Positions 1-64,000 of a DNA stretch of 64,000 nt are shown here, piece by piece. The translations under genes were made by a program, and so were the position numbers. The stretch's first letter is position 1. The number at the start of each line of letters is the position of its first letter. The stretch is from positions 1,214 to 65,213 of the IMG/VR virus record IMGVR_UViG_3300032236_000300; one strand, 5' to 3'. Source of the DNA: a virus (taxonomy: Duplodnaviria > Caudoviricetes). The notes beneath the pieces were generated by a model. It saw nothing but the letters and a program-made list of their open reading frames with translations, searched no databases and was not told the DNA's origin.

Positions 1-2
1 TT

Positions 3-611
3 AAGCGCGACTGGTGGAAGTGGTGGGAAGAAGACAATCCACCTGAGTGTGAATACATCTTGCAGTCGTGGGATACCGCGTTCGAGAAAAACAACCGTGC
101 TGACTATAGTGTTGGCACTACTTGGGGCGTGTTCACGCACCACAAAGATCACCAGAAATACCTGATTCTCCTTAACACCTACCGCAAGCGCGTGGAGTTT
201 CCTGAACTGAAAAAGGATGTCCTACGCGAGTACAACGACTATGAGCCCGACACTCTAATAGTAGAAAAGAAGGCGTCAGGTGCACCACTAATCTATGACT
301 TGCGTGCGATGGGTATTCCAGTTAGTGAGTACACGCCGGGTAAAGGTCAAGATAAATTTGCCCGATTGAACAGTGTCAGTGACATAATCGCCTCTGGCAA
401 AGTCTGGGTGCCACGTACAAGGTGGGCCGAAGAACTAGTTGACGAGATCGCTTCGTTCCCGTCAGGTGAGCATGACGACTTAGTTGACTCAACTACACTT
501 GCGCTGATGCGATTCAGGCAGGGTGGGTTTTTACGTCTTCCGGTGGATGAGCCAGAAGAGATCGAATGGTTTAAAGGCCGCCGCGCTTCTGAGCGGTACT
601 ATACAGTGTAA
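3..611 (+). CDS. terL: Terminase large subunit, C-terminal RNase H-like nuclease domain (5'-partial)
   Basis: Frame is open from base 3 (KRDWWKWWEEDNPPECEYILQSWDTA...). Motifs SWDTA, ADYS, IVEKKASG and FPSGEHDDLVDS are typical of terminase nuclease domains. Lies directly before the portal. Confidence 0.92.
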   Translation, partial: KRDWWKWWEEDNPPECEYILQSWDTAFEKNNRADYSVGTTWGVFTHHKDHQKYLILLNTYRKRVEFPELKKDVLREYNDYEPDTLIVEKKASGAPLIYDLRAMGIPVSEYTPGKGQDKFARLNSVSDIIASGKVWVPRTRWAEELVDEIASFPSGEHDDLVDSTTLALMRFRQGGFLRLPVDEPEEIEWFKGRRASERYYTV

Positions 612-620
612 GGACACGAT

Positions 621-3158
621 ATGGCAACAGGAATGATGGACAAGGGTTTGTATCAAGCCCCCCAAGGATTATCTGCCCTAGCAGAGCAGCCAGACATGGA
701 GATTGAGATAGAGGATCCAGAAGCTGTGCGTATTCACGCAGGTGATTTAGAAATAGACCTCGAAGCCAAAGACGGTAACGAAGAAGATTTTGATGCTAAC
801 TTAGCAGAGTTTGTAGACGAAAGCGTATTACAAAGTCTAGCAGGCGATTTAATCGAAGAGTTTGATAAAGACGTTGGCGATCGACGCGAGTGGCTGCAGA
901 CTTATATAGAGGGTCTGAAATTACTAGGGTTGAAGTACGAAGAGCGTACCGAGCCTTGGCAGGGCGCTTGTGGTGTGTTCCACCCGATGCTCACCGAATC
1001 TGTCGTCAGATTCCAGTCCGAAGCAATGATGGAGACATTCCCTGCGCAGGGGCCCGTCAAGACACAGATCGTAGGAGCCATCGACCTCCTAGCAGAAGAA
1101 GCCGCTGCTCGCGTGCGCGACGATATGAACTACCAGCTCACCGAGGTGATGACTGAGTACCGACCAGAGCATGAGAAGTTGTTGTGGAACTTGCCCATTG
1201 CAGGCTCTGCGTTCAAGAAGGTTTACTACGATCCAAGCAAGGGCCGTCAAGTAGCGGTGTTTATTCCGCCAGAAGACATCGTTGTCCCATACGGAGCGAA
1301 AGATTTGGAGAGCGCCGAGCGTGTTACACATGTGATGCGCAAGACCGAGAACGAGATGACCAGACTGCAGAAGTCTGGGTTTTATCTAGACGTAGAGCTT
1401 GGTGACCCATCGCATGAGTTGGATGAGATGGAGAAGGAGAAAGCCAAAGACCAAGGCTTCTCAGCAGTACAAGACGACCGCTACCGCGTGCTTGAGATGC
1501 ACGTCATGCTGGACTTGAAAGGCTATGAGCACAAGAATAAAAAAGGTGAGCCAACAGGCATAGCGTTGCCATATGTGGTTACAGTAGAGAAAGGCTCAAG
1601 AGAAATCTTATCCATCAGAAGGAACTGGTTAGAAGATGACAAACTCCATACCAAGCGACAACACTTCGTCCACTACCAATACATCCCCGGTTTTGGATTC
1701 TATGGTTATGGTCTTATCCACCTTATCGGAGGCTACGCGAAATCAGCAACCATGCTCATCCGCCAGCTTGTCGACGCAGGGACCTTGTCAAATCTCCCCG
1801 GAGGTCTTAAGTCGCGTGGACTTCGCATTAAGGGTGATGACACGCCGATTCAACCCGGCGAATTCAGGGACGTAGATGTACCAAGTGGCAGTATCCGCGA
1901 CAACATACTGCCGCTTCCATACAAAGAACCATCGCAGGTTCTGTTCACACTATTCCAGAACATAGTCCAAGAAGGCCGCGCATTTGCCTCATCAGGTGAT
2001 GTGAAGGTCAGTGACATGAATAGCCAAGCCCCAGTGGGTACAACACTGGCTATTTTGGAACGCACATTGAAGGTGATGACGGCTGTTCAGAGCCGACTGC
2101 ACTACTCGATGAAGCAAGAGTTCAAGCTCTTGAAGGCCATCATTGCAGACTACACACCAGAAGACTACGACTACACACCAGAAGAAGGCGACCGTCAAGT
2201 CAAACAGTCTGACTACCATCAGACAGACGTGATCCCCGTGAGTGATCCAAACGCCGCAACAATGGCGCAGAAGATTACTCAATACCAAGCCGTCCTACAA
2301 CTTGCGCAAACTGCACCTCAGTTGTATGACTTGCCACTCCTACACCGCCAGATGATTGAAGTCTTGGGGGTTAAGAACGCGGCAAAGCTTGTGCCTACCG
2401 AAGATGATGCTGAGCCAGTTGACCCAGTACAAGAGAACCAAGATTTGCTTACTGGCAAGCCAGTCAAAGCATTTATTGAGCAAAACCACGAAGCCCACAT
2501 TAAGGTGCACTTGGCGGCTATCCAAGACCCCAAGATCCAACAACTTATGCAGATGAATCCACAAGCTCAAGCTATACAAGCTGCGGCTATGGCACACATC
2601 AACGAGCATATTGCGTTCGAATATCGCAAGCAAATGGAGCAGTCTATGGGTATGGCGTTACCCGTAAAAGACGAAAACACGGACAAACCCAAACGTGTCT
2701 CCCCAGAAATGGCAGAGCAAATTGCTATCAAAGCTGCACAAGCTGCACAACAGCTGCTACAGCAGAACCAGCAACAAGCTCAACAGCAGCAAAACCAACA
2801 GCAGATGCAAGACCCAGTGGTCCAAATGCAAATGCAAGAGTTGCAACTCAAGCAGCAAGACCTCAAGCTCAAGGAACAGAAACAGGCTATCGATGCAGCA
2901 GAAAAAGCAGATCGCTTACGCATTGAAGAAGCCCGTATCCAAGCGCAAATGCAGATCGCTGCTATGCAAGTTGGTGCCCAATCTGCCGCGAAACGCGACC
3001 AGTTGGAAAAGCAACAGCACACTGAAGGTGTACGTATGGGCATAGACGCTGCCAAACATAAAGCGCAGATGGCTACCCAGCAACGCACTGCTCAGATGCA
3101 AATGGCGGCACAACAACGTGCTCAGCAAAAACAGCAGCCCAAGAAGGGAGATAAATGA
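621..3158 (+). CDS. Portal protein with long Gln-rich coiled-coil C-terminus
   Basis: 845 aa, after terL. Motifs HPMLTESVVRFQ, LPIAGSAFKKVYYD and GFYGYGLIHLIGG are typical of podoviral portals. Confidence 0.88.
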   Translation: MATGMMDKGLYQAPQGLSALAEQPDMEIEIEDPEAVRIHAGDLEIDLEAKDGNEEDFDANLAEFVDESVLQSLAGDLIEEFDKDVGDRREWLQTYIEGLKLLGLKYEERTEPWQGACGVFHPMLTESVVRFQSEAMMETFPAQGPVKTQIVGAIDLLAEEAAARVRDDMNYQLTEVMTEYRPEHEKLLWNLPIAGSAFKKVYYDPSKGRQVAVFIPPEDIVVPYGAKDLESAERVTHVMRKTENEMTRLQKSGFYLDVELGDPSHELDEMEKEKAKDQGFSAVQDDRYRVLEMHVMLDLKGYEHKNKKGEPTGIALPYVVTVEKGSREILSIRRNWLEDDKLHTKRQHFVHYQYIPGFGFYGYGLIHLIGGYAKSATMLIRQLVDAGTLSNLPGGLKSRGLRIKGDDTPIQPGEFRDVDVPSGSIRDNILPLPYKEPSQVLFTLFQNIVQEGRAFASSGDVKVSDMNSQAPVGTTLAILERTLKVMTAVQSRLHYSMKQEFKLLKAIIADYTPEDYDYTPEEGDRQVKQSDYHQTDVIPVSDPNAATMAQKITQYQAVLQLAQTAPQLYDLPLLHRQMIEVLGVKNAAKLVPTEDDAEPVDPVQENQDLLTGKPVKAFIEQNHEAHIKVHLAAIQDPKIQQLMQMNPQAQAIQAAAMAHINEHIAFEYRKQMEQSMGMALPVKDENTDKPKRVSPEMAEQIAIKAAQAAQQLLQQNQQQAQQQQNQQQMQDPVVQMQMQELQLKQQDLKLKEQKQAIDAAEKADRLRIEEARIQAQMQIAAMQVGAQSAAKRDQLEKQQHTEGVRMGIDAAKHKAQMATQQRTAQMQMAAQQRAQQKQQPKKGDK

Positions 3159-3349
3159 GTGAACAAGCGCTAAGACATGTCGCTAAGGAGTTCGACAAGC
3201 TCCGAGCCGACCAAATTACCTTCCTCGCAGGAGGAGGTGCAAAAGATTTCGCCGAGTATCGGCACGTCTGCGGTGTCATCCGGGGTCTGACACATGCGGA
3301 ACAACTTGTCAAAGACCTTGTGCAAAAAATGGAGTATTCCGATGAGTGA
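3155..3349 (+). CDS. Small hypothetical head-module protein
   Basis: 64 aa, ATGA overlap with the portal stop; YRHVCGVIRGL helix. Confidence 0.7.
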   Translation: MSEQALRHVAKEFDKLRADQITFLAGGGAKDFAEYRHVCGVIRGLTHAEQLVKDLVQKMEYSDE

Positions 3350-3752
3350 GTTTGATGTATCCGCTGTAGACCTTTCTGGCATTCTTAACCAGAGCGCCGA
3401 AGAGAAAGCAAAGCAGTTGCCCGATCCCAAAACCTATTACATCTTGACCGTTGTCCCAGAGGCGATGGAAGAGTTTGCTGATAGTGATACAGGGATTATT
3501 AAATCCAGTCAGACCATGCACTATGAAGAAGTACTGACCCCAGTGCTATTTGTTGTGAAGTTGGGTCCAGACTGCTACAAAGACGCTACCCGTTTCCCAA
3601 GCGGACCCAGCTGCCAAGAAGGTGACTTTGTCATCTGCCGTCCCAATTCAGGCACCCGCTTGAAAATCCACAACCGAGAGTTCCGAATCATTTCGGATAC
3701 ATGTGTTGAGGCTGTTGTGCAAGACCCACGCGGTATCCAACGCGCTGCTTAA
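3342..3752 (+). CDS. GroES-like co-chaperonin
   Basis: Start reassigned to ATG 3342. The pattern PDPKTYYIL...GII...VVKLGP...EGDFV...G......EFRII.D.. matches the Cpn10 fold. Confidence 0.75.
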   Translation: MSEFDVSAVDLSGILNQSAEEKAKQLPDPKTYYILTVVPEAMEEFADSDTGIIKSSQTMHYEEVLTPVLFVVKLGPDCYKDATRFPSGPSCQEGDFVICRPNSGTRLKIHNREFRIISDTCVEAVVQDPRGIQRAA

Positions 3753-3762
3753 GGAGTAAATC

Positions 3763-4764
3763 ATGCCATTACCAGAGTTTAAAGATGGGAAGTTTGTTTC
3801 CGATGGGGAACTAGAAGACGCCCAAAACACTATTGAAGACGATAAGTTTGAAGTAGATATTGAAGACGATACACCGCCAGAAGATCGCCGCCGCAAGCCC
3901 GATCCAGAAGGCCCTCCCGCCGACCCGACAGAAGAAGAGTTGTCGAGCTACGACGAGAAGGTGCAGTCGCGTATTAAGAAGTTCACCCGTGGTTACCACG
4001 ATGAACGCCGAGCAAAAGAAGAAGCCCTACGCGAGCGCAAAGCGGCAGAAACCTTTGCTAAACAAGTATTTGAAGAAAACAAACGTCTTCAAAAACAACT
4101 AGCTGATGGCAGCAAAGTATTCATTGAGCAATCTCAATCATCTGCGGACTTAGAGTTGGCAAGCGCCAAAAAGAAGTACAAAGAGGCTTATGAGAACGGC
4201 GATGTAGACGCTATTGCCGATGCTCAAGCAGAGATTGCTAAAGCAACTTTGAAGTTGGATAGAGCTCAAGGGCTAAAACCTATCGAAGTTGAAGAACGTA
4301 ATTTTGTCCCTGCTAAGTCAGATGAACCTCAGATTACTCCTCGTACCCAAAAGTGGATTAAAGCCAACAGCGACTGGTGGGGAGTAGATGAAGAGATGAC
4401 TATGGCTGCTATGGGGCTTGACAAAAAGTTAACTAAAGAGTATGGTGCGAACTATGTAGGTACTGAAGAGTACTTCAAAACCATCGATAAAACGATGCGC
4501 AAAAGATTTCCTGAGCATTTTGAAGATGCTCAGAGCTATGAGGATGACGAGCCGCCTCCAAGAAAAAGATCGTCAGAACCGGTTGATGAGGATGATGAAC
4601 CCCCACGCCGTGCAAAACCAGCGTCTGTAGTAGCTCCGGCTTCACGCAGCACGCCGCCAACGCGTATCCGACTTAAGGCATCTGAAGCTGCGATTGCTCG
4701 CCGCCTTGGTGTCCCGATCGAAGAATATGCGAAACAGGTTGCTCAACTAAAGAGAGGTAATTGA
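3763..4764 (+). CDS. Probable capsid scaffolding protein
   Basis: Acidic, coiled-coil 333 aa upstream of the capsid genes; C-terminal IARRLGVPIEEYAK helix. Confidence 0.6.
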   Translation: MPLPEFKDGKFVSDGELEDAQNTIEDDKFEVDIEDDTPPEDRRRKPDPEGPPADPTEEELSSYDEKVQSRIKKFTRGYHDERRAKEEALRERKAAETFAKQVFEENKRLQKQLADGSKVFIEQSQSSADLELASAKKKYKEAYENGDVDAIADAQAEIAKATLKLDRAQGLKPIEVEERNFVPAKSDEPQITPRTQKWIKANSDWWGVDEEMTMAAMGLDKKLTKEYGANYVGTEEYFKTIDKTMRKRFPEHFEDAQSYEDDEPPPRKRSSEPVDEDDEPPRRAKPASVVAPASRSTPPTRIRLKASEAAIARRLGVPIEEYAKQVAQLKRGN

Positions 4765-5261
4765 TTATGGAACAAGCACAAGTGAAAACTAGTGAGAAGA
4801 CAAACCGCTTGGCTCGTGAACTCGAGTCACGTGAAGTAGCAGATTCGCGTTTTGCGATGAAGCGACCAACACACTGGCGGCGTCCAGAATCTTTACCTAG
4901 CCCAGATGATCGTCCCGGGTGGAAACACCGTTGGATTCGTATCAGCATGATGGGCTCTCCTGATCCGAAGAATATTTCTTCTAGCTTCCGCGAGGGTTAT
5001 GAGCCCTGCAAGGCAGAAGATTATCCTGAGATGATGATGCACGCTACCGAGGAAGGCCGCTTTAAGGGTGGTATTGAAATCGGTGGGCTGTTGTTATGCC
5101 GTACTCCATCCGAGTTTCTTGTTCAACGGGCTAAGTTTTACGAAGACCAGAACAAGGCAAATATGGAATCAGTTGACAACAATTTCATGAGAGATAGTGA
5201 TCCTCGTATGCAGAAGTTTGCTGAAAGGCAGACCAAAGTTACGTTCGGTTCTGGTACTTAA
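4761..5261 (+). CDS. Hypothetical head-module protein
   Basis: GWKHRWIR...REGYEP...GGLLLC motifs; lies between scaffold and capsid genes. Confidence 0.65.
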   Translation: MIMEQAQVKTSEKTNRLARELESREVADSRFAMKRPTHWRRPESLPSPDDRPGWKHRWIRISMMGSPDPKNISSSFREGYEPCKAEDYPEMMMHATEEGRFKGGIEIGGLLLCRTPSEFLVQRAKFYEDQNKANMESVDNNFMRDSDPRMQKFAERQTKVTFGSGT

Positions 5262-5281
5262 ACTTTTTAAAGGAGTCTTAA

Positions 5282-6124
5282 ATGGCTTATCCCACGGTCT
5301 CGGCCCCCTACGGCCTAAAACCGATCAACCTGATCGGAGGACAGGTATTCGCAGGTTCTACCCGTGAAATACCTATTCAGTACGGTGAAGCTACGAGCAT
5401 TTACTATGGCGATTTTGTCAAAGTAGCTCAAGGTTTTGCTCAACGTCTCGCAGTTTCTACTGGCGGTGGCGCTTCTGGAATGGTCGGAGTTTTCTTAGGA
5501 TGCTCTTACACCAACCCATTGACAAAGCAAAAGACATTTGCTCAATACTGGCCCGGCAGCACGCTGGCTGGTGATGCAGTGGCTATTGTTTGTGATGATC
5601 CTGATACTGTGTTCAAAGCAGTTGTTTGCTCATCTGGTACTACAGTCGCATCTGGCAGCTATGCCATGATCGGTCAAAACTACCAAATGATTAACACTGT
5701 AGGTAGCACCGCAACAGGCAATTCATCTAACGCTTTGTTGTACTCTGCAACTTTGACTACTAGCACATTCCCAATGCGTGTCGTTGGTGTTGTGCCTGAC
5801 ACAGCATCTGCTGTTTCTGCAACAGGTAGCTCATCTTCTACAACTATTACCTTGACTGGCTCTGGCTTGCCTAGCGCTATCGTTGCTGGTACTGACGTGT
5901 CGTATGTAGCTTCTAATGGTCAAATCGTTCGTACTGGTTCTTTTGTAACTACTGCAGCTTCTGCAGGTTCTACAAGCGTGACCATCAACGTGGCAACCAC
6001 TTCATTGGGATTAACGGCAACGACTATCCCGTCCGGCTCAACCATCGTGTTTACTCAAATCCCAGAGATGCTCGTCAAGATCAACTTTGGTATCCATGAG
6101 TACTACTACGCTACTGCAATCTAA
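5282..6124 (+). CDS. Probable capsid decoration/minor capsid protein
   Basis: Strong RBS (AAGGAG); Ser/Thr/Gly-rich beta protein directly before the major capsid gene. Confidence 0.55.
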   Translation: MAYPTVSAPYGLKPINLIGGQVFAGSTREIPIQYGEATSIYYGDFVKVAQGFAQRLAVSTGGGASGMVGVFLGCSYTNPLTKQKTFAQYWPGSTLAGDAVAIVCDDPDTVFKAVVCSSGTTVASGSYAMIGQNYQMINTVGSTATGNSSNALLYSATLTTSTFPMRVVGVVPDTASAVSATGSSSSTTITLTGSGLPSAIVAGTDVSYVASNGQIVRTGSFVTTAASAGSTSVTINVATTSLGLTATTIPSGSTIVFTQIPEMLVKINFGIHEYYYATAI

Positions 6125-6136
6125 GGAGTAACTTAA

Positions 6137-7048
6137 ATGGCTATTTCACGCGCACAACTACTTAAGGAACTCCTGCCCGGCTTGAACGCATTGTTCGGTC
6201 TTGAGTATGCTCGCTACGGCGAAGAGCACAAAGAGATCTACGAAACAGAGACATCTGAGCGTTCTTTCGAAGAGGAAACTAAACTGTCTGGCTTCTCAGC
6301 CGCTCCTGTCAAGAATGAAGGCTCTGCCATCGCTTATGACAATGCGCAAGAGGCATGGACTACTCGCTATAACCACGAAACCATTGCTTTGGGTTTCTCA
6401 ATCACTGAAGAAGCGATTGAAGATAACTTGTACGACAGCTTGTCTGCTCGCTACACCAAAGGTTTGGCTCGCGCTATGGCTTACACCAAGCAAGTCAAGG
6501 GTGCATCAGTATTGAACAACGGCTTCTCTGCCCAATACGTTGGCGGTGATGGCGTATCTTTGTTCTCTACAGCACACCCCTTGGTCAACGGTGGCACCAA
6601 CAGCAACACTCCATCTACTCAAGCTGACTTGAACGAGACTTCTTTGGAAGCCGCCGTTATCCAGATCGCTGCTTGGACAGACGAGCGTGGCCTCTTGATC
6701 GCTGCTAAGCCCAAGAAGTTGATTATTCCTCCAGCACTCCAGTTCGTTGCAACCCGCTTGCTCGAAACTAAGTTGCGCGTTGGAACAAACAACAACGACA
6801 TCAACGCTATCGAGAACAACGGTTCTATTCCAGAAGGCTGGACTATCAACCACTTCTTGACCGACGTTAATGCTTGGTTCTTGACTACAGACGTGCCTAA
6901 CGGTTTGAAGCACTTCGTTCGTACCCCACTGCAAAACAGCATGGACGGCGACTTCGACACCGGCAACGTGCGCTACAAGTCACGTGAGCGTTACAGCTTC
7001 GGCTGGTCTGATCCATTAGGCGTTTTTGGCTCTTCTGGTTCGTTCTAA
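6137..7048 (+). CDS. Major capsid protein (Mu gpT-like, HK97 fold)
   Basis: N-terminus MAISRAQLLKELLPGLNALFG, internal GGDGVSLFSTAHP, C-terminus DFDTGNVRYKSRERYSFGWSDP; strong RBS; followed by a terminator. Confidence 0.88.
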   Translation: MAISRAQLLKELLPGLNALFGLEYARYGEEHKEIYETETSERSFEEETKLSGFSAAPVKNEGSAIAYDNAQEAWTTRYNHETIALGFSITEEAIEDNLYDSLSARYTKGLARAMAYTKQVKGASVLNNGFSAQYVGGDGVSLFSTAHPLVNGGTNSNTPSTQADLNETSLEAAVIQIAAWTDERGLLIAAKPKKLIIPPALQFVATRLLETKLRVGTNNNDINAIENNGSIPEGWTINHFLTDVNAWFLTTDVPNGLKHFVRTPLQNSMDGDFDTGNVRYKSRERYSFGWSDPLGVFGSSGSF

Positions 7049-7050
7049 TA

Positions 7051-7077
7051 AAAAGGGGGTCACAAGCCCCCTTTTTT
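7051..7077 (+). terminator. Rho-independent terminator after the capsid gene
   Basis: aaaaGGGGGtcacaagCCCCCtttttt: hairpin plus U-tract. Confidence 0.75.
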
Positions 7078-7078
7078 G

Positions 7079-7106
7079 TTGACACCATAGAAATATGGTG
7101 TATATT
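7079..7106 (+). promoter_or_regulatory. Sigma70-like promoter overlapped by a palindrome
   Basis: TTGACA (7079-84), 16-nt spacer, TATATT (7101-06). Inverted repeat ACACCATA-gaaa-TATGGTGT at 7082-7101. Confidence 0.6.
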
Positions 7107-7112
7107 CCAAAT

Positions 7113-7186
7113 ATCTGGGTGACCCGCTTTACCACCACTGCCCCAGCAGACGATGCAACGATCGGTAAGGCTCTTTTGCATAAGGA
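7113..7186 (+). ncRNA. Structured RNA downstream of the gpT-like capsid gene (Mu-gpT-DE motif-like)
   Basis: Three crossing helices: 7115-19/7142-46, 7126-33/7164-71 and 7153-58/7176-81. Context matches the described Mu-gpT-DE motif. Confidence 0.65.
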
Positions 7187-7192
7187 AAAATT

Positions 7193-7906
7193 ATGGCACG
7201 CGCAACCTTTGACGGCCCGATACTAGCGGGCGACTATCGCTTTGGACCACTTCGCAATGTCGGTTATGCCGATATGGTTCAAGAAGCAGATATGGATTTA
7301 ACAGTTACAAGTAACGGCTCCTCCAACTATGGTGGTGGATCCACGCAGTTTGTTAACTGCAACCAGATTCCTAACTTAAATGCGGTTGTTTACAACCCAT
7401 CTGCATCTACATACCCCGCTGTAGCGCAGGCTATTCCTGCTGACACAGCTACAAACATCTATCGCGGCGCGGTGATGTATTTGCCTTATGGTTCTGCAAT
7501 CAATGACATTTTTATTGATATTGGTGTTGTCCCCGCAGTTGCCGCAGGTACCTTGACATCAGCCACAGTTTATGTTTCTAACAACTACACTGCCGCCGCT
7601 GGTACAGCTGCATACGCAAATACCGCAGTTCTAACCTCTCCAGCAGTTGGTCGCCAGTCTTTGGCTACCTTTACTGCAACACAGTTAGCAAACCAAGCTG
7701 CAACTTCTAGAGACATTTTGTACACACCAAGTGCTAGTAGCGGCCCTAACTCTACTTCTATGTCACAAGTGGTGTTTACGATTGCTTTAGTTGGTACAAG
7801 CATGACAACCATTTCTGGTGGCTTGTTCTACTTCACATTGCGCTACACACAACTTGATGGCAACATCGGTACAACCACAACTTACCCATACGGTAACTTT
7901 GATTAA
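7193..7906 (+). CDS. Hypothetical virion structural protein
   Basis: 237-aa Ala/Thr-rich beta protein with RBS AAGGA. Confidence 0.6.
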   Translation: MARATFDGPILAGDYRFGPLRNVGYADMVQEADMDLTVTSNGSSNYGGGSTQFVNCNQIPNLNAVVYNPSASTYPAVAQAIPADTATNIYRGAVMYLPYGSAINDIFIDIGVVPAVAAGTLTSATVYVSNNYTAAAGTAAYANTAVLTSPAVGRQSLATFTATQLANQAATSRDILYTPSASSGPNSTSMSQVVFTIALVGTSMTTISGGLFYFTLRYTQLDGNIGTTTTYPYGNFD

Positions 7907-7911
7907 TTAGC

Positions 7912-7933
7912 GGGGGCTTCGGCCCCCTTCTTT
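7912..7933 (+). terminator. Terminator with C(UUCG)G tetraloop
   Basis: GGGGGC-TTCG-GCCCCC-ttcttt. Confidence 0.7.
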
Positions 7934-7947
7934 AAAGGAAATTAATC

Positions 7948-8436
7948 ATGATGCAAACCGACGTCAAATCCACGCATATTATGGTGGGTACTTCTGGGTT
8001 AGTTTTTGCTAACCGCACCCGATTAAAAGGTGCTGTTGTATCCAACACTACTTCTGGCACACCCGCTAACGTAGCTTTTGCTAGTAATGTCAGCGTGAGT
8101 GGCACATACACCACTTCTACTACGACCTGTACCATAACTGTGTCTACTGGGCATGGACTTTCCACAGGCAATAGAGTATTGGTAGTTTTTACTAGCGGTA
8201 CAAACCCAACCGGACCTTATACAGTTACTGTTAGCAGTGCAACTGTTTTTACGGTAACTGTGCCTTCTAGTTCACAAACTGGAAACGCAACTGTGTACCC
8301 AACCATTCTGATGGAAATTGACATCACAAACAGCGTTCCTGTTAATGTCATCGTGCCGGGCGAAGGTATCTTGGCACCCGATGGTATTTACTGTGGTGTT
8401 CCAACAAACATTGCAGCTACGGTGTTCTATGGCTAG
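7948..8436 (+). CDS. Hypothetical virion protein with inserted beta module
   Basis: TITVSTGHGLSTGNRV...GPYTVTVSSATVFTVT module, also seen in 22658..24991. Confidence 0.6.
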   Translation: MMQTDVKSTHIMVGTSGLVFANRTRLKGAVVSNTTSGTPANVAFASNVSVSGTYTTSTTTCTITVSTGHGLSTGNRVLVVFTSGTNPTGPYTVTVSSATVFTVTVPSSSQTGNATVYPTILMEIDITNSVPVNVIVPGEGILAPDGIYCGVPTNIAATVFYG

Positions 8437-8740
8437 TCCCGCATGGACACGCAAGGAAGGCAAGAACCCGAATGGCGGCCTGAACGCCAAGGGGCGAGCC
8501 TCTGCGAAGAAAGAAGGGCACAACTTGAAACCGCCGCAACCAGAGGGCGGATCAAGGCGCGACTCTTTCTGCGCAAGGATGAGTGGAATGAAGAAGAAGT
8601 TAACATCCTCAAAAACAGCGAACGACCCGAACTCTAGGATTAACAAAAGTCTTAGAGCATGGAACTGTGCTGATGGCGGGTATATTAAGTCTGCAGACGG
8701 CATAGCTCAAAAGGGTAAAACCAAAGGTAGGGTTTGCTAA
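8429..8740 (+). CDS. Small basic protein (DUF6321-like, from memory)
   Basis: Start reassigned to ATG 8429; MASPAWTRKEGKNPNGGLNAKGRAS...RRDSFCARM. Confidence 0.7.
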   Translation: MASPAWTRKEGKNPNGGLNAKGRASAKKEGHNLKPPQPEGGSRRDSFCARMSGMKKKLTSSKTANDPNSRINKSLRAWNCADGGYIKSADGIAQKGKTKGRVC

Positions 8741-8973
8741 TGGAAATGGTTATCTGGAATTCGATCTTGTCTGCTTTTTCCGCTATCCTGATGTGGGTGT
8801 GGAAAGATAAATCGGATGAACTAAAGCGGGTAGAAATCCTACTCAATCGCACACGCGAGGAGGTCGCACGTGACTACGCAACTAATTCAGAAGTTCAAAG
8901 AATTACTGACCATATTGACCAACGCTTTAACAAACTTGAAGCAAAAATTGACCAGCTTATTGCGGGGAAATGA
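8740..8973 (+). CDS. Small membrane-anchored coiled-coil protein
   Basis: Hydrophobic N-terminus, then a heptad pattern; TAATG coupling to the upstream gene. Confidence 0.65.
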   Translation: MEMVIWNSILSAFSAILMWVWKDKSDELKRVEILLNRTREEVARDYATNSEVQRITDHIDQRFNKLEAKIDQLIAGK

Positions 8974-9443
8974 TGCCGAGCGTAAGTAAGAAGCAACACA
9001 ATTTCATGGCTGCGGTGGCTAATAACCCAGCGTTTGCCAAGAAAGCTGGTGTCCCTCAGTCCGTAGGTGAAGAGTTCACTAAAGCTGATAAGACTGCCGG
9101 TGTTAAGGGTGGGACGCGCGAGCGGCCTGATTTACAGAAAGTGAATGAGGCAAAAACTCTTCACGGCAAGACGGAACTTTTCAAAAAAGGAGGCCTTATG
9201 GCTACGAAGAAAATGGGTATGGGTGGCGACACCACTGGAATGAGCGCTAACAAGCAAAGCAAGGGCATTACCAAAGAATCTATGGGCAAGGTTCGCACCG
9301 CTGCTCCTAGCAAAGATGGTATTGCTGAGAAAGGTAGAACCAAAGGTATGCAAGTCAAAATGGCTGGCAACTCAGTTGGTAATGGTCCAGCAACCTTAAC
9401 TCATGGCACCTACAAGCGTGGTGGCATGACTAAGAAAAAATAA
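8970..9443 (+). CDS. Lys/Gly/Met-rich basic protein
   Basis: MPSVSKKQHNFMAAVA...; several xxGG motifs; possible internal start at 9198. Confidence 0.7.
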   Translation: MMPSVSKKQHNFMAAVANNPAFAKKAGVPQSVGEEFTKADKTAGVKGGTRERPDLQKVNEAKTLHGKTELFKKGGLMATKKMGMGGDTTGMSANKQSKGITKESMGKVRTAAPSKDGIAEKGRTKGMQVKMAGNSVGNGPATLTHGTYKRGGMTKKK

Positions 9444-9453
9444 GGAGATCAAC

Positions 9454-9636
9454 ATGGAAAAAGCGATGAAAGAAATGAGTGCTCCCACACACAAAATGCA
9501 TCACGAGCATGTTCAACAGCATGGTGCAGGCCACGCCCACCACAGCAAAATGTTCATGCCTCACAGCGCTGGACATATGTATGAACAAGATAAAGTTCGT
9601 GCTATGTGCGGCGGCGGAATGAGCAAGAAAAAATAA
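9454..9636 (+). CDS. Small His-rich protein
   Basis: RBS AAGGAG; HKMHHEHVQQHGAGHAHH; ends MCGGGMSKKK. Confidence 0.65.
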   Translation: MEKAMKEMSAPTHKMHHEHVQQHGAGHAHHSKMFMPHSAGHMYEQDKVRAMCGGGMSKKK

Positions 9637-9645
9637 GGAGGCCTT

Positions 9646-9864
9646 ATGGCTGACATTAAATACCCCGACTCCACTCCAGTGGATGAGCCTGTTCGCACAG
9701 GCACTAAACCTCAAGAGCCGGGCAGTGGTATTCGTGTTGAAAAAGAACCCACGCCAAAACCAACACCAGCGCCAAAGATGGTTAAAAAAGCTTCTGGCGG
9801 TTCAGCATCTAGCCGTGCTGATGGTATTGCTATCAAAGGCCACACTAAGGGTAAATACTTATGA
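9646..9864 (+). CDS. Small basic protein
   Basis: RBS AAGGAGG; ASGGSASSRADGIAIKGHTKG. Confidence 0.7.
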   Translation: MADIKYPDSTPVDEPVRTGTKPQEPGSGIRVEKEPTPKPTPAPKMVKKASGGSASSRADGIAIKGHTKGKYL

Positions 9865-10115
9865 TGGCAAGTCGGGGTATGGGAGATATCAATCCTTCCA
9901 AGATGCCAAAGGGTAAGGAAACTGCCCGAAGGGATAACACCGACTTTACTAAGTACGCTAAAGGTGGCGAGGTATGGGACAAACCAAACCCAGCCAAAAA
10001 GCATAAAAAACTATCTTCAGCCAAAAAAGCTTCAGCGAAAGCTGCAGCAAAAGCTGCCGGTAGACCTTATCCAAATCTCGTAGATAACATGAATGCAGCA
10101 AGGGGAAGCAGATAA
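9861..10115 (+). CDS. Small basic protein
   Basis: MASRGMGDINPSK...YAKGG...AGRPYPNLVDNM. Confidence 0.7.
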   Translation: MMASRGMGDINPSKMPKGKETARRDNTDFTKYAKGGEVWDKPNPAKKHKKLSSAKKASAKAAAKAAGRPYPNLVDNMNAARGSR

Positions 10116-10288
10116 TGGCTGAAAAATGGATACAAAAAGCAATCAAGAAGCCCGGGGCTCTGCGCTCCGCGCTTGGTGCGAAAGAAGGCAAGCCAATTCC
10201 AGCAAAGAAGCTGGCAGCGGCAGCAAAGAAACCCGGCAAGATGGGACAACGCGCCCGCTTAGCCGAAACCCTCAAGAAAATGAAATAA
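10115..10288 (+). CDS. Small basic protein (absent from the ORF track)
   Basis: Read manually: MAEKWIQKAIKKPGALRSALGAKEGKPIPAKKLAAAAKKPGKMGQRARLAETLKKMK; TAATG coupling. Confidence 0.75.
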   Translation: MAEKWIQKAIKKPGALRSALGAKEGKPIPAKKLAAAAKKPGKMGQRARLAETLKKMK

Positions 10289-10297
10289 GGAACCAAA

Positions 10298-10555
10298 ATG
10301 TCTGCACTTAACGTAACCCAAGCCGAAGCCGATTTGCTCGTTGCAAGTTTGAAAATGTTTGCAACTGTGCACGTCAATGCGTCTGGTGTAATGCCTGCTG
10401 ACGTAGAGGCGCTACTTGCTAAGTTGGCACCTGAGCCTGTACCCGTGGTTGAAGCTGTAGTTGAGACTCCTCCTGATGTTGTTGAACCAACTCATGAAGA
10501 AGTAGAAGCTCACTTTGCTTCTGAAGAACACGAAGAACACCACGAAGACAAATAA
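10298..10555 (+). CDS. Hypothetical protein with acidic/His-rich tail
   Basis: RBS AAGGA; fills the operon gap. Confidence 0.55.
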   Translation: MSALNVTQAEADLLVASLKMFATVHVNASGVMPADVEALLAKLAPEPVPVVEAVVETPPDVVEPTHEEVEAHFASEEHEEHHEDK

Positions 10556-11499
10556 TGGCTAATACCTCCGGCGCAACCAGCTTTAACCTTGACCTCACCG
10601 AGTTGGTCGAGGAGGCGTTTGAACGCGCTGGTGGTGAGCTACGCTCTGGCTATGACTTGCGTACTGCTCGTCGTAGCCTCAACATTATGTTTGCTGACTG
10701 GGCAAATCGCGGAGTCAATCTTTGGACTATTGAGCAGGGCACAATCCCGCTAGTCCAAGGGCAAAACACTTACCCGCTCCCAAACGACACTATTGATTTG
10801 TTGGAGCATGTCATCCGTACGGGTGCAAACGTAGCAGCAACACAGGCTGATCTGACTATCACGCGTATCAGCGTTTCTACGTACGCAACTATCCCAAATA
10901 AAATTACTCAAGCCAGACCTATTCAGGTTTGGATTCAACGCTATAACGGACAGACTTCTCCTGTTGCTTCTACCTTGACTGCAGGTATTGGGGCTACAGA
11001 CACCACAATCGCGATCAGCGATGTTACGGGTTTACCCGCAGCTGGATTTGTAAAAATTGGCACTGAGATCATTAACTACAGCTACATAGTTCAAAACACT
11101 GGCGCTAACTCAGGAACTTTGTACAACTGCTTCCGTGCGCAGCAAAACACTACAGCAGCAAGCCATAACTCAGGTGATGCCGTGTATTGGCAACAAGTGC
11201 CAGCAGTAACAGTTTGGCCTACGCCCGACAACGCTCAGCAGTACACATTTGTTTATTGGCGGCTACGCCGTACCCAAGATGCGGGTGGCGGTGTGAACAT
11301 CATGGATGTTCCTTTCCGCTTTATTCCTTGTATGGCAGCCGGTCTGTCGTACTACATTGCTGGCAAAGTGCCGACTGGAATGGAGCGTTTGCCTATGCTG
11401 AAAGCTCAGTATGACGAGGCATGGGAATTGGCTGCATACGAAGATCACGAGAAAGCTGCGTTACGTTTGGTTCCTAGACAGACTTATATCGGGAGATAG
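10555..11499 (+). CDS. Probable head-tail adaptor / tail tubular protein
   Basis: LVEEAFERAG...ARRSLNIMFADWANRG, VWPTPD and LSYYIA...LKAQYDE adaptor-like pattern. Confidence 0.6.
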   Translation: MANTSGATSFNLDLTELVEEAFERAGGELRSGYDLRTARRSLNIMFADWANRGVNLWTIEQGTIPLVQGQNTYPLPNDTIDLLEHVIRTGANVAATQADLTITRISVSTYATIPNKITQARPIQVWIQRYNGQTSPVASTLTAGIGATDTTIAISDVTGLPAAGFVKIGTEIINYSYIVQNTGANSGTLYNCFRAQQNTTAASHNSGDAVYWQQVPAVTVWPTPDNAQQYTFVYWRLRRTQDAGGGVNIMDVPFRFIPCMAAGLSYYIAGKVPTGMERLPMLKAQYDEAWELAAYEDHEKAALRLVPRQTYIGR

Positions 11500-11501
11500 C
11501 C

Positions 11502-11930
11502 GTGGGTAATCGGTTTGCCTCTGGTAAACACGCGATTGCGGAATGCGATCGTTGTGGGTTTCGATTTAAGTTGTCTGTGCTGAAGACGGAGATCATAAAG
11601 TTAAAGAAATACGACTTGTTGGTTTGTCCTCAGTGCTGGGATCCAGACCATCCGCAACTTCAATTGGGTATGTTTCCTGTGGATGATCCGCAGGCATTGC
11701 GTAACCCTCGACCAGATCGGAGTTATGTAGTATCAGGAACAAGCGGACTGCAGACAAATGTAAATGGTGGTACTACTCAAAGTGGTACTGGAACTAATGA
11801 GGGTGGTAGCAGAATCTTTCAATGGGGCTGGAATCCTGTTGGCGGATCGGAGTTTTTTGATGCAGCATTGACGCCAAACAACTTGGCTTTAGTGGTGCAA
11901 TTGGGTACAGTCACGGTAGTAACAACTTAG
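11502..11930 (+). CDS. Zn-ribbon hypothetical protein
   Basis: CDRC...CPQC pairs; GTG start. Confidence 0.65.
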   Translation: MGNRFASGKHAIAECDRCGFRFKLSVLKTEIIKLKKYDLLVCPQCWDPDHPQLQLGMFPVDDPQALRNPRPDRSYVVSGTSGLQTNVNGGTTQSGTGTNEGGSRIFQWGWNPVGGSEFFDAALTPNNLALVVQLGTVTVVTT

Positions 11931-11938
11931 GAGTTGAA

Positions 11939-12139
11939 ATGGAAAAAAGCGATTTAGCACAAGACAAGAAGCTAATTAAAAAGGCTTTTGGCATGCACGA
12001 CAAACAGTTGCATGAGAGCAAAAAAACCAATCTATCCAAGCTCAAAGGCGGTGGCATGGTTGGCGGCAAGTCAAACGAAGGCATGAAAATGATCGGTCGC
12101 AATTTGGAAAAAGCCAAAGCCAGCGGCAAAGCATATTAA
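11939..12139 (+). CDS. Small basic protein
   Basis: RBS AGGAG; LKGGG motif. Confidence 0.65.
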   Translation: MEKSDLAQDKKLIKKAFGMHDKQLHESKKTNLSKLKGGGMVGGKSNEGMKMIGRNLEKAKASGKAY

Positions 12140-12150
12140 ACGGAGGCTAC

Positions 12151-12441
12151 ATGGCTAACGAAATTAAACCTACAAAGAAGAATAGCCCTGCTATTCACCG
12201 TGGTGCTAACCGCGACAATTTGCCCGGCTCTGACTATGCAGTCCCCCACACTATGGGCGGTAAAGCATTGGAAGAAAAAGACATTGGCTTTTCTGTCGAG
12301 ATGCCACGTCGCACAAACTGGACTCCCTTAAATGGCGGAGTTTCTATTGGTGCAAATGAAAAAGTTGAGACCGAAGGTATCACCATGCGTGGTTACGGAG
12401 CTGCTATTAAAGGCATCAAGTCTAGAGGTCCGATGGCATGA
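12151..12441 (+). CDS. Small basic protein
   Basis: RBS GGAGG; ends MRGYGAAIKGIKSRGPMA. Confidence 0.65.
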   Translation: MANEIKPTKKNSPAIHRGANRDNLPGSDYAVPHTMGGKALEEKDIGFSVEMPRRTNWTPLNGGVSIGANEKVETEGITMRGYGAAIKGIKSRGPMA

Positions 12442-13145
12442 GCATGACGTACAGCGAGCTGGTAACGGCGATTGAGACGTATACCGAGAACACATTCCCT
12501 GCCACAACGCTGGCAGACGGAACAGTTGTGTCCTCAACTACGCAGATCAATCGCTTTATTGAGCAAGCTGAACAGCGCATTTTCAACACCATTCAATTCC
12601 CGTCACTGCGTAAAAATGTGACAGGAAGTATTACATCTAGTAACAAATATCTGTCTGCCCCTGATGATTTCTTGTCCGTATATTCCATAGCGGTTATAGA
12701 TTCATCAGGCGTTTACACGTACCTTTTGAACAAAGATGTAAACTTTATCCGTGAAGCGTACCCAGACCCCGCAATTGGTGGTCAGCCAAAGTATTACGCC
12801 ATCTTTGGCCCGACAGTTACGTCTTCCACAATCAGCAATGAGTTGTCATTCATTCTTGGCCCAACGCCAGACAATGTGTACAGCACAGAACTGCACTATT
12901 ACTACTACCCAGCCTCGATCACTACGACCTCTGATGGCCATTCTTGGTTGGGAGACAACTACGATACCGTTCTGTTATACGGATCACTTATGGAAGCCTA
13001 TACGTATATGAAGGGCGAAACAGATTTAATTGCTTTGTATACCCAGCGTTATAAAGAAGCACTTGCAGAAGCCAAGCGTTTGGGTGATGGTTTGGAGCGT
13101 CAGGATGCGTACCGTTCTGGTCAATATAGACAGGCGGTGACCTGA
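12438..13145 (+). CDS. Probable head-tail adaptor protein
   Basis: FIEQAEQRI, PKYYA, LGPTPD and LLYGSLMEAY motifs. Confidence 0.6.
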   Translation: MSMTYSELVTAIETYTENTFPATTLADGTVVSSTTQINRFIEQAEQRIFNTIQFPSLRKNVTGSITSSNKYLSAPDDFLSVYSIAVIDSSGVYTYLLNKDVNFIREAYPDPAIGGQPKYYAIFGPTVTSSTISNELSFILGPTPDNVYSTELHYYYYPASITTTSDGHSWLGDNYDTVLLYGSLMEAYTYMKGETDLIALYTQRYKEALAEAKRLGDGLERQDAYRSGQYRQAVT

Positions 13146-13576
13146 TGGCTTTTACGGGCAACTACTCATGCAACGCATTCAAGACGGGGCTAATGAACGG
13201 GACGTACAACTTCACAAGCGGTACGTTCAAGATCGCTCTCTACACAAACGCAGCTACCTTAGACGCAACTACAACGGCTTACACTGCCACTGGGGAAGCA
13301 TCGGGGGGAAACTATTCTGCTGGTGGACAAGTTTTAACAATTGCCCAATCCCCAACTGTGGGATCAAGTGGTGGAACCACCGCATACATTTCGTTTAACA
13401 ACGCTGCATGGACTGGCGCGATTACTGCGCGTGGGGCTTTAATCTATCTGTACAACGGTACTACAAACCCAGCGGTTTGCGTCTTGGATTTTGGAAATGA
13501 CAAGACTAGTTCTAGTACATTCACCGTACAATTCCCGGCAGTTACCAACACATCAGCAATCATAAGGATCGCGTAA
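13145..13576 (+). CDS. Tail-associated structural protein (paralog of 13785..14261)
   Basis: FKIALYT..ATLDATTTAYTATGE.SG..YSAGG. Confidence 0.6.
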   Translation: MAFTGNYSCNAFKTGLMNGTYNFTSGTFKIALYTNAATLDATTTAYTATGEASGGNYSAGGQVLTIAQSPTVGSSGGTTAYISFNNAAWTGAITARGALIYLYNGTTNPAVCVLDFGNDKTSSSTFTVQFPAVTNTSAIIRIA

Positions 13577-13773
13577 TGGCACTTGTAACCACAATCTATG
13601 GCGAAATGGATGAGTCTCTTCTTGAGAAAAAAGAAGGTACTTTTGAGGACGATAATGAGATTGCAACTTGGGTTGAGTATTGGAAAGACGCTGAGTTAGT
13701 CCACCGTTCTGCTCATGTGACTTTGAAAAAAGTGCCCAGTTTCGTGGGCGCTGAAACCGCTTCTTTAAGCTAA
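13576..13773 (+). CDS. Small hypothetical protein
   Basis: TAATG coupling; WVEYW...VHRSAHVTLK. Confidence 0.65.
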   Translation: MALVTTIYGEMDESLLEKKEGTFEDDNEIATWVEYWKDAELVHRSAHVTLKKVPSFVGAETASLS

Positions 13774-13784
13774 AAGGATTAAAA

Positions 13785-14261
13785 ATGTCAAACACCCAAA
13801 GTATGTGTACTTCTTTCTTGGGCCAGTTAATGACTGGAACCCATAACTTTGGTACAGCGCCTGTTCGTGCGTCTGGCGCATCTGACACATTCAAAGCTGC
13901 TTTGTATTTAACCAGCGGCTCTATTGATGCTTCTACTACAGCGTATTCGGCTACGGGCGAAGTATCTGGAACTGGCTATACGGCTGGTGGTGTGACCATA
14001 ACCAATGCTAATGCACCTGCGGCTACTAACTCTTCTGCTACTGCGGGGGTTGGATATTGGACGCCATCGGCCAGTATTGTTTATTCAACTGTTACGTTGT
14101 CTACAGCTTTTAATGCCATGTTGATGTATAACTCAACGCAAAGTAATGCTGCAGTAGCGGTGTTTACATTTGGCTCCCAGACCATCACGGCTGGTACGTT
14201 TACATTGACCATGCCATCTAACACAACAACAGCAGCCCTGCTTCGTATTTCTACAACATAA
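13785..14261 (+). CDS. Tail-associated structural protein (paralog of 13145..13576)
   Basis: FKAALYL...IDASTTAYSATGEVSGTGYTAGG. Confidence 0.6.
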   Translation: MSNTQSMCTSFLGQLMTGTHNFGTAPVRASGASDTFKAALYLTSGSIDASTTAYSATGEVSGTGYTAGGVTITNANAPAATNSSATAGVGYWTPSASIVYSTVTLSTAFNAMLMYNSTQSNAAVAVFTFGSQTITAGTFTLTMPSNTTTAALLRISTT

Positions 14262-14289
14262 AAGGGGGCGGCTAGACGCCGTTTAAACC

Positions 14290-15180
14290 ATGTTTGGTCT
14301 TTCCCCGTTTGCATCCGCCCCGTTTAATTCAGCGGGTACGGATGTTACTGTTGCACTTACAGGCGTAGTTGCGTCTGGTAAGGTTGGAACACTAGTCCCT
14401 AATTTAGCGGGGGATTTAGCCACAGGTTCTGTAGGAACGGTTACACCTAGCATATCTGTTGCATTAACAGGTGTTACTGCTTCTGGATTTGATGGGGTTG
14501 AGACACCCAATATATCGGTAGCGCTGTCGGGGGTAACTTCTTCCGGCGCAGTAAATTTCGTCGCGCCGACTACAGGGCTTTCAGGGGTATCGGCTTCTGG
14601 TGCCACAGGCACTGTTACTGCAATACAAAGTGTTAACGTATTTTTATCGGGCGTAGCAGCTTCTGGTAATACGGGGGCGGTAACTCCAAATATAACTGTT
14701 GCCATATCAGGTGTGGCATCTTCCGGGGCGGTTGGCTCTGTAACGCAATCTGCTTCTGCTGCACTTAACGGTGTAAATGCATCTGGTCTTGCTGGATCAA
14801 TAGCGACCTCTAGGTCTTTAGCGTTGTCTGGCACTGCTGCTAGTGGCAATATTGGTAATGTTGTAGCGACTCAGGTTTTATCTGGAAATAGCGCGTCAGG
14901 TAAGACTGGTTCTACGACGCCAAATATTACTGTTGCCCTTTCTGGAGTGACTGCTTCGGGCTTGACTGGGGCAGTGGTTGCCGTATACTGGAAATTAATT
15001 GATGACAGTCAAACAGCAAATTGGTCAACTATAAATAACCCAGAGACTGCAAATTGGGCGACGATTGACAACTCACAGACTCAATCATGGGCGGTAATAA
15101 ACAATCCACAAACACCCTCATGGTCTACAATTGACGACTCAGAGACTGCTTCTTGGAAGCTCTTTGATACAACCAGCTAA
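14290..15180 (+). CDS. Repetitive fibre-like structural protein
   Basis: About 20-aa V.L.GV.ASG..G.V repeats, then 11-aa Trp-containing repeats. Confidence 0.6.
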   Translation: MFGLSPFASAPFNSAGTDVTVALTGVVASGKVGTLVPNLAGDLATGSVGTVTPSISVALTGVTASGFDGVETPNISVALSGVTSSGAVNFVAPTTGLSGVSASGATGTVTAIQSVNVFLSGVAASGNTGAVTPNITVAISGVASSGAVGSVTQSASAALNGVNASGLAGSIATSRSLALSGTAASGNIGNVVATQVLSGNSASGKTGSTTPNITVALSGVTASGLTGAVVAVYWKLIDDSQTANWSTINNPETANWATIDNSQTQSWAVINNPQTPSWSTIDDSETASWKLFDTTS

Positions 15181-15189
15181 AGGCAACAG

Positions 15190-17520
15190 ATGGCTCTAGC
15201 CCTTAATGATCGCGTCCAGCAAACGGGAACGGCAAACACCACGGTAAGTTTTACCCTGACTGGCTCCGTCACGGGCTATCAATCCTTTGCGGTTATCGGG
15301 GATACCAATACAACTTACTACACTGCTACGGACGCAACGGGTAACTGGGAAGTCGGAATAGGAACTTACTCCACCACAGGGCCGACACTAACCCGCACAA
15401 CCATCCTGTCATCGAGCAACTCTGGCTCGGCGGTAACTTTCTCTGGCACGGTCAATGTCTGGGTAGATTACCCAGCGGAGAAGGCGGTAAGTACAGATAC
15501 GCTTGCATACCCACCTGCTATTGGAGGCACAACCCCATCGACAGGAACATTTACTACTCTAACAGCACAGACAGAAACAATTAAAGGTACTGGGCAAAAC
15601 TTTCTTTTACAAAGTCAAACATTTGATAGTGCTTCATGGCCTAAAAGCGCATCATTTGTTACAGCCGACCAAGTTGTTGCACCAGATGGAACTACAACCG
15701 CAGATTATTTTTATGCAACAAATCCTTCTGCAACTTTTCCAAGTCTTTCGCAAGCATTTACTTGTACAACAAATCAAACATATACATTTTCTTTATATGT
15801 AAGGTCTGCTGAAAGAACTACTGTTGATATTCAAGCGTATGGAAATAGTACAACTTATATAAATGAAACAAATGTAACAGGACTAACTTCTGCATGGACA
15901 AGAATTACATTAACTGTTAATTCTTCATCTTATACATCATTACAGTTAAGAGTATTATTTTCAAATTCTTCTGTTACATGGTCTGGCTCACAAGGTATTT
16001 ATATTTGGGGCGCACAGGCTGAATTAGCATCTACGGCTGGAACATATTTAGTAACAACTACAACTTCTACTTACGGAACACCATCCCTATCATTTAGTGG
16101 AGTAGCAGGACTAGGACTGCAATCAGATGGTAGTCTGTATGTAAGCCCTGCTGGTACTGGTGCGCTACAAGCACAAAAGACAGACTCTAGTTCTACGGGT
16201 GGTAATGCTAGGGGTGCTAATGCTGTTGATTGGCAGACTTTAAGAGCATCAGCAGGACAAGTATCTAGTGGCGCATATTCAACATTAAGTGGTGGTTATC
16301 AAAACACATCATCTGCGGCATATTCATCGGTTACTGGAGGTGTTGGAAATACAGCATCTGCAACTGCAAGCGCAATTAATGGCGGGTATTTCAATACAAA
16401 TAGTGGAACTTATGCTAGTGTTAATGGCGGTGCTTCTAATACTGCCGCAGGATATTACAACTTCATTGGCGCAGGGTTTACAAATAGCGGAACAAGCGGA
16501 AGTGCTGTAACCACCCAATCAGGAACAATGAACGCAACTACTGCGGTTACATTGTCAGGCAGTAACGCCAACATCAAAGTCGGTCAATACATAACAGGCA
16601 CTTCCATTGCTGGTGACACTTATGTTGCGGCTATATCTGGTACATCACTCACACTAAGTAAAAACGCTAGTGGTTCATCTACAAGCACCCTATCTTTCTA
16701 CACACCTCACGGAGTAGTAGTAGGAGGAGGAAATAACCAAGCCACGGGTTCTTATTCTTTTATCGGTGGTGGTGGAGATGCTGGTACTGCGGCTAACAGG
16801 AATGTGGCTAGCGGGGATTGGTCTACTGTTGGTGGCGGTGTTAAGAATGTAGCCTCTGGCATTGGTTCTGTTATTGCTGGCGGTGGAACTTATGGAAGTA
16901 CTATTGGAAATACCGCTTCTGGTATTGGTAGTTTTATTGGTTCTGGTTGGGGCAATCAAGCAACAAATACAGGTTCTTCAGTAGTTACTGGGGCTTATAA
17001 CCTTGCAACAGGACAATATTCTGGTGTTTTTGGCGGTCAAATTGGAACAACAAGAGCAATAAACGGGTATATTGTTTTTCCTAGTAGTAATGCTGGTGGC
17101 TCAAATATTACTGGAGGCGCACAAGGTGCAATACTTGTTTTAAGTAGACAAACAACTGATGCAACTGCTACTGTTCTTACATCAGATAGCGTTGCGGCTG
17201 GGGCTACAAACCAAATAATCTTACCTAGCAACTCTGCTTATTACTTCCGTGGAGAAATAATTGCTGGCGTTACAGGGGCTGGAAACACAGCCGCATGGAC
17301 TATTGAAGGTGCTATTAAGCGTGGTTCTGGAGTAGGCACAACCGCTATCGTAGGCACAGTAACAACTAACCGCACAGCGTATGATTCTGGTGCGTCTGGA
17401 TGGTCTATCGCAGTAACCGCAGACACAACCAACGGCGGTTTAGCAATTACAGTAACTGGGCAAGCATCAACCACAATCCGTTGGGTGGCACAAGTCCGCA
17501 CAACAGAAATGACATTCTAA
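15190..17520 (+). CDS. Tail fibre / receptor-binding protein
   Basis: 776 aa, Gly/Ser/Thr-rich; ASG.YS...GG..N beta-helix-like repeats; NFLLQSQTFD...W...IYIWGAQAE carbohydrate-binding-like module. Confidence 0.75.
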   Translation: MALALNDRVQQTGTANTTVSFTLTGSVTGYQSFAVIGDTNTTYYTATDATGNWEVGIGTYSTTGPTLTRTTILSSSNSGSAVTFSGTVNVWVDYPAEKAVSTDTLAYPPAIGGTTPSTGTFTTLTAQTETIKGTGQNFLLQSQTFDSASWPKSASFVTADQVVAPDGTTTADYFYATNPSATFPSLSQAFTCTTNQTYTFSLYVRSAERTTVDIQAYGNSTTYINETNVTGLTSAWTRITLTVNSSSYTSLQLRVLFSNSSVTWSGSQGIYIWGAQAELASTAGTYLVTTTTSTYGTPSLSFSGVAGLGLQSDGSLYVSPAGTGALQAQKTDSSSTGGNARGANAVDWQTLRASAGQVSSGAYSTLSGGYQNTSSAAYSSVTGGVGNTASATASAINGGYFNTNSGTYASVNGGASNTAAGYYNFIGAGFTNSGTSGSAVTTQSGTMNATTAVTLSGSNANIKVGQYITGTSIAGDTYVAAISGTSLTLSKNASGSSTSTLSFYTPHGVVVGGGNNQATGSYSFIGGGGDAGTAANRNVASGDWSTVGGGVKNVASGIGSVIAGGGTYGSTIGNTASGIGSFIGSGWGNQATNTGSSVVTGAYNLATGQYSGVFGGQIGTTRAINGYIVFPSSNAGGSNITGGAQGAILVLSRQTTDATATVLTSDSVAAGATNQIILPSNSAYYFRGEIIAGVTGAGNTAAWTIEGAIKRGSGVGTTAIVGTVTTNRTAYDSGASGWSIAVTADTTNGGLAITVTGQASTTIRWVAQVRTTEMTF

Positions 17521-17529
17521 GGAGTAAAT

Positions 17530-17799
17530 ATGGCTTTACAAATTAACGCAGTTAACCCTACAACAGGTCAAACTGTATATACGGCTTATGCCCGTATCAC
17601 TAACTTCTTTGGTACAAAAGACCAAATCCAAGTGCAAGTGGCTGTTCACGCATCACAAGATGCTCGACATGGTAACTTGCAGACTATCAAAGAAAACGCA
17701 CACTATATTGCTGTTGAAGACCTAAAAGGTGATTTGATACCAGCAATTTATGCTGTATTAAAGACTTATACAGATTACGCTAACGCTGTGGATTGCTAA
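17530..17799 (+). CDS. Probable tail fibre assembly chaperone
   Basis: Small gene after the fibre; AYARI...IYAVLKT..DYANAVDC. Confidence 0.5.
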   Translation: MALQINAVNPTTGQTVYTAYARITNFFGTKDQIQVQVAVHASQDARHGNLQTIKENAHYIAVEDLKGDLIPAIYAVLKTYTDYANAVDC

Positions 17800-17800
17800 T

Positions 17801-18841
17801 ATGGCTATAAATACTGACTCTGTATCGGACACGCTGACTCCGTCTACGGGGACAGTAAATATTAGTGGCTATACAAATACGCTAAACACATTTGGATTTA
17901 AGAACCGTATCATCAATGGTGCGATGGTGATTGCGCAGTATGGAACAAGTGCAGTTTCAGCAACAACTACTAATGCAAGAACTTATGTTGCTTGCGACAG
18001 ATGGGCGTATCAAACAACAGTTGCATCAAAATTTACTGTTGCATCATCTACCACAGCACCTGCTGGATTTATAAATTCTTTACTTGTTACATCTTCTACT
18101 GCTTACACTCCAGCCACAGGAGATGCTATACATATAACTCAACCCATAGAAGGGTTAAACATAACTGATTTAGGGTGGGGCGCAGTTGGTGCTTCTTCTA
18201 TTACTATTTCTTTTTGGGTTCGTTCTAGTTTGACAGGAACTTTTGGCGGCGCATTACAAAATAGTGCGTCTAGTTATTCATATCCTTTTACTTACACAAT
18301 TAATTCAGCAAATACATTTGAACAAAAAACTATAACAATTACAGGCCCTACATCAGGAACATGGTTAACAACTAATGGTGTAGGAATATTTGTAATTTTT
18401 AGTCTTGGTGTTGGGACAACTTATGCTGGTACTGCTGGTTCTTGGTCGGCAAATAACTATCAAGCGGCAACAGGACAAACAAATCTTGTGGCTACTAATG
18501 GTGCTACGCTATACATCACAGGCGTACAACTAGAAAAAGGCAGTACCGCAACATCGTTTGATTACAGACCTTATGGTACTGAGTTGGCTTTGTGTCAGAG
18601 GTATTATGAACAATCTGTACAAGCACAAAGTATGTATCAACCAAATCTTGGTGCAACTAACAGATATTTCACTATAAACTTTATGGTAATAAAAAGAGCC
18701 AATCCAACAATGACGGCTACTTTTGATCAAGGGGGAAGTGGTACATCATCAGTAACTATGTACACAGGCGCATCAAATGCTGGGCTTGGTAATTCGGTTG
18801 CTGCACAAGTATTAACTTGGACTTCATCTGCGGAGTTATAA
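17801..18841 (+). CDS. Tail fibre/spike-like protein
   Basis: [41 protein letters not shown]. Confidence 0.65.
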
Positions 18842-18842
18842 A

Positions 18843-19016
18843 ATGTATAAAAAAATAATCAACACATTAACTAATGAAGTTTTTGAAAATCAAATTCAAC
18901 GAGCGTCTGATGGTGCCTGTATACCTTTTGACCCCGCAAATACAGATTACCAAGTCTATTTAAAGTGGCTGGAAGAAGGCAACACGCCTTTACCCGCAGA
19001 TACGCCACAGGCATAA
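18843..19016 (+). CDS. Small fibre-associated protein (absent from the ORF track)
   Basis: Read manually: [57 protein letters not shown]. Confidence 0.7.
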
Positions 19017-19037
19017 TCCCATACAAAGGAAACCACT

Positions 19038-20162
19038 ATGTCAAGTACATATTCAACCAACCTAGCCTTAGAGCTGATGGGCACCGGCGACCAAGCCGGT
19101 AACTGGGGGCAGACCACCAACATCAATCTTGGCACTCTAATTGAACAGGCTATCTCAGGAATTGTTACTCAGGCAATTACTGACGGAGCAGATACGGTTA
19201 TCACCATACCAAACGGGGCTACTGGTGTTGCTCGGAACATGGTAATTGAATGCACGGGCACATTGACTGCAGCCCGTAACTTGATCGTTCCAACTAATAA
19301 AAAGTTGTATTTTATTTACAACAACACTTCTGGTGGATATGCAGTAACAGTTAAGGTCTCAGGCCAAACCGGTGTATCAGTTCCTAACGGGGCAAAGGTC
19401 ATCTTGATGATGAACAGCGCTGGCACAGACATTGTGGCGGCTACAAACTACATGCCAACTTTGACCTTGGGCACTCCATTGGCTACTTCACAAGGCGGAA
19501 CAGGTGCTACGGGCGCTTCAACAGGATCAGGTGGCCCAGTTCTTTCTACATCCCCAACAATAACTACACCAACATTAAATAGTCCAACGCTAGTAACCGC
19601 AGCTTTGGGAACACCAGCATCTGGAACAATGACCAATGTTACGGGTTTACCCCTAACCACAGGTGTGACTGGAATTTTGCCAATTGCTAATGGTGGCAAT
19701 AACAGCGCTGCAACTCCCACTGCTGGCGGTATTGTTTATGGTGATGGTTCTTCGCATCAAGTTTCAGCGGCTGGCACGGCTGGGCAGGTCTTAGTTTCTA
19801 ACGGTACAAGCGCACCGGGCTGGACAAATGCTGCTACTGGAACAGTTACATCTATTGCAACTGGCAATGGATTGTCTGGTGGAACTATTACTACTAGCGG
19901 AACACTAACATTAGGTTCAGTTGCATTTAACACAATTGGATCGTATGCGGTTGGAAATATCACAAATACAGGAACACTCAGCATAAACCCGGGCGATACT
20001 TTATCTGCGGGAACTGGTAATGGTCAATTTAAATGTATGAATCAATCTACTGGAAATCCCACTAGCAATGCCGCTAGTGGTACATGGAGATTTATGAGTT
20101 TTGGTGCATTTGCTCAATGTGGACAACCAATTCAAGGTGTAATGTGTGTAAAGATTGCCTAA
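19038..20162 (+). CDS. Tail fibre-like protein
   Basis: MSSTYSTNLALELMGTGDQAGNWG N-terminus; L..A.GG.G repeats. Confidence 0.65.
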   Translation: MSSTYSTNLALELMGTGDQAGNWGQTTNINLGTLIEQAISGIVTQAITDGADTVITIPNGATGVARNMVIECTGTLTAARNLIVPTNKKLYFIYNNTSGGYAVTVKVSGQTGVSVPNGAKVILMMNSAGTDIVAATNYMPTLTLGTPLATSQGGTGATGASTGSGGPVLSTSPTITTPTLNSPTLVTAALGTPASGTMTNVTGLPLTTGVTGILPIANGGNNSAATPTAGGIVYGDGSSHQVSAAGTAGQVLVSNGTSAPGWTNAATGTVTSIATGNGLSGGTITTSGTLTLGSVAFNTIGSYAVGNITNTGTLSINPGDTLSAGTGNGQFKCMNQSTGNPTSNAASGTWRFMSFGAFAQCGQPIQGVMCVKIA

Positions 20163-20173
20163 AGGAAAAATAA

Positions 20174-20428
20174 ATGCTAACTTTTCAATACGCCAAAAAT
20201 CCTACCTTTGCTTCTGAAGACAAGTCAATAATATCTTTGACAGTTAAATTTGCAGAATATAACGAGGAATTGCCATTTGGTGCAACAAACTATGATTGTT
20301 ATGACTATGGTCGTGATATTTATCAACGAGCATTAGCAGGTGAATTTGGTGAGATTGGAGCATTTGTTCCACCAGTTGTAGAACCTAGTCCTAATCAACC
20401 AACAACAATGGGATCACAGGATTTATGA
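20174..20428 (+). CDS. Probable tail fibre assembly protein
   Basis: PFGAT..D...YGRDIYQRALAGEFGEI pattern. Confidence 0.55.
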   Translation: MLTFQYAKNPTFASEDKSIISLTVKFAEYNEELPFGATNYDCYDYGRDIYQRALAGEFGEIGAFVPPVVEPSPNQPTTMGSQDL

Positions 20429-20706
20429 CTGAAGCGGTAAGTCTTGCTCATACTGTCACTTATGACGGAGCAACTTTGAATGTGTATCACGCAAACAAGG
20501 GCGAAGGCTTACCACGGCATAGTCATACATTTTCCCATTTGACTATGTGTCATAGTGGTAGTTGTGTGATTCGTAAAGAAGGAATTGAGAAAGTGATTGA
20601 CAAGTACACGCAACCAATAAATCTCAAAGCGGCTGAATGGCATGAGATCGAGGCGCTGGAAGACGGCACGGTATTTGTAAACGTGTTTTCTGAGGATAAG
20701 TACTAA
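20425..20706 (+). CDS. Cupin-fold protein
   Basis: LPRHSHTFSHLT ... WHEIEALEDGTVFVNV metal-binding cupin motifs. Confidence 0.7.
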   Translation: MTEAVSLAHTVTYDGATLNVYHANKGEGLPRHSHTFSHLTMCHSGSCVIRKEGIEKVIDKYTQPINLKAAEWHEIEALEDGTVFVNVFSEDKY

Positions 20707-20709
20707 GGT

Positions 20710-21423
20710 GTGGACCCATTTACTCTCCTCATGGCAGCCCAGACTGCCGTTGGCTTTATCAAGCAAGGGTGCGCACTCCTGCATGAAGGGCGGATGGAGC
20801 TTGAGAACGCGAAATCAACAGCGGAACAAGTCATTGGAGATGTCAAGGCAATCAAAGGAATTTTTGATTGGTTCATTGGTCTATTTGCTAGTAAACCAGC
20901 CGCCGAAGCGCCAAAGCCTGTGGCGAAAAAGAAAGCCAAAGTATCAGCCAAACAACAGTCCTACGAAGAACTCGAGCTCAAGCTCATTAAAGACATTGGA
21001 GACAACCTTGGGCTACTCTTCGATACACAACAACAGATCACAAACCACTATCTTGAATTAGAAGAGGAGAGCAAAACTAACTACGACCCGGCGCAAAACA
21101 CCAGCAAGAAAGCTATTGAGCGTGCGCTGATTGAGTTGCAGTTGGAGAAGTTGATGGAGCAGGTGCGAGAGGCTATGGTCTACGCACCGCCAGAGTTGAA
21201 GGATTTGTACTCCCGTTTCTTGAAAATGTACAAGAAGATTGAGCAAGAGCAGGAGTGGGCAAGGAGTGAGACGCTTCGCAAAGCTAGGTTGGCTAGATGG
21301 AAGCGTGAACGAGATGAAATTTATTGTATTGAGATAACAAGTGGGGTGATTGCCGTGATGTTTGTGTCATTATTTTTTGGGTGGTTAATGTGGCAACTGC
21401 GAAGCTTGTCTGGTGGGTATTGA
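20710..21423 (+). CDS. Coiled-coil protein with C-terminal TM helix
   Basis: MDPFTLL N-terminus; hydrophobic C-terminal segment; precedes the lysis genes. Confidence 0.6.
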   Translation: MDPFTLLMAAQTAVGFIKQGCALLHEGRMELENAKSTAEQVIGDVKAIKGIFDWFIGLFASKPAAEAPKPVAKKKAKVSAKQQSYEELELKLIKDIGDNLGLLFDTQQQITNHYLELEEESKTNYDPAQNTSKKAIERALIELQLEKLMEQVREAMVYAPPELKDLYSRFLKMYKKIEQEQEWARSETLRKARLARWKRERDEIYCIEITSGVIAVMFVSLFFGWLMWQLRSLSGGY

Positions 21424-21563
21424 TAGGGGTAGCGATATGTATTGTTGTAGGAGTTACTTCAATGGCATACGTAGAAACCCTATACATGCGTGCGCAGCTC
21501 AAACAAGAGATCAAAGAACTTAGAAAGTTAAAACAGGAAATCAAAAATGCTAAGTCTGACTAA
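21381..21563 (+). CDS. Small membrane protein
   Basis: TM segment followed by a basic coiled coil; exact start uncertain. Confidence 0.5.
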   Translation: MVNVATAKLVWWVLIGVAICIVVGVTSMAYVETLYMRAQLKQEIKELRKLKQEIKNAKSD

Positions 21564-21993
21564 TCCTTGGATACTTGTAAGCGTCATTTCGCTGGTTGTC
21601 AGCTCATTCTTTTATGGGCATCATGTGGCCTATGTGGAACAAGAAACTGAGATTGCTCGGTTAAACTTGATTGAGCGCGACAAGGAAGAACAGATGAAGG
21701 TGCTGGCAAACGCCAAGTCACGGGAATTAGAAAGGGCAAACAATGAAGCTAAAGCCAAAATTACTGAGTTGCAGTCTAACCTTGCTACTGGCGAGCTGCG
21801 GTTTTCTATCGCCACCCGCTCCGTTCAAACCTGCTCAGATTCCACCTCTACCACCGGAAATACGATCAGCCGAGCCGAACTTGACCCAACGGTTAGTCAA
21901 TCTCTTGTCGCCATCACAGCCGACGGCGACTCAGCAATCCGCAGTCTCAACGCCTGCATCGATCTCTACAACCAAGTAAGGGGTAAACAATGA
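21547..21993 (+). CDS. Rz: Inner-membrane spanin (Rz-like)
   Basis: N-terminal TM, coiled coil, GELRFSI, C-terminal GDSAIRSLNACIDLY. Confidence 0.8.
   Translation: MLSLTNPWILVSVISLVVSSFFYGHHVAYVEQETEIARLNLIERDKEEQMKVLANAKSRELERANNEAKAKITELQSNLATGELRFSIATRSVQTCSDSTSTTGNTISRAELDPTVSQSLVAITADGDSAIRSLNACIDLYNQVRGKQ
21743..21979 (+). CDS. Rz1: Outer-membrane spanin lipoprotein (Rz1-like), embedded in Rz
   Basis: +1 frame inside Rz; lipobox LLLASC, then Pro-rich PPAPFKPAQIPPLPP. Confidence 0.75.
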   Translation: MKLKPKLLSCSLTLLLASCGFLSPPAPFKPAQIPPLPPEIRSAEPNLTQRLVNLLSPSQPTATQQSAVSTPASISTTK

Positions 21994-22217
21994 AATGGGA
22001 TTTAAAAGCAATCGTCACACTTATTGCTTGTGTGGCATTGATGGAAGTAGTGACCTCAATGGTCTGGATGTTTGTTCAAGCAATCCTTGACCCAACAGTT
22101 GATGACAAAGTTGTGTTTGATATTGTTGGGCCTGCTTTCCAAACTATTGTTGGTGGTTTTATTGGTCTAATTACAGGTATTCACATTGGAAAGGCATCAA
22201 ATGACGCAACTGAGTGA
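21990..22217 (+). CDS. Holin-like two-TM protein
   Basis: Two hydrophobic segments; lies between the spanins and the endolysin. Confidence 0.45.
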   Translation: MKWDLKAIVTLIACVALMEVVTSMVWMFVQAILDPTVDDKVVFDIVGPAFQTIVGGFIGLITGIHIGKASNDATE

Positions 22218-22656
22218 GCATTTTTCGCTTGATGAGGCGACGTATAGCGAGACCGCTGTGCGTATGCACATTAACAACCAGCCCGATGAGCGTCAACTGG
22301 CGAACATGAAGATAGCGGCTGAAAACTTGGAGAAAGTCCGTGCTGTTACAGGACCTATGCGTGTTAACTCTTGGCTTCGCCTTCCTGATGTTAATGTGGC
22401 TGTGGGTGGTTCCAAGGTTAGCAGCCACATGGATGGGTGGGCAATTGACTGCTCTAGCTCTGCTCATACTCCTTACGAACTGTGCCAGCTAGTTTTGAAG
22501 GCTGGTATTAAGTTTGACCAGATGATCCACGAGTACGGCAGATGGATGCATATATCGTTTGCCCCCGAGATGCGTCAGCAAGAGTTGACTATCTATAAAC
22601 CCGAAGGTAAGTACAAACCCGGCATCTTGACCGAAGCCGAATACCACGCAAAGTAA
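22201..22656 (+). CDS. Endolysin, peptidase M15 family
   Basis: LSEHFSLDE, SWLR...N.AVGG...SSHMDGWAID, WMHISF zinc-ligand motifs. Confidence 0.85.
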   Translation: MTQLSEHFSLDEATYSETAVRMHINNQPDERQLANMKIAAENLEKVRAVTGPMRVNSWLRLPDVNVAVGGSKVSSHMDGWAIDCSSSAHTPYELCQLVLKAGIKFDQMIHEYGRWMHISFAPEMRQQELTIYKPEGKYKPGILTEAEYHAK

Positions 22657-22657
22657 T

Positions 22658-24991
22658 ATGCCATTACAGAAACTGCAATTTAGACCGGGCGTCAACAGAG
22701 AATCAACCACCCTTGCCAACGAGGGCGGATGGTTTGAGTCCGACAAAATTCGGTTTCGTTCTGGCTTTCCTGAGAAGATTGGTGGCTGGGTAAGAGACAC
22801 AGGTAATTACTATTCTCCAGTACCCACAGGCACTCTTGTATCTAACGGAACATCTGTTGCAGCAGCCCCGACAACCGGTGCGTTCTGGGGTGTGGTTAAG
22901 TCAATGTGGAACTGGCTTAATTTATCCGGATATAACCTTCTTGGTGTTGGTACTAATCTTAAGTACTACATACAAAACTCCAGTGGCGGTGCTTTTAACG
23001 ACATTACCCCCATTCGTTTCACTACATCCGCAGGAGCGGTTACCTTTGCAGCCACTAATGGTTCTGCAACTATTACGGTTTCTAACTCTGGGCACGGCGC
23101 CCAGACTGGCGATTTTGTTTGTTTTAGTGGTGCTGCTTCTTTGGGTGGAAACATAACCGCATCGGTGTTAAACCGTGAGTATCAAATCACTTACGTAAAC
23201 AGCAACGCTTACACAATAACTGCTTCTGTTGCGGCAAATAGCAGTGACACAGGTTCTGGCGGCGCTTCTACGATTGGTAGTTACCAACTTAACAGTGGTT
23301 ATGGAACTTTCACCTTTGGCACTGGCTGGGGTGCTGGTGGCTGGGGCGGCTCTACCGGACCCGCATTCTCAACCACTCTTAATGGAAGCATCACTGCTAG
23401 TTCTACTTCCGCTATTACGGTTGTATCCACTACTGGTTTTGCTTCTAGCGGAACAATATATATTGGCGGCGAGGCAATCACATACACCTCAACCACTGGT
23501 ACTACATTTGCTGGAACCATTACTCGCGGCGTAAGCAACACTCCTGCAACGGCGCACTCTAGTGGCGACTTAGTTTCTCAATTTGCAGCTACTGCGACAG
23601 GCTGGGGTTCCGCAGCCACAACGGGTGTTGGTATTCAAATCCGCTTATGGAGTCAGAATAACTTTGGTCAAGACTTAATCATCAACCCCCGTGGTGGTGC
23701 GTTGTATTACTGGGCAAACAATGCCAGTCCAAACGTATACGACAGAGCGCAAACAATGGTTGCTGGTGGAACCATTACAAATACGGCTGGAACTACTACG
23801 CTAGACGCAACATTCCCATCTGTAGCAAATGGCGTCTTAGTATCCGACTCATCTAGGTTTGTATTTGCTTGGGGATGTAACGATCCTACTGGTGTGTATG
23901 CAACTGTTGCCCAAGACCCGCTTCAGATTCGCTGGTCAGATCAAGGCTTATTTGGCGTGTGGACACCACAAGTTACCAACCAAGCAGGCGGTATTCGTCT
24001 AAGCCGTGGCTCTTCAATTATTAGTTGGTTACAGACCCGTCAAGAGGTATTGGTTTGGACTGATGCGGCACTGTATTCGCTTCAATATCTTGGTCCTCCT
24101 TACGTATGGGGTACTCAGATTCTTGGGGATAACTTATCTATTGTCAGCCCCAACTGCACCGCCGTGGCTAGTAACGTGGTTTACTGGATGGGTGCTGATA
24201 AGTTTTATATGTATTCCGGTCGCGTAGAAACTTTGCCTTGCTCTATCCGCCAGTACATCTATGACAACATTAACTTGACCGAGGCGTTCCAGATTCACTG
24301 CGGAACAAACGAGGGCTACAACGAAATATGGTGGTTCTATCCATCTGTTACTGGTACTAATGCCGATGGAACAAATGGTTCTGGAACTTCCGCCAACCCC
24401 AATTCACTTATTGACCGCTATGTAATCTATAACCATTTAGAGCGCACTTGGTACTATGGAACCATGAACGGTACAACTGTTCGTCCTCGTACTGCTTGGC
24501 TAGATAGTCCGCTTCGCGCAGAGCCAACTGTAGCTATAGGGTATGTCTCTAGTAGTGCTTATACCAATGCAGCTGTTGTTTACCATGAAACGGGGATTGA
24601 CAACAATGAGACAGGTACTCCAGTGGCTATTGATGCTTATTGCCAATCTGCGGACTTTGACATCGGGGATGGTCATAACTATGGTTTTGTTTGGCGTGTT
24701 ATTCCTGACGTCACATTTGATGGCTCAACAAGCTCCGCACCCAACCTTAATTTCACGATTAAGCCGAGGGCTAATCCCGGTTCGGCTTACGGTGATGCCG
24801 ACAATCCATTGGTTACCAGCGCAAACAACTACTCCACTGCGCCTTACTACAACGTCCAAAAATTTACACAAATTGTGTATGTGCGGGCACGGGGCAGGCA
24901 GATGGCATTTCGGATTGAATCAAACAACTTAGGCACTCAGTGGCAGTTAGGCACTCCACGTATTGATGTCAGACCGGATGGGAGGAGGTAG
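22658..24991 (+). CDS. Tail nozzle / virion stabilisation protein
   Basis: 777-aa beta-rich protein; IRWSDQ, AGGIRL..GS.I, VWTD, YWMG propeller-like motifs. Confidence 0.6.
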   Translation: MPLQKLQFRPGVNRESTTLANEGGWFESDKIRFRSGFPEKIGGWVRDTGNYYSPVPTGTLVSNGTSVAAAPTTGAFWGVVKSMWNWLNLSGYNLLGVGTNLKYYIQNSSGGAFNDITPIRFTTSAGAVTFAATNGSATITVSNSGHGAQTGDFVCFSGAASLGGNITASVLNREYQITYVNSNAYTITASVAANSSDTGSGGASTIGSYQLNSGYGTFTFGTGWGAGGWGGSTGPAFSTTLNGSITASSTSAITVVSTTGFASSGTIYIGGEAITYTSTTGTTFAGTITRGVSNTPATAHSSGDLVSQFAATATGWGSAATTGVGIQIRLWSQNNFGQDLIINPRGGALYYWANNASPNVYDRAQTMVAGGTITNTAGTTTLDATFPSVANGVLVSDSSRFVFAWGCNDPTGVYATVAQDPLQIRWSDQGLFGVWTPQVTNQAGGIRLSRGSSIISWLQTRQEVLVWTDAALYSLQYLGPPYVWGTQILGDNLSIVSPNCTAVASNVVYWMGADKFYMYSGRVETLPCSIRQYIYDNINLTEAFQIHCGTNEGYNEIWWFYPSVTGTNADGTNGSGTSANPNSLIDRYVIYNHLERTWYYGTMNGTTVRPRTAWLDSPLRAEPTVAIGYVSSSAYTNAAVVYHETGIDNNETGTPVAIDAYCQSADFDIGDGHNYGFVWRVIPDVTFDGSTSSAPNLNFTIKPRANPGSAYGDADNPLVTSANNYSTAPYYNVQKFTQIVYVRARGRQMAFRIESNNLGTQWQLGTPRIDVRPDGRR

Positions 24992-24995
24992 CCGT

Positions 24996-25091
24996 ATGTT
25001 CGGATTGTATGTTTCAAAGTGTTATGCAACCATAGAGGAAGCAGCCGCAGCCCGCAAAGAACTTGAACGTATGCACTGGGGCATTGCTTAA
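24996..25091 (+). pseudogene. Remnant of an AP2-domain (HNH-AP2 type) endonuclease gene
   Basis: 31-aa ORF MFGLYVSKCYATIEEAAAARKELERMHWGIA resembles the AP2 C-terminal helix. Confidence 0.45.
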
Positions 25092-25744
25092 TGACCATCC
25101 CAACCAATACCCAGCTACGTGCTAGTCAACAGCCGCGTTTACCTGCGGCTCCGGTTCAGTACGACCAGACTTTTATTGACTCATCTTTCAGTATTCTGCG
25201 CCAGTATTTCAATCAATTAGACAACCTGACCCAGAGCTTACTGACCAACACGGGCGGCAGGTTTCTGCGCACAGTCTGCGGGTCTTTCTACGACACGACG
25301 ACTCAAAACGCAGCAGTAGCTAACACCGCATACAAAGTCACATTAAACAGCACCGATTCCGCCATATCAAACGGTGTTTCTATTGTTAGTAATTCACGCA
25401 TTACAGTTGTGTATCCCGGCGTATACAACATTCAGTTCTCGGCGCAGTTTACGCGTTCCAACTCTGGAACAGACGTGGTCAGTGTTTGGTTTGCAAAAAA
25501 CGGTGTGAACATAGACAATTCATGCACAGACATTGTTTTGACTGGCGGCGCTGCGGCATCGGCAACCGTTGCTTCATGGAATTATTTTATTTCGCTAAAC
25601 GCCGGTGATTATTTTGAAATTGTGTGGTCAACACCGGATACACATGTTTCTATTACTTACGGGGGTACAAGAACTTCCCCTGTGCGTCCAGCAGTTCCGT
25701 CTGTCATAGCCACGGTTTCATTTGTCTCAGCCCCTCTATCATGA
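25091..25744 (+). CDS. Hypothetical virion protein
   Basis: PRLPAAPVQYD...LRQYFNQLD, then a GVYNIQFSAQ jelly-roll-like domain. Confidence 0.6.
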   Translation: MTIPTNTQLRASQQPRLPAAPVQYDQTFIDSSFSILRQYFNQLDNLTQSLLTNTGGRFLRTVCGSFYDTTTQNAAVANTAYKVTLNSTDSAISNGVSIVSNSRITVVYPGVYNIQFSAQFTRSNSGTDVVSVWFAKNGVNIDNSCTDIVLTGGAAASATVASWNYFISLNAGDYFEIVWSTPDTHVSITYGGTRTSPVRPAVPSVIATVSFVSAPLS

Positions 25745-25778
25745 TAAACTCAATTAACCCCCCATCTACGAGGCAAAA

Positions 25779-27323
25779 ATGAGCCTACAACTTGCTGCCC
25801 AACATTTAGCCGACCACGGTCGTGGTAAAGATACCGAACTTGTCCACATGGATAAGGGTGAAGTAAGAAGTCTCCAAGCTCTTGCCCAACAACACGGCGG
25901 GCATCTAACAATCAACCCCCACACTGGACTAGTTGAAGCAGGCTTCTTGTCTTCTATTTTGCCTATGGTTGCTGGCGCTGCTTTAGGTCCGGCAGGGTTT
26001 GGCATAACCAGTGCTTTAGGCGCGGGCTTAATGGTAGGTGCTGGAAGTATGATTCTTAACCCCAAAGGCGGGTTGATGGGCGGCTTGATGGCTGGCCTCG
26101 GTGCTTATGGTGGTGCTGGATTAGGTGAAGGCTTAGCAAAACTTGGTGTTAGTTCTGAAGCTGGTTTAACAGGTGGCGCTACAGCCAACGAAGCTGTTGA
26201 TGAACAAATGAAAAAGATGGTTGCTGATCGTGAAACGCAGATAGCGGAACAACAGGCAAATCTTACAAAAATGGATCCTTCGTATAACCCAACAAGCGGG
26301 GGTCAAATTACTAATACACCAATGCAGCCGTATACCGACGCTGAGTTAGCGCAGAACCGTGCTACTTTGATGAATGAGTATCAAGCCACGGCACCTAAAA
26401 CTGCCCCACAAAGTCTTTCTAGCATGGCGCCTACAGATCGCTTTAACGCTATGATGACTGGCGCACAGCAAGTTGTAAGTAATCCTTCTCAACTAAAAGA
26501 CGTTGGTGGTGGTAGCTATGCAGGCTTAGCTAAATTGGGTGCAGAGGCTTTGGCTCCTGCGGCTCCTGCCGTTGCTTCTTCGTTAGCAAAACCCGGTACC
26601 TTAAACATCCCCGGCATAACAACAGCCACTGGTGCATCGGGACAAGCAGTTGTACCGCGTTATAGCTACACACCCGGTATGGCTACGCCGACTCCTGTGG
26701 CTAGTGCAACAGGCAGAGAAAATCTTTATTTCCCCGGCAGTAAGTACACAGCGCTCTCTGCTGATGAAGCGTCCTCGCTTTATGGGTATCCAATTAAGTA
26801 TGGCTACGCCGACGGCGGAGCAACTGTTGGTAGAAACCCTGTAGAGCAAATGTCTAACCAAAATGCTATCGGTGCCAATACGGGTTTTCCCCAAGCATAT
26901 TTGCATAATAACGCATACGCTACTCCGTACCAAACACCTGTATCCCAAAATGTACTGACAGGCCCCGGCGATACTGGAGTAGACCCCTACACAGGGGAGC
27001 AAAAAATGGCTACAGGAGGTATCTCCGATGCAAGATATAACTTGGGCGGTTATTCTGATGGTGGTCGTCTCTTGCGGGGTCCCGGCGATGGTGTTTCTGA
27101 TTCTATTCCTGCTGTCATAGGTAAAAAACAGCCCGCACGTTTAGCCGACGGCGAATTTGTAGTACCTGCACGTATAGTTTCTGAGTTGGGCAATGGCTCG
27201 ACCGAGGCTGGTGCACGTAAGTTGTACGCAATGATGGACAGAATCCAAGCCTCTAGAAAGAAAACTGTAGGCAAAGATCGCGTCGCGTATAACAACAAAG
27301 TTGACAGGCACTTGCCTGCATGA
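25779..27323 (+). CDS. Probable ejection (internal virion) protein
   Basis: Gly/Ala-rich hydrophobic segments; C-terminal GPGDGVSDSIPA...LADGEFVVPA domain. Confidence 0.6.
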   Translation: MSLQLAAQHLADHGRGKDTELVHMDKGEVRSLQALAQQHGGHLTINPHTGLVEAGFLSSILPMVAGAALGPAGFGITSALGAGLMVGAGSMILNPKGGLMGGLMAGLGAYGGAGLGEGLAKLGVSSEAGLTGGATANEAVDEQMKKMVADRETQIAEQQANLTKMDPSYNPTSGGQITNTPMQPYTDAELAQNRATLMNEYQATAPKTAPQSLSSMAPTDRFNAMMTGAQQVVSNPSQLKDVGGGSYAGLAKLGAEALAPAAPAVASSLAKPGTLNIPGITTATGASGQAVVPRYSYTPGMATPTPVASATGRENLYFPGSKYTALSADEASSLYGYPIKYGYADGGATVGRNPVEQMSNQNAIGANTGFPQAYLHNNAYATPYQTPVSQNVLTGPGDTGVDPYTGEQKMATGGISDARYNLGGYSDGGRLLRGPGDGVSDSIPAVIGKKQPARLADGEFVVPARIVSELGNGSTEAGARKLYAMMDRIQASRKKTVGKDRVAYNNKVDRHLPA

Positions 27324-27784
27324 GCACGATATACGCAGATGAAGACCCATCCTCATTTATTGAGGAGCTGAAGGTAATTTTGCCTGAGCATTATGAAGAG
27401 CTCTGCGTAACTAAAGATTTTCCCTTGATGCCAGACTATGAAGCCTACGGGCGGTTGTGCGTGGCGAAGATGCTGAAGTGCATAACTTGTAGGATAGATG
27501 GGGCGCTAGTTGGATACGCTATCTTTATAGTCCAACCTCATTTACACTATATGAGCTGCAAGACAGCATTTGAGGATATTTACTTTCTCAAGAAAGAATT
27601 CCGCCAAGGACGTAACGGAGTAAGACTATTCCAGTACGCCGAACGCGTGCTTAAAAGTGAAGGTGTGCACAGAATAATCATGCACACAAAAATGCACATG
27701 GACAACTCTCGGCTATTTGAGTACCTTGGTTACAAGTTTACCGATAAGCTGTTTACGAAAATTTTGAGCACGGAGCAAACATGA
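27320..27784 (+). CDS. GNAT-fold acetyltransferase-like protein
   Basis: LVGY, EDIYFLKKEFRQGRNGVRLF and LFEYLGY match GNAT motifs A/B. Confidence 0.7.
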   Translation: MSTIYADEDPSSFIEELKVILPEHYEELCVTKDFPLMPDYEAYGRLCVAKMLKCITCRIDGALVGYAIFIVQPHLHYMSCKTAFEDIYFLKKEFRQGRNGVRLFQYAERVLKSEGVHRIIMHTKMHMDNSRLFEYLGYKFTDKLFTKILSTEQT

Positions 27785-30309
27785 CCTACTCACGCAGAGA
27801 ACTTTATGCCTTGGGTGAGCCTCTTGGAGATAGCGCAACCTACCGCAAGGCCGACGGCGGTTTAATCCTTGGCGGTGGCGGATCGTCTGCTCCTTCTAGC
27901 CCGACACAAACACAGACTCAAGTTCAAGACTTACCTGATTGGGCCAAGCCATATGCGCAGAACGTACTGTCGCAAGGCGCTGCTTTAACTGATATCAATC
28001 AGAATCCATACCAACCATACGGCGGAAATCGTATTGCTGGGTTTACTGATTTACAGAATCAAGCGTTCCAAGGTGCCCAAAACATGGCACCGTCTCAGCA
28101 GCTAAACACTGGCACGGCATTGGCTGGGGTATCTGGCTTGGGTGGTCTAGGCGTTGCAGGGCAAGCTAACCCACAGAACTTCCAACAAAATGTTGGCGGG
28201 TACATGAACCCGTACATGCAGCAAGTGTTAAATCCACAGCTGGACGAATTACGTCGTCAGTACGGTATTACTGGAACTCAGCAGGCTGGGCAGGCTACAC
28301 AAGCTGGTGCATTTGGCGGTTCGCGCGACGCGATCATGGCGGCTGAAAACCAACGTAATCTTGGTACAGCACAAAACCAAGCAATTGGTCAAGCCTACGG
28401 CAATGCATTTACTAACGCACAAAACCAGTACAACGCAAACATGCAAAACCAGCTTGCTGGTTTTGGATTGGCAAACCAAGCCGCTGGTCAGTTAGGCCAG
28501 TTAGGTCAGACTCAGTATGGTCAGCAGATGGGTATCAACCAACTGCAGAACCAGTATGGTGCACAACAGCAGGCTTTGAACCAACAAGGTTTGACTACTG
28601 CCTACAACGACTTCTTGGCTCAGAAAAACTACCCATACCAGCAGCTCAGCTACATGGCAAACTTGGTGCACAACACACCAATGGGCATGAACACGACCTC
28701 TCAGGTCTATCAAGCGCCTCCGACTGGAGCGCAAACTCTGGGTGCTTTGGGTCTAGGTGCATACGGATTAAGCAAAATTGCGGGTGGTGGTTTAGCAGAA
28801 GACGCACCAAAGTACGGTATCGGCGGTAGTGTTTTAAGTCGTGGGTTTAAAGATGCTGCGGTTGCTAAGATCCCTACTAACGAAGGATTACAGGCTGCGG
28901 CACAAGGTGCTCAAGCACGTGGGGATATAAACACCCAACTAGAAGCCCAAGGGCTGATGAAGCAGGGCGATGCCATAAGACAGGAAGACGCGGCTATCAA
29001 TCGTGGTATTGCTGGACAGTTGCCAGAGCAGTTTGCTGACAATATGGTTCGTGCTGCTCGTGGCGGCATTATGGCGTTTAAAGAAGGTGATGTTGTCGAT
29101 GACTCCGAAGATGACGAAAGAGTAACAACTGACCAAGATGGTGCTTCAATTGGCTTTACAGGTACGCCTTCCCAACAGGCTATGGCGCAAGGGTTTTTGG
29201 CTTCGCAAGCAAGATTACAGAACGCTCCACAGTATGAGCCTCTAACTCGTAAGGGCAGATTGTCCGCACAGCAGCGGTCTTATGAAGACCTAAAAACTAT
29301 GGCTGGCCCCGACCCATATGGCGCGTACGAGAAGCAACTAGCTGAAGATAAAGATACTAGCGCTAAGGTCCTAGAACAAAACAAAGGTCTTGCTGCTTTG
29401 CAAGCAATTCCAGCCGTCCTTCAACCCGGAGGAACGCTTCGTGCTTTTGGTGCTGGTCTAGGAGCACTCGGTACTGGATTCGCTAAAGCTGGCGAGGCCG
29501 ACCGCGCTGAGAAACGATACCTCGGTCAAATGCAGTTCCACTTGGCTGATGCCAAGCGCAAAGAAAACATGGGTATGTACGCCGAGGCTCGCAAAGACGT
29601 ACAAGATGCTGAAGTTGCAAGACTCAATGCAATTAAAGAATACCGCGCTCGTGAGACTGCATCTGGTGGTAACTTCGCTAAGATGGCGCAAGCCTTGCGT
29701 GCTCCCGCTGGTTCGGGCGGTGCAGGTAAGTTGCCACAGGTTGATCGTGATGCTGCAGTGCTAGCAAAACAAATTGTTGACCTAAAAAATAAAGATCCTA
29801 ATGACAAACAGATCCCACTTTTAGAGTCAAAACTTACGGCACTAAAAGATATTATTGCAACGACTAAGACTTCTGATATTGGCGCTAACAAAGCAGAAAT
29901 TGAGAACAAGAAAATCTTTGGCAATATATCTCTTAAAGCTGCAGATGAGGCCCGTAAGAGTGCGTTAGCGGAAGCGTCATCCAAAAATGTTTGGGGCGCT
30001 AAAGATGCAGATGCTAAATTTACAGAGATATATAAGCGGAAATACGACGAGGCTATTGGTAGACACGCCGAAACTATTGGTAAATCCAAAGATGAAATTA
30101 CGCAAGTTGCACCTATGCCAGAGCATGGGGTTAAAAACCCCAACGCCGCTCCAGCGGCAAAACAAACTACGGGCGCAGCAGGGGCACCAGATATTAAGAG
30201 CGTTTCAGGAGCGCCAGCTGGTGCTACCATAGGAAGGAAGACCCTTCAAGGGTATGAAATCCTTGACTCTACCGGTAAACTAATCGGGTACGCAAAAGGC
30301 ACCTCATGA
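27781..30309 (+). CDS. Probable ejection / DNA-transfer protein
   Basis: Gln/Gly/Ala-rich; LPDWAKPY, YMNPYMQQV, GAFGGSR and YPYQQL motifs. Confidence 0.65.
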   Translation: MTYSRRELYALGEPLGDSATYRKADGGLILGGGGSSAPSSPTQTQTQVQDLPDWAKPYAQNVLSQGAALTDINQNPYQPYGGNRIAGFTDLQNQAFQGAQNMAPSQQLNTGTALAGVSGLGGLGVAGQANPQNFQQNVGGYMNPYMQQVLNPQLDELRRQYGITGTQQAGQATQAGAFGGSRDAIMAAENQRNLGTAQNQAIGQAYGNAFTNAQNQYNANMQNQLAGFGLANQAAGQLGQLGQTQYGQQMGINQLQNQYGAQQQALNQQGLTTAYNDFLAQKNYPYQQLSYMANLVHNTPMGMNTTSQVYQAPPTGAQTLGALGLGAYGLSKIAGGGLAEDAPKYGIGGSVLSRGFKDAAVAKIPTNEGLQAAAQGAQARGDINTQLEAQGLMKQGDAIRQEDAAINRGIAGQLPEQFADNMVRAARGGIMAFKEGDVVDDSEDDERVTTDQDGASIGFTGTPSQQAMAQGFLASQARLQNAPQYEPLTRKGRLSAQQRSYEDLKTMAGPDPYGAYEKQLAEDKDTSAKVLEQNKGLAALQAIPAVLQPGGTLRAFGAGLGALGTGFAKAGEADRAEKRYLGQMQFHLADAKRKENMGMYAEARKDVQDAEVARLNAIKEYRARETASGGNFAKMAQALRAPAGSGGAGKLPQVDRDAAVLAKQIVDLKNKDPNDKQIPLLESKLTALKDIIATTKTSDIGANKAEIENKKIFGNISLKAADEARKSALAEASSKNVWGAKDADAKFTEIYKRKYDEAIGRHAETIGKSKDEITQVAPMPEHGVKNPNAAPAAKQTTGAAGAPDIKSVSGAPAGATIGRKTLQGYEILDSTGKLIGYAKGTS

Positions 30310-33300
30310 CATACGAATTCGTTCCTCTCTCCAAGGCTGAACCCACAGAGGCAAAAGACCAAGGAGAAGGTGGCGAGTTTACGTTTGTCCCATTAGCCGC
30401 CGCAAAATCGCCTATACAAGAAAGAATGACCGTTCCTACGAGTGTGGGGACGTCTGGCGTCAGCATGGCTGAAGCGGAAGAAGAGCCTACCCGTCCAGTT
30501 CCTAAAGGCAAATCTATATTTGAGCGCGGCGTCAAGATGGAGCCGCCTACTGTTGACTACCAAAAGAACTTGGAGACTATGCGCCAGAGCGGTAGTCCTG
30601 AGTCGGTTATGTTTACTCCCGGTCGTCAGCTTGAATCTATCGACCAACAGATCATGCGTGGCGAGGCACGCAGAACAAGAGAGCAGGAGATTGCTGCTAA
30701 GAAAGCCGCCGAGCTTGCTGCAACTAAAGAGTTTTTACTTAAACGTCAAGCCGAACAAGAAGGCTATGGCGTTGGTTCTTTTGGGCAAGACATTGCTGGC
30801 GCTACAGCTAAAGGCATTGTAGGTTTAGGGCAGTCTGCTGCTGGTCTAGCGCAACTTGCTACTGGCTGGATTCCCGACGATCCAAATATCAACCCGCTCC
30901 AGATAGGCCAGTGGGGGAAGATGCTGGACAAGCTTGGCTACGACCCCGAAGCCACAAGTCAATTTATATCTGGGCTGCAATCTCCACAAATGCAACTGCA
31001 ACAAAACGAAGTTGCTCAAGCCAAAGGATTCTTTAATACCGCCGCAGCACTTGCAGTAAACCCGCTTGCGCTGCTAGATTCGATTGTTGAGTCTCTCCCC
31101 GGAACTGTTGGTGCAGGTGCTGCTGGTGGTAAGTTCGTACGGTATCTTGCAGGTAAAGCTACGCAAGAAGCAGCAGAGCGCGGGCTAACAGGTGCAGCCG
31201 CACAGAAGTTTATTGCCGAAAAAGTAAAAGAGAAATCTACTCAAATTGCTGCCGCCGCAAGTGCCGCCGAGGGCGCACAAACCGCTGGTTCTATTGCTGA
31301 CCAAGCCCGTGCCGCTGGTAAAGATTGGGATGAATACGTAGCTCCTGCGTTAGCGGCGGGGTTTGGCACGGCGGCTATTGGTGTTGTTGCTGGTAAAGCG
31401 GCGTCCAAACTTGGTATCGGTGACGTAGAAACTGAAATTGCTGCACGCTCTGCGGGCGTCAAAGGGGTTGGTGTTGGCGCTGCTGACCAGTCTCTAGCAA
31501 AAGTTGTACGTAATGAGTTGATTAAAGAAGGCGTCTTTGAAGAGATGCCTCAGTCGGTGCAAGAACAAATCTTTACTAATCTTGCTACTGGTCGTCCTTG
31601 GAACGAAGGTGTAGAAGAAGCCGCAGCACAAGGCTTAATGGCTGGTGCTGGTATGGGTGGCGGGCATGCTGTTATTGCTCGTGCGTTGCAACGCACTGGT
31701 GAAATCGTCCAAGAGCAGACTAACAAATTAGCTCAAAGTATCGTTGACCAACGTCAGCCGTCGGCAGAAGAACTGGCTAAGTCCAAAGGATTCCTGCGCA
31801 AAGAAGGAACCAAAAAAGAAAAGTCTGAAGACGACCTTATCGCCGACTTGGATAAATACAACCAAGAACAGATAGACGCTGAAGAGGCCGCGCCTCCACA
31901 GACTGAAGATGAAAAGTTAGCCGCTAAAGAAGCCGCCGACGAACGTGCAGCGATCCAAACTACGCACGAGTTCGTGCCTCTGCAAGAAGACCAAACAGTC
32001 CCAGAGCCTCCCGACATCTTTGGTAAGAAAGAAGAAGCCGCACCTGCCGCTGTTCAAGAAGCCGCACCTGCCGTTGCTGAAGAAACAGATCTGCAACGCG
32101 CAGATAGATTAGACGCCGAGGCTGCTGAACAAGAGACGGCTCAAGAAGCCCGTAAAGCCAACGCTCGCGAAATTGCCAAAACTAACTTTGATGCCGCTAT
32201 TGACCAAGTAGATAGCCTTGAGTTCAATGGCGATCTTAATGCGGCCTTTGATTCGTATAAACAAAACACGCTCGATACATTGGCTGAGAAAGGCGAGAAA
32301 GATCAGTATGTATCCGATGCCGCCGACCGTGAATTTGATCGGTTAGTTGCAGAGCACAACGAAAAACAGACGCCTACAGCAACTCTTGAGCCAGTAAAAG
32401 ATCAAGAAACAATCCAACAAATTAGACGTGAAAACCCTACAAATGGCGTTTCACTTGGGGATTGGACAGATCCAAATACAGATAACTTATGGGACGGCGC
32501 TAACTATTATGCTGGTATCGCCCAAAGATATGGTGGCCCTACTAGCCTTACGCCCGTCACTACATTAGCGGAAGCTAAACAGGCTGAAGCAAACGGCAAA
32601 TCTATATATGCAGTAAATAAACCAGAGCCAGCTACGGTTGAAGAACTACAAACGCAGCGCGAAAACGCACGTTTGGAGATGATTAAGCTGCATACCAAAA
32701 CTGGTAATAGGCCAAAGACGGGTACCAAGAAGCGTGAAACCTATGATGCTTTACAAGAAAAGCTAAACAAACTAGACGTCGAAATTGCTAAAGTAGCAAA
32801 ACCAGAAGCACCAGAGTTTAACGGCGAACCCGCCCCTATCAGTACTGATCTTGTAGTTATAACTCCACCTGCGGCAGTACAACAAGTACCTGCGCTACCA
32901 CCACCCGATCAAGCATCACCTGATCTACAGGCAGTCTACGACTCCGCCGCCGCTAAAGCAAAGAAGGCGTGGGAAGTTTTATCACTTGCTGATGAAGCAC
33001 TATCTCAAGAAGAAGACCCTTCTGATGGTAGCCAGCCTTCTCCTGTAAAACTTAAACGCTTAACTGATGAGCGAAACAAAGCACATGCTGAGTGGGAAGT
33101 ATTAGAGAAAGAAGCCGAGAACGCATTTACTGCGCTTACTCACGAGCCCTACACCGTAGAAGGTGAAGTCCGTATCGTAGAAGAAACCGTAGCGCCACAG
33201 CTTGCGGCTCTTCCTGCACCTGATGTAAATCGCCTAGAGAAGCACTATGGCTTAAGCGCAGGCTCGCGTGACTTCGTTCTCAAAGTTAAAGAAGATATTG

Positions 33301-36300
33301 TTCGTTACGCCAACGAAGGTGCCGAGGTTATTGCCGAAGCCATCCGTGACATTATTGGCAAACTGCATGCAGGTGTCTTAACTGCAGCAATTATCTTTAA
33401 CCCAACAAACGTAAGCACCGCCGAGTTTGTTACTTACCCAACAGCCACAATTGCCATAACTGAACAGGTACTTGCTGACTTGCCAGCGGGCACGGAGATG
33501 ATGTCGGACGGCGCTAAGCAGTCTTATAAAGTTCTGTACCCATCTATCAAAGATAAGCTGCAAGCAAACAACAAAATCCTTACGATCGTAGATAAACCCA
33601 AGGGTCACACGTACGTGTTCAATCCTGACGGTACTCTATTGTTGCGTACCAAGACGCTGACAGGACTGGCCCCCGGGGACTTCTATAAAGGTAACAACAA
33701 CCTTCCACAGAACCGTATCACCCCCGCAGGGTTCTTCACATTCGGCCTGCGTGATGCAATGCGTAGCGTTGACGAGGCAAAGACTGCTGGCGAGTATGAC
33801 TTCGGCAAAGTGTTCGTGCTAGATAAAGTTATCGGCGGCGAATACAGCATGACCTTGATGCACTCGGTGTGGATGCACGAGTCCGACGCCGCTATGCGTG
33901 CAAAGGCTATTGCCAGTGAAAGCGAAACAGATTCACGCTATTCGTTTGGTTGCATCAACGTAAACAAACAAACCTATAAGTTCCTGATTGATAACCATCT
34001 CAAGCAAATGGATGGCTCATCGGTGTTTGTTGTTCCTGACAACCCTGCAAACTTAGCGTCTCTCCTATCGGGCAAGCCAGAGAACCGTGACGGACTTGAG
34101 CGTAATGTATTCACACCCCCAACAAAGACAGTAAACAGAACTATTGATTCTGCTACTACAACTCCAAACCTTGCATCTGCTGCAGCTGCGGACAGACGCA
34201 GGAATATGTTTAGAAGCATCGTTGCTAACGCGCTTCCAGACGAAGTTGGACCAGACCTTACCGAAGCTATTGCCCATAATCAAAGGGGCATAAACAAACT
34301 AGATGCGCTCTACAAAGACGGCAAGATTACTCCAGAGCAATACGCGGAAGCGATGCTCAAGATTAACGAGAGCATTAGAGAGCGTGCGGATAGAAGTCGT
34401 AGCAACAAGAGTAAACAGCGTGGATTCGGTCGTGTTGTAACCGCATTAGAAGATGCTAAGAAAGCTGGGCGCATTAGTCCAGAGACCGCCGACTTTGCTA
34501 TTTGGTTCTTGATTCAGAACCCCGCGCTTGCAGATGATCTAGCTATTAAGATCGCCCTCCCAAAAACAAAGAGGGAAAAAGAAGCTACTGAAGGTACTGC
34601 CGGAAACTACAACCCTATTGCAAAAATAGTTCGTTTAGTTACACGCAAAGCGCCGACACCGTTTGAGGCTGAGACAGAAACTGAACGCTACGCCGCTACT
34701 AAAGAAGACACGGCTGTTCACGAAATACTGCACCATCTTGAGCGTATGTTGCCCGTGCAAGTACGCCGTTTGATACGCAACGAATGGTCACGCCAGATTA
34801 GAGACAAGCTAAAAGAAGCAGCTAAAACTAAAAACACAGCGCTTCAGTTCTATCTAAATAACGTAATCAAAGCCAACACTGAGCAAGACATGGTTGCTTG
34901 GACGCTTGCGTCTAAGGCTATCCAAGATGGTGATGTGCCATACGAAATGTATGCGCTATTTAACCCTTCAGAATTCTGGGCGGTTAACGCATCTAACCTA
35001 CTGTCTGATCGCTACTATGCTGGCACTAAGTTCCAAAAAGCAAAACAATGGATGCGCGAGTTCATTGAAACGCTTAAATCTATATTCGGCTTGAGTAGCG
35101 ATGATCCGATCATCCAAGGTCTAAATGCTGTATTGCGTGGCGATGGCACTTTTGTATCCAAAGACATGCTTTCAGAAGGCAAGCCTGACCAAACATTTAG
35201 ACAGATTGTGCAGAAGGGTTTGCACCCTTCCGTAGTTGAAGCAATAAACAACAACGACATCAGCGGCGCTCTGCGTGCTGTAGCAAAGAACACATCTGGT
35301 ATCTACTCCGTGCTTGCCGCACGGTTGGCAGAACTGAACCTACCTACAACAATCGGCTTTAACCGTGAAAGAGAATTGGTACGCCAGCACATAGACAGCA
35401 AGTCTAGTCAGCAGCAAGTCCAACTCTTTACCTACGTACGCCGTGCGTACCCAGAACTATTTGAAAAGTATTTCAAGAACTACGATCGGTCTGAGAGTTT
35501 AGAACTTGTTTATGCAGGTTTGAAAGAACTGTACAAACCCCAGTACAACACATCTGCGCTGAATATGCAGTTGGCGCTAGTGCGTGATGAGTTTGATAAG
35601 GCCATGCCCGGCCTCACGCATTCTGGTTTGTACATGCCTAGCTCTGATGCAATCAGCCTTAGAACTAGTGGTCAATTCGGCTTAACTAACCGCGTGTTCT
35701 TACATGAGGTTGTGCACGCCGCTACTGAGTTTGTATTGCGTGACACCAAAGGTCTGAGCCAACGCCAACGCGAAGCAGTAACTCAGTTGTATGTCATGTA
35801 CAACTATGCAAAGAGCCAACTAAACATTGAAGCCTATGGGTTCAAGAACGTATTTGAGTTTGTTGCTGAAGCACTAACCAACGCTGACTTCCAAAAGAAA
35901 CTACGTACCGTCGAATACGAACCCGCACAAGGGTCGGTCTACAACTCGCTGTTGCGTTTTGCAATGAAAATGTTCGGTGCCGACAACGTAGCTGGCGCAA
36001 CAATAATCCAAGCCAACGAGATCTTCTCTGCATTCCGTCCAGCTGGTGCAGTAAATGCACCGTTGCGGTTTGGCCCACCGATCAAGGGTAAGAAGGGCAG
36101 ATACAAAAAAGGCCCGATTACAAGTAAGTGGCGTACCGCCGAGGATGCTGCAGTTCGTTTAGCTGATGCACTCAAAGGTGCAATGAGTAGTATTCCAGAA
36201 GCATCTAGTCTAGCTAGTGCGGTTCGCCGTGCGGGTAAATTTAAATTACGTAACCTAGAGTTCCCATTCTTAGGCTTACGGATGCTCAAAGAGGATGTAC

Positions 36301-39260
36301 AGCAAAGTAATCCTTACATTGGCTCGGCGGTCAAGATCATTACAGATATGTTGGCGTACCGTGGACGTATGCTCAGCCGTGCTAAAGACACTATTCAGAA
36401 GTGGGCACAGATGCAGTTGGACGCGCCTGCACAATCCCGCTTGATGTCACGCGTTATGTTGGAAGCTACTATTCAAGGTATCGAAGTCGATCCTCTAGGC
36501 CCCGGCTACGTAAACCCATTGACTGCTGGACCTAACGATAAAGTTGCACCGCAACCGCTTGTCGACGCATGGAATAAACTTGATCCTAAGTTCCAAAACT
36601 TGTATCGTGAAGTACGTAACTACTATACCGATCTGCTCAAGGCTACTATCCGTGAAATGAAGATGCGGGTGTTGACAAGCGGCAAAACATCGGCAGAGAA
36701 GAAAGACCTAATACGTAAGATTAACAAGCAGTTTGCTGAAGAAAACTTTAGCCGCCCATACTTCCCATTACGGAGATTTGGTGATTTCTGGTTCCAAGTT
36801 ACCGCTAACGGACGTACCGAGTTCTACACATTTGAAAACCATATCGATCGCGATTTAGCGTACGACAAACGGTACGCTGAATTATCTAAAGGCAATGTGA
36901 CTCAACAGGCTGCGGCTGAAAGCATGCGTGCTGGCAATACCATATCGCAGTTGTACACCGACAATAAAAATATTGGCGGCGCTCTAAAAGATGTCAATGA
37001 ACTTATCGATAGTATTTCTGACACAGTGACTACAGTTCAGGGAGGCCAAGCCTTTACTACTAAGAAGTCGGCTGATGCTATCAAGAGTGAAATTAAAGGT
37101 GCTATTGACCAACTAGTCTACGTTCTTTTGCCACAGCAAAGTATGCGTAAGATGTTTATTAACCGCCGCGCTATCCAAGGTGCAAGCGGTGACATGTTGC
37201 GTGTGTTTGCGGATACATCTGTACGAGCGGCATATCAGCAGTCTCGGTTTAAGTTTGTTCAGCCATTCCTAAACAACATGAGCAACGCTCATGATTACAT
37301 CCGTGCGTTTGTACAAGGAAAACGTCAGACTGAAGCACTCGACTACATCAACGAAGTTGAGAAACGCTACAAGCATATCTTTAGTATGGAAGATAAGAGT
37401 GCGTTAGCTAGGTTTGCTGGCGGCGCTAACCAAATGATGTTCATGGTCAACTTGACTGCGCCTGCTAGTGCGTTGATGAACGTCTTGGCATTCCCAATTA
37501 TGGCTGAGCGCACCATAGGCGGTAAGTACGGTATCGTTAAAGCAAATGCTGTAATGGCTAAATACTTTGGTCAGTACATGCGGACACTACCTAAACGCAC
37601 TCTTGTGCCTATGGGCAAAGGTCTAAAAGCTGAAATCTCGTGGCCTTCTATTGTGGAAGGTGGCTACCTGAAGGGTGCATCTGCCCGTGCTGCGCAGAAG
37701 TTTGCCGACGACGGCGACATTAACGTATCGCAAACCAGCGACGTGTTTGATTTTGCAGAGCGTCCATCTGAGTTATATAGCAACGGGATGTTTAGCCGAG
37801 TCATGCAAGGCATAGCCATGCCATTCCATCAGCTTGACCGCCTTACCCGTGAAGTAACGCTGATGTCTGTATTTGATTTGGCATACGAACAGTACCTAAC
37901 TGCTGACAAACGTGACGAGCGTGGCGTTATCCAACGTGATACCAAGACAGGTAACCCATTAAAGTACACAGAGGAAGAAGCATTTAACGCGGCGATCGAA
38001 GATGCGCGTGATGCGGCGGCGGCTTCGCTTGGTGAATACCTACGCCAACTTAAAGGTCGTGCGTTCTCAGGGCCTGTCGGTGCGCTTGTGATGCAGTTCA
38101 AGCAAGTGAGCGTTACGATTTTCCGTGCTATCTATCGTGATATGTGGCTGGCGTTTGGCGCACCGTTGACAACAGCAGAACGGGACGAGTTCAAGAAGTT
38201 CTTGACCGAACAGTACAAAGGCGCCCCAAATGCTACACAACTTGTAGAACAGCAGATAAAAGAATACGAAGCCTACCAAAAAGAAATTCACCGCGAAGCC
38301 TTCCGCAAGGTAGTCATCATCAATGCAACTGCGTTCTTAATGGCCGGTGCAGAAGGTACGCCTTTGTATTTCTTAGTATCGTTACTACCAGCGATTGCTA
38401 GAGTATTTGCTCCAGACGGCGAAGACTGGGATGACTTTGAGACTTGGTTCTTCAATATGCTAATGAATGATTTTAGTGGAGCTGTTAGCGAACTAGCGAT
38501 GCAGTCTGGCATGGACGAAGAAAGCGCGGAAGCATTAGCTAAGAAGGCCGCGCATGCTGTTGCACGCGGAATCCCTGCGGCTGTAACTAACTGGAGTTTG
38601 ACCGAACGTATTGGTATAAACCCCGGGGAGATGCTCTTCCGTAACGCACGCTACTACGCTGACGCTAAGCAAGAACTGCAAGATATGGTTATCAGTAACC
38701 TCGGCGCGTTCCCAAGTTACATGCTTGATAACGTACCTACTGCTTACCAACTTGTACAGCAAGGACACTACGAGCGTGCCTACGAAAAGCTGTTCCCTGC
38801 AATTGCCACTAAGCCAGCCGTTGCTTATCGATTTAGTGAAGAAGGTGCTAAACGTATTTCGGGCAAAACTGTCTTGCACAAAGATGAGTTCGATAAGCTA
38901 GACATTGCGGCACAGGCTGTCGGTATCCGCCCAGAAAAGCTAACTTTAGTAGAGCGTGCAAGCTCAGCGGCATCAGAGAAGATGCTTAGATTGAATAACA
39001 AAAAGTCTCAGTTGTTGGACCGCATTTGGGTAGAGCATTTGGCTAACAGTCCAGCCGAGAACATAGCACGACAAGAGTTTTACAAGTTTGCTTATAAACA
39101 CCCTAACTTTATTGATGACCCAGAAAAAACTATCGAAGATAGTTTTGAGAAGAAGTACGAAGGGTTGGCAAGCGCAGGTGTGAATCTTGGCGTGGATATC
39201 CCAGAGAATCTATTGCCAGAGGTTGCGCCGATCCTGTCGGGTGCAAAGAAGTTGCGTTGA
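30306..39260 (+). CDS. Giant polyvalent ejection protein (L,D-transpeptidase-like domain and two HEXXH zincin motifs)
   Basis: 2984 aa; IVDK...TG...ITPAG.F...MH...SFGCINV; AVHEILH...EFWA; LHEVVH...EFVAE; PYFPLRRFG. Confidence 0.75.
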   Translation: MTYEFVPLSKAEPTEAKDQGEGGEFTFVPLAAAKSPIQERMTVPTSVGTSGVSMAEAEEEPTRPVPKGKSIFERGVKMEPPTVDYQKNLETMRQSGSPESVMFTPGRQLESIDQQIMRGEARRTREQEIAAKKAAELAATKEFLLKRQAEQEGYGVGSFGQDIAGATAKGIVGLGQSAAGLAQLATGWIPDDPNINPLQIGQWGKMLDKLGYDPEATSQFISGLQSPQMQLQQNEVAQAKGFFNTAAALAVNPLALLDSIVESLPGTVGAGAAGGKFVRYLAGKATQEAAERGLTGAAAQKFIAEKVKEKSTQIAAAASAAEGAQTAGSIADQARAAGKDWDEYVAPALAAGFGTAAIGVVAGKAASKLGIGDVETEIAARSAGVKGVGVGAADQSLAKVVRNELIKEGVFEEMPQSVQEQIFTNLATGRPWNEGVEEAAAQGLMAGAGMGGGHAVIARALQRTGEIVQEQTNKLAQSIVDQRQPSAEELAKSKGFLRKEGTKKEKSEDDLIADLDKYNQEQIDAEEAAPPQTEDEKLAAKEAADERAAIQTTHEFVPLQEDQTVPEPPDIFGKKEEAAPAAVQEAAPAVAEETDLQRADRLDAEAAEQETAQEARKANAREIAKTNFDAAIDQVDSLEFNGDLNAAFDSYKQNTLDTLAEKGEKDQYVSDAADREFDRLVAEHNEKQTPTATLEPVKDQETIQQIRRENPTNGVSLGDWTDPNTDNLWDGANYYAGIAQRYGGPTSLTPVTTLAEAKQAEANGKSIYAVNKPEPATVEELQTQRENARLEMIKLHTKTGNRPKTGTKKRETYDALQEKLNKLDVEIAKVAKPEAPEFNGEPAPISTDLVVITPPAAVQQVPALPPPDQASPDLQAVYDSAAAKAKKAWEVLSLADEALSQEEDPSDGSQPSPVKLKRLTDERNKAHAEWEVLEKEAENAFTALTHEPYTVEGEVRIVEETVAPQLAALPAPDVNRLEKHYGLSAGSRDFVLKVKEDIVRYANEGAEVIAEAIRDIIGKLHAGVLTAAIIFNPTNVSTAEFVTYPTATIAITEQVLADLPAGTEMMSDGAKQSYKVLYPSIKDKLQANNKILTIVDKPKGHTYVFNPDGTLLLRTKTLTGLAPGDFYKGNNNLPQNRITPAGFFTFGLRDAMRSVDEAKTAGEYDFGKVFVLDKVIGGEYSMTLMHSVWMHESDAAMRAKAIASESETDSRYSFGCINVNKQTYKFLIDNHLKQMDGSSVFVVPDNPANLASLLSGKPENRDGLERNVFTPPTKTVNRTIDSATTTPNLASAAAADRRRNMFRSIVANALPDEVGPDLTEAIAHNQRGINKLDALYKDGKITPEQYAEAMLKINESIRERADRSRSNKSKQRGFGRVVTALEDAKKAGRISPETADFAIWFLIQNPALADDLAIKIALPKTKREKEATEGTAGNYNPIAKIVRLVTRKAPTPFEAETETERYAATKEDTAVHEILHHLERMLPVQVRRLIRNEWSRQIRDKLKEAAKTKNTALQFYLNNVIKANTEQDMVAWTLASKAIQDGDVPYEMYALFNPSEFWAVNASNLLSDRYYAGTKFQKAKQWMREFIETLKSIFGLSSDDPIIQGLNAVLRGDGTFVSKDMLSEGKPDQTFRQIVQKGLHPSVVEAINNNDISGALRAVAKNTSGIYSVLAARLAELNLPTTIGFNRERELVRQHIDSKSSQQQVQLFTYVRRAYPELFEKYFKNYDRSESLELVYAGLKELYKPQYNTSALNMQLALVRDEFDKAMPGLTHSGLYMPSSDAISLRTSGQFGLTNRVFLHEVVHAATEFVLRDTKGLSQRQREAVTQLYVMYNYAKSQLNIEAYGFKNVFEFVAEALTNADFQKKLRTVEYEPAQGSVYNSLLRFAMKMFGADNVAGATIIQANEIFSAFRPAGAVNAPLRFGPPIKGKKGRYKKGPITSKWRTAEDAAVRLADALKGAMSSIPEASSLASAVRRAGKFKLRNLEFPFLGLRMLKEDVQQSNPYIGSAVKIITDMLAYRGRMLSRAKDTIQKWAQMQLDAPAQSRLMSRVMLEATIQGIEVDPLGPGYVNPLTAGPNDKVAPQPLVDAWNKLDPKFQNLYREVRNYYTDLLKATIREMKMRVLTSGKTSAEKKDLIRKINKQFAEENFSRPYFPLRRFGDFWFQVTANGRTEFYTFENHIDRDLAYDKRYAELSKGNVTQQAAAESMRAGNTISQLYTDNKNIGGALKDVNELIDSISDTVTTVQGGQAFTTKKSADAIKSEIKGAIDQLVYVLLPQQSMRKMFINRRAIQGASGDMLRVFADTSVRAAYQQSRFKFVQPFLNNMSNAHDYIRAFVQGKRQTEALDYINEVEKRYKHIFSMEDKSALARFAGGANQMMFMVNLTAPASALMNVLAFPIMAERTIGGKYGIVKANAVMAKYFGQYMRTLPKRTLVPMGKGLKAEISWPSIVEGGYLKGASARAAQKFADDGDINVSQTSDVFDFAERPSELYSNGMFSRVMQGIAMPFHQLDRLTREVTLMSVFDLAYEQYLTADKRDERGVIQRDTKTGNPLKYTEEEAFNAAIEDARDAAAASLGEYLRQLKGRAFSGPVGALVMQFKQVSVTIFRAIYRDMWLAFGAPLTTAERDEFKKFLTEQYKGAPNATQLVEQQIKEYEAYQKEIHREAFRKVVIINATAFLMAGAEGTPLYFLVSLLPAIARVFAPDGEDWDDFETWFFNMLMNDFSGAVSELAMQSGMDEESAEALAKKAAHAVARGIPAAVTNWSLTERIGINPGEMLFRNARYYADAKQELQDMVISNLGAFPSYMLDNVPTAYQLVQQGHYERAYEKLFPAIATKPAVAYRFSEEGAKRISGKTVLHKDEFDKLDIAAQAVGIRPEKLTLVERASSAASEKMLRLNNKKSQLLDRIWVEHLANSPAENIARQEFYKFAYKHPNFIDDPEKTIEDSFEKKYEGLASAGVNLGVDIPENLLPEVAPILSGAKKLR

Positions 39261-39455
39261 TTACTTACGCCAAACCCGTAGCCCCTTGATGCCGTCTTCA
39301 ATGACGGCTTTTATTGCAACCTTAAAACCAAGCCGTCTAGTTACGGCTTTAACTGTGGCTTTGCTTTCTTCTATCCTTAAGCAAGGCACGAAGAATGACG
39401 TGCCCCGCTTAAACTTACGCCAGTTAATTTGGTAATCAATATCATTGATCCTCAT
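39261..39455 (-). CDS. Small DNA-binding-like hypothetical protein
   Basis: W..F..G.SFFVP...GLRVWR pattern. Confidence 0.6.
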   Translation of the reverse strand: MRINDIDYQINWRKFKRGTSFFVPCLRIEESKATVKAVTRRLGFKVAIKAVIEDGIKGLRVWRK

Positions 39456-42255
39456 CGGCTTGCGCCTCATCCGTATCTGAAGTACCTATGAAGACATCAG
39501 GGTCAAGGAAGTCACCTTTCGAGCAGTCAAATACAAACGCATCAACTGGTGGAATACCGCTAATCTTCGTGCCTTTAGCCATGCGCTTCTTCACAGTGCC
39601 GACATAGACGCCGTCTTTGGTAAGCGAGGTCAACACGTCTTTAATTGTGATCTGGTGCTCAGCACACCACGCCCGTAACTTCTTGCTGATGATGAATAGC
39701 TTCTGGGTATCAGGCTCCATCCGAATGATAAGTTCGCCTTGTGGTTCTAAGATAGGGAGCATCTCCACCCCCGTTCGTTTGTCCGCTTGGTCGTTAATCA
39801 CCAAAGTATTGCGGCGGTGCTCGCTCCAGTACTCGCCGATCACACTGCTGTGAGTTGTGACTGGTGGCTTAATTTCTGTACGCATCTGACCGAACTCGGC
39901 GACTACCCACTTGAGTACGCGGCCTACGTCAATATCGTGGATGCCCAAACGCTTGGCAAATAAAGCACCAGCTATGTTGCATGCCGCTACACCTGACCAG
40001 AATCGCTCACGGCCTGTAAATCCAATCTGCTTGTCGATGATGCGCTGTAGTTCTTTGACTTCTAGGATGCGCTCTTCCAAGTTCTCCACCAAGTCGCGGA
40101 TGTAAATATGGCCTGCATGACCATAGTTTGTGTAGAGTTTGGGGTATATCTCGTCGGCTTCTTCTTTAGTGATTAGCTTAGTCTCAGGGATTTGATACTC
40201 AATTACCCGCATCAACTCACCATCTGGTGTGGATTTCAAAGACTTGAGCTTATCTACGATCGATGCATTTGACGAACAGAGAAGCATAGTCTGCCACTTA
40301 GCAAAGTTCTTGCGCTCAGAGTTTGAATTGGAATTCATCCGTCCACGGCCTCGGCCTTGGGAGACTGCGTAGGCAAAGTCAGAGCAGTCGTCTGGCTTCA
40401 TCTTGGTAATCTCGTCACAGCCCAAACCAATGTTGTTCATCACACCGAGTCGGTGTAAGCGTACAGCCATAGTGTCTCGCTCAATCAGCATCAGCTCTTC
40501 GGGGTGCCCATACACACTGTGCATAGCCTTTATTGCTGTCGTCTTGCCTGTGCCAGACTCATTGTTAATCATGTTAATGATTGCACCTTTGAGATGCAGA
40601 TGCTTCATTAGCGGTGCGCCAAACGCAGTAAAGAATCCAAATGCATGGGGCTCAAACCCCGGCATGTCATATTTATTGATTACGCTTTTCCATTCTTCAA
40701 AGTCACCGACTGGGTTAAACCAATCTGAAAGGTCTGCTGTGTAGCTAGATGGTGGGCTGTACTTGTCGCCTTGTGCGGTAATTTCTTTCTCGCCAATAAT
40801 GAACGACTTGTTCTTCTCGGTCCAGCCGAACTGCGTCCTCATGATTTCTGCTCCTTGTTTGTATTGCATTTCCTTCACCGAACGAACGATGTAGGCCATG
40901 ATGTTTTCCATTTGCTTCTTCAGCGCCACGACACCAAACCAAGCCAGCTTCTCGCGTAACTTATCTGTTGTCAGTAAATCCACCACGGGCAACGCAAATT
41001 CTTTTACGCCGTCACGGGGCGTGTGCAGACGCATCCATATCGTCTCGCCTGCTTGTGGGTCTTTCAACCGCTTGACCACATACAGATCATGCTCGTAAAT
41101 CAGGTCGGCTTCGGGGTCATCCTCATCGTCTGACTTGCGATAGACGCCGCCATTCTTGCCTCTGAAGTATGGAAAGGGATACTCAGGGATATCGTAGACA
41201 ACCGTCTTTTCTTCCGATACATACTCAACCGTGTTGTCCTCTGCCGTAGCCGCCGCGATCTCTGCGCCAAGAACGATAGGAGATTTGATTTTGCCTTTGT
41301 GAATACAGCCTGCGCAACCCGACGGATTGATAGCCTCCCACGAATCGCAGGTGTAAGGGCCTTTGATTAGCTGTACCTTGGCGACTGTCTCGTCAGGGTG
41401 ATAGTCAGGGTGATCCCTAGATACGTCATGTATGGCGGTGTCGGCATCCGTGCAAAACTTAGCAATAGATAGCGTGGCACGCCAACGCGGTTCGTCCAAA
41501 ATCTTTTGGTCTGCAATCGCTCTAGCCAACTGCAGGCAACCTGTTCCGTTTACGTTTTTGTCTACGATGATTTGGAATCGGTGCTGTCGGTTGCCCATCA
41601 GCGCCTTGGTCATGTCGTCTGCAAACGTAGGCAGATAGTCAGGCGTCTCATCTATAACGCCCAGCTTGTCTTTGAATTCACCAAACGAAATTTCTTCGCC
41701 CATCATCATTACCGCTACTGGTAATGGCGGCTCAACTTTATGATTGAATGTATCGGGCATCCGCAGGATAGATGCGGCATCCGCAGTTCTAGCGGGGTCG
41801 TCTTCTAAACCTTCTTCATTGCATACCGCCTTTAGACGCTTAGCGGTATTAACCCACTCTTTACGGGTGATTGGTTCTGTCAAAGGCCAGTAGACATGCA
41901 GTCCACGACCAGAATTAACAACCGTCGGTCTTGGCAAACCAACAGTTTTACAAAATGCTTTAAGCGCGTTTAGTCCGTCGCCCTGATCCGCATACGGTTT
42001 ACCTACGCCACAGTCAATATCAAGCCAAAATGCCTTGATGTTTTTCACGTTATCGTTAGTACGTGAACCTGATTCTTCATACTTTGCACACGCAAAGTAA
42101 ACGTCGAACTTCTCGTTCAGCAAAGTCTGAACGGCGTCCTCTACCCCCTGCATGTCCTCAACAAATATTTGCCGAGGGTGGCCTGTCTTTAGACCCACCA
42201 CGCAGTACCACCCGTCAGACGATAAAACCGTCGACAGTAAATCTGCTCTTGTCAT
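39442..42255 (-). CDS. Primase-helicase (AEP primase + DUF927-like + P-loop ATPase)
   Basis: WLDID and SGRGLHVYW primase motifs; C-x9-C-x2-C cluster; FGW; SGTGKTT Walker A. Confidence 0.85.
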   Translation of the reverse strand: MTRADLLSTVLSSDGWYCVVGLKTGHPRQIFVEDMQGVEDAVQTLLNEKFDVYFACAKYEESGSRTNDNVKNIKAFWLDIDCGVGKPYADQGDGLNALKAFCKTVGLPRPTVVNSGRGLHVYWPLTEPITRKEWVNTAKRLKAVCNEEGLEDDPARTADAASILRMPDTFNHKVEPPLPVAVMMMGEEISFGEFKDKLGVIDETPDYLPTFADDMTKALMGNRQHRFQIIVDKNVNGTGCLQLARAIADQKILDEPRWRATLSIAKFCTDADTAIHDVSRDHPDYHPDETVAKVQLIKGPYTCDSWEAINPSGCAGCIHKGKIKSPIVLGAEIAAATAEDNTVEYVSEEKTVVYDIPEYPFPYFRGKNGGVYRKSDDEDDPEADLIYEHDLYVVKRLKDPQAGETIWMRLHTPRDGVKEFALPVVDLLTTDKLREKLAWFGVVALKKQMENIMAYIVRSVKEMQYKQGAEIMRTQFGWTEKNKSFIIGEKEITAQGDKYSPPSSYTADLSDWFNPVGDFEEWKSVINKYDMPGFEPHAFGFFTAFGAPLMKHLHLKGAIINMINNESGTGKTTAIKAMHSVYGHPEELMLIERDTMAVRLHRLGVMNNIGLGCDEITKMKPDDCSDFAYAVSQGRGRGRMNSNSNSERKNFAKWQTMLLCSSNASIVDKLKSLKSTPDGELMRVIEYQIPETKLITKEEADEIYPKLYTNYGHAGHIYIRDLVENLEERILEVKELQRIIDKQIGFTGRERFWSGVAACNIAGALFAKRLGIHDIDVGRVLKWVVAEFGQMRTEIKPPVTTHSSVIGEYWSEHRRNTLVINDQADKRTGVEMLPILEPQGELIIRMEPDTQKLFIISKKLRAWCAEHQITIKDVLTSLTKDGVYVGTVKKRMAKGTKISGIPPVDAFVFDCSKGDFLDPDVFIGTSDTDEAQADEDQ

Positions 42256-42306
42256 AGCCGCCTCTAAGAAATGCGTCGGAGGGGCGCGGCAAGCCCCGTC
42301 CGAACG

Positions 42307-42549
42307 CTACTGAACAAAACCAACCTTTGAAAGCATCTCGTTTATTTTGGTCTCGTGTACCTTGCGTGGAATCCACTCGCCTGTAAACCATTTGTAGACG
42401 GTCATGCGGCTGACTCCAAAGTACTCAGCGACTTCACTAACGGAATATTCTTTCGTGATACAGAATCGCCCCAGCTTTACGCCGGGGCTTTTGATATCTG
42501 CTTCTTGGTTAGCACGGACGATTCGAGTTGCGTAACCTCTGTTATCCAT
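42307..42549 (-). CDS. Helix-turn-helix regulator
   Basis: SVSEVAEYFGVSRMTVYKWFTG. Confidence 0.8.
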   Translation of the reverse strand: MDNRGYATRIVRANQEADIKSPGVKLGRFCITKEYSVSEVAEYFGVSRMTVYKWFTGEWIPRKVHETKINEMLSKVGFVQ

Positions 42550-43412
42550 TACTCTTCTTCAGTCCATTGCTTCAGTACGTCATTGAACTCTTTCTTAGGT
42601 GCGGGTTCGACGTTTTTCTTGATGGTGCGTTTAGTTGGCTCTGGCACTTCTTCTGCGGCGGCTTTAGGCGCAGGAGCGGCAATCGCTTTCTTTTTAGCAC
42701 CGTCGGTCTGTGCAGGGGTCTGCACAACTGCGGCTTTAGCGGCAGGGCTATCGCCCTTGTCTTTGGCAACTAGCCATTCTTCTTTAGACAAGAAACGCAC
42801 AGGCTTGAAGGTCAACTTGGGAGTATCGCTATCGCTGTCCATACGCATCTCTGTTACCAAAGTGCCGAGGCTCTTGCCTTGTGCGCCAACATACTTAGCG
42901 TATTGCTGGAACGGCATCTTGTCAGTATCGCCACGACCAAAGATTGATTTGGCGGGTAACACCAACTGGAACACGTCGCCTGCAACGTCGTCGGCTAACA
43001 AAACAGCCAAGCGTTGCTGATAACGACAGGCGCGTGAATCGCCTTGACCAGAGCCTTTGATGTTTTGTGAACAACCTTCGCATGTGGAATGTTGTGGGTA
43101 CTCAATGCTTGCATCGGGTTTGTCGCCGTCGTTAGACCAGCAGTCAGGGTGCGAAGTCTCACCAGCAACATACTTACCAGCGTAGAAAGAACGTGATACT
43201 TTAGATGCGCCGTTCACAATGACGATATTCATTGCGCGGTTTTCGTTCTTTGCAATCTCCTCACCGCTGACCATCATGCGGAACACACCACCACGGATGG
43301 AGATGCGCTTCATGCCAGTGTTACCAGCAAGAGCCTTGGTCATGTCATCGAGGCCAACTTCCTTGAGGTAGTCGGGAACATTGTTGCTAAAGAGTGCGAG
43401 GTCGTTACTCAT
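42549..43412 (-). CDS. Probable single-stranded DNA-binding protein
   Basis: RISIRGG.F, PDCWS.DG..P, C..C..N..GS...RAC; C-terminal acidic/Trp tail; lies in the replication module. Confidence 0.55.
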   Translation of the reverse strand: MSNDLALFSNNVPDYLKEVGLDDMTKALAGNTGMKRISIRGGVFRMMVSGEEIAKNENRAMNIVIVNGASKVSRSFYAGKYVAGETSHPDCWSNDGDKPDASIEYPQHSTCEGCSQNIKGSGQGDSRACRYQQRLAVLLADDVAGDVFQLVLPAKSIFGRGDTDKMPFQQYAKYVGAQGKSLGTLVTEMRMDSDSDTPKLTFKPVRFLSKEEWLVAKDKGDSPAAKAAVVQTPAQTDGAKKKAIAAPAPKAAAEEVPEPTKRTIKKNVEPAPKKEFNDVLKQWTEEE

Positions 43413-43596
43413 TTGATTTTCCTTTGATAAAGTTGTATATAGCATTTGCGTTAAAGAGCAGTTCTTCAACTGACCCTTCGGAGTACTTACTCTGTTTCAT
43501 TTGAGTAAGTGCCTGATCTACCGCACGCTCTCGGTAGAACAGTTCGTCGCGTTCCCTACGGAACTGCATTTCAAGTGTTGTTATCTCGGTGCTCAT
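43405..43596 (-). CDS. Hypothetical protein
   Basis: Translationally coupled on both sides. Confidence 0.55.
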   Translation of the reverse strand: MSTEITTLEMQFRRERDELFYRERAVDQALTQMKQSKYSEGSVEELLFNANAIYNFIKGKSNE

Positions 43597-43991
43597 TATT
43601 TCCTCCGAATAGTTATTTCATATTCACGATCAACGTTCAAGCCCATAGGCTCTACGTCAGGGTTGTTCTCTAAGAACTCTTTCATATTCGTTTGATGAAT
43701 ACGCTTTTCTAGCAACTGCATTGCTTCATGCTCACGCATGAACTTGTAGAAGCTTTCCCAATCATTAGTCCAGAAGCGGTCTTTGACGGTTCGATACGCA
43801 GTTCCCTGCGGTGTTGAAAAGCTAGTCACGCCAGTCTCTTTAGAGACCTCAAGTAACTTGTGCTTTAGGGTAGTCATCTGCTCTTCTAATTCGGCAGTCT
43901 CGGCCTTGTACTTTGCGTAGATGGCCTCTTTGGTGTCGCGAATCTTAATATAAGCTTCGACGACTTTCTCAATAGAAATATCTGATTCCAT
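43596..43991 (-). CDS. Conserved replication-module protein
   Basis: YIKIRD...T..GT...DW..F...LLEKR. Confidence 0.65.
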   Translation of the reverse strand: MESDISIEKVVEAYIKIRDTKEAIYAKYKAETAELEEQMTTLKHKLLEVSKETGVTSFSTPQGTAYRTVKDRFWTNDWESFYKFMREHEAMQLLEKRIHQTNMKEFLENNPDVEPMGLNVDREYEITIRRK

Positions 43992-44044
43992 ACTCACTCC
44001 AATTTGTTTTTTATAGGTGTTGGCTTGTTGCGCCAACGAAAATT

Positions 44045-44072
44045 ATTATACTCTATTTGTTGACAGTGTCAA
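44045..44072 (-). promoter_or_regulatory. Sigma70 promoter with palindromic -35
   Basis: Minus strand TTGACA-16-TATAAT; palindrome TTGACAgTGTCAA at 44060-72. Confidence 0.75.
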
Positions 44073-45610
44073 GAGTTAATTTCACTTTTATACAGGTCGA
44101 TGATCTTGTTGTGAAAGTCCAATTTGTTTTGCAACATACCGTAGAGTTTTGTTTCTACAGGACTACCTTCAAGATGCACGACTGTCATAGGATTGCGCTG
44201 ACCCGGCCTATCGATACGTGCGTTTGCTTGCAAGTATGTTTCTATCGACGTGACAGGAGCGTACCACACGATTACGTTAGCGGCTGTTAGGGTTACTCCG
44301 TGTGCCGCCGCTTGTGGTTGAATCAAAAGTACTCGTGGCTCATCTTGTTCTTGAAACCTTTTAAAGATGTCGGTGCGCTTTGACACACTTACAGAGCCAT
44401 TGATAATCTCTGACGTTACCTTGTTCTTTGTTAGGAAGTCTTGTATTAAATCTAACGTGTGCGTGAATGGTACAAACACTAGAACTTTATGGCTTGCCTC
44501 TTCAATAACTTCTAACAAAATGTTTAATCGATTCGATGCATCAAACTCAATTACATTCTTGGTATCTGTATATACAGCGCCGCAAGAGATTTGTAATAGT
44601 TTGTTTAGTTGAGCCGCCGCATTCACGGCAGAGACTTCATCGCCAACTGCTTCGATCAGCATTTCTTTCTTGAGGTCTTTGTAGTACTTGGACTGCTGTG
44701 GTGTTAGTGGTGCGAATCGTGAAGTGTGTGTCACATCAGGCAGATCAATACAGTCTTTCTTCTCAAACCGAATCGCTGGCTGGAGCATGTTGTGCACGAT
44801 GCTTTGTGCTTGTGGTTTTGGAATCCATTTGAATCGAGTCAGTTGATACATCACAACATCGCGGTAAGCCGTGTATAAGTGCGGGGCTTTTGCAGGTACG
44901 CATAGTTTGGCTAGGCCATAAGCATCTAGTGGAGACTGAGCTGCGGGTGTACCCGTCATCATCCATATCCAAGTATCAGGAGTGACGATTCTTTTTAACG
45001 TTTTAAACCGCTCGGTCCTAGAGTTCTTGTAAGCGTTTGCTTCGTCAATGATGATGAGGTCAAACCCACCAGCCTTGAGTTCTTCTTCAACAACGCTCAC
45101 GCCGTCGTAGTTAATGATGACGTACTCGGCACCGCCCTCGACGATAGCCTTGCGTTTCTTGCGGTCGCCGTGCGCCACATCTACATGGCGGTGAACAGCA
45201 AACTTAAACAAGTCGGCTTGCCATGCGGCTTGCATGATTGAGACGGGGCAGATAACTAGCACGCGACTGATGTAGCCCTGCGCTATTAAATAGTCCGATG
45301 CCCATATAGCCGATGCCGTTTTGCCAGTACCCTGCTCGTTAAAACAAAAGGCGCGTGGGTGTAAGGTCAGAAAGGATGCGGTATCCTTTTGATGGTTCAT
45401 TGGTCTATGGAGTCCGGGCCAGTCATAGTCACGCTCTATGGGAGACGGCACGTCAGGTAGCCCCAATACTTTAAGCATCTGTGCTTCCTTCAACCCCCAA
45501 TGAACAGCCACCGAATCCTCGGTGTACTCGGCACTCTTAGCAATCGTCGAGAGAATCTTCTGTGGCTCTTCAGTCTGTATGACTAGGTATTTGTTTTCAA
45601 CTACTTGCAT
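44069..45610 (-). CDS. SNF2-family helicase
   Basis: EQGTGKT, IIDEAN, MTGTP, HGVTL and QANARIDRPGQ motifs. Confidence 0.9.
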   Translation of the reverse strand: MQVVENKYLVIQTEEPQKILSTIAKSAEYTEDSVAVHWGLKEAQMLKVLGLPDVPSPIERDYDWPGLHRPMNHQKDTASFLTLHPRAFCFNEQGTGKTASAIWASDYLIAQGYISRVLVICPVSIMQAAWQADLFKFAVHRHVDVAHGDRKKRKAIVEGGAEYVIINYDGVSVVEEELKAGGFDLIIIDEANAYKNSRTERFKTLKRIVTPDTWIWMMTGTPAAQSPLDAYGLAKLCVPAKAPHLYTAYRDVVMYQLTRFKWIPKPQAQSIVHNMLQPAIRFEKKDCIDLPDVTHTSRFAPLTPQQSKYYKDLKKEMLIEAVGDEVSAVNAAAQLNKLLQISCGAVYTDTKNVIEFDASNRLNILLEVIEEASHKVLVFVPFTHTLDLIQDFLTKNKVTSEIINGSVSVSKRTDIFKRFQEQDEPRVLLIQPQAAAHGVTLTAANVIVWYAPVTSIETYLQANARIDRPGQRNPMTVVHLEGSPVETKLYGMLQNKLDFHNKIIDLYKSEINS

Positions 45611-45947
45611 TTAGTTTGTCTTTTAGTACGTAGATTTGGGTATAAGAAGAAATATCTGACTCTGAAAGCAACAAGCCTCGCGCATGTGTTTCTTGTGCTA
45701 CTCGCATGTCGTCGCCAGTTTCATCCATCCCCCACTTCTTTCTAAGCGAATGAAACGTGATTGGTTGATCGCCATATAACAAAAGCCATGCGGCTTTAAG
45801 CTGATCGTTTGTCATGTCACGAGCAAAGTGTCCTACCACTGTAGTCTTTATGTCTTCAAACCGCATCGTATAGTCCATAGACCTAGGGTCAGACCAACCA
45901 AACTCATACCGCCCTGTTGCCTTGTATTTCATTGTCGCCGTACTCAT
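45597..45947 (-). CDS. Hypothetical protein carrying a capsid C-terminal-like peptide
   Basis: MSTATMKYKATGRYEFGWSDP...; shares a C-terminal domain with 45944..46351. Confidence 0.65.
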   Translation of the reverse strand: MSTATMKYKATGRYEFGWSDPRSMDYTMRFEDIKTTVVGHFARDMTNDQLKAAWLLLYGDQPITFHSLRKKWGMDETGDDMRVAQETHARGLLLSESDISSYTQIYVLKDKLNASS

Positions 45948-46351
45948 GTCTTGATCCTGCCTATTGGTACCCACTGATCGGTTAAGTTGTGGGTTTCTAT
46001 TTCACCAAATGCAATCAAACGATGCGCCACAACATTTAGATAGTCGTCGTCCATCGGCTTTTCCATAGACACCCAACGTGTTCCATACGCAAGTATCCAA
46101 GCGGCACGAAGTTGTTCCACGGTTAACTCAAATGCAGGGTGCTCTTCCAAGTCAATCTTTCTAAGGCGAGCCTGTGGTGGGTATGTGGTTTGTTTTAGGG
46201 TGTGGTTTTTTAACATGTTGGCTACGGTGGCGCTGTTACCGAGGTGAGTTATGTATGGGCCAGCAGTGATAGTGGCGCTACCATTACCACCATTACTAAC
46301 CTCTAACATCGAAGACCCATAAAACATCGCATCAACAGATGCTTTTTCCAA
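45944..46351 (-). CDS. Hypothetical protein, paralog of 45597..45947
   Basis: TVEQLRAAWILAYG versus TNDQLKAAWLLLYG. Start uncertain; TTG 46351 chosen to avoid overlap with the HNH gene. Confidence 0.55.
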   Translation of the reverse strand: MEKASVDAMFYGSSMLEVSNGGNGSATITAGPYITHLGNSATVANMLKNHTLKQTTYPPQARLRKIDLEEHPAFELTVEQLRAAWILAYGTRWVSMEKPMDDDYLNVVAHRLIAFGEIETHNLTDQWVPIGRIKT

Positions 46352-46355
46352 TGAC

Positions 46356-46622
46356 TCACTTAACCCCGTGGTCGGATCGGCGAGCATATGATCTATTACT
46401 GCTTGCGCTTGTGACGCGCAGGTTTGATCTTGTGGTTTTTCCGCCTTTACTAAGAGGCTTTTTATGATCGACATCTTTTCCATCTCCCTTGTGAACTAGT
46501 CCTGCTTTTTCCATAATCGCCCGCGCTTTGTTGCGCTCGGCTCTTTTCTTCTTAACGGCGGGCGTGCCGTCGTATGTTTCGTATTCGTGCTTGTATGGTC
46601 TAGGTTTATTGACGTATGGCAT
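46356..46622 (-). CDS. HNH endonuclease
   Basis: DVDHKKPLSKGG....NLRV.....N. Confidence 0.75.
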   Translation of the reverse strand: MPYVNKPRPYKHEYETYDGTPAVKKKRAERNKARAIMEKAGLVHKGDGKDVDHKKPLSKGGKTTRSNLRVTSASSNRSYARRSDHGVK

Positions 46623-46631
46623 GGTGGCTCC

Positions 46632-46883
46632 TTAGTAGTTTGCGGTATTGCCTTTGTAGACGATACGGTAGTTTTGGATTTCACGGTCAATGATTTCGCG
46701 TGAGTTGTTGCGAGTGACATCTACCGCAATATTTCTAATGTGTGTCGCAAGTGAACCCCAAGGGTTTCTTGCAATTTCTTCCATCACCGTATCGACAATC
46801 AATTTCTTCACGTCGTCTTGCAACTTCATGTAAGCGGCGGCGGCATTGTTTGGGTCGGCTAAGTCTTCTGCGGTTTCTATCAT
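46632..46883 (-). CDS. Hypothetical protein
   Basis: RBS GGAGG. Confidence 0.55.
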   Translation of the reverse strand: MIETAEDLADPNNAAAAYMKLQDDVKKLIVDTVMEEIARNPWGSLATHIRNIAVDVTRNNSREIIDREIQNYRIVYKGNTANY

Positions 46884-46892
46884 ATTTCCTCC

Positions 46893-47558
46893 TTAAGTTT
46901 TCTTACTGTTGTGCTCACAGTCGGTTACAGGGCACCAACCACGGCAGGTGAAGTTTGGTCTAGGGTTCCAAACATCCGTAATCATCGCACTCTCTAGCTG
47001 ATTTGTCTCGGGTATCCATTTGCCCCAAGCCTCAGTCTGTTGGTCTGCAGTGAATTCGGCAGGAACTAAATCTTTGACTACCAAAAACATCAGGCCAGCC
47101 TTGATGGATTTGATTTGCGGGAAGTGTTTGAAAGTCAAAAGGGACAGCAATTCTAGTTGCTTCTTGTCCGCATACCGACTGGACTTGCTAGTTTTGTAAT
47201 CAACAATTCGTGCCTTCTCGCCATCAATAACAAGCAGGTCGGCGATACCACGAAACCAAACATTCTTGTCTCTAAATCCGCAGGGCTTCATGTCCTTGGT
47301 TAAGCCCATCTCGTACTCGCACAACTTCTCGCCCGACAAGGCTTTCAGTGGGTCTAAGAACGGCTGGATGTAAGCGTACTTTTCTGGTATCGGAGTACCA
47401 TCACGGATGTATTCTTCTGCTGCCTTATGAACCGCACTGCCGTAGAGCAAGTGTTCCTGTGGTGGCTCGACGATATCTTTGACGATACGCATCCTGTGGT
47501 ACTTGCGTGGGCATTGTTGGAACAGCGAAATACTGCTGTAAGACCATGTGTAATTCAT
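46893..47558 (-). CDS. PD-(D/E)XK exonuclease (Cas4/RecB-like)
   Basis: SYSS...F.QCP, GSAVH, GIADL, DYKT, QL and C..CP..DC. Confidence 0.85.
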   Translation of the reverse strand: MNYTWSYSSISLFQQCPRKYHRMRIVKDIVEPPQEHLLYGSAVHKAAEEYIRDGTPIPEKYAYIQPFLDPLKALSGEKLCEYEMGLTKDMKPCGFRDKNVWFRGIADLLVIDGEKARIVDYKTSKSSRYADKKQLELLSLLTFKHFPQIKSIKAGLMFLVVKDLVPAEFTADQQTEAWGKWIPETNQLESAMITDVWNPRPNFTCRGWCPVTDCEHNSKKT

Positions 47559-47765
47559 TTATTTTCTACCTAATGCTTTTGCAAAGTGGTCGTCGTAGCG
47601 TCTACGCATCTCATCAAGCGTAGCGGCGGCACCTGCGTTTTCTTGTTTGACTTTCTCTTCTACCAGTTTGGCAAAGGCTTCAACGTCAGTAACGCCACCA
47701 GTCACAATGCCGTCGGCAATAGAAAAGCCAGCCTGTCTAGCCATCTCAATGATTTCATCTTTCAT
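47559..47765 (-). CDS. Hypothetical protein
   Basis: DEIIEMARQAG...EAFAKLV small phage-protein pattern. Confidence 0.55.
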   Translation of the reverse strand: MKDEIIEMARQAGFSIADGIVTGGVTDVEAFAKLVEEKVKQENAGAAATLDEMRRRYDDHFAKALGRK

Positions 47766-49624
47766 ACCAAACTCCATTTCTCAATAGACATCTTCTTACC
47801 GCAGTCGGCGTAACTTTTACCTGCGCCAATCTCACATGCCAAAGGCAAAGTCTCAGCCCACTTGGGGCGCCAACGCATACATTCGTTTACATATTTGATA
47901 GCTTCATCGCGCTCTGATTCGGGAACTACACACGCCACGGCATCATGCACAGTTAAAACTGGCTTGTAGCGTTTCGCTATCCGTAGCATCTGCTCAGCAA
48001 TCACACAGCGTGCGAGTGCTTGGCACAAATTCTCGACTACCTTACCGCCGTAGATTCTGACCACACCCTTGCGTGTATCGTAGACATACTGGATTCGACC
48101 ATGAACATCAACCTCGCCATTAGCACGCAGGCTCATATACTTGAGAGGCAAACCGCTAGGAAGATCGTAGCCAATTCCGGGGAGTACGCTTACTGCCTGT
48201 ACTTGTTTACCAAACGTAGTAGTGACAAGCTTCTCGCTTGACAAGGCTTCCAAAGTTCTTTGTCCTTCATCCCACAACGCGGGGATATGCGGGAACTCTT
48301 GGCGGTAAACCTTCAAGATGTGTTGGCACATAGGGTCTTCTAAATTAACCCCAAAGTTTCTTAGTTGCAACTGGAACTTGCGCCAACCCATGCCGTAACC
48401 CGCACCAAGAATCGTGGTCTTACCTACGAAACGCTCGGACTCATTGATATCTTCAACTGGCTTGCCATATATCTTTGCCGCCATGATTTTGTACACATCT
48501 CGGCCTTCTGCAAACGCAGTTACCAAATCGTTCTGCCCCGATAGCCATGCAACGATACGCGCTTCGATCTGTGAAGAGTCGGCATCAATCATGACGTAAC
48601 CATCAGGCACAACGATCGCTGATTTAAGTGGTGACTTGCGTGGCAAGTTCTGTAGGTTTAGCTTGTCGTCCCCACCCCAACGCCCTGTGTGCGCGGCATA
48701 GTATCTGAGGGGGACTGGGAGGCTACCACGCTTCGCTATGGAGATAAACCTTTGCGTGCGTGTCTCTTCTAGTGTGGACTTTGTCCCAAGGCGTGCGGCA
48801 ACAAGTGCTTGCACTCGCTCGTCCCAGTGGTCTGCCAGTGCTTTAAATCCTTCGTCGCTCTTAGCCAAAGCAAGCGCTTGCTTGCCTGTTGTGGGGCTAA
48901 CCTTCATGGGTGGTGGCACACCATACTCAATCAATCGCTCGGCAAACTTCTGATTGGACATGAGCACCTCTCTGTCGGCGCACGCCTCGGCGATCAAGGC
49001 TTCCTTCTTCTCCTGTACCTGCACAAGATGTTGCTCAAGTATCGGCAGGTCTAGACGTAGCGTCGGCTCTGTGAACATACGCAGAGTCATGTCAACTAGC
49101 CGTAGCTCTGGCTTCTTGAAGTTTGCTTGCAGAATATTGAATAGGTCGTACGTCAGCTTGACGTCGTTCTTGCAGTACTCGCCGTACTGCGCCAAATCCT
49201 GCGCAGAAAAATCCATCCTGCGTTTGCCCATAGCCGCGACTACCTCAGTACCCTTCACCCCCAAGCCATAACGCTCGGCGGCTTTTGCTAGGCTGTTGCC
49301 AACCTCTGTGCCGTCAATAGCACGTAGCATTGCTAGAGTATCGAGAAGTACTTTTGGCCTAATACCAAACCGCCAAGAAAGGATAGCACCATCAAACATG
49401 CAATTATGAGCAAGCAGAAAAGAACTATCCCAGTCAAAGTTAGATAGAAACTCACTGGTGTCGGCGTGATTTCCTGTGAACCATTGTGTTGTGTCGTCAT
49501 TTACTTTTACTCCTACACCGATGACCTCAAAGCGGTCGTCGCGAATGTACTCTTCAGTTGTTAATTTGGATAGAGAGAAGTCTTTGTCGTAGAACGTCTC
49601 GAAGTCAAGGGTGATTAGGTTCAT
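47762..49624 (-). CDS. polA: DNA polymerase, family A, with 3'-5' exonuclease
   Basis: DFET, AHN..FD, YC..D; HTGRW, NLQNLP, DSSQIEAR, GKTTILGAGYG and TVHD. Confidence 0.92.
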   Translation of the reverse strand: MNLITLDFETFYDKDFSLSKLTTEEYIRDDRFEVIGVGVKVNDDTTQWFTGNHADTSEFLSNFDWDSSFLLAHNCMFDGAILSWRFGIRPKVLLDTLAMLRAIDGTEVGNSLAKAAERYGLGVKGTEVVAAMGKRRMDFSAQDLAQYGEYCKNDVKLTYDLFNILQANFKKPELRLVDMTLRMFTEPTLRLDLPILEQHLVQVQEKKEALIAEACADREVLMSNQKFAERLIEYGVPPPMKVSPTTGKQALALAKSDEGFKALADHWDERVQALVAARLGTKSTLEETRTQRFISIAKRGSLPVPLRYYAAHTGRWGGDDKLNLQNLPRKSPLKSAIVVPDGYVMIDADSSQIEARIVAWLSGQNDLVTAFAEGRDVYKIMAAKIYGKPVEDINESERFVGKTTILGAGYGMGWRKFQLQLRNFGVNLEDPMCQHILKVYRQEFPHIPALWDEGQRTLEALSSEKLVTTTFGKQVQAVSVLPGIGYDLPSGLPLKYMSLRANGEVDVHGRIQYVYDTRKGVVRIYGGKVVENLCQALARCVIAEQMLRIAKRYKPVLTVHDAVACVVPESERDEAIKYVNECMRWRPKWAETLPLACEIGAGKSYADCGKKMSIEKWSLV

Positions 49625-50076
49625 TGTTTAAGTTGTGCCCACGGATCAGGCAAGGTGCTTTGTTGTGGTGGGATAAATTGCGACTGTTGCATTAACCTGC
49701 TTTGCGCGTATGATTTTTTCAGTTCCTCTTCAAGTACCGACAGTGCTTGGTCTGCCACTGCTTTTGTTGTTAACAGCGTTTTCGGCCTTCCCTCTTTCTC
49801 TTCCCTGTAGTCCCACCTTGTTTTAGCGGGAGACATAGCACGCTCAAGAATCTCTTGGTAGGCTATTGCTTTCCTAAACTTTTTAAGATGCGCCCTGTAC
49901 TCGGTACTGATACAGTACTTTTCTATAGAAGTGAAGCGGTCAAACCCGTCCCCCTTTACAAGTGAATCCCACTTGCTATCGTCAATAACAAACTCTTCCG
50001 CAAAATGATTGTCCATGCGTTCAAGCAAGAGTTTTACCTCGTCAGCGCAAAAGCGCCGTAGTAGTTTTATTTTCAT
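49621..50076 (-). CDS. Hypothetical protein with a coat-protein-like peptide
   Basis: Coupled ORF; contains TLLTTKAVADQALSVLEEEL. Confidence 0.6.
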   Translation of the reverse strand: MKIKLLRRFCADEVKLLLERMDNHFAEEFVIDDSKWDSLVKGDGFDRFTSIEKYCISTEYRAHLKKFRKAIAYQEILERAMSPAKTRWDYREEKEGRPKTLLTTKAVADQALSVLEEELKKSYAQSRLMQQSQFIPPQQSTLPDPWAQLKQ

Positions 50077-50228
50077 TCTTTACCCCTCCATATGAGAAAT
50101 GCACGCTTGATTGCGTACCATAGGCTTTGACGCATCAGTTGCTTCTTCAACTGCTCGTTCTCCAATAGCAACTCGCTGTTGTGCATGGACATCATGTTCC
50201 ATGCTTTCTGTATATCTTCTTGAGTCAT
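50073..50228 (-). CDS. Small hypothetical protein (absent from the ORF track)
   Basis: MTQEDIQKAWNMM...; ATGA overlaps on both sides. Confidence 0.6.
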   Translation of the reverse strand: MTQEDIQKAWNMMSMHNSELLLENEQLKKQLMRQSLWYAIKRAFLIWRGKE

Positions 50229-50470
50229 CCTATCTTCCCCGCTTTTAATATGCCAAACTCAGAACGCTTCCAAAGAAATGAAATGGTTGGCACAGCACCA
50301 GCACTAAACAAGTCTGATGCTGTAAAAGTAGCATTAGTATGTCTTGGGTACCCCGGGCCAACGTATCTCTTAGTGTCTCGGTAGTGTGGTACATAAGTTA
50401 TGTCATTCAGTTTAAATGAGGTGTACCTGTACAGTTCAGCTTTGTCTTCGTCTTTTGCTTTTGTAGTCAT
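50225..50470 (-). CDS. Hypothetical protein
   Basis: YVPHY...YVGPG; coupled ORF. Confidence 0.6.
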   Translation of the reverse strand: MTTKAKDEDKAELYRYTSFKLNDITYVPHYRDTKRYVGPGYPRHTNATFTASDLFSAGAVPTISFLWKRSEFGILKAGKIG

Positions 50471-51009
50471 TTAGTCACCTCGGTCTTTGTTGAGAACTTA
50501 GCGATCTCGCGGTTCAAATACCAACGTGCTTTGAGCAGGTCTTCATAATGGCTTCCCTTGTGGTCAGCGCGGCTGATGTACTTGACTACGTTTCCTAAGT
50601 TGTAGCCAAACCCTTTAGCCTCGATGAAGTCGATAGTCTCGATACCGCCCATCTTGTAGTGCGGTGGGTGATTAACCATGTCGGTGTGATGCGTAGCGAT
50701 TATGTCTGCACGTGCTTGCTTTGCTATGGCTATCGCGTCATCAAGATTTATATCTTCTTGCGCTTCCATCTTGGCTAAACCTTCTCGTACATCTGCGATT
50801 CGTTTCTTAATCGACTTGCTCTTCTTCTGTGCCGGTGGTGCGCTAACCACACCATTCTTCTTATCCATGTACCGAATGTTGTGCACGTATTGCACCGTCG
50901 CACCAGTAGCGTCGGCTACGACTTGTGCTTTTGCCAGTGGGTGCTTTGCTAAATACTTACGCACTTTTGTGCTCATTGCTGATGATCTTTTTGCCATAGT
51001 TTTCTCCAT
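50467..51009 (-). CDS. DUF3310 (SaV / T7 gp1.7-like) domain protein
   Basis: DMVNHPPHY..GGIETIDFI...GNVVKYISRA..KG...EDL.KA.WYL. Confidence 0.8.
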   Translation of the reverse strand: MEKTMAKRSSAMSTKVRKYLAKHPLAKAQVVADATGATVQYVHNIRYMDKKNGVVSAPPAQKKSKSIKKRIADVREGLAKMEAQEDINLDDAIAIAKQARADIIATHHTDMVNHPPHYKMGGIETIDFIEAKGFGYNLGNVVKYISRADHKGSHYEDLLKARWYLNREIAKFSTKTEVTK

Positions 51010-51359
51010 TAAGATTTAAGTTTGAGACCGCGCCTATCTAGCGCAGTGAATAGTTGCTTTGCTGACATTGCGCCCATGTTGGGCACTCGGTTTAACCAAA
51101 AATACGCTCTTGTGTTTAGTAAGTCCTCCATAGTTAAGATGTGTTGTGCTCTGACTGCATTCGCTACTCTTGTTGGTAGTTCTAAATATAAAACTGGATC
51201 TTCTTTCAACCACGCACTTGGTGCGGGTTTGACTTTTACTTCAAGCATGTCGTCTGCTTGTGCGTAAGCTTTCTCTGATATGTGCTCTGTGTCTCCTCGT
51301 ATCAACATTGCTTGCATTGCGGCAATAGCAATCTGATCCCTCAACAGTACGTCTATCAT
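51009..51359 (-). CDS. RNA polymerase alpha-CTD-like domain protein
   Basis: LELPTRVANAVRAQHILTMEDLL.......RVPNMGAMSAKQL matches the alpha-CTD pattern. Confidence 0.65.
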   Translation of the reverse strand: MIDVLLRDQIAIAAMQAMLIRGDTEHISEKAYAQADDMLEVKVKPAPSAWLKEDPVLYLELPTRVANAVRAQHILTMEDLLNTRAYFWLNRVPNMGAMSAKQLFTALDRRGLKLKS

Positions 51360-51562
51360 GCGTTCTTCTCCATATATTTAATTCGCGCTTCCAACTCTCG
51401 TATCTGCGCTCTAGCCACGGCTAGTTCTTCCATGAGGTTTAGGTAGTCGGGCATGGCTACAGAATCGCTTACTTGTTTTTTACGGTTCAAAGACTTTATG
51501 TGTTCTTGCTTGATGCGAGACTCCATCTCGACTCGGTTGAACTCTTCATCTTCGGGCGTCAT
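51356..51562 (-). CDS. Hypothetical protein
   Basis: MTPEDEEFNRVE; coupled ORF. Confidence 0.55.
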   Translation of the reverse strand: MTPEDEEFNRVEMESRIKQEHIKSLNRKKQVSDSVAMPDYLNLMEELAVARAQIRELEARIKYMEKNA

Positions 51563-51729
51563 TCTTGTCCCCCATCTTGTTCCATGTCTTTGAGCATCTG
51601 ATTTAACGCCATCATCTGTTTGCTTTTTTGCATGCTTTGGGCGTGGAGCATGTTCATCGCTTCTCTCAAGGCTTGAGTTGCCCCGTAGAGTTCAATGATT
51701 TCTTCTTTAATTTCTTGTTTGGTTTTCAT
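51559..51729 (-). CDS. Small hypothetical protein (absent from the ORF track)
   Basis: MKTKQEIKEEIIELYGA...; ATGA overlaps. Confidence 0.55.
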   Translation of the reverse strand: MKTKQEIKEEIIELYGATQALREAMNMLHAQSMQKSKQMMALNQMLKDMEQDGGQE

Positions 51730-51938
51730 TCTCCATCTCCAATGTCTTTAAGTTTCTCTTGCAGTCTACGGATGCGCTGACGGTTGTACTCAACTACGCT
51801 AGTAGCGTACTCAAGTGACTTCTCCGCTTGCATCTTCGATAGGGTTGCATCACGCATCTCTATCTCGATAATCTCGCGCAAAGTTCTTGGGCGCAACATA
51901 TCTCTAATGAAGGCTACTAGTGTTTCTCGTTTAGTCAT
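51726..51938 (-). CDS. Hypothetical protein
   Basis: EYA.SVV.YN..RI.RL; coupled ORF. Confidence 0.6.
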   Translation of the reverse strand: MTKRETLVAFIRDMLRPRTLREIIEIEMRDATLSKMQAEKSLEYATSVVEYNRQRIRRLQEKLKDIGDGE

Positions 51939-52252
51939 GTGTTTTTACTCCTTAATGCTTCTTCAATCGCCTTGGCAAACTCAAATCTATCTCCGTACGG
52001 CATTGTGTTGCTAATCGCAAACACCTCATCCTCCGTCAACCCAACCCAAGGCTTCTTGTAGTCTTGGATGTCATCATCTTCTTCTACTCTGCGGTGTGGC
52101 ACTGATATGCCGATTGGTCTATTCATGTGTCCCTCCCAATTAAGTGTGTCTGTGTTTAGCCTTATCTGAATCCCACGGGCAGTACATTCCGCATAGAATG
52201 CTTGATCTTTTATGTAGCGTTCTTTTACTTCGTCACTCCATTGCGAGTTCAT
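51935..52252 (-). CDS. Hypothetical protein
   Basis: WVGLTEDEV...FAKAIEEALRSKN common phage module. Confidence 0.6.
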   Translation of the reverse strand: MNSQWSDEVKERYIKDQAFYAECTARGIQIRLNTDTLNWEGHMNRPIGISVPHRRVEEDDDIQDYKKPWVGLTEDEVFAISNTMPYGDRFEFAKAIEEALRSKNT

Positions 52253-52262
52253 TTCTTCCCCT

Positions 52263-52427
52263 TCATAGCAGTGCCTCGGGTAATTTATTGCGTTGCTGTT
52301 GTTGGTACTGCTCTTCTTGTTTCTTAGTCCAAACTTTTAGCGGGTGTGTGGGGAAAGGCCAATCGAAAACTGGCGTACCACGACTGTTAGCGGCACCTTC
52401 GTAGGGAACGGTCATTGTGGGAGTCAC
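52263..52427 (-). CDS. Small hypothetical protein
   Basis: WPFP motif and PEALL end; start uncertain. Confidence 0.45.
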   Translation of the reverse strand: MTPTMTVPYEGAANSRGTPVFDWPFPTHPLKVWTKKQEEQYQQQQRNKLPEALL

Positions 52428-52720
52428 AAGGACAACTCGTTCATCAACTCGTACAACTGATCGACGTTTTCTTCGTTCACTAGCCATGCATGCCCTCCAG
52501 CATTTCTAATTTTGCTAATCTCTCGTTCTTGTAACGCAGTAGGAATGTTCCTACCCGCTTTGCATTCGACCGCAAAGAATACTCCATTAAAGCAACCTAC
52601 GATATCAGGGATTCCACTACGCCCATACCCACCAGTAGCAGGCATGAAATAGTATGCACCTAACTTGTCGAGTATCTCTTTTGCTCTACTCTTAACTTTA
52701 GCCTCGGGTGTCATAGCCAT
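52424..52720 (-). CDS. VRR-NUC / Holliday-junction resolvase-like nuclease
   Basis: TPEAKVK...GIPDI...FFAVECKA...TALQ. Confidence 0.85.
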   Translation of the reverse strand: MAMTPEAKVKSRAKEILDKLGAYYFMPATGGYGRSGIPDIVGCFNGVFFAVECKAGRNIPTALQEREISKIRNAGGHAWLVNEENVDQLYELMNELSL

Positions 52721-52763
52721 GTACTCTCTCCTAATAATTTATTGTTGACACAGTATAGCACAT

Positions 52764-52828
52764 AAAAAAGCCCGACACAATAGGTCGGGCGAAAAAAAGG
52801 ACATACTTCCAAATTGAAAGTATGTCCC
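52764..52828 (-). terminator. Two tandem terminators, followed by an extended -10 (TGcTATACT, 52752-60)
   Basis: Hairpins GGACATACTT/AAGTATGTCC and GCCCGAC/GTCGGGC, each followed by a U-tract on the minus strand. Confidence 0.65.
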
Positions 52829-52850
52829 TAGTAGTTAAGGTTTAACTATA

Positions 52851-53744
52851 TTAGCAAGTAGTTTGTATTGCACCTGCCGTCATGTAGATGTGCGGTATCT
52901 TCTCATCTTCTATCTTTACGCCCATACCCTCGATCGCTTGGTTGTTCTCCATGATCTTGAGGATCGCCAACTTCTCTTGGTACTCTACAGGCAAATCGTA
53001 AGTATTAGATGTCACCATCACCACCTCTGCGATTGTCAAGTCCACCACCGTCATAACCCCACTAGGTAGAAGTTTAACTAGTAGACCAGTTCGGTTCTCC
53101 CACGCTCTGAACACACTATCGACGATTCTGTATGTCGCTAGATGATCCCGCCATTTAACATCAAGCATCATGTTAGGCGGTAGTGGTTGCGGTCCGTTGT
53201 CTTGCACATCTGCCATGTACGATAGTACGGAAGCCGCAAGTACAGTTACATTCACACACGCTGTCAGTTGACTGTTTGCATTCTGTCGTAGGCTATGGAT
53301 ACGATAACTCGCGTCGGTAATCATGGTCTTGGCTACCTCGTCAGGCGGGAATTCCTTGAACGCATCTAGTGCAGTCTTCAATGCAATCTTGTAATGCTTA
53401 GTCCGTTTTCGGTTTCGCATACCGCGTTGCTGTTGAATCCTAGGCGAGTCGAGTTGATAGATGTTGATGTATTTGCCGTCTACATAGTCTTGTGTAATTC
53501 CGATCTTGCCGATCTTCTCTTCGTTGTTATACACAACTACCTCGCTCACTACACGGGCGTCACTCCTACTACTACCATCGCTATTACGATGGAAAGATAC
53601 TCCGTGCGATTCGTATGCAATCTTTGGTAACTTGATAGAGAGATCACACAAAAGAATATGCAAGTCAGGGTGAATGCCATACTCCTCCCGCCCTTTCGGG
53701 TCGTACTTGTATGGTAGGGCTGTGAAGTCAATAGGTTCGCTCAT
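52851..53744 (-). CDS. Hypothetical early protein
   Basis: 297-aa ORF with RBS AAGGA. Confidence 0.65.
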   Translation of the reverse strand: MSEPIDFTALPYKYDPKGREEYGIHPDLHILLCDLSIKLPKIAYESHGVSFHRNSDGSSRSDARVVSEVVVYNNEEKIGKIGITQDYVDGKYINIYQLDSPRIQQQRGMRNRKRTKHYKIALKTALDAFKEFPPDEVAKTMITDASYRIHSLRQNANSQLTACVNVTVLAASVLSYMADVQDNGPQPLPPNMMLDVKWRDHLATYRIVDSVFRAWENRTGLLVKLLPSGVMTVVDLTIAEVVMVTSNTYDLPVEYQEKLAILKIMENNQAIEGMGVKIEDEKIPHIYMTAGAIQTTC

Positions 53745-53753
53745 AAATTCCTT

Positions 53754-53987
53754 TCAGTTAAGTGTCTCGTTGTTGCTTTCGCCTGCAATGTGTAGGTCGT
53801 ATGTCGTAGTTACGGCTTCGACTAACTCTTGTCTCGATAAACAAGTAATGATCGCTGATCGCGCTAATATGTTTAGCATGATGTTGAGTACCTCGTCAGG
53901 CTGAAGTTCTGCTTGACGCATAAGATTAACTACATCTGTTGCTACCTTGTGAAGTTTGTCACTTGGTTTTGCTTTCTCTATTCTCAT
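53754..53987 (-). CDS. Hypothetical protein
   Basis: RBS AAGGAG before ATG 53987. Confidence 0.55.
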   Translation of the reverse strand: MRIEKAKPSDKLHKVATDVVNLMRQAELQPDEVLNIMLNILARSAIITCLSRQELVEAVTTTYDLHIAGESNNETLN

Positions 53988-53997
53988 GTTTATCTCC

Positions 53998-54867
53998 TTA
54001 CCATTCAAAGCGTTTAAGAATATCGTCAACCTTGGCTTTCACATTCTCGCGAATGTAGTCGCTCTCTTTCAGAGTATCAAGATCCGTGTTCGTTAGCGCT
54101 GCGCTAAGTTCGCGTCGTGCTTGCTCTAACTTGGGATCGTTAGTAATGTTGAGTCGGCTCAACAAGTTAACCAACTCGTGTGCGTTGGTGAGTATCGTGC
54201 CGTGAAACACTTTGCGTTTGCCTTCGTCATCACTGGCTAGGCGTTCGCTCATGTGAGTCAGGCATTCGTACAGTCGTTGCCACACATCACGCATCGCGTG
54301 GTTGAGTCGCTCGTTGAAAGCAGTCTCATACTGGGCTACCAGTTCTGCCTTCGCTTGCTCACCAATCTCAATGCGGAAGTCACCAGCCGTTGGAATCGGC
54401 GTTAGCGTATACGAGAAGCGAAACTTCTTAGCGATCTCGTCTGGCTCAGGGTACTCGTCACGATTGAACAAGTCACCTAGTTGGAATGCACCTGCTGATA
54501 TCAGCGTAGGGTAGATGCCAACGAACACATCAACCAAGCGTTCGAACTCTGCCTTCTTCTCATCAAGTGTGCGTTTGTATCCTCCGTTGAATAAGTTTTC
54601 CATAGTGACGATGCGAGGACCTGAGTCAGACCAAGGGATAGTCTGTTTGGTATTCCACAACCGAGCACCTGCCGCGAATCGGATCACGGCTTCATGGTGT
54701 GGGTTGCCTGCAAGCAAATGCTTGTGGTAGTTGCCCGCCTTAACCTTAGTGTTCTTCGCTGAGTCCACCTCTTCAGATACACGCTTGTCCAACTTGCGTG
54801 CAGTCCAACATGAGATGTTCAACTCCACCATCATTGCGCTTGTTGCGATACTAATTGATTCAGACAT
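53998..54867 (-). CDS. DUF3150-like early protein
   Basis: WTARKLDK, T.PW, GDLF..DEYP, P.P..GDFR and LNIT.DP.L. Confidence 0.6.
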   Translation of the reverse strand: MSESISIATSAMMVELNISCWTARKLDKRVSEEVDSAKNTKVKAGNYHKHLLAGNPHHEAVIRFAAGARLWNTKQTIPWSDSGPRIVTMENLFNGGYKRTLDEKKAEFERLVDVFVGIYPTLISAGAFQLGDLFNRDEYPEPDEIAKKFRFSYTLTPIPTAGDFRIEIGEQAKAELVAQYETAFNERLNHAMRDVWQRLYECLTHMSERLASDDEGKRKVFHGTILTNAHELVNLLSRLNITNDPKLEQARRELSAALTNTDLDTLKESDYIRENVKAKVDDILKRFEW

Positions 54868-55063
54868 TCTGCTCTCCTGTAAGTTTGTCCTGTTCCACCT
54901 TGCTTGCGAGATACACAATCACTTGAGACATTGATGGCTTGAAGCCAATCTCCCTCTCTAGCCTTGTTTGCATTATTCGCAAATACTCATACGCTACTGC
55001 GTTGACGCTAAGCGTTCGCCTGTCAGCCATAGTTTTTAAATAATCTGCGTCCGTCATACTCAC
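54860..55063 (-). CDS. Small hypothetical protein, possibly DNA-binding
   Basis: RTLSV...AYEYL...PSMSQVI; coupled ORF. Confidence 0.5.
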   Translation of the reverse strand: MSMTDADYLKTMADRRTLSVNAVAYEYLRIMQTRLEREIGFKPSMSQVIVYLASKVEQDKLTGEQNV

Positions 55064-56319
55064 TCCACTAAAACAGATTGACCAACACTAGGAACAAAGC
55101 CCTTGTTCCCTACCACACACCACAAGACTGGCGCACTCGTTGATGACCAGTCGCCACAGTTCCCTCCATAGAAATATCCGTCGGTAAGCATCACGGTGCA
55201 TTGCGGTGTGATGCGTTTCTCTTGCATGTACGCGGGTACACAAGCAGGCTCAGTACCGCCACCACCTTTGGGTTGTGTAAGTGATGCGATGTTTTGCAAC
55301 TCGCCACCTGAGTAAGTCTCATGCCCTGCGACATGGCTATCCCAATACATCAACTCGATCTTCTCGGGTGCTACCTCGTCGCAGATTGATTTCATCTCTC
55401 CGAGAAAGCGTCCTAGTTCGGGACCGCCAATAGATCCTGATGTGTCTATCCCGATAGCAATACACTCGGCGCGGTGCGTCTCTGCGCTTGGCATGATGAT
55501 CCCGCTTGCAAGATAGCGACGATTAGGTCTGCGCCATGTGGATTGATCGCCACCGCGTGTAGCAGTCTTGATGAACTCACGCAACGCTTCGCGCCAATCA
55601 ACCTTGGGGTGAAGGATCTCTTCGATACCGCGTGGCACTTTGCCTTTCATCTTTCCCGCAAGCATTGAACCTTCGCGTAATGCTGAGTCGATCTCGCGCT
55701 CTAGTTCTTCGGTTTCTTCTTGCGTTAGTTCGCGTGCGCCTTGCCAGTCGTGCTCGTCAAGTTCATCGGGACAACCTGACGGCTTGTCATTTTGTCCACC
55801 GCCAGAGTGACCGATCCCGCCCTCACCATCGCCTTCGCATTCGCCGTCCTCGTCCTTGCCACCCTTGCCTTCCTCAATGAGTAGGTCGTAGACTTGCTTG
55901 GTATCCATACCGCGATACTTCTCGTCAATCAAACCAATGACCTTACCAGTCTGGGGGTCGCGTGGCATAGCCACCTCGTTCTCGCTCGGGTCGGTGTCTT
56001 TGATCTGCAAGTTGATTACATAGTCCATAGCCCAGTTCGCTACCTGCTTATCGGGCAAGTGTTTCCATACCGTCATATGACGATAGGCTTTGTGCATAGC
56101 CTCGTGCACCACCAAGAAAGCAAGTTGCTTTTCGGTCAGCATATCTACGAATGCACGCCCATACTCCACATCACGCCCGTTGGTACGCGCGGACTTACAC
56201 TTCTCCGATACAGTAACCTTGCCCACCATGAATACTCCTGAGAATAAACAGAAGTCAGGGCTCTGCATCAAGCGTACATGCGCACGCTCTATCCGTTGTT
56301 CAGCCGTTAGTTTCATCAT
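55060..56319 (-). CDS. Metallopeptidase (HEXXH) + VWA domain protein (DUF2201-like)
   Basis: VHEAMH, N.A.D..IN, IDTSGS MIDAS, GGGGT and LTDG. Confidence 0.85.
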   Translation of the reverse strand: MMKLTAEQRIERAHVRLMQSPDFCLFSGVFMVGKVTVSEKCKSARTNGRDVEYGRAFVDMLTEKQLAFLVVHEAMHKAYRHMTVWKHLPDKQVANWAMDYVINLQIKDTDPSENEVAMPRDPQTGKVIGLIDEKYRGMDTKQVYDLLIEEGKGGKDEDGECEGDGEGGIGHSGGGQNDKPSGCPDELDEHDWQGARELTQEETEELEREIDSALREGSMLAGKMKGKVPRGIEEILHPKVDWREALREFIKTATRGGDQSTWRRPNRRYLASGIIMPSAETHRAECIAIGIDTSGSIGGPELGRFLGEMKSICDEVAPEKIELMYWDSHVAGHETYSGGELQNIASLTQPKGGGGTEPACVPAYMQEKRITPQCTVMLTDGYFYGGNCGDWSSTSAPVLWCVVGNKGFVPSVGQSVLVE

Positions 56320-56616
56320 CTTCTCCCTTTAAAGTCATTACCCATTTACCAATTTGTTCTTCCGTATAGAACGATAGAATCCAATCCGCCAACACATGAA
56401 CTGGATCTTCGAGTATGCGGTCGTATAGCATGTCCAATGCTTCCTCACCAAAGTGATGTTTAATCTCTGCGGGTGTCATCTTCTTCCTCCTCCATCAGTT
56501 GTCGATAGATTGCTCTTGCTTGTTTAGCAATAACTCTTGCGGTGTCTACGCCACTAGCCCACGACACTTTGCCGTTAGCACGACTGGCAAGTAGCCACGC
56601 CATTACAAAATCTTCT

Positions 56617-56853
56617 TCACTCATTGCCTTCCTCCGCATGCTGTAAGTACCAGTCGTACCACATACTGATTGCTTCTACGGTTTCGGCAATGAACGCGTG
56701 TTTGCTTTGCTCATCACGCCATTGCACACCCGCGTCGCCTATCACGCTAGTGAGAACACACATAAGAAAAGATCCGTTCTGCCCATGCAGTAGAGAACCA
56801 ATCTCGTTCTTCAACTTTCGTATCTCTGCTAACTCTTGCTTGCTTAGATTCAT
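56617..56853 (-). CDS. Hypothetical protein
   Basis: RBS GAGGAG. Confidence 0.55.
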   Translation of the reverse strand: MNLSKQELAEIRKLKNEIGSLLHGQNGSFLMCVLTSVIGDAGVQWRDEQSKHAFIAETVEAISMWYDWYLQHAEEGNE

Positions 56854-57174
56854 ATCACTCCTCCTCGTTGTAGTTAAGTGCCTCTGTTAAAACATTACCA
56901 ATGTACAAACCCCCAAACAAGATCGACGCCTTGTTCAGATAGCCGTTATCTGAGAATCCAAACACGATAAACAAAACACCAATGATTGTGAACACTACAA
57001 GGTGTACTGGGCTTGCTATTTTCATATCTCCTCCTCTTCGGGCACATAGCCTTCTCTTGGTGTCTCATACATAGTGATATATGCGTTACCGTTTTCATAC
57101 CGCACTTCCCAGTCGGTGTGACCAAACTCAAGTCTGCAATACTCATCTAACAAATCTGAATTCATACCACCCCC

Positions 57175-58236
57175 TTAGAACAAGTACTGGTTCTCGCGCA
57201 TCCAAGTAATGAATGCACCGCTAGTCATCAAGATCTGTTTCTTCTCAGGGTGCTTGCTCGTGGAGAGACAAAACACGCTTTGGAGTTCCTTGGGGGTACG
57301 CTTCAAGTACTCGAACCACTTGCCAATGTTGGCGCGGTCGATCCTTTGCATAGCACCATAAGCCATGATGTTCAAAGCCGCAGGTGATGTTGGTAACTTG
57401 CAACCTTTTGGATCGTCGATAACCTCTTGCCATGATGGGAGACTGTCTGCCACCTCTACATAAGCAAGCATGTCTCGTGCGCCTGCTTCACCGATTGAAC
57501 CAGTCAATGCTGATATCAAAGCATTACGAGTAATCAGATGACGCTTCATCAAGATGTTAGATGCGCGATGCAATGAGCGTGGAGATACAAAAGATTTCTG
57601 TGGAGTCTTTGGGTTGAAGATGTATGGGTTCTCGGCTTGCCCCGCATCTCTGTAAGATGCCAATGCGTGTGGGTATGCTTTCACCCATGCCAATGCTTCA
57701 GCCGCGATTCCATTGTTAGCACCCCATTCAATCCATTCATCAGATGTTGGCTTGCGTACTTGCATAATAGTTATCCTGTTAAGTGAGTGGGCTTTGAGCA
57801 TGTCGCCCACCCCATCAGTTGAGTTGTTACCTGCTGTTATCACGATAGAGTCGGTGTGTAGTCGTGATCCACTAATGCGTCTCTCGTTGAGTAGTGGGTG
57901 TAGCATGTTCTGCACAGCCATTGATGAAGGCTTAGTGAACTCGTCGATGAACACAACGCAAGGATCTCCCAAGTGAAAACCCCAATGCTCGTTGGGATAG
58001 AGAGCAGTAGTTTTGGTTTCATGATTGGGCATTGGGATACCAATGTCACCCAACTCTGTGTTCGGTGTATCGATATACACACCACGATACCCAGTCTTTG
58101 CTACGATGCGTTCAAACATAGCGGTCTTACCAACCCCTGGCTCGCCTACTAAATGTATTGCATTCTGATTTCCGAAAGCAAGGATCGCGTCCTCTGCTTC
58201 AGCCAAAGATACCTCGGTTGTCATACGAACTTCCAT
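57175..58236 (-). CDS. AAA+ ATPase (MoxR-like)
   Basis: GEPGVGKT, FIDEF, AGN, LNR and SPRS. Confidence 0.88.
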   Translation of the reverse strand: MEVRMTTEVSLAEAEDAILAFGNQNAIHLVGEPGVGKTAMFERIVAKTGYRGVYIDTPNTELGDIGIPMPNHETKTTALYPNEHWGFHLGDPCVVFIDEFTKPSSMAVQNMLHPLLNERRISGSRLHTDSIVITAGNNSTDGVGDMLKAHSLNRITIMQVRKPTSDEWIEWGANNGIAAEALAWVKAYPHALASYRDAGQAENPYIFNPKTPQKSFVSPRSLHRASNILMKRHLITRNALISALTGSIGEAGARDMLAYVEVADSLPSWQEVIDDPKGCKLPTSPAALNIMAYGAMQRIDRANIGKWFEYLKRTPKELQSVFCLSTSKHPEKKQILMTSGAFITWMRENQYLF

Positions 58237-58295
58237 AATCTACTCCAAATTTAATTAAACAAAACAAAGACAAACTTACGAATTGAAAGCATGTC

Positions 58296-59303
58296 TTACA
58301 AACACGCTTCAGTTGAGTACTCGCGGTACTTCTTATTGCTGTCGTGTTGTATCGTGCCGATTGGCGCTTCCTCTAGTGTTAACACCTCCTTCTGATATTG
58401 AAACTTCAGTAACTCGTTAAAGAAATAGATGAGACGCTTGGTGTCCATCTTCCATACATACTCGCGGTCTTGGTCGGGCAAGATGCGTTGGTCGTATTCT
58501 GTTGATGCGCTGAAAGAAAGAAACTCAACCAATGGCAACATGGCTTCCATGCGCTTACCCTCGTCTGCTATCTCCATTGCGTTGTTCACCTGTTCAAAGA
58601 ACTCATTGCGTATGTACGCCTGTGGTTTAGTGTGGTAGTTCATTTGTGTGGTATCAGAAGTGAGAATGTATTTCGCACTTCTTGGTTGATAGTGGTTGGG
58701 CTTGTAGTCACCACGGCACAAGTCCATACCGATTCCCTTCCCGCCTAGCGTGAGTGAGGTAACCATCTTGGCGTAGTCGGTGAATACAGTAAAGCGTGCT
58801 TTGAGTGCTTTGAACTTTTCCTTGTCAACGACATGGCGCGTCTCGTTGGTCATGTCCTCGGTGTCTACTGTCCCGCATGGGAAAACCTTCAGTTTGCTAC
58901 CTATGCGATAGGCGTGCCCCATACCATCGAAGTAATACGCTTTGCCGTTGCGCTTGGCAAACTTATCTACGCCGAACAACTCTTGCAAGATTTGAACAGT
59001 TGATATCGTGTTCCAGTCACCCACGCTGAAGGTGAACGAACCGTGTTGGTGATAGATAGCAATGTCGGTTTCGTAGTACTTAACAATCACATCTCCCATT
59101 TCAAAGCGGATCTGTGTGCGGTCGTATCTGCGATTGAGTCCTAGCGGTTTCTTGCCCTCGCTTGCACCTTTGCTGAATGGTTTCACGGCATTGTGATGGA
59201 TCAATGCTTCTTGGTATGTTGTTAGGCGGGGTATGTTGTCTGCCATGAATGTGTACGCTGAGTTGTTACCGCGTGCCCACTTGTCGTTTGGTTTTACTGC
59301 CAT
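58296..59303 (-). CDS. Hypothetical early protein
   Basis: Start reassigned to ATG 59303 with RBS GGAGG. Confidence 0.65.
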   Translation of the reverse strand: MAVKPNDKWARGNNSAYTFMADNIPRLTTYQEALIHHNAVKPFSKGASEGKKPLGLNRRYDRTQIRFEMGDVIVKYYETDIAIYHQHGSFTFSVGDWNTISTVQILQELFGVDKFAKRNGKAYYFDGMGHAYRIGSKLKVFPCGTVDTEDMTNETRHVVDKEKFKALKARFTVFTDYAKMVTSLTLGGKGIGMDLCRGDYKPNHYQPRSAKYILTSDTTQMNYHTKPQAYIRNEFFEQVNNAMEIADEGKRMEAMLPLVEFLSFSASTEYDQRILPDQDREYVWKMDTKRLIYFFNELLKFQYQKEVLTLEEAPIGTIQHDSNKKYREYSTEACL

Positions 59304-59337
59304 TTGATTTCCTCCAATAGGTTTTGTTTCGACAAAC

Positions 59338-59631
59338 TTACAGTCTGTCAGTTTGTCCTGTGATCTTGGTGATCGGGTCGGTGTTGTCACGATTGAACTG
59401 GTCGAAGTCCTCCAACTCCATAGCGTGTTGCTTCTCTGCATACTCAGATACCAAAGCAAAGTCTGCGGTGTCAGTCTCGTTACCAATTACCTCGTCCACC
59501 CAACATGCACTAGCGTCGAACGCCACTTGCATGGTCTCGCACGCTTCCGTGATCGCATCAACCTTCGCGGTTGCTTCTTCGCTATCAGGATTAGCGATAT
59601 CCTCGAATTCAAATACAACTAATACTTTCAT
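59338..59631 (-). CDS. Acidic hypothetical protein
   Basis: Coupled ORF, very Asp/Glu-rich. Confidence 0.55.
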   Translation of the reverse strand: MKVLVVFEFEDIANPDSEEATAKVDAITEACETMQVAFDASACWVDEVIGNETDTADFALVSEYAEKQHAMELEDFDQFNRDNTDPITKITGQTDRL

Positions 59632-59816
59632 ACATCTCCCCTTTGTTGTGCCATTTCAAATTGCCTAATCATCTCGTCGCGTGCTTCCTTGTTCTCGATC
59701 AGGTGCATGAACAGTTTGCGCACCATGAACTCTTCATGTTTGGTTTTAAGATACAGACCAGTTGCAAGGGACGCCCATGCAAACAGAACAATCTCGCTAA
59801 TACTTATTTCAATCAT
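59628..59816 (-). CDS. Small membrane-associated hypothetical protein
   Basis: RBS GGAGG; hydrophobic N-terminus. Confidence 0.5.
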   Translation of the reverse strand: MIEISISEIVLFAWASLATGLYLKTKHEEFMVRKLFMHLIENKEARDEMIRQFEMAQQRGDV

Positions 59817-60215
59817 TGGTTCCTCCAGTTTTAAAGTTTTCTATCTCTTTCCGTAGCGGTTCGTCGCTTTGCGTCTTGAGTATACGCACCCAGTCCACAC
59901 GCGACAAGAACCACCTAAACAATGGGACATTGCAGTCTTGGCAAAGCAACTCTGCGTTGTCTCCCTTCTTAGTCATCAAAGTCCTCCACCCAAACAATTA
60001 CAAACACATATAAAAACACCACAAAGCAGACAGTCTGCGCCCATGTCATGTGACTTCCTTTTCTTGTATCCAATAGTGATAGGCGTTCTCCCGACCGCCT
60101 TTTGCGTCTTGCTCTTTTAGTGCGCGTATGGCACTCTCTGCACTTGTCTTGTTGTAAAAGATAGCATCAAGACAACTTTCTTCTCCGTCGCTCTCCCAAA
60201 CCAAATAAACCATAG

Positions 60216-60437
60216 TCATAACTCACCCCGCGTTGATTTCTGATTTGTATTTTTCAGCGCAGTCGGTGCAGACTGCGAGGTTACGAATTGATAGCAACCC
60301 TTTCCATACTCTTGCACCACAGTCCACTTGGCGCGATCTTTCAGGGCTTGCTCGTCACCACATGGCTTGCATATCAAGTGACCATAAGACGCACGCTTGC
60401 GACCTACACCATTAGTCAGGCATTTAATACACCGCAT
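60216..60437 (-). CDS. Zn-finger hypothetical protein
   Basis: CIKC...CKPCGD...KGCYQFVT...N.K. Confidence 0.55.
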   Translation of the reverse strand: MRCIKCLTNGVGRKRASYGHLICKPCGDEQALKDRAKWTVVQEYGKGCYQFVTSQSAPTALKNTNQKSTRGEL

Positions 60438-60450
60438 ATTGATTCCTTTC

Positions 60451-60693
60451 TTAGACGCTTGGCGTAGACCAAGCATAAACCTTGACGCCGTTGGCTGGGT
60501 TGCCCGTTGCCCAATTCAATTTGATACCACGATAGCCAGACTCATAGTCCTCACGCACGCCGTATGCCATGCCGTCGATCAACCGCAGTTCTTCGCGGTA
60601 GAGTTCCCGCCAGTTGCGGTCGAAAGCAATGATTACTGGATTGCGTGCTTGGGTTGCACTTGATGACGATGAATTAGCAGAACGAATTTGCAT
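60451..60693 (-). CDS. First leftward early gene, hypothetical
   Basis: RBS GGAGG; lies downstream of a consensus promoter. Confidence 0.55.
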   Translation of the reverse strand: MQIRSANSSSSSATQARNPVIIAFDRNWRELYREELRLIDGMAYGVREDYESGYRGIKLNWATGNPANGVKVYAWSTPSV

Positions 60694-60794
60694 AGAACCT
60701 CCATAAAAGACAAACTGACAAGTTGTAAGAATGTCGCTGAACTGAGGGCGACCCGTTCGCCCATAGCAGTTCCCCTGCCGTGTGGCAGAGCCAC

Positions 60795-60823
60795 ATTATA
60801 ACAGAATAACTATACAATGTCAA
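60795..60823 (-). promoter_or_regulatory. Consensus sigma70 early promoter
   Basis: Minus strand TTGACA-17-TATAAT, an exact consensus. Confidence 0.85.
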
Positions 60824-60954
60824 GTGTTTGTACTGTGAAAGGGAGGTTTGTCCCTTCATCTGCGTTTGTTTTTTAATCCTATAGTTCCTATTGTACCTAA
60901 TGTACCTAATGTTCTGTAACCCTTTTTTTAAAGTAGAACATTCGAAATGTGCTG

Positions 60955-61240
60955 TAAGTTGTTGATTTATATAGATGTTGTGTTGTATTGTTGTTGTATT
61001 GTTCTATTGTTCTATTGTTCTTTAAAAATATATATAGGGGGAAAATTGAATATACAATAGTATTACACTTGCTGGGGAGTGCGTTCGAACTGCAAATTTT
61101 CAAAACTGCTTTTTTCGACAGAACAATAGAACAATAGAACAATAGGCAAAAAAGCCTTATATATCAACGACTTGTATTGTTCCGTTGTTTTTTGGCACCA
61201 CAGAACAATAGAACAAAAGGGCAGAACAATGCGCGAACAA
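60955..61240. repeat. Inverted arrays of 8-bp AGAACAAT repeats with two IHF consensus sites
   Basis: (TATTGTTC)x3 at 60997-61020; (AGAACAAT)x3 at 61120-43; more copies at 61202-40. WATCAAnnnnTTR at 60955-67 (-) and 61162-74 (+). Confidence 0.8.
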
Positions 61241-61242
61241 AG

Positions 61243-61352
61243 GGCTACCCCGTTGCAATGACCGATCCCTAGCCCCGACAAACTTCCAAAGTGGAATTAT
61301 GTCTCCCTATTAAACATTTTAAAACCAGTGGGTTTTGTAAGTTTCCCGTAAG
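61243..61352 (+). repeat. Upstream unit copy 1 (homologous to 62083..62190)
   Basis: Shared blocks GGCTACC.CGTTGCAATGACCG.TCCCTA, ATGTCTCC and TTTGTAAG.TTC..GTAAG. Confidence 0.75.
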
Positions 61353-61423
61353 CATAGGGGTTTAGTATCAGGATACCAAGAAAGAGGGCTTTCTTGGATT
61401 AACTTTCCTACTGGAGAAATCAA

Positions 61424-62041
61424 ATGGAAAAAACTATCGTAGCGCAAGCCATTCCAAATCAAGCATCAAAGTCAGGTGCAATGTTCGCAAAGTCAGAAAT
61501 TGACGCGAAAGAATCCTTGGAGATGTTTGCTCGTGATCTTGGAACCGAGCCGACCTACACCGACTGGATCGCCAAGCGCACCGACTGGGTGAACGGATAT
61601 ATAACAGCAAAACCGCAGACCAAGGGCAACGCATCGGATTTGGCATTCAAACGCTTTGCAGATCGACTGGTAGCAGATTATGGTTTCACGATACCAAAAG
61701 CACAAACGCAGGCATCGATCAAGAAAGCCACTGAGAGGGCTAAGAAAGCGGAAGAACTGGAACGCAAATATGAATCCATACCAACGCACCAAATCACCGA
61801 GAATCTGCGCCAAGCGTATGAACTGCAAGCCAAGAATCCCACCAAGAAATTAGCAACGCTAAAAGAACTGGAGACGATTCTAAAAGCGCGAACCAAAGCG
61901 GAAGAAAGCGGAGTTAAAGAAGAACTTAAATCTGCGCGATCTGCCTTGATCGAACTGGCTAAGAAATGCACCGATCTAGAATTACTGGAGACCGCGACCA
62001 GTATTCTCGATGAGTCGAACTATGAAGTGACGATTCAGTAA
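61424..62041 (+). CDS. Hypothetical protein, paralog of 62267..62956
   Basis: RBS GGAG; LGTEPT...W...GY...RFA...G.T.PK shared with the paralog. Confidence 0.75.
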   Translation: MEKTIVAQAIPNQASKSGAMFAKSEIDAKESLEMFARDLGTEPTYTDWIAKRTDWVNGYITAKPQTKGNASDLAFKRFADRLVADYGFTIPKAQTQASIKKATERAKKAEELERKYESIPTHQITENLRQAYELQAKNPTKKLATLKELETILKARTKAEESGVKEELKSARSALIELAKKCTDLELLETATSILDESNYEVTIQ

Positions 62042-62055
62042 GATCGAAACAAAAC

Positions 62056-62082
62056 GGGAGGGGAAACCCTCCCAATTTTTTT
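62056..62082 (+). terminator. Rho-independent terminator
   Basis: GGGAGGG-gaaa-CCCTCCC-aattttttt. Confidence 0.7.
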
Positions 62083-62190
62083 GGCTACCGCGTTGCAATG
62101 ACCGTTCCCTACCCCAGACATGCTTACTGGGTGACAACATGTCTCCAAAATATATTTTCAAAATCTTCTGGTTTGTAAGGTTCGTGTAAG
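62083..62190 (+). repeat. Upstream unit copy 2
   Basis: See 61243..61352. Confidence 0.75.
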
Positions 62191-62266
62191 GTTACACAAG
62201 CATACTTGCGGCCTCGCTAGGGGATAGGCCTCTAGTGGGAATAGCAAACCTAAAGGAGAAAATGCT

Positions 62267-62956
62267 ATGACAGACAAAACACCAGTGGCACAAGTAGTGC
62301 ACGCACTTAGTCACGATCGCCGCACAGAAGCATATGAGCAAGGCGGCCGATACTCAGCAAATAGGCTCGAGGCCGTAGCGATCGCGTCAGACGCCGCAAA
62401 GACGCTGGGCACTGATCCATCATTTGACCAGTGGACAGAATATTCTGTGCAGTGGAAAGACGGCTACATGCACAACAACCCAGACAACACTGGCGGCGCG
62501 GCCGATACAGCATGGGGTAGGTTTGCCAGTACTCTAAACGAATTATTTGGGTTGACCAAACCGAAGAGCACCAGCAAGGCCGCTACAGCGAAAGCTACGG
62601 CACGAGAAGCAAAGGCCGCCGAAGTACTGGCAAAACACGCCGACAAAGCCGCTCACACTATCAAAGAACAAATAGCAAAGAACTACAGCGCGATCGCTGA
62701 GGCCGTAAAGCAAGGTAAGACCACTAAGGTACAGCGCGACGACGGCGTGGTTGTAGATCTTAAGAAGGAGCTAAAAGAATTAGAGACAGTGCTCAAGGTT
62801 AAGACCAGCGAGGAGAACAAAGCATTTGGTGAAGAACTAAAAGCATTACGCGCCGAGGTACGCGAGGCCGTGGGCAAATGTACAGACCTCGAACAATTAC
62901 AGGCGGCACTTGATTGTCTGTCTGGCGGCTTCGATATCAACTACGATATATCTTAA
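62267..62956 (+). CDS. Hypothetical protein, paralog of 61424..62041
   Basis: RBS AAGGAG; LKELET.LK..T.EE...EELK..R...KCTDLE.L shared with the paralog. Confidence 0.75.
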   Translation: MTDKTPVAQVVHALSHDRRTEAYEQGGRYSANRLEAVAIASDAAKTLGTDPSFDQWTEYSVQWKDGYMHNNPDNTGGAADTAWGRFASTLNELFGLTKPKSTSKAATAKATAREAKAAEVLAKHADKAAHTIKEQIAKNYSAIAEAVKQGKTTKVQRDDGVVVDLKKELKELETVLKVKTSEENKAFGEELKALRAEVREAVGKCTDLEQLQAALDCLSGGFDINYDIS

Positions 62957-62993
62957 CCAGCGCGGCCGCGAGGCCGCTTATATATCTCTTACG

Positions 62994-63020
62994 GCCGCGC
63001 CTAACCAGCGCGGCTTTTTT
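62994..63020 (+). terminator. Rho-independent terminator
   Basis: GCCGCGC-ctaacca-GCGCGGC-tttttt. Confidence 0.75.
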
Positions 63021-63261
63021 GTTTTTCCCCCAGACCCGTAGAGAACGGTCACAGGTCACGCTGGTCACCCCCGCCCCCCTAAATTCCAAATGGGTCCCTC
63101 GGGCGCCAGCTACACCGTGTGTTGCACAAACGATCCCGCAGTTTGAAAATACCCCCCGTATCCACCACCTTTTCATTCAAATACCCCCCTCCCCCCTCTA
63201 AATTTATTCAACATTTATCATTCATCTTATTATGCAAATACCCCCCGGGTAGGAGTCCCAG

Positions 63262-63290
63262 TTGCAAAACACCCCACCCCCATATATAAT
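63262..63290 (+). promoter_or_regulatory. Sigma70 promoter
   Basis: TTGCAA-17-TATAAT. Confidence 0.7.
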
Positions 63291-63295
63291 TCAAA

Positions 63296-63368
63296 CACCG
63301 TTCAAGAGCGGTTGTTTTGTATTTGTCATACTCCCTCCTTGGCCCCCGTAACTGGGGGCCCTTTTTTT
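63296..63368 (+). ncRNA. Candidate ~70-nt small RNA with anti-SD/anti-AUG seed
   Basis: Own promoter and terminator (GGCCCCC/GGGGGCC plus U-tract); no ORF; contains UGUCAUACUCCCUCCUU. Confidence 0.55.
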
Positions 63369-63501
63369 GTGTGATATATTCGGGTCCGTTGGTGAGCGAG
63401 GCCACCTGATGTAACAGGGAACCGTAGGGATGGACTTGTTTGTAAGCCTGAACCCACCCCGTCACCAACAACCAAACAACCGGAGTGCCCTTTTTCCTCC
63501 T

Positions 63502-64000
63502 ATGAACATTACGCCAACAGCGGACCACCCGCTACCAAAAAACTTCCAAGATGAAGTTGCAGATTCTCTGCAAGGAAATGCCCGTGTCGCTGCCGACACC
63601 GCGTCGCTAATGTTTGAATTAGGTATGCCGTTTGAAATGACGGAAGAAGATGAGGAAGCAGCGCGTAAATTATTCACGCAAGTAGATAAGAAGCGCAAAC
63701 CAAACCAACCAGCATCTTCAGTAAACCCCCCAGATCTATATCAAGGTAACGTAGCTCTTAAGTTAGGGGCCCTCCTTAATGAGTATGACAAGCGAGTTGT
63801 ACTCGACGCGACCCAAGCTCGCACCTATATCATGAATAAGCTTTTGGAAATTTCCGATTGCGGGGATAGCAAAATAGAATTACGTGCCCTAGAGCTTTTT
63901 GGAAAGATGAGTGATGTAGGTGCTTTTACAGAGAAGTCCGAAGTTACTATTACTCATCGATCTAGCGGGGACATTAAGCAGGTATTGCAGGAAAAAATCT
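63502..64000 (+). CDS. Probable terminase small subunit (3'-partial, absent from the ORF track)
   Basis: MNITPTADHPLP...ELRALELFGKMSDVGAFTEKSEVTITH, open to the window end. It would precede terL if the genome is circularly permuted. Confidence 0.6.
   Translation, partial: MNITPTADHPLPKNFQDEVADSLQGNARVAADTASLMFELGMPFEMTEEDEEAARKLFTQVDKKRKPNQPASSVNPPDLYQGNVALKLGALLNEYDKRVVLDATQARTYIMNKLLEISDCGDSKIELRALELFGKMSDVGAFTEKSEVTITHRSSGDIKQVLQEKI

Follow-up and report, generated by a model that had tools for sequence, protein, structure and literature searches.

Short virion-like peptides on a predicted winged-helix carrier family of an uncultured phage: candidate mimics of capsid-assembly interfaces

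Short terminal peptides that place a protein relative to a viral or virus-like shell are known from the T4 capsid-targeting sequence and from encapsulin cargo peptides, which are not known to be copies of shell strands or scaffold, or to be exchanged among paralogues. In T4-type capsid-targeting-sequence proteins, the N-terminal peptide is removed by the prohead protease and the protein is present in virions. The Gag-derived restriction factors of vertebrates, Fv1 and enJS56A1, are host-encoded and comprise whole or near-whole Gag. For SaPI1 CpmB, a copy of the helper scaffold C-terminus is described as competing for the N-arm site of the capsid protein (Dearborn et al. 2017, PMC5644958). According to the same account, an interface solved for phage 80alpha pairs the scaffold C-terminus with the capsid N-arm, and it is there that CpmB competes. 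As presented in that source, CpmB is satellite-encoded, carries its mimic C-terminally behind a dimerisation domain and redirects capsid size.

The window analyzed here is a stretch of 64,000 nucleotides (positions 1,214 to 65,213 of IMG/VR record IMGVR_UViG_3300032236_000300). The record, 65,213 bases long and carrying direct terminal repeats, is a complete virus genome that has its own terminase, portal, putative scaffold and major capsid protein (MCP) genes. The source virus is an uncultured aquatic phage; its group is very abundant and related to HTVC023P-type phages.

Two tandem genes of the window, ORF A and ORF B, are members of a family that combines a C-terminal acidic, predicted winged-helix carrier of about 75 aa with an N-terminal intrinsically disordered peptide, the bait. 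In many members the peptide is copied from an assembly-contact segment of a virion protein; the N-terminus of ORF B and a Q/G-rich class lie outside this statement. No Pfam or PHROGs family was matched by the ORF A or ORF B family, a PADLOC-DB search with ORF A, ORF B and a third gene, ORF C, gave 0 families at E ≤ 0.1, and no description of the family was found in the literature searched. Within Pfam, PHROG, PADLOC and that literature search, the carrier/bait family is previously undescribed.

Judged by its described features, SaPI1 CpmB resembles these proteins in being a small protein with a short terminal virion-derived segment (PMC5644958). S-type relatives of ORF A copy the scaffold C-terminus, and N-type relatives copy the N-arm, the other side of the interface reported for CpmB. 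Unlike CpmB as described there, these proteins belong to a complete phage genome and bear the mimic at the N-terminus of a winged-helix domain, where at least five different virion segments have been swapped. Assignment of ORF A as a SaPI CpmB-type mimic was rejected: it is not satellite-encoded and, in place of a C-terminal helix-and-hook like that of the scaffold, copies the MCP, and the S-type scaffold copy is N-terminal. As with the T4 capsid-targeting sequence and encapsulin cargo-loading peptides, a short terminal peptide would set the place of a small protein relative to an HK97-fold shell. The role proposed below, in which capsid-derived sequence would be turned against the capsid function of related viruses, recalls Fv1 and enJS56A1; unlike in those cases, the virus itself encodes pieces of 16-30 residues on a foreign domain.

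A capsid-strand peptide in ORF A

The plus-strand gene at 6137..7048 encodes a 303-aa protein that matched PF25209 (Phage_capsid_4) with E 3.3e-12 (47.7 bits, cut-off 27), Mu gpT with E 7e-10 and phrog_371. Its AF2 model gave 295 Foldseek matches at E ≤ 0.001, comprising HK97-fold capsids and encapsulins, with the D3, NF5 and HK97 capsids at the top. A Pfam score above the cut-off together with this fold identifies the product as an HK97-fold MCP. Three of its segments recur below, all on the plus strand: the N-arm helix (6137-6217, residues 1-27), the E-loop (6287-6373, residues 51-79) and the C-terminal strand (6935-7027, residues 267-297). In the model, residues 5-26 are helical and the strand at 278-290 adjoins the strand at 257-269. 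The window yielded no prohead protease; protease-capsid fusion families were matched in their capsid part only.

ORF A, a C-type member on the minus strand (45597..45947), encodes 116 aa from the ATG at 45947. A GTG at 45974 gives an alternative 125-aa reading; the gene calls of homologues begin at the same ATG (116-aa forms). The protein consists of a copy of the MCP strand, a linker and the winged-helix carrier. The bait peptide TMKYKATGRYEFGWSDPR (45882..45935, minus strand, residues 5-22 of the 116-aa protein) copies the MCP C-terminal β-strand.

That ORF A mimics the C-terminus of the phage's own capsid protein had been claimed in a preliminary description, and the claim was borne out by three comparisons. 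In blastp, residues 4-30 of the 125-aa reading aligned with MCP residues 267-293 at 14/27 identities (37.4 bits, E 1.5e-6), the sole alignment shorter than 70 residues among the best 40 rows of an all-against-all search of 94 window ORFs. An HMM of the MCP family (26 sequences) matched only the MCP itself and, with E 1.7e-10, ORF A (next value in the window 0.41); HMM positions 268-296 aligned with ORF A residues 5-33 only, in the 125-aa reading. The alignment of the two families by hhalign had a probability of 97.5 and E 8.4e-12. The motif DNA of ORF A and the MCP gene is identical at only 29/60 bases, which excludes a recent duplication.

Thirty homologues of ORF A with E ≤ 0.01 were obtained among 32 candidates. 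A search with the ORF A family alignment returned 80 viral loci, 66 of them the C-termini of 277-320-aa MCPs bearing the same motif 6-7 residues ahead of the stop (one locus is cut by a contig end). The invariant MCP residues Y280, K281, R285, Y286, G289, D292 and P293 correspond to bait Y8, K9, R13, Y14, G17, D20 and P21, which are invariant or near-invariant in the ORF A family. Lack of conservation in homologues had been named beforehand as evidence against the mimic; for ORF A the bait proved to be the best conserved part of the protein, with a mean pairwise identity of 0.71 (carrier 0.55, linker 0.30). The dN/dS-type check proposed with the same claim gave a pN/pS of 0.24 (pN 0.19, pS 0.78; 136 pairs from 17 sequences), which shows purifying selection on the peptide, with synonymous sites saturated. 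The motif is retained in homologues down to 29-42% overall identity.

The bait shares 10-14/26 residues with own-clade MCPs (n=8; 13/26 with the MCP of its own genome) and 15-18/26 with MCPs of a carrier-less sister clade (n=65). Common ancestry may have preserved this likeness to the sister clade, which counts as one evolutionary event only. In the AF2 model of ORF A, bait residues 1-10 and 12-16 have pLDDT <50. ORF A was also considered as an HK97-fold capsid protein and rejected, as a complete fold with A- and P-domains, about 300 aa long, is missing and the remainder models as a winged helix. Rather than being a capsid protein itself, it carries a fragment of one.

The carrier domain and its gene array

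The ORF A carrier (45618..45827, minus strand, residues ~41-110) was modeled by AF2 as helices at 47-58, 65-74 and 79-89 followed by strands at 93-98 and 103-108, with block pLDDT values of 81-89. The modeled three helices and β-hairpin wing fit the secondary structure of winged-helix proteins such as MecI/BlaI, MarR, ESCRT-II and RPA32C. Structure matches were weak and of a generic winged-helix kind (Foldseek E 0.14-0.7; the best VIA match, also weak, was MecI with Z 4.8, rmsd 4.4 and 69 aligned residues). Besides these unspecific matches, the carrier differs from generic winged-helix proteins in being acidic and in having no Pfam or PHROGs sequence family. Its net charge is -1 in ORF A, and 13 carrier domains had a median net charge of -3 and a median pI of 5.2; this acidity argues against a DNA-binding payload.

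ORF B (45944..46483, minus strand, 179 aa) is a tandem paralogue of ORF A, with 75 homologues and the same domain at 45959-46165 (minus strand, residues ~107-175). Profiles of the two cross-matched with E 4e-7 and 2.6e-8. Neither the portal, the MCP nor any other window protein was matched significantly by the N-terminal part of ORF B. The portal motif suggested for it was not recovered: the window portal (phrog_1216) scored E 19 with the middle profile, was unlisted with the N-terminal profile and was absent from the best 8 blastp matches, and a portal identity for this N-terminus was rejected. A likeness to a P22-type coat N-terminus had been claimed for ORF C (49621..50076, minus strand, 151 aa, directly upstream of the DNA polymerase gene). 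At E ≤ 10, Pfam P22_CoatProtein was not among the matches of ORF C, and a PF11651 search of all 65,213 bases of the record was empty, with a positive E. coli control. The peptide in question, residues 100-119, is part of a variable linker whose mean pairwise identity over 24 homologues is 0.38, against 0.75 for residues 1-95. ORF C has no carrier domain and is unrelated to the family. The general proposal that non-structural genes display mimics of virion proteins thus stands for ORF A, and its portal and P22 coat parts are unsupported.

The array is bordered upstream by an HNH endonuclease gene (46356..46622, minus strand; phrog_4590, E 5.9e-23), which shares 128 nt, in a different frame, with the start of ORF B, and downstream by a SNF2-type DNA helicase gene (44069..45610, minus strand; phrog_62, E 4.8e-105), which has 14 nt in common with the end of ORF A. 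The ORF A ATG and the ORF B TGA stop overlap as ATGA, with AGGA 8 nt upstream. Carrier genes occur in arrays of 2-4 in the replication module, flanked by the HNH and SNF2 helicase genes. The HNH gene lies upstream in the same order at loci L001, L002, L009, L011, L012, L013, L165 and L169, and the helicase follows the array at L001, L002, L009, L011, L012, L013, L165 and L167. Going by gene position, the array genes are probably translated ahead of the late genes. The carrier domain was present in 3/3 close relatives (G003-G005), 0/7 sister-clade genomes and 0/5 named relatives, an accessory distribution typical of conflict genes.

Exchange of the N-terminal peptide

The carrier domain profile matched 70 protein clusters. 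These supplied 61 N-termini of at least 12 aa, of which 31 scored better with the MCP HMM than the best of 20 shuffles: 26 resembled the C-terminal strand, 4 the N-arm helix and 1 the E-loop. Against residues 1-27 of the window MCP, the N-arm copies gave E values from 2e-8 to 6e-4.

A second source is the scaffold-like protein encoded at 3763..4764 (plus strand, 333 aa), for which a scaffold role is suggested by position, composition and membership of phrog_28737, a family of unknown function. The segment copied by S-type carriers is its C-terminus (4645-4755, plus strand, residues ~295-331). The window has no S-type carrier gene. For S-type N-termini from related contigs, the scaffold C-terminus was the best match among window proteins in 8/8 cases, and 7/8 exceeded all 60 shuffles. 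By hand count, the scaffold-type bait of G004 matched its own scaffold at 9/19 and the window scaffold at 7/19, and that of G005 at 11/31 and 13/29, respectively; the self versus non-self pattern is inconsistent.

Relatives in the carrier subfamily of ORF A bear N-arm, E-loop or tail-fibre-like baits, and the scaffold C-terminal helix is found on a neighbouring carrier subfamily. Bait type varies among close relatives. The pattern of a constant carrier with exchangeable virion peptides extends far more broadly than first described, to the MCP C-terminus, N-arm and E-loop, the scaffold C-terminus and a tail-fibre-like motif.

Candidate functions of the carrier/bait proteins

Competitive mimicry of capsid-assembly interfaces is the best explanation of the family, and is put forward tentatively, at somewhat under an even chance. 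The copied peptide would dock on the surface normally taken by the original segment during procapsid assembly, at capsid-capsid or scaffold-capsid contacts, and the carrier/bait protein would compete there with the genuine subunit. Assembly would most likely be capped or misdirected. The target is most plausibly the assembly of related co-infecting phages, and either rival or own assembly could be hit. Against this reading, the copied strand is part of the β-sheet of the MCP itself in the AF2 model and is not an obvious trans-acting ligand of a folded subunit, and sparing of the phage's own capsid is left unexplained.

The peptides might instead be immune decoys or antagonists, occupying host sensors of unassembled capsid, scaffold and fibre segments (CapRel-, CBASS- or Lit-type) such that the late proteins escape notice. 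The genes are accessory, variable and arrayed in an early operon, the typical anti-defence pattern, and in unassembled subunits it is the termini and loops that are linear and exposed. As summarized in a 2026 review (PMC13728456), capsid and scaffold mutations allow phage escape from CBASS, and CapRel(SJ46) is triggered by a major capsid protein; both points were counted for a decoy. Nevertheless, an early copy of a trigger would be expected to activate an abortive-infection sensor rather than silence it, and the ORF A bait matches its own MCP at just 13/26, being nearer the MCP of another clade. No PADLOC or known anti-defence family was matched, and a decoy does not predict that N-arm, E-loop, C-terminal strand and scaffold C-terminus are all assembly-contact elements. 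Decoys for capsid sensors and poisons of co-infecting phages had been the two roles put forward, as hypotheses, in the preliminary description. The evidence speaks mildly for interference with assembly interfaces and against a sensor decoy, which we regard as unlikely. An encapsidation tag, steering the winged-helix domain into the phage's own procapsid for delivery to the next host, has analogues in the T4 capsid-targeting sequence, encapsulin cargo peptides and cargo engineered on the P22 scaffold C-terminus. Cargo-loading peptides are typically the most conserved part of their proteins, as the bait is of ORF A, and the structural neighbours of the MCP model include encapsulins with bound targeting peptides. 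Copies of the scaffold C-terminus and N-arm would also recruit cargo to the scaffold-capsid interface, as that interface is described for 80alpha (PMC5644958). Such a tag is nonetheless improbable: acidic carriers (median pI 5.2) are ill suited to packing beside DNA, the genes lie in the replication module rather than among the late genes, a tail-fibre-like bait is out of keeping with loading into the capsid interior, three paralogues per genome with different targets are hard to justify, and phages with 64-70% identical MCPs manage without carriers.

A self-directed timer or holdase, keeping the sticky contact faces of the phage's own capsid and scaffold subunits covered until assembly is due, would follow the same interface logic as interference, and the S-type bait of G004 is slightly nearer its own scaffold (by the hand count above). 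It is made quite improbable by the accessory distribution of the carrier domain (0/5 named relatives, 0/7 sister-clade genomes), by bait types that are unlike between close relatives and by the lack of tuning of the C-type bait to its own MCP. If the resemblance were due to chance, or if illegitimate recombination with the capsid gene had left a remnant devoid of function, the low DNA identity would fit, and by Karlin-Altschul arithmetic the core 15-residue match alone is near chance in a one-proteome all-against-all search. The hhalign E value, the motif kept down to 29-42% overall identity, the pN/pS of 0.24 at saturated synonymous sites and the independent copies of other virion segments on the same domain leave this hardly credible; conservation refutes it as far as sequence data can.

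Taken more widely, there is about an even chance that the family forms a modular system of inter-viral or virus-host conflict, in which a winged-helix domain presents captured virion peptides (capsid N-arm, E-loop and C-terminal strand, scaffold C-terminus and a fibre repeat), swapped among tandem paralogues over evolutionary time, as competitive ligands of assembly interfaces or sensors. Its fragments of structural proteins would then amount to a library at the protein level, serving as weapons or decoys. If the proteins are competitive ligands of assembly interfaces, a swappable set of interface mimics would be known for the first time from a phage and not a satellite, and the baits would provide a sequence-readable clue to exploitable contacts in HK97-fold capsid assembly. 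If they are decoys, they would point directly to the linear epitopes by which bacterial immunity recognizes capsid, scaffold and fibre proteins. On either reading, the family defines natural minimal peptides of 16-30 aa that are directly testable, and the bait principle could be reused for loading or blocking capsids.

A capsid segment copied in ORF A

ORF A belongs to a minus-strand replication module with the gene order exonuclease (46893-47558), HNH (46356-46622), ORF B (45944-46483), ORF A (45597-45974 in its longer reading) and SNF2 helicase (44069-45610); the DNA polymerase gene (47762-49624) lies upstream of these genes. The most likely start of ORF A is the ATG at 45947, which overlaps the stop codon of ORF B as ATGA and has AGGA upstream. 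This gives a protein of 116 aa in which the copied segment occupies residues 5-22.

The preliminary description had proposed that ORF A mimics the capsid C-terminus, and this was confirmed. [quoted passage not shown] When the 94 crude ORF calls of the window (20,846 aa) were compared all against all by blastp, no other alignment in the top 40 rows fell short of 70 residues. Besides the MCP itself, an HMM built from 26 MCPs matched ORF A alone among the window's proteins (E 1.7e-10, the next match having 0.41), and profile-profile comparison of the two families gave a probability of 97.5 and E 8.4e-12. At the DNA level, the two genes agree over the motif at only 29 of 60 bases.

The peptide was also found to be conserved and recurrent. 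Thirty homologues of ORF A were recovered with E ≤ 0.01 among 32 candidates, and all but one chimera (cluster P0025) keep the motif, even those with only 29-42% overall identity; in three homologues the copy runs on into the terminal tail of the MCP, G-[VI]-F-G-[SA]. Mean pairwise identity among 35 sequences is 0.71 for the bait (the N-terminal peptide copying the virion segment), 0.30 for the linker and 0.55 for the C-terminal carrier domain, and the conserved bait positions fall on the invariant positions of the MCP family. Over the 16-codon motif (17 DNA sequences, 136 pairs), pS was 0.78 and pN 0.19, giving a pN/pS of 0.24 with synonymous sites near saturation. Scanning of viral contigs with the ORF A family alignment yielded 80 loci, of which 14 are ORF A-like genes and 66 are the C-termini of MCP genes (277-320 aa), in which 6-7 residues separate the motif from the stop. 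Among named phages, tblastn at E ≤ 1 detected MCP C-termini and chance matches only and no relatives of ORF A. A search of one genome per prokaryote species, made with two peptide patterns and thus of limited sensitivity, gave 60 pattern matches and no confirmed relative.

The window covers bases 1214-65213 of a virus record that comprises 65,213 bases with direct terminal repeats and is rated complete. Besides the MCP, which matches PF25209 and Mu gpT, the window encodes a portal (621-3158, 845 aa), a scaffold-like protein (3763-4764, 333 aa) and a terminase; no prohead protease was recognised in its head module. The MCP is modelled with the HK97 fold: residues 5-26 form an N-arm helix, the E-loop (about 50-76) is poorly ordered, and residues 278-290 make up a long C-terminal strand. 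Foldseek matched the model to 295 HK97-type capsids and encapsulins. Among solved structures the single MCP sequence found no match and the MCP profile only Mu gpT capsids (E 0.2). At 70% identity, the closest named MCPs come from Synechococcus phage MinM2 and Planktothrix phage Pag-Yong1, followed at 64% by those of Pelagibacter phages HTVC023P and HTVC027P. For the DNA polymerase, identity to any named phage is only 34-36%, and megablast found no match.

Several other features of the genome were observed. The 152-aa protein encoded between the portal and scaffold genes (3294-3752, plus strand) has a weak match to a GroES co-chaperonin (phrog_3188, E 2.8e-6). A 2,984-aa ORF (30306-39260, plus strand) lies downstream of the gene for an 842-aa DNA ejection protein (phrog_4287) and presumably encodes a giant internal or ejection protein. 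The tail module (13145-24991, plus strand) contains mutually similar fibre-like proteins at 14290-15180, 15190-17520, 17801-18841, 19038-20162 and 22658-24991, and a pair of tandem paralogues (61424-62041 and 62267-62956, plus strand) is 32% identical across 227 aa (E 1.4e-33).

The carrier domain and its baits

The structure of ORF A was predicted with AlphaFold2 from a 35-row alignment (mean pLDDT 73). Residues 1-22 are disordered in the model, and residues from about 41 to 110 fold as three helices and a beta-hairpin. Foldseek and VIA-align matched this carrier to generic winged-helix domains only, DNA-binding and protein-binding alike, and scored low (Foldseek E ≥ 0.14; VIA-align Z at most 4.8, with rmsd 4.4 over 69 aligned residues). 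The domain is acidic, with a median net charge of -3 and a median pI of 5.2 in 13 members. ORF B has this domain at its C-terminus as well (reciprocal profile matches, E 4e-7 and 2.6e-8). Neither ORF A nor ORF B matched Pfam, PHROGs or PADLOC, and the ESM Atlas search returned no usable match.

The 75 homologues of ORF B share a conserved N-terminal stretch, a variable middle part rich in Gly, Ser and Thr, and the carrier. A portal mimic had been suspected in ORF B, and by blastp and profiles neither its N-terminal nor its middle part resembles the portal. An E-loop mimic was likewise rejected: the best hhalign region, MCP 42-65, was not significant (E 0.12, probability 0.5). Residues 33-105 gave only chance matches in phages (tblastn, E ≥ 2). 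The N-terminal profile of ORF A also matched ORF B (E 1.1e-4), which is an artefact: the alignment slice included the chimera P0025, whose N-terminus is of the ORF B type. ORF B and the HNH gene overlap by 128 nt in different frames (46356-46483, minus strand) across the HNH catalytic motif, as they do by about 137 nt in the related contigs L001, L002 and L009, and part of the N-terminal conservation of ORF B may therefore be imposed by the HNH frame. Whether its real start is M1, M4 or M33 is uncertain. As a separate observation, the middle part of ORF B weakly matches by blastp (E 0.13) the C-terminus of the protein at 13785-14261, which forms with 13145-13576 a paralogue pair of the tail module (phrog_644).

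The supposed copy of a P22-type coat in ORF C (49621-50076, minus strand), upstream beside the DNA polymerase gene, did not stand either, as PF11651 gave no match and the peptide lies in a variable, partly deleted linker. Across 24 homologues, identity is 0.75 in the 95-residue N-terminal domain and 0.38 in this linker. ORF C has no carrier domain and is unrelated to the carrier family. Its N-terminal domain has two invariant cysteines, C10 and C55, and its moderately conserved C-terminal tail reads F-I-P-P-Q-x-S-T...D-P. The protein had no family match. Its gene shares 4 nt, at the stop codon, with the beginning of the polymerase gene, and the protein may be a polymerase accessory factor.

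Among 1.84 billion representatives, a search with the carrier alone (a profile of 13 sequences and 78 positions) identified 70 clusters with E ≤ 0.001. The N-terminal parts of at least 12 aa, available for 61 of these clusters, were scored against the MCP HMM with a cut-off of 6.0 bits, the maximum reached by 20 shuffled sets. Thirty-one exceeded it, at HMM positions of about 275-301 in 26, 2-41 in four and 51-75 in one. The N-arm and E-loop members are P0153, P0144, P0175, P0191, P0137 and P0146. The N-terminus of P0153 is identical at 17 of 24 positions to the first 24 residues of the window MCP, and the four N-arm copies matched MCP residues 1-27 by blastp with E 2e-8, 1e-7, 1e-5 and 6e-4; a fifth copy, in contig L173, had E 1.5e-5. 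The E-loop copies P0137 and P0146 matched MCP residues 51-79 (E 0.004 and 0.003). When viral contigs were scanned with P0153, the only matches were N-termini of MCPs and weak alignments over part of the sequence (about 26-29% identity) that were taken to be MCPs.

Baits are not limited to the capsid protein. In a neighbouring carrier subfamily of related contigs, the N-terminus is a copy of the scaffold C-terminus: its best match among the window proteins, computed with composition correction, was residues 295-329 of the 333-residue scaffold in eight of eight cases, seven of which scored above all 60 shuffles. Another bait gave 47 weak tblastn records in phages, with E 0.04-5; tail fibre or endosialidase chaperone is the annotation of most of them. 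It carries what we take to be a tail-fibre motif, which is absent from the window's own proteins, and a tail-fibre origin may be considered as a lead only.

Tandem arrays and their distribution

The carrier genes are arrayed in tandem: two in the window, L001 and L002, three in L009, L011, L012, L013, L165 and L169, and four in L167. Each array is immediately upstream of the SNF2 helicase gene and, wherever this can be seen, is preceded by the HNH gene. Next to the helicase gene, most contigs have a carrier with the C-terminal-strand copy, but L166-L168 and L170 have one with the fibre-like motif; judged by eye, this carrier subtype is also that of the N-arm and E-loop members. Baits have thus been swapped within one carrier lineage.

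The first carrier gene of many arrays has an N-terminus rich in Q, G, A and N (L011:2183-2641, L012, L013:2144-2644, L169:2577-3023, L167:2349-2804). These Q/G-rich N-termini were considered as copies of the ejection protein at 27781-30309 (uncorrected E 3e-5 to 0.02), and the likeness was rejected as compositional: with correction only one of four scored above all 60 shuffles, and that marginally.

Three close relatives, whose MCPs are 82-87% identical to that of the window (G003, G004, G005), have three copies each of the carrier domain. It was found in none of seven genomes of the sister clade, the source of most MCP matches (six of them rated at least 98% complete), in none of the five named relatives MinM2, HTVC023P, DSL-LC04, CRP-902 and 023Pt_psg01, and in no confirmed case among one genome per prokaryote species.

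Over 26 positions, the bait of ORF A shares 13 identical residues with its own MCP, 10-14 with eight MCPs from the same clade, and 15-18 (median 17) with 65 sister-clade MCPs. The baits of G004 and G005 show the same pattern, and this likeness counts as one evolutionary event. The copy may have come from, or be aimed at, the sister clade; the likeness may equally be retained ancestry. For the scaffold-type bait, hand counts of self and non-self similarity were inconsistent, and no covariation of bait with own MCP was seen.

Possible roles of the carrier proteins

The carrier genes are tandem accessory genes of the replication module that join a constant small domain to conserved N-terminal copies of virion segments. 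This architecture has no family-library or Atlas match, and its function is something we infer. In the literature searched, including that on HTVC023P, neither the architecture nor any phage-encoded mimic of a capsid terminus was found described.

Several roles can be considered. The carrier proteins could be decoys or antagonists of host sensors of structural proteins, which appears rather unlikely; according to a review (PMC13728456), capsid and scaffold mutants escape CBASS, and CapRel senses the capsid. It is improbable that the baits direct the proteins into the virion as encapsidation tags. The targeting sequences of T4 and the cargo peptides of encapsulins, unlike the carrier baits, are not known to be copies of shell or scaffold segments. 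A holdase or timer acting on the phage itself is, if anything, a still poorer candidate, and an origin of the peptides by chance or as remnants is hardly credible.

Interference with capsid assembly is our preferred, tentative reading. In HK97-fold capsids, contacts between subunits and with the scaffold are made by the segments that the baits copy: N-arm, E-loop, C-terminal P-domain strand and scaffold C-terminus. On the simplest reading, the carrier proteins would be competitive ligands of these assembly interfaces. Co-folding of the MCP with ORF A, in two runs without controls, scored 0.00; it gave no answer and weighs neither way. In phage 80alpha, the C-terminal helix-and-hook of the scaffold binds next to the N-arm helix of the capsid protein, a site for which the satellite protein CpmB competes by means of a homologous C-terminus (PMC5644958). 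The principle is the same as here for a single peptide, although CpmB is satellite-encoded and differently built. The carrier proteins may disturb the assembly of capsids, those of related co-infecting phages being the most plausible target.

Follow-up and report, generated by a model that had tools for sequence, protein, structure and literature searches.

A capsid-like peptide on a small accessory protein in the replication module of an uncultured freshwater phage

Introduction

Phage genomes are mosaics, and the accessory genes that fill their variable slots are a main source of new functions in host-virus conflict. The SaPI1 protein CpmB shares a short motif with the scaffolding protein of phage 80alpha and acts on capsid assembly. 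The Gol region of T4 gp23 is sensed through Lit and EF-Tu, and a capsid protein is also sensed by CapRel SJ46. The capsid-targeting sequence of the T4 internal proteins and the cargo-loading peptides of encapsulins bind a scaffold or shell. A literature search on capsid mimics and decoys returned, among the entries listed, general reviews only.

Here we analyse ORF116, a non-structural protein of an uncultured freshwater phage that is encoded in a stretch of 64,000 nucleotides (IMGVR_UViG_3300032236_000300:1214-65213), referred to below as the window. ORF116 carries a 20-27 residue piece of a capsid protein, too small to fold alone, that has long been under purifying selection on an unrelated protein of the early module. 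Like CpmB, it is a non-structural or foreign accessory protein that carries a short copy of a conserved interaction motif from a head-assembly protein. In CpmB the copied motif is the capsid-binding C-terminus of the scaffold and the target is the capsid protein, whereas the piece in ORF116 comes from the capsid protein itself and sits on a probable winged-helix protein in the replication module. In Gol/Lit and CapRel SJ46 the recognised element is a short conserved stretch of an HK97-fold capsid protein, the kind of segment copied in ORF116; there, however, the stretch does its work as part of the capsid protein itself and sets off abortive infection of the host, whereas ORF116 is a separate gene of the early module that carries a copy. 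The T4 and encapsulin peptides are likewise short terminal peptides on otherwise unrelated proteins, linked to an HK97-fold shell, but they are not copies of the shell and their genes lie with structural or cargo genes, in contrast to the shell copy encoded in the replication module here.

Results

The ORF116 gene and its family

The features of the window that are relevant to this analysis are collected in Table 1. The ATG of ORF116 at 45947 overlaps the TGA stop codon of the upstream gene as ATGA, and an AGGA sequence lies 9-12 bases 5' of it. The ORF listing also holds an alternative GTG 27 bases farther upstream; several orthologues have in-frame stops between this GTG and the ATG, just 5' of the latter, indicating that the ATG is the true start. 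The 125-residue form beginning at the GTG, with a capsid match of 14/27, was rejected because of these stops in the added stretch, and also because the added bases double as the end of the upstream gene and as the ribosome-binding site. Even a start at the next in-frame ATG (codon 6, M6) would leave the motif intact downstream, so that the possibility raised with the original prediction, a translation start beyond the motif, does not hold.

Table 1. Positions of the features discussed in the text, with the evidence for each
Feature	Position	Strand	Evidence
ORF116, accessory protein, 116 residues: capsid-tail copy, linker and probable winged-helix domain	45597..45947	minus	ORF listing, homologues
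Capsid-tail copy, ORF116 T3-R22, TATMKYKATGRYEFGWSDPR	45882..45941	minus	BLASTP, hhalign, conservation, dN/dS
Probable winged-helix domain, ORF116 residues 39-112	45612..45833	minus	AF2 model, weak structural matches
ORF179, upstream tandem paralogue: winged-helix region shared, no clear capsid motif	45944..46483	minus	BLASTP
HNH endonuclease gene, upstream border of the slot	46356..46622	minus	Pfam HNH E 5e-4, phrog_4590 E 5.9e-23
SNF2-family helicase gene, downstream border of the slot	44069..45610	minus	Pfam SNF2-rel_dom E 6e-21, Helicase_C E 3e-16
Major capsid protein, 303 residues, HK97 fold	6137..7048	plus	Pfam, AF2, VIA-align
Capsid source-type segment, T275-L294, TGNVRYKSRERYSFGWSDPL	6959..7018	plus	AF2 strand, tail conservation

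A large protein collection yielded 30 homologues of ORF116 (48-100% identity), all of them metagenomic, and a full scan of cluster representatives added more distant ones. Among the distant members, P0032 and P0033 carry the motif at the N-terminus, and P0031, P0035 and P0037 carry it after ~40 extra residues. The motif is missing from P0023, P0034, P0039-41, L011 and L012 and degenerate in L007; since such members exist, the domain evidently works without it. Two giant proteins returned by the scan of representatives (P0036, 2781 aa; P0042, 6161 aa) are repeat proteins whose scores had been summed over the repeats, and they were discarded as relatives.

Neither ORF116 nor ORF179 has a family in Pfam, PHROGs, NCBIfam or PADLOC, and the protein atlas gave no usable match. 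A tblastn search of ORF116 against 50,697 phage isolate records found no orthologue, returning just capsid tails plus weak DnaQ rows (E 0.3 or worse), and nothing was found for ORF179 among the phage isolates.

The N-terminus of ORF116 matches the end of the capsid protein

The original prediction paired a peptide of ORF116 with one near the C-terminus of the capsid protein. Reading out the sequence gave KYKATGRYEFGWSDP for ORF116 (45929-45885, minus strand) and RYKSRERYSFGWSDP for the capsid protein (6971-7015, plus strand, near the end of the 303-residue ORF); both coordinates proved right, and the peptides are identical at 10/15 positions. The use of different synonymous codons at six of the ten identical residues (CGG/CGT, TAT/TAC, TTT/TTC, GGT/GGC, GAC/GAT, CCT/CCA) was also borne out, and the remaining four share the same codon in both genes (TAC, AAG, TGG, TCT).

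Pairwise BLASTP of ORF116 against the capsid protein aligned 19 residues, 11 of them identical (E 2e-6). When all window ORFs of at least 50 aa (n=333) were compared with each other by BLASTP, ORF116 and the capsid protein formed the third-best non-overlapping pair (E 6.75e-6), and the only two pairs that scored better were both true paralogues. Comparing profiles built from 30 ORF116 homologues and from 13 diverse capsids, hhalign placed ORF116 residues 3-24 on capsid residues 275-296 (22 columns, probability 96.3%, E 1.8e-9). The profile of the ORF116 family picked up the capsid tail in 41 of the 45 records with the same capsid family (14/14 + 27/31), and in the reverse search the capsid profile found the N-termini of two ORF116 orthologues (E 2.4e-7 and 1.8e-6). 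These comparisons confirm the observation of a capsid-like peptide on a small non-structural protein and show that the first ~22 residues of ORF116 are descended from the 3'-terminal part of a capsid gene belonging to this Mu-gpT-like, HK97-fold family.

ORF116 itself does not belong among capsid proteins. Its residues 3-24 alone align to the capsid profile, the rest models as another fold, and neither Pfam nor PHROG searches gave a capsid match; it is a carrier of a capsid fragment, not a capsid protein.

One record (G012, locus L125) contained a second match to the motif profile at 64797-64865, at the end of a 65-kb record and within a 225-residue open frame. Most simply, this is a repeat of the end of the capsid gene through terminal redundancy of the assembly.

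The copied piece corresponds to a conserved strand of the capsid

The capsid protein scored well above the family cut-offs of both Phage_capsid_4 (PF25209; E 3e-12, 47.7 bits against 27) and Mu-like_gpT (PF10124; E 7e-10, 39.1 bits against 20.1) in Pfam. Its AF2 model (pLDDT 87.5) has the HK97 fold, aligning by VIA-align to encapsulins and phage capsids with Z 13.5-16.3, including encapsulin 9fy6_C (Z 16.3, 228 aligned, rmsd 3.5) and HK97 1ohg_A (Z 13.5, 229 aligned, rmsd 4.0), and it is collinear with HK97-fold shells through to the C-terminus. Its best structural matches are encapsulins (Z 15-16).

Residues 278-290 of the capsid protein (VRYKSRERYSFGW) are modelled as one long strand (pLDDT 81-94), immediately preceded by the long strand 257-271; after it come the turn SDPLG and then VFGS, modelled as a short strand. 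The piece found in ORF116 comprises, in the capsid model, the final long beta strand and the D-P-R-G turn after it. We take strand 278-290 to be the last strand of the P domain, before the chain returns to the A domain, as in the standard HK97 topology. Among 74 capsids (36-96% identity to that of the window) the tail is one of the best-conserved parts of the family: T275, R285 and D292 are invariant, and D272, F273, N277, Y286, G289, R294 and G298 are at least 90% conserved.

A 280-residue gene upstream of the capsid gene (5282-6124) was considered as a tail-less capsid paralogue and rejected (hhalign probability 0.25%). Near it lie a putative scaffold gene (3763-4764) and a gene for another head-module protein, of 166 residues (4761-5261), and a further gene (7193-7906) follows that of the capsid. 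For the Mu-GpT-type capsid of phage JBD30 (8rkc_A), the structural alignment covers residues 26-242 of the capsid model only, and a sequence profile puts the tail region on the middle of the JBD30 chain, residues 169-224, a stretch that is not significant alone; the segments may be ordered differently in the two capsid types.

A disordered arm precedes a probable winged-helix domain

The AF2 monomer model of ORF116, computed from a 30-row alignment, is of moderate confidence (mean pLDDT 69.9). Residues 1-18 have pLDDT <50 and are not packed on the domain, which consists of helices 47-58, 65-74 and 79-89 followed by strands 93-98 and 103-108 (block pLDDT 75-87), that is, the three helices and hairpin wing that characterise the winged-helix superfamily. 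The structural matches listed were nearly all winged-helix domains or proteins (MarR, MecI, ESCRT-II, Rpa2, ORC), but all were weak: Foldseek E values began at 0.12 and VIA-align Z did not exceed 4.7. The domain has no match in Pfam or NCBIfam. As modelled, ORF116 is thus a disordered N-terminal arm ahead of a probable winged-helix domain.

One likeness is to RPA32C in complex with the N-terminus of SMARCAL1 (PDB 4mqv), where a small winged helix is paired with an SNF2-family helicase (Z 3.9 over 60 residues); this match is weak, lies within the noise level of the tool and comes with no sequence relationship to the ORF116 domain.

The motif is conserved and under purifying selection

About 35 relatives keep the capsid-like peptide. 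It is present in 29 of the 30 close homologues and persists in homologues down to 36% identity. The single exception is P0023, whose N-terminus is that of the upstream paralogue and runs into the domain directly after the motif position. This metagenomic protein of 160 aa is a natural chimera, in which an ORF179-like N-terminal stretch of ~66 residues leads into ORF116 from residue 22.

Within the ORF116 alignment K9 and P21 are invariant (30/30 rows), and T5, Y8, R13, Y14, G17, D20 and R22 are at least 90% conserved. The match extends farther in some relatives: four of the 30 close homologues (P0021, P0024, P0025, P0030) continue with G-[VI]-F-G, P0033, L022 and L023 also continue with G-[VIL]-F-G, resembling the capsid G-V-F-G-S, and a looser Y/F-G version occurs in other, more distant homologues. 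The copy reaches ~27 residues, including G-x-F-G-S, in some relatives, and this continuation suggests that the ancestral capture spanned nearly the whole capsid tail.

Pooled Nei-Gojobori estimates from nine coding sequences gave dN/dS of 0.139 for motif codons 5-22, 0.352 for linker codons 23-38 and 0.144 for domain codons 39-112; these values are rough, with synonymous sites near saturation, and the proportions of nonsynonymous differences rank alike (motif 0.234, linker 0.376, domain 0.194). By these estimates the motif and the remainder of ORF116 are under purifying selection of similar strength, indicating that the peptide is translated rather than decaying. The original prediction had proposed that selection keeps the peptide and had named neutral decay among orthologues as the outcome that would speak against it; the retention of the motif in close and distant homologues, at a dN/dS of 0.14 against 0.35 for the linker, agrees with the former and does not fit the latter.

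That the peptide is a functionless relic or a chance resemblance is therefore hardly tenable, and this reading is largely refuted. The window-level BLAST E value is admittedly modest once all ORF pairs are counted, the extension of the match 5' of the ATG is untranslated in orthologues, and several family members have lost the motif. Against these points stand the hhalign E value, the presence of the motif in all but one of the close homologues, its lower dN/dS relative to the linker and the further piece of capsid tail in some relatives.

The ORF116 motif and the capsid tail share their consensus residue at 12 of 20 aligned positions, the D-P-R turn included. Their per-position entropies correlate (Spearman 0.49, p 0.027), a moderate correlation that could stem from generic properties of Gly, Pro, Asp and aromatic residues. 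The position of W18 in ORF116 and W290 in the capsid varies alike in both families (W, Y/F, V, A/I). Other constraints are specific to ORF116: T5 stands in place of capsid N277, P21 is invariant where the capsids vary, and position 15 is free where a serine is mostly kept in capsids.

The copy is nearer to the tails of other capsid clades

Capsid tails were gathered from four clades of the capsid family. In the clade of the window D-P-L was found in 80/80 tails, mostly with V-R-Y-K-[SA]-R-E, whereas the other three clades mostly have D-P-R, as in the motif, and two of them carry K-A-T like ORF116. Mean identities of 30 motifs over 18 positions were 9.8 to the tails of the own clade, 9.9 to the HTVC023P-type, 10.2 to the Alcaligenes-phage-type and 11.6 to the Caulobacter-phage-type clade, and the last was the closest for 23/30 family motifs; 33 sequences had been considered, and three were dropped (P0015 and P0026 start one residue late, and P0023 lacks the motif). 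The capsid tails of phages RW and GB2A, to be plated on Caulobacter vibrioides CB15, rank among those nearest to the motif. At the DNA level the motif of the window is identical to its own capsid tail at 30/51 bases and to the best foreign tail at 40/51.

These data answer the question raised by the original prediction as to which capsid lineage is closest, namely the Caulobacter-phage-type clade. They favour the proposed capture from the capsid gene of a related phage, given the nearest clade of 23/30 motifs, DPR rather than DPL, and 40/51 against 30/51 bases. They also uphold the view that the copy is not a recent DNA duplication, since the codons differ and none of 301 capsid tails is near-identical to any motif. 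Recent gene conversion from a capsid gene was rejected for a similar reason, with a best motif/tail DNA identity of just 40/51 among the 301 tails. Selection and foreign capture had been posed as alternatives; both are favoured here, and they are compatible.

Four records with related replication modules (helicase ~60% identical; three of the records complete) carry tails of the own clade, with D-P-L in three and D-A-L in one, from which it follows that the module and the own-clade capsid have long travelled together. The sequences thus indicate that the copy either predates the R-to-L change in its own clade or came from another clade; being nearer to the tails of other clades than to those of its own, it was captured long ago or from a relative. 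Among the records reached, ORF116 and the capsid gene occur together in the genome of the window only, and the records of ORF116 orthologues are fragments without a capsid gene (contigs of 1.1-8.9 kb in the metagenome scan).

ORF116 occupies a hypervariable accessory slot

The surrounding genes have a conserved order: PolA, PD-(D/E)XK nuclease, HNH, the slot, SNF2 helicase and Gp157-like. A search for related loci found 80 helicase genes, of which 14 had too little upstream DNA and 66 could be classified. An HNH gene lies 5' of the helicase gene in 62 of these. The slot is empty, with HNH abutting the helicase gene, in 40/66 loci; it holds an ORF179-like paralogue only in 12/66, a paralogue plus a motif-bearing gene (the arrangement of the window) in 2/66, a single motif-bearing gene in 1/66, a winged-helix-only gene of 97-105 residues in 2/66 and other short content in 5/66, and in the remaining 4/66 no HNH gene was found upstream and there was no family match. 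Loci with helicases 90-96% identical to that of the window include the empty slot, the ORF179-like paralogue alone, the paralogue plus motif-bearing gene and the winged-helix-only gene; the other three categories were not seen among them. This is the distribution of accessory genes in a variable region, the slot being empty in 40/66 loci and filled by four gene arrangements in others, and it shows that ORF116 sits in a hypervariable accessory slot extending from the HNH gene to the SNF2 helicase gene. No homologue of ORF116 was present in any of the 45 records with the same capsid family, 25 of which are at least 90% complete. PADLOC gave no family match for ORF116 or the scanned neighbours.

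In a 4273-base contig of a relative, from an RNA library, 43 other letters link position 45613 to 45990, and the part left out is almost exactly ORF116; such sequencing-run data are contigs and show presence or absence, not transcription. The same contig also lacks an 83-residue ORF (46632-46883, minus strand) in the gap between the nuclease and HNH genes. Contigs of three runs likewise lack this ORF, having 14-17 other letters as the link from 46622 to 46908, and related loci carry other small genes at the nuclease-HNH position; this is a second accessory indel.

ORF116 residues 40-59 align by BLASTP to residues 115-134 of ORF179 (11/20, E 7e-6), and in related loci the A1 profile matches genes of the ORF179 type. 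Over its first ~42 codons, ORF179 shares 128 bases with the 3' end of the HNH gene, read in another frame. The conserved 'MEKMS..K..L.K' with which ORF179-like and single-gene forms begin is a shifted reading of the conserved HNH core, and the true start may therefore lie farther downstream. For the same kind of reason there is doubt about the longer starts of the single-gene forms: the first ~40 codons share their bases with the conserved HNH gene in a different frame, and this forces an apparent conservation of these codons. A possible hidden motif in ORF179, in which model positions 3-21 fall on residues ~25-43, is weak and lies inside the HNH overlap, and we make no claim for it.

Relative to its closest relative, L018, the window shows 70-83% identity over ~90 bases (45970-45881), which is the motif-coding stretch, whereas the two flanks, of ~90 and ~180 bases, are 100% identical. 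The patch differs at synonymous and nonsynonymous sites, suggesting that alleles of the motif module have been exchanged. The junction in P0023 falls at the same place, and the motif therefore behaves as an exchangeable module.

In locus L400 (995-1189), from a more distant relative, the slot holds a 65-residue ORF with GIWLLVFGRKWVSLEAI, resembling the conserved helix of ORF179 and ORF116 and falling below the profile threshold; it may be a minimal member of the family.

The genomic position also bears on whether the arm is a head-targeting signal that binds the scaffold or shell, so that a DNA-binding protein would be packaged and delivered with the DNA to the next host. A short, disordered, terminal peptide on a small and probably DNA-binding protein would suit such a role, as would the accessory nature of the gene and the structural proximity of the shell to encapsulins. 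We nevertheless consider it very unlikely: the gene lies in the replication module, overlapping the helicase gene, rather than among the head genes, the peptide copies the shell itself and not a partner that binds the shell, and in some relatives ~40 further residues precede the peptide if the long start is used.

Possible roles of the capsid-like arm

Our best explanation is that the arm of ORF116 acts in trans as a mimic of the capsid strand, docking on whatever recognises that strand, and we hold the chances of this putative binding to be about even. Likeness to the capsid would then itself be the selected property. The arm would meet a surface that normally packs against or recognises the capsid strand and would fold onto it by beta-strand addition, and the winged-helix domain might hold DNA or the neighbouring SNF2 helicase. 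The first candidate target would be the capsid protein or head-assembly factors, whether its own or those of a co-infecting relative, and the second a host sensor of the capsid protein. Consistent with mimicry, the same residues and the same turn are kept over deep divergence, and the distribution of ORF116 is accessory and conflict-like. Several observations speak against it, namely the existence of the motif-less members named above, the location of ORF116 in the replication module, away from the head genes, and the family-specific constraints at T5, P21 and position 15. In addition, because the strand already lies beside a strand of the same chain in the capsid model, a free copy would have no obvious open site on the folded capsid protein.

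The main rival is a capsid fragment that was joined to a winged-helix gene by illegitimate recombination and has since taken on a role unrelated to the capsid, either as an arm whose basic and aromatic residues contact DNA or as a strand that self-associates or binds the SNF2 helicase, with the likeness reflecting origin only. We regard such exaptation as a serious possibility that falls somewhat short of an even chance. If the arm forms a strand as modelled for the capsid, it would be amphipathic, with K7, K9 and R13 on one side and Y8, Y14, F16 and W18 on the other, which would suit contact with nucleic acid or protein. The capsid piece is fused to a probable winged-helix domain, ORF116 is always directly upstream of the helicase gene and overlaps it (by 14 bases at the ORF116 stop in the window), and the weak fold matches include winged helices that bind SNF2 proteins (RPA32C/SMARCAL1, 4mqv_C, Z 3.9; CSB, 6a6i_A, Z 3.8). 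The fixed differences from capsids at T5 and P21, the occupation of the same slot by motif-less members and the lack of an obvious open site on the folded capsid protein point the same way. However, the residues that are kept are largely capsid ones, including the D-P-R turn, and it would be surprising for a new role to preserve 10-15/18 identities to the capsid tail while the rest of the protein falls to 36-50%; moreover, AF2 leaves the arm unpacked on its own domain.

If mimicry of the capsid strand is correct, it would offer a virus a simple route to a competitor or decoy of its own highly conserved surface, and a handle for finding what recognises that surface, be it an assembly partner or a host sensor. 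A more specific proposal, which we consider rather unlikely, is that ORF116 is a decoy displaying the capsid strand early in infection and belongs to an undescribed class of accessory proteins. The copy would tie up a protein that recognises the major capsid protein, either an immune sensor of the host or a capsid-binding factor of a rival element, and so blunt abortive infection triggered by the capsid or hijacking of the capsid; the winged-helix domain would tether the decoy to DNA or to the SNF2 helicase.

Other features of the window

The best non-overlapping ORF pair in the all-against-all BLASTP comparison consists of tandem paralogues at 61424-62041 and 62267-62956 on the plus strand (32% identity over 227 residues, E 1.8e-30). 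A second tandem pair lies in the structural arm at 13145-13576 and 13785-14261, also on the plus strand (38% over 153 residues, E 3.6e-22). The structural arm further contains a single ORF of 2984 residues at 30306-39260 on the plus strand.
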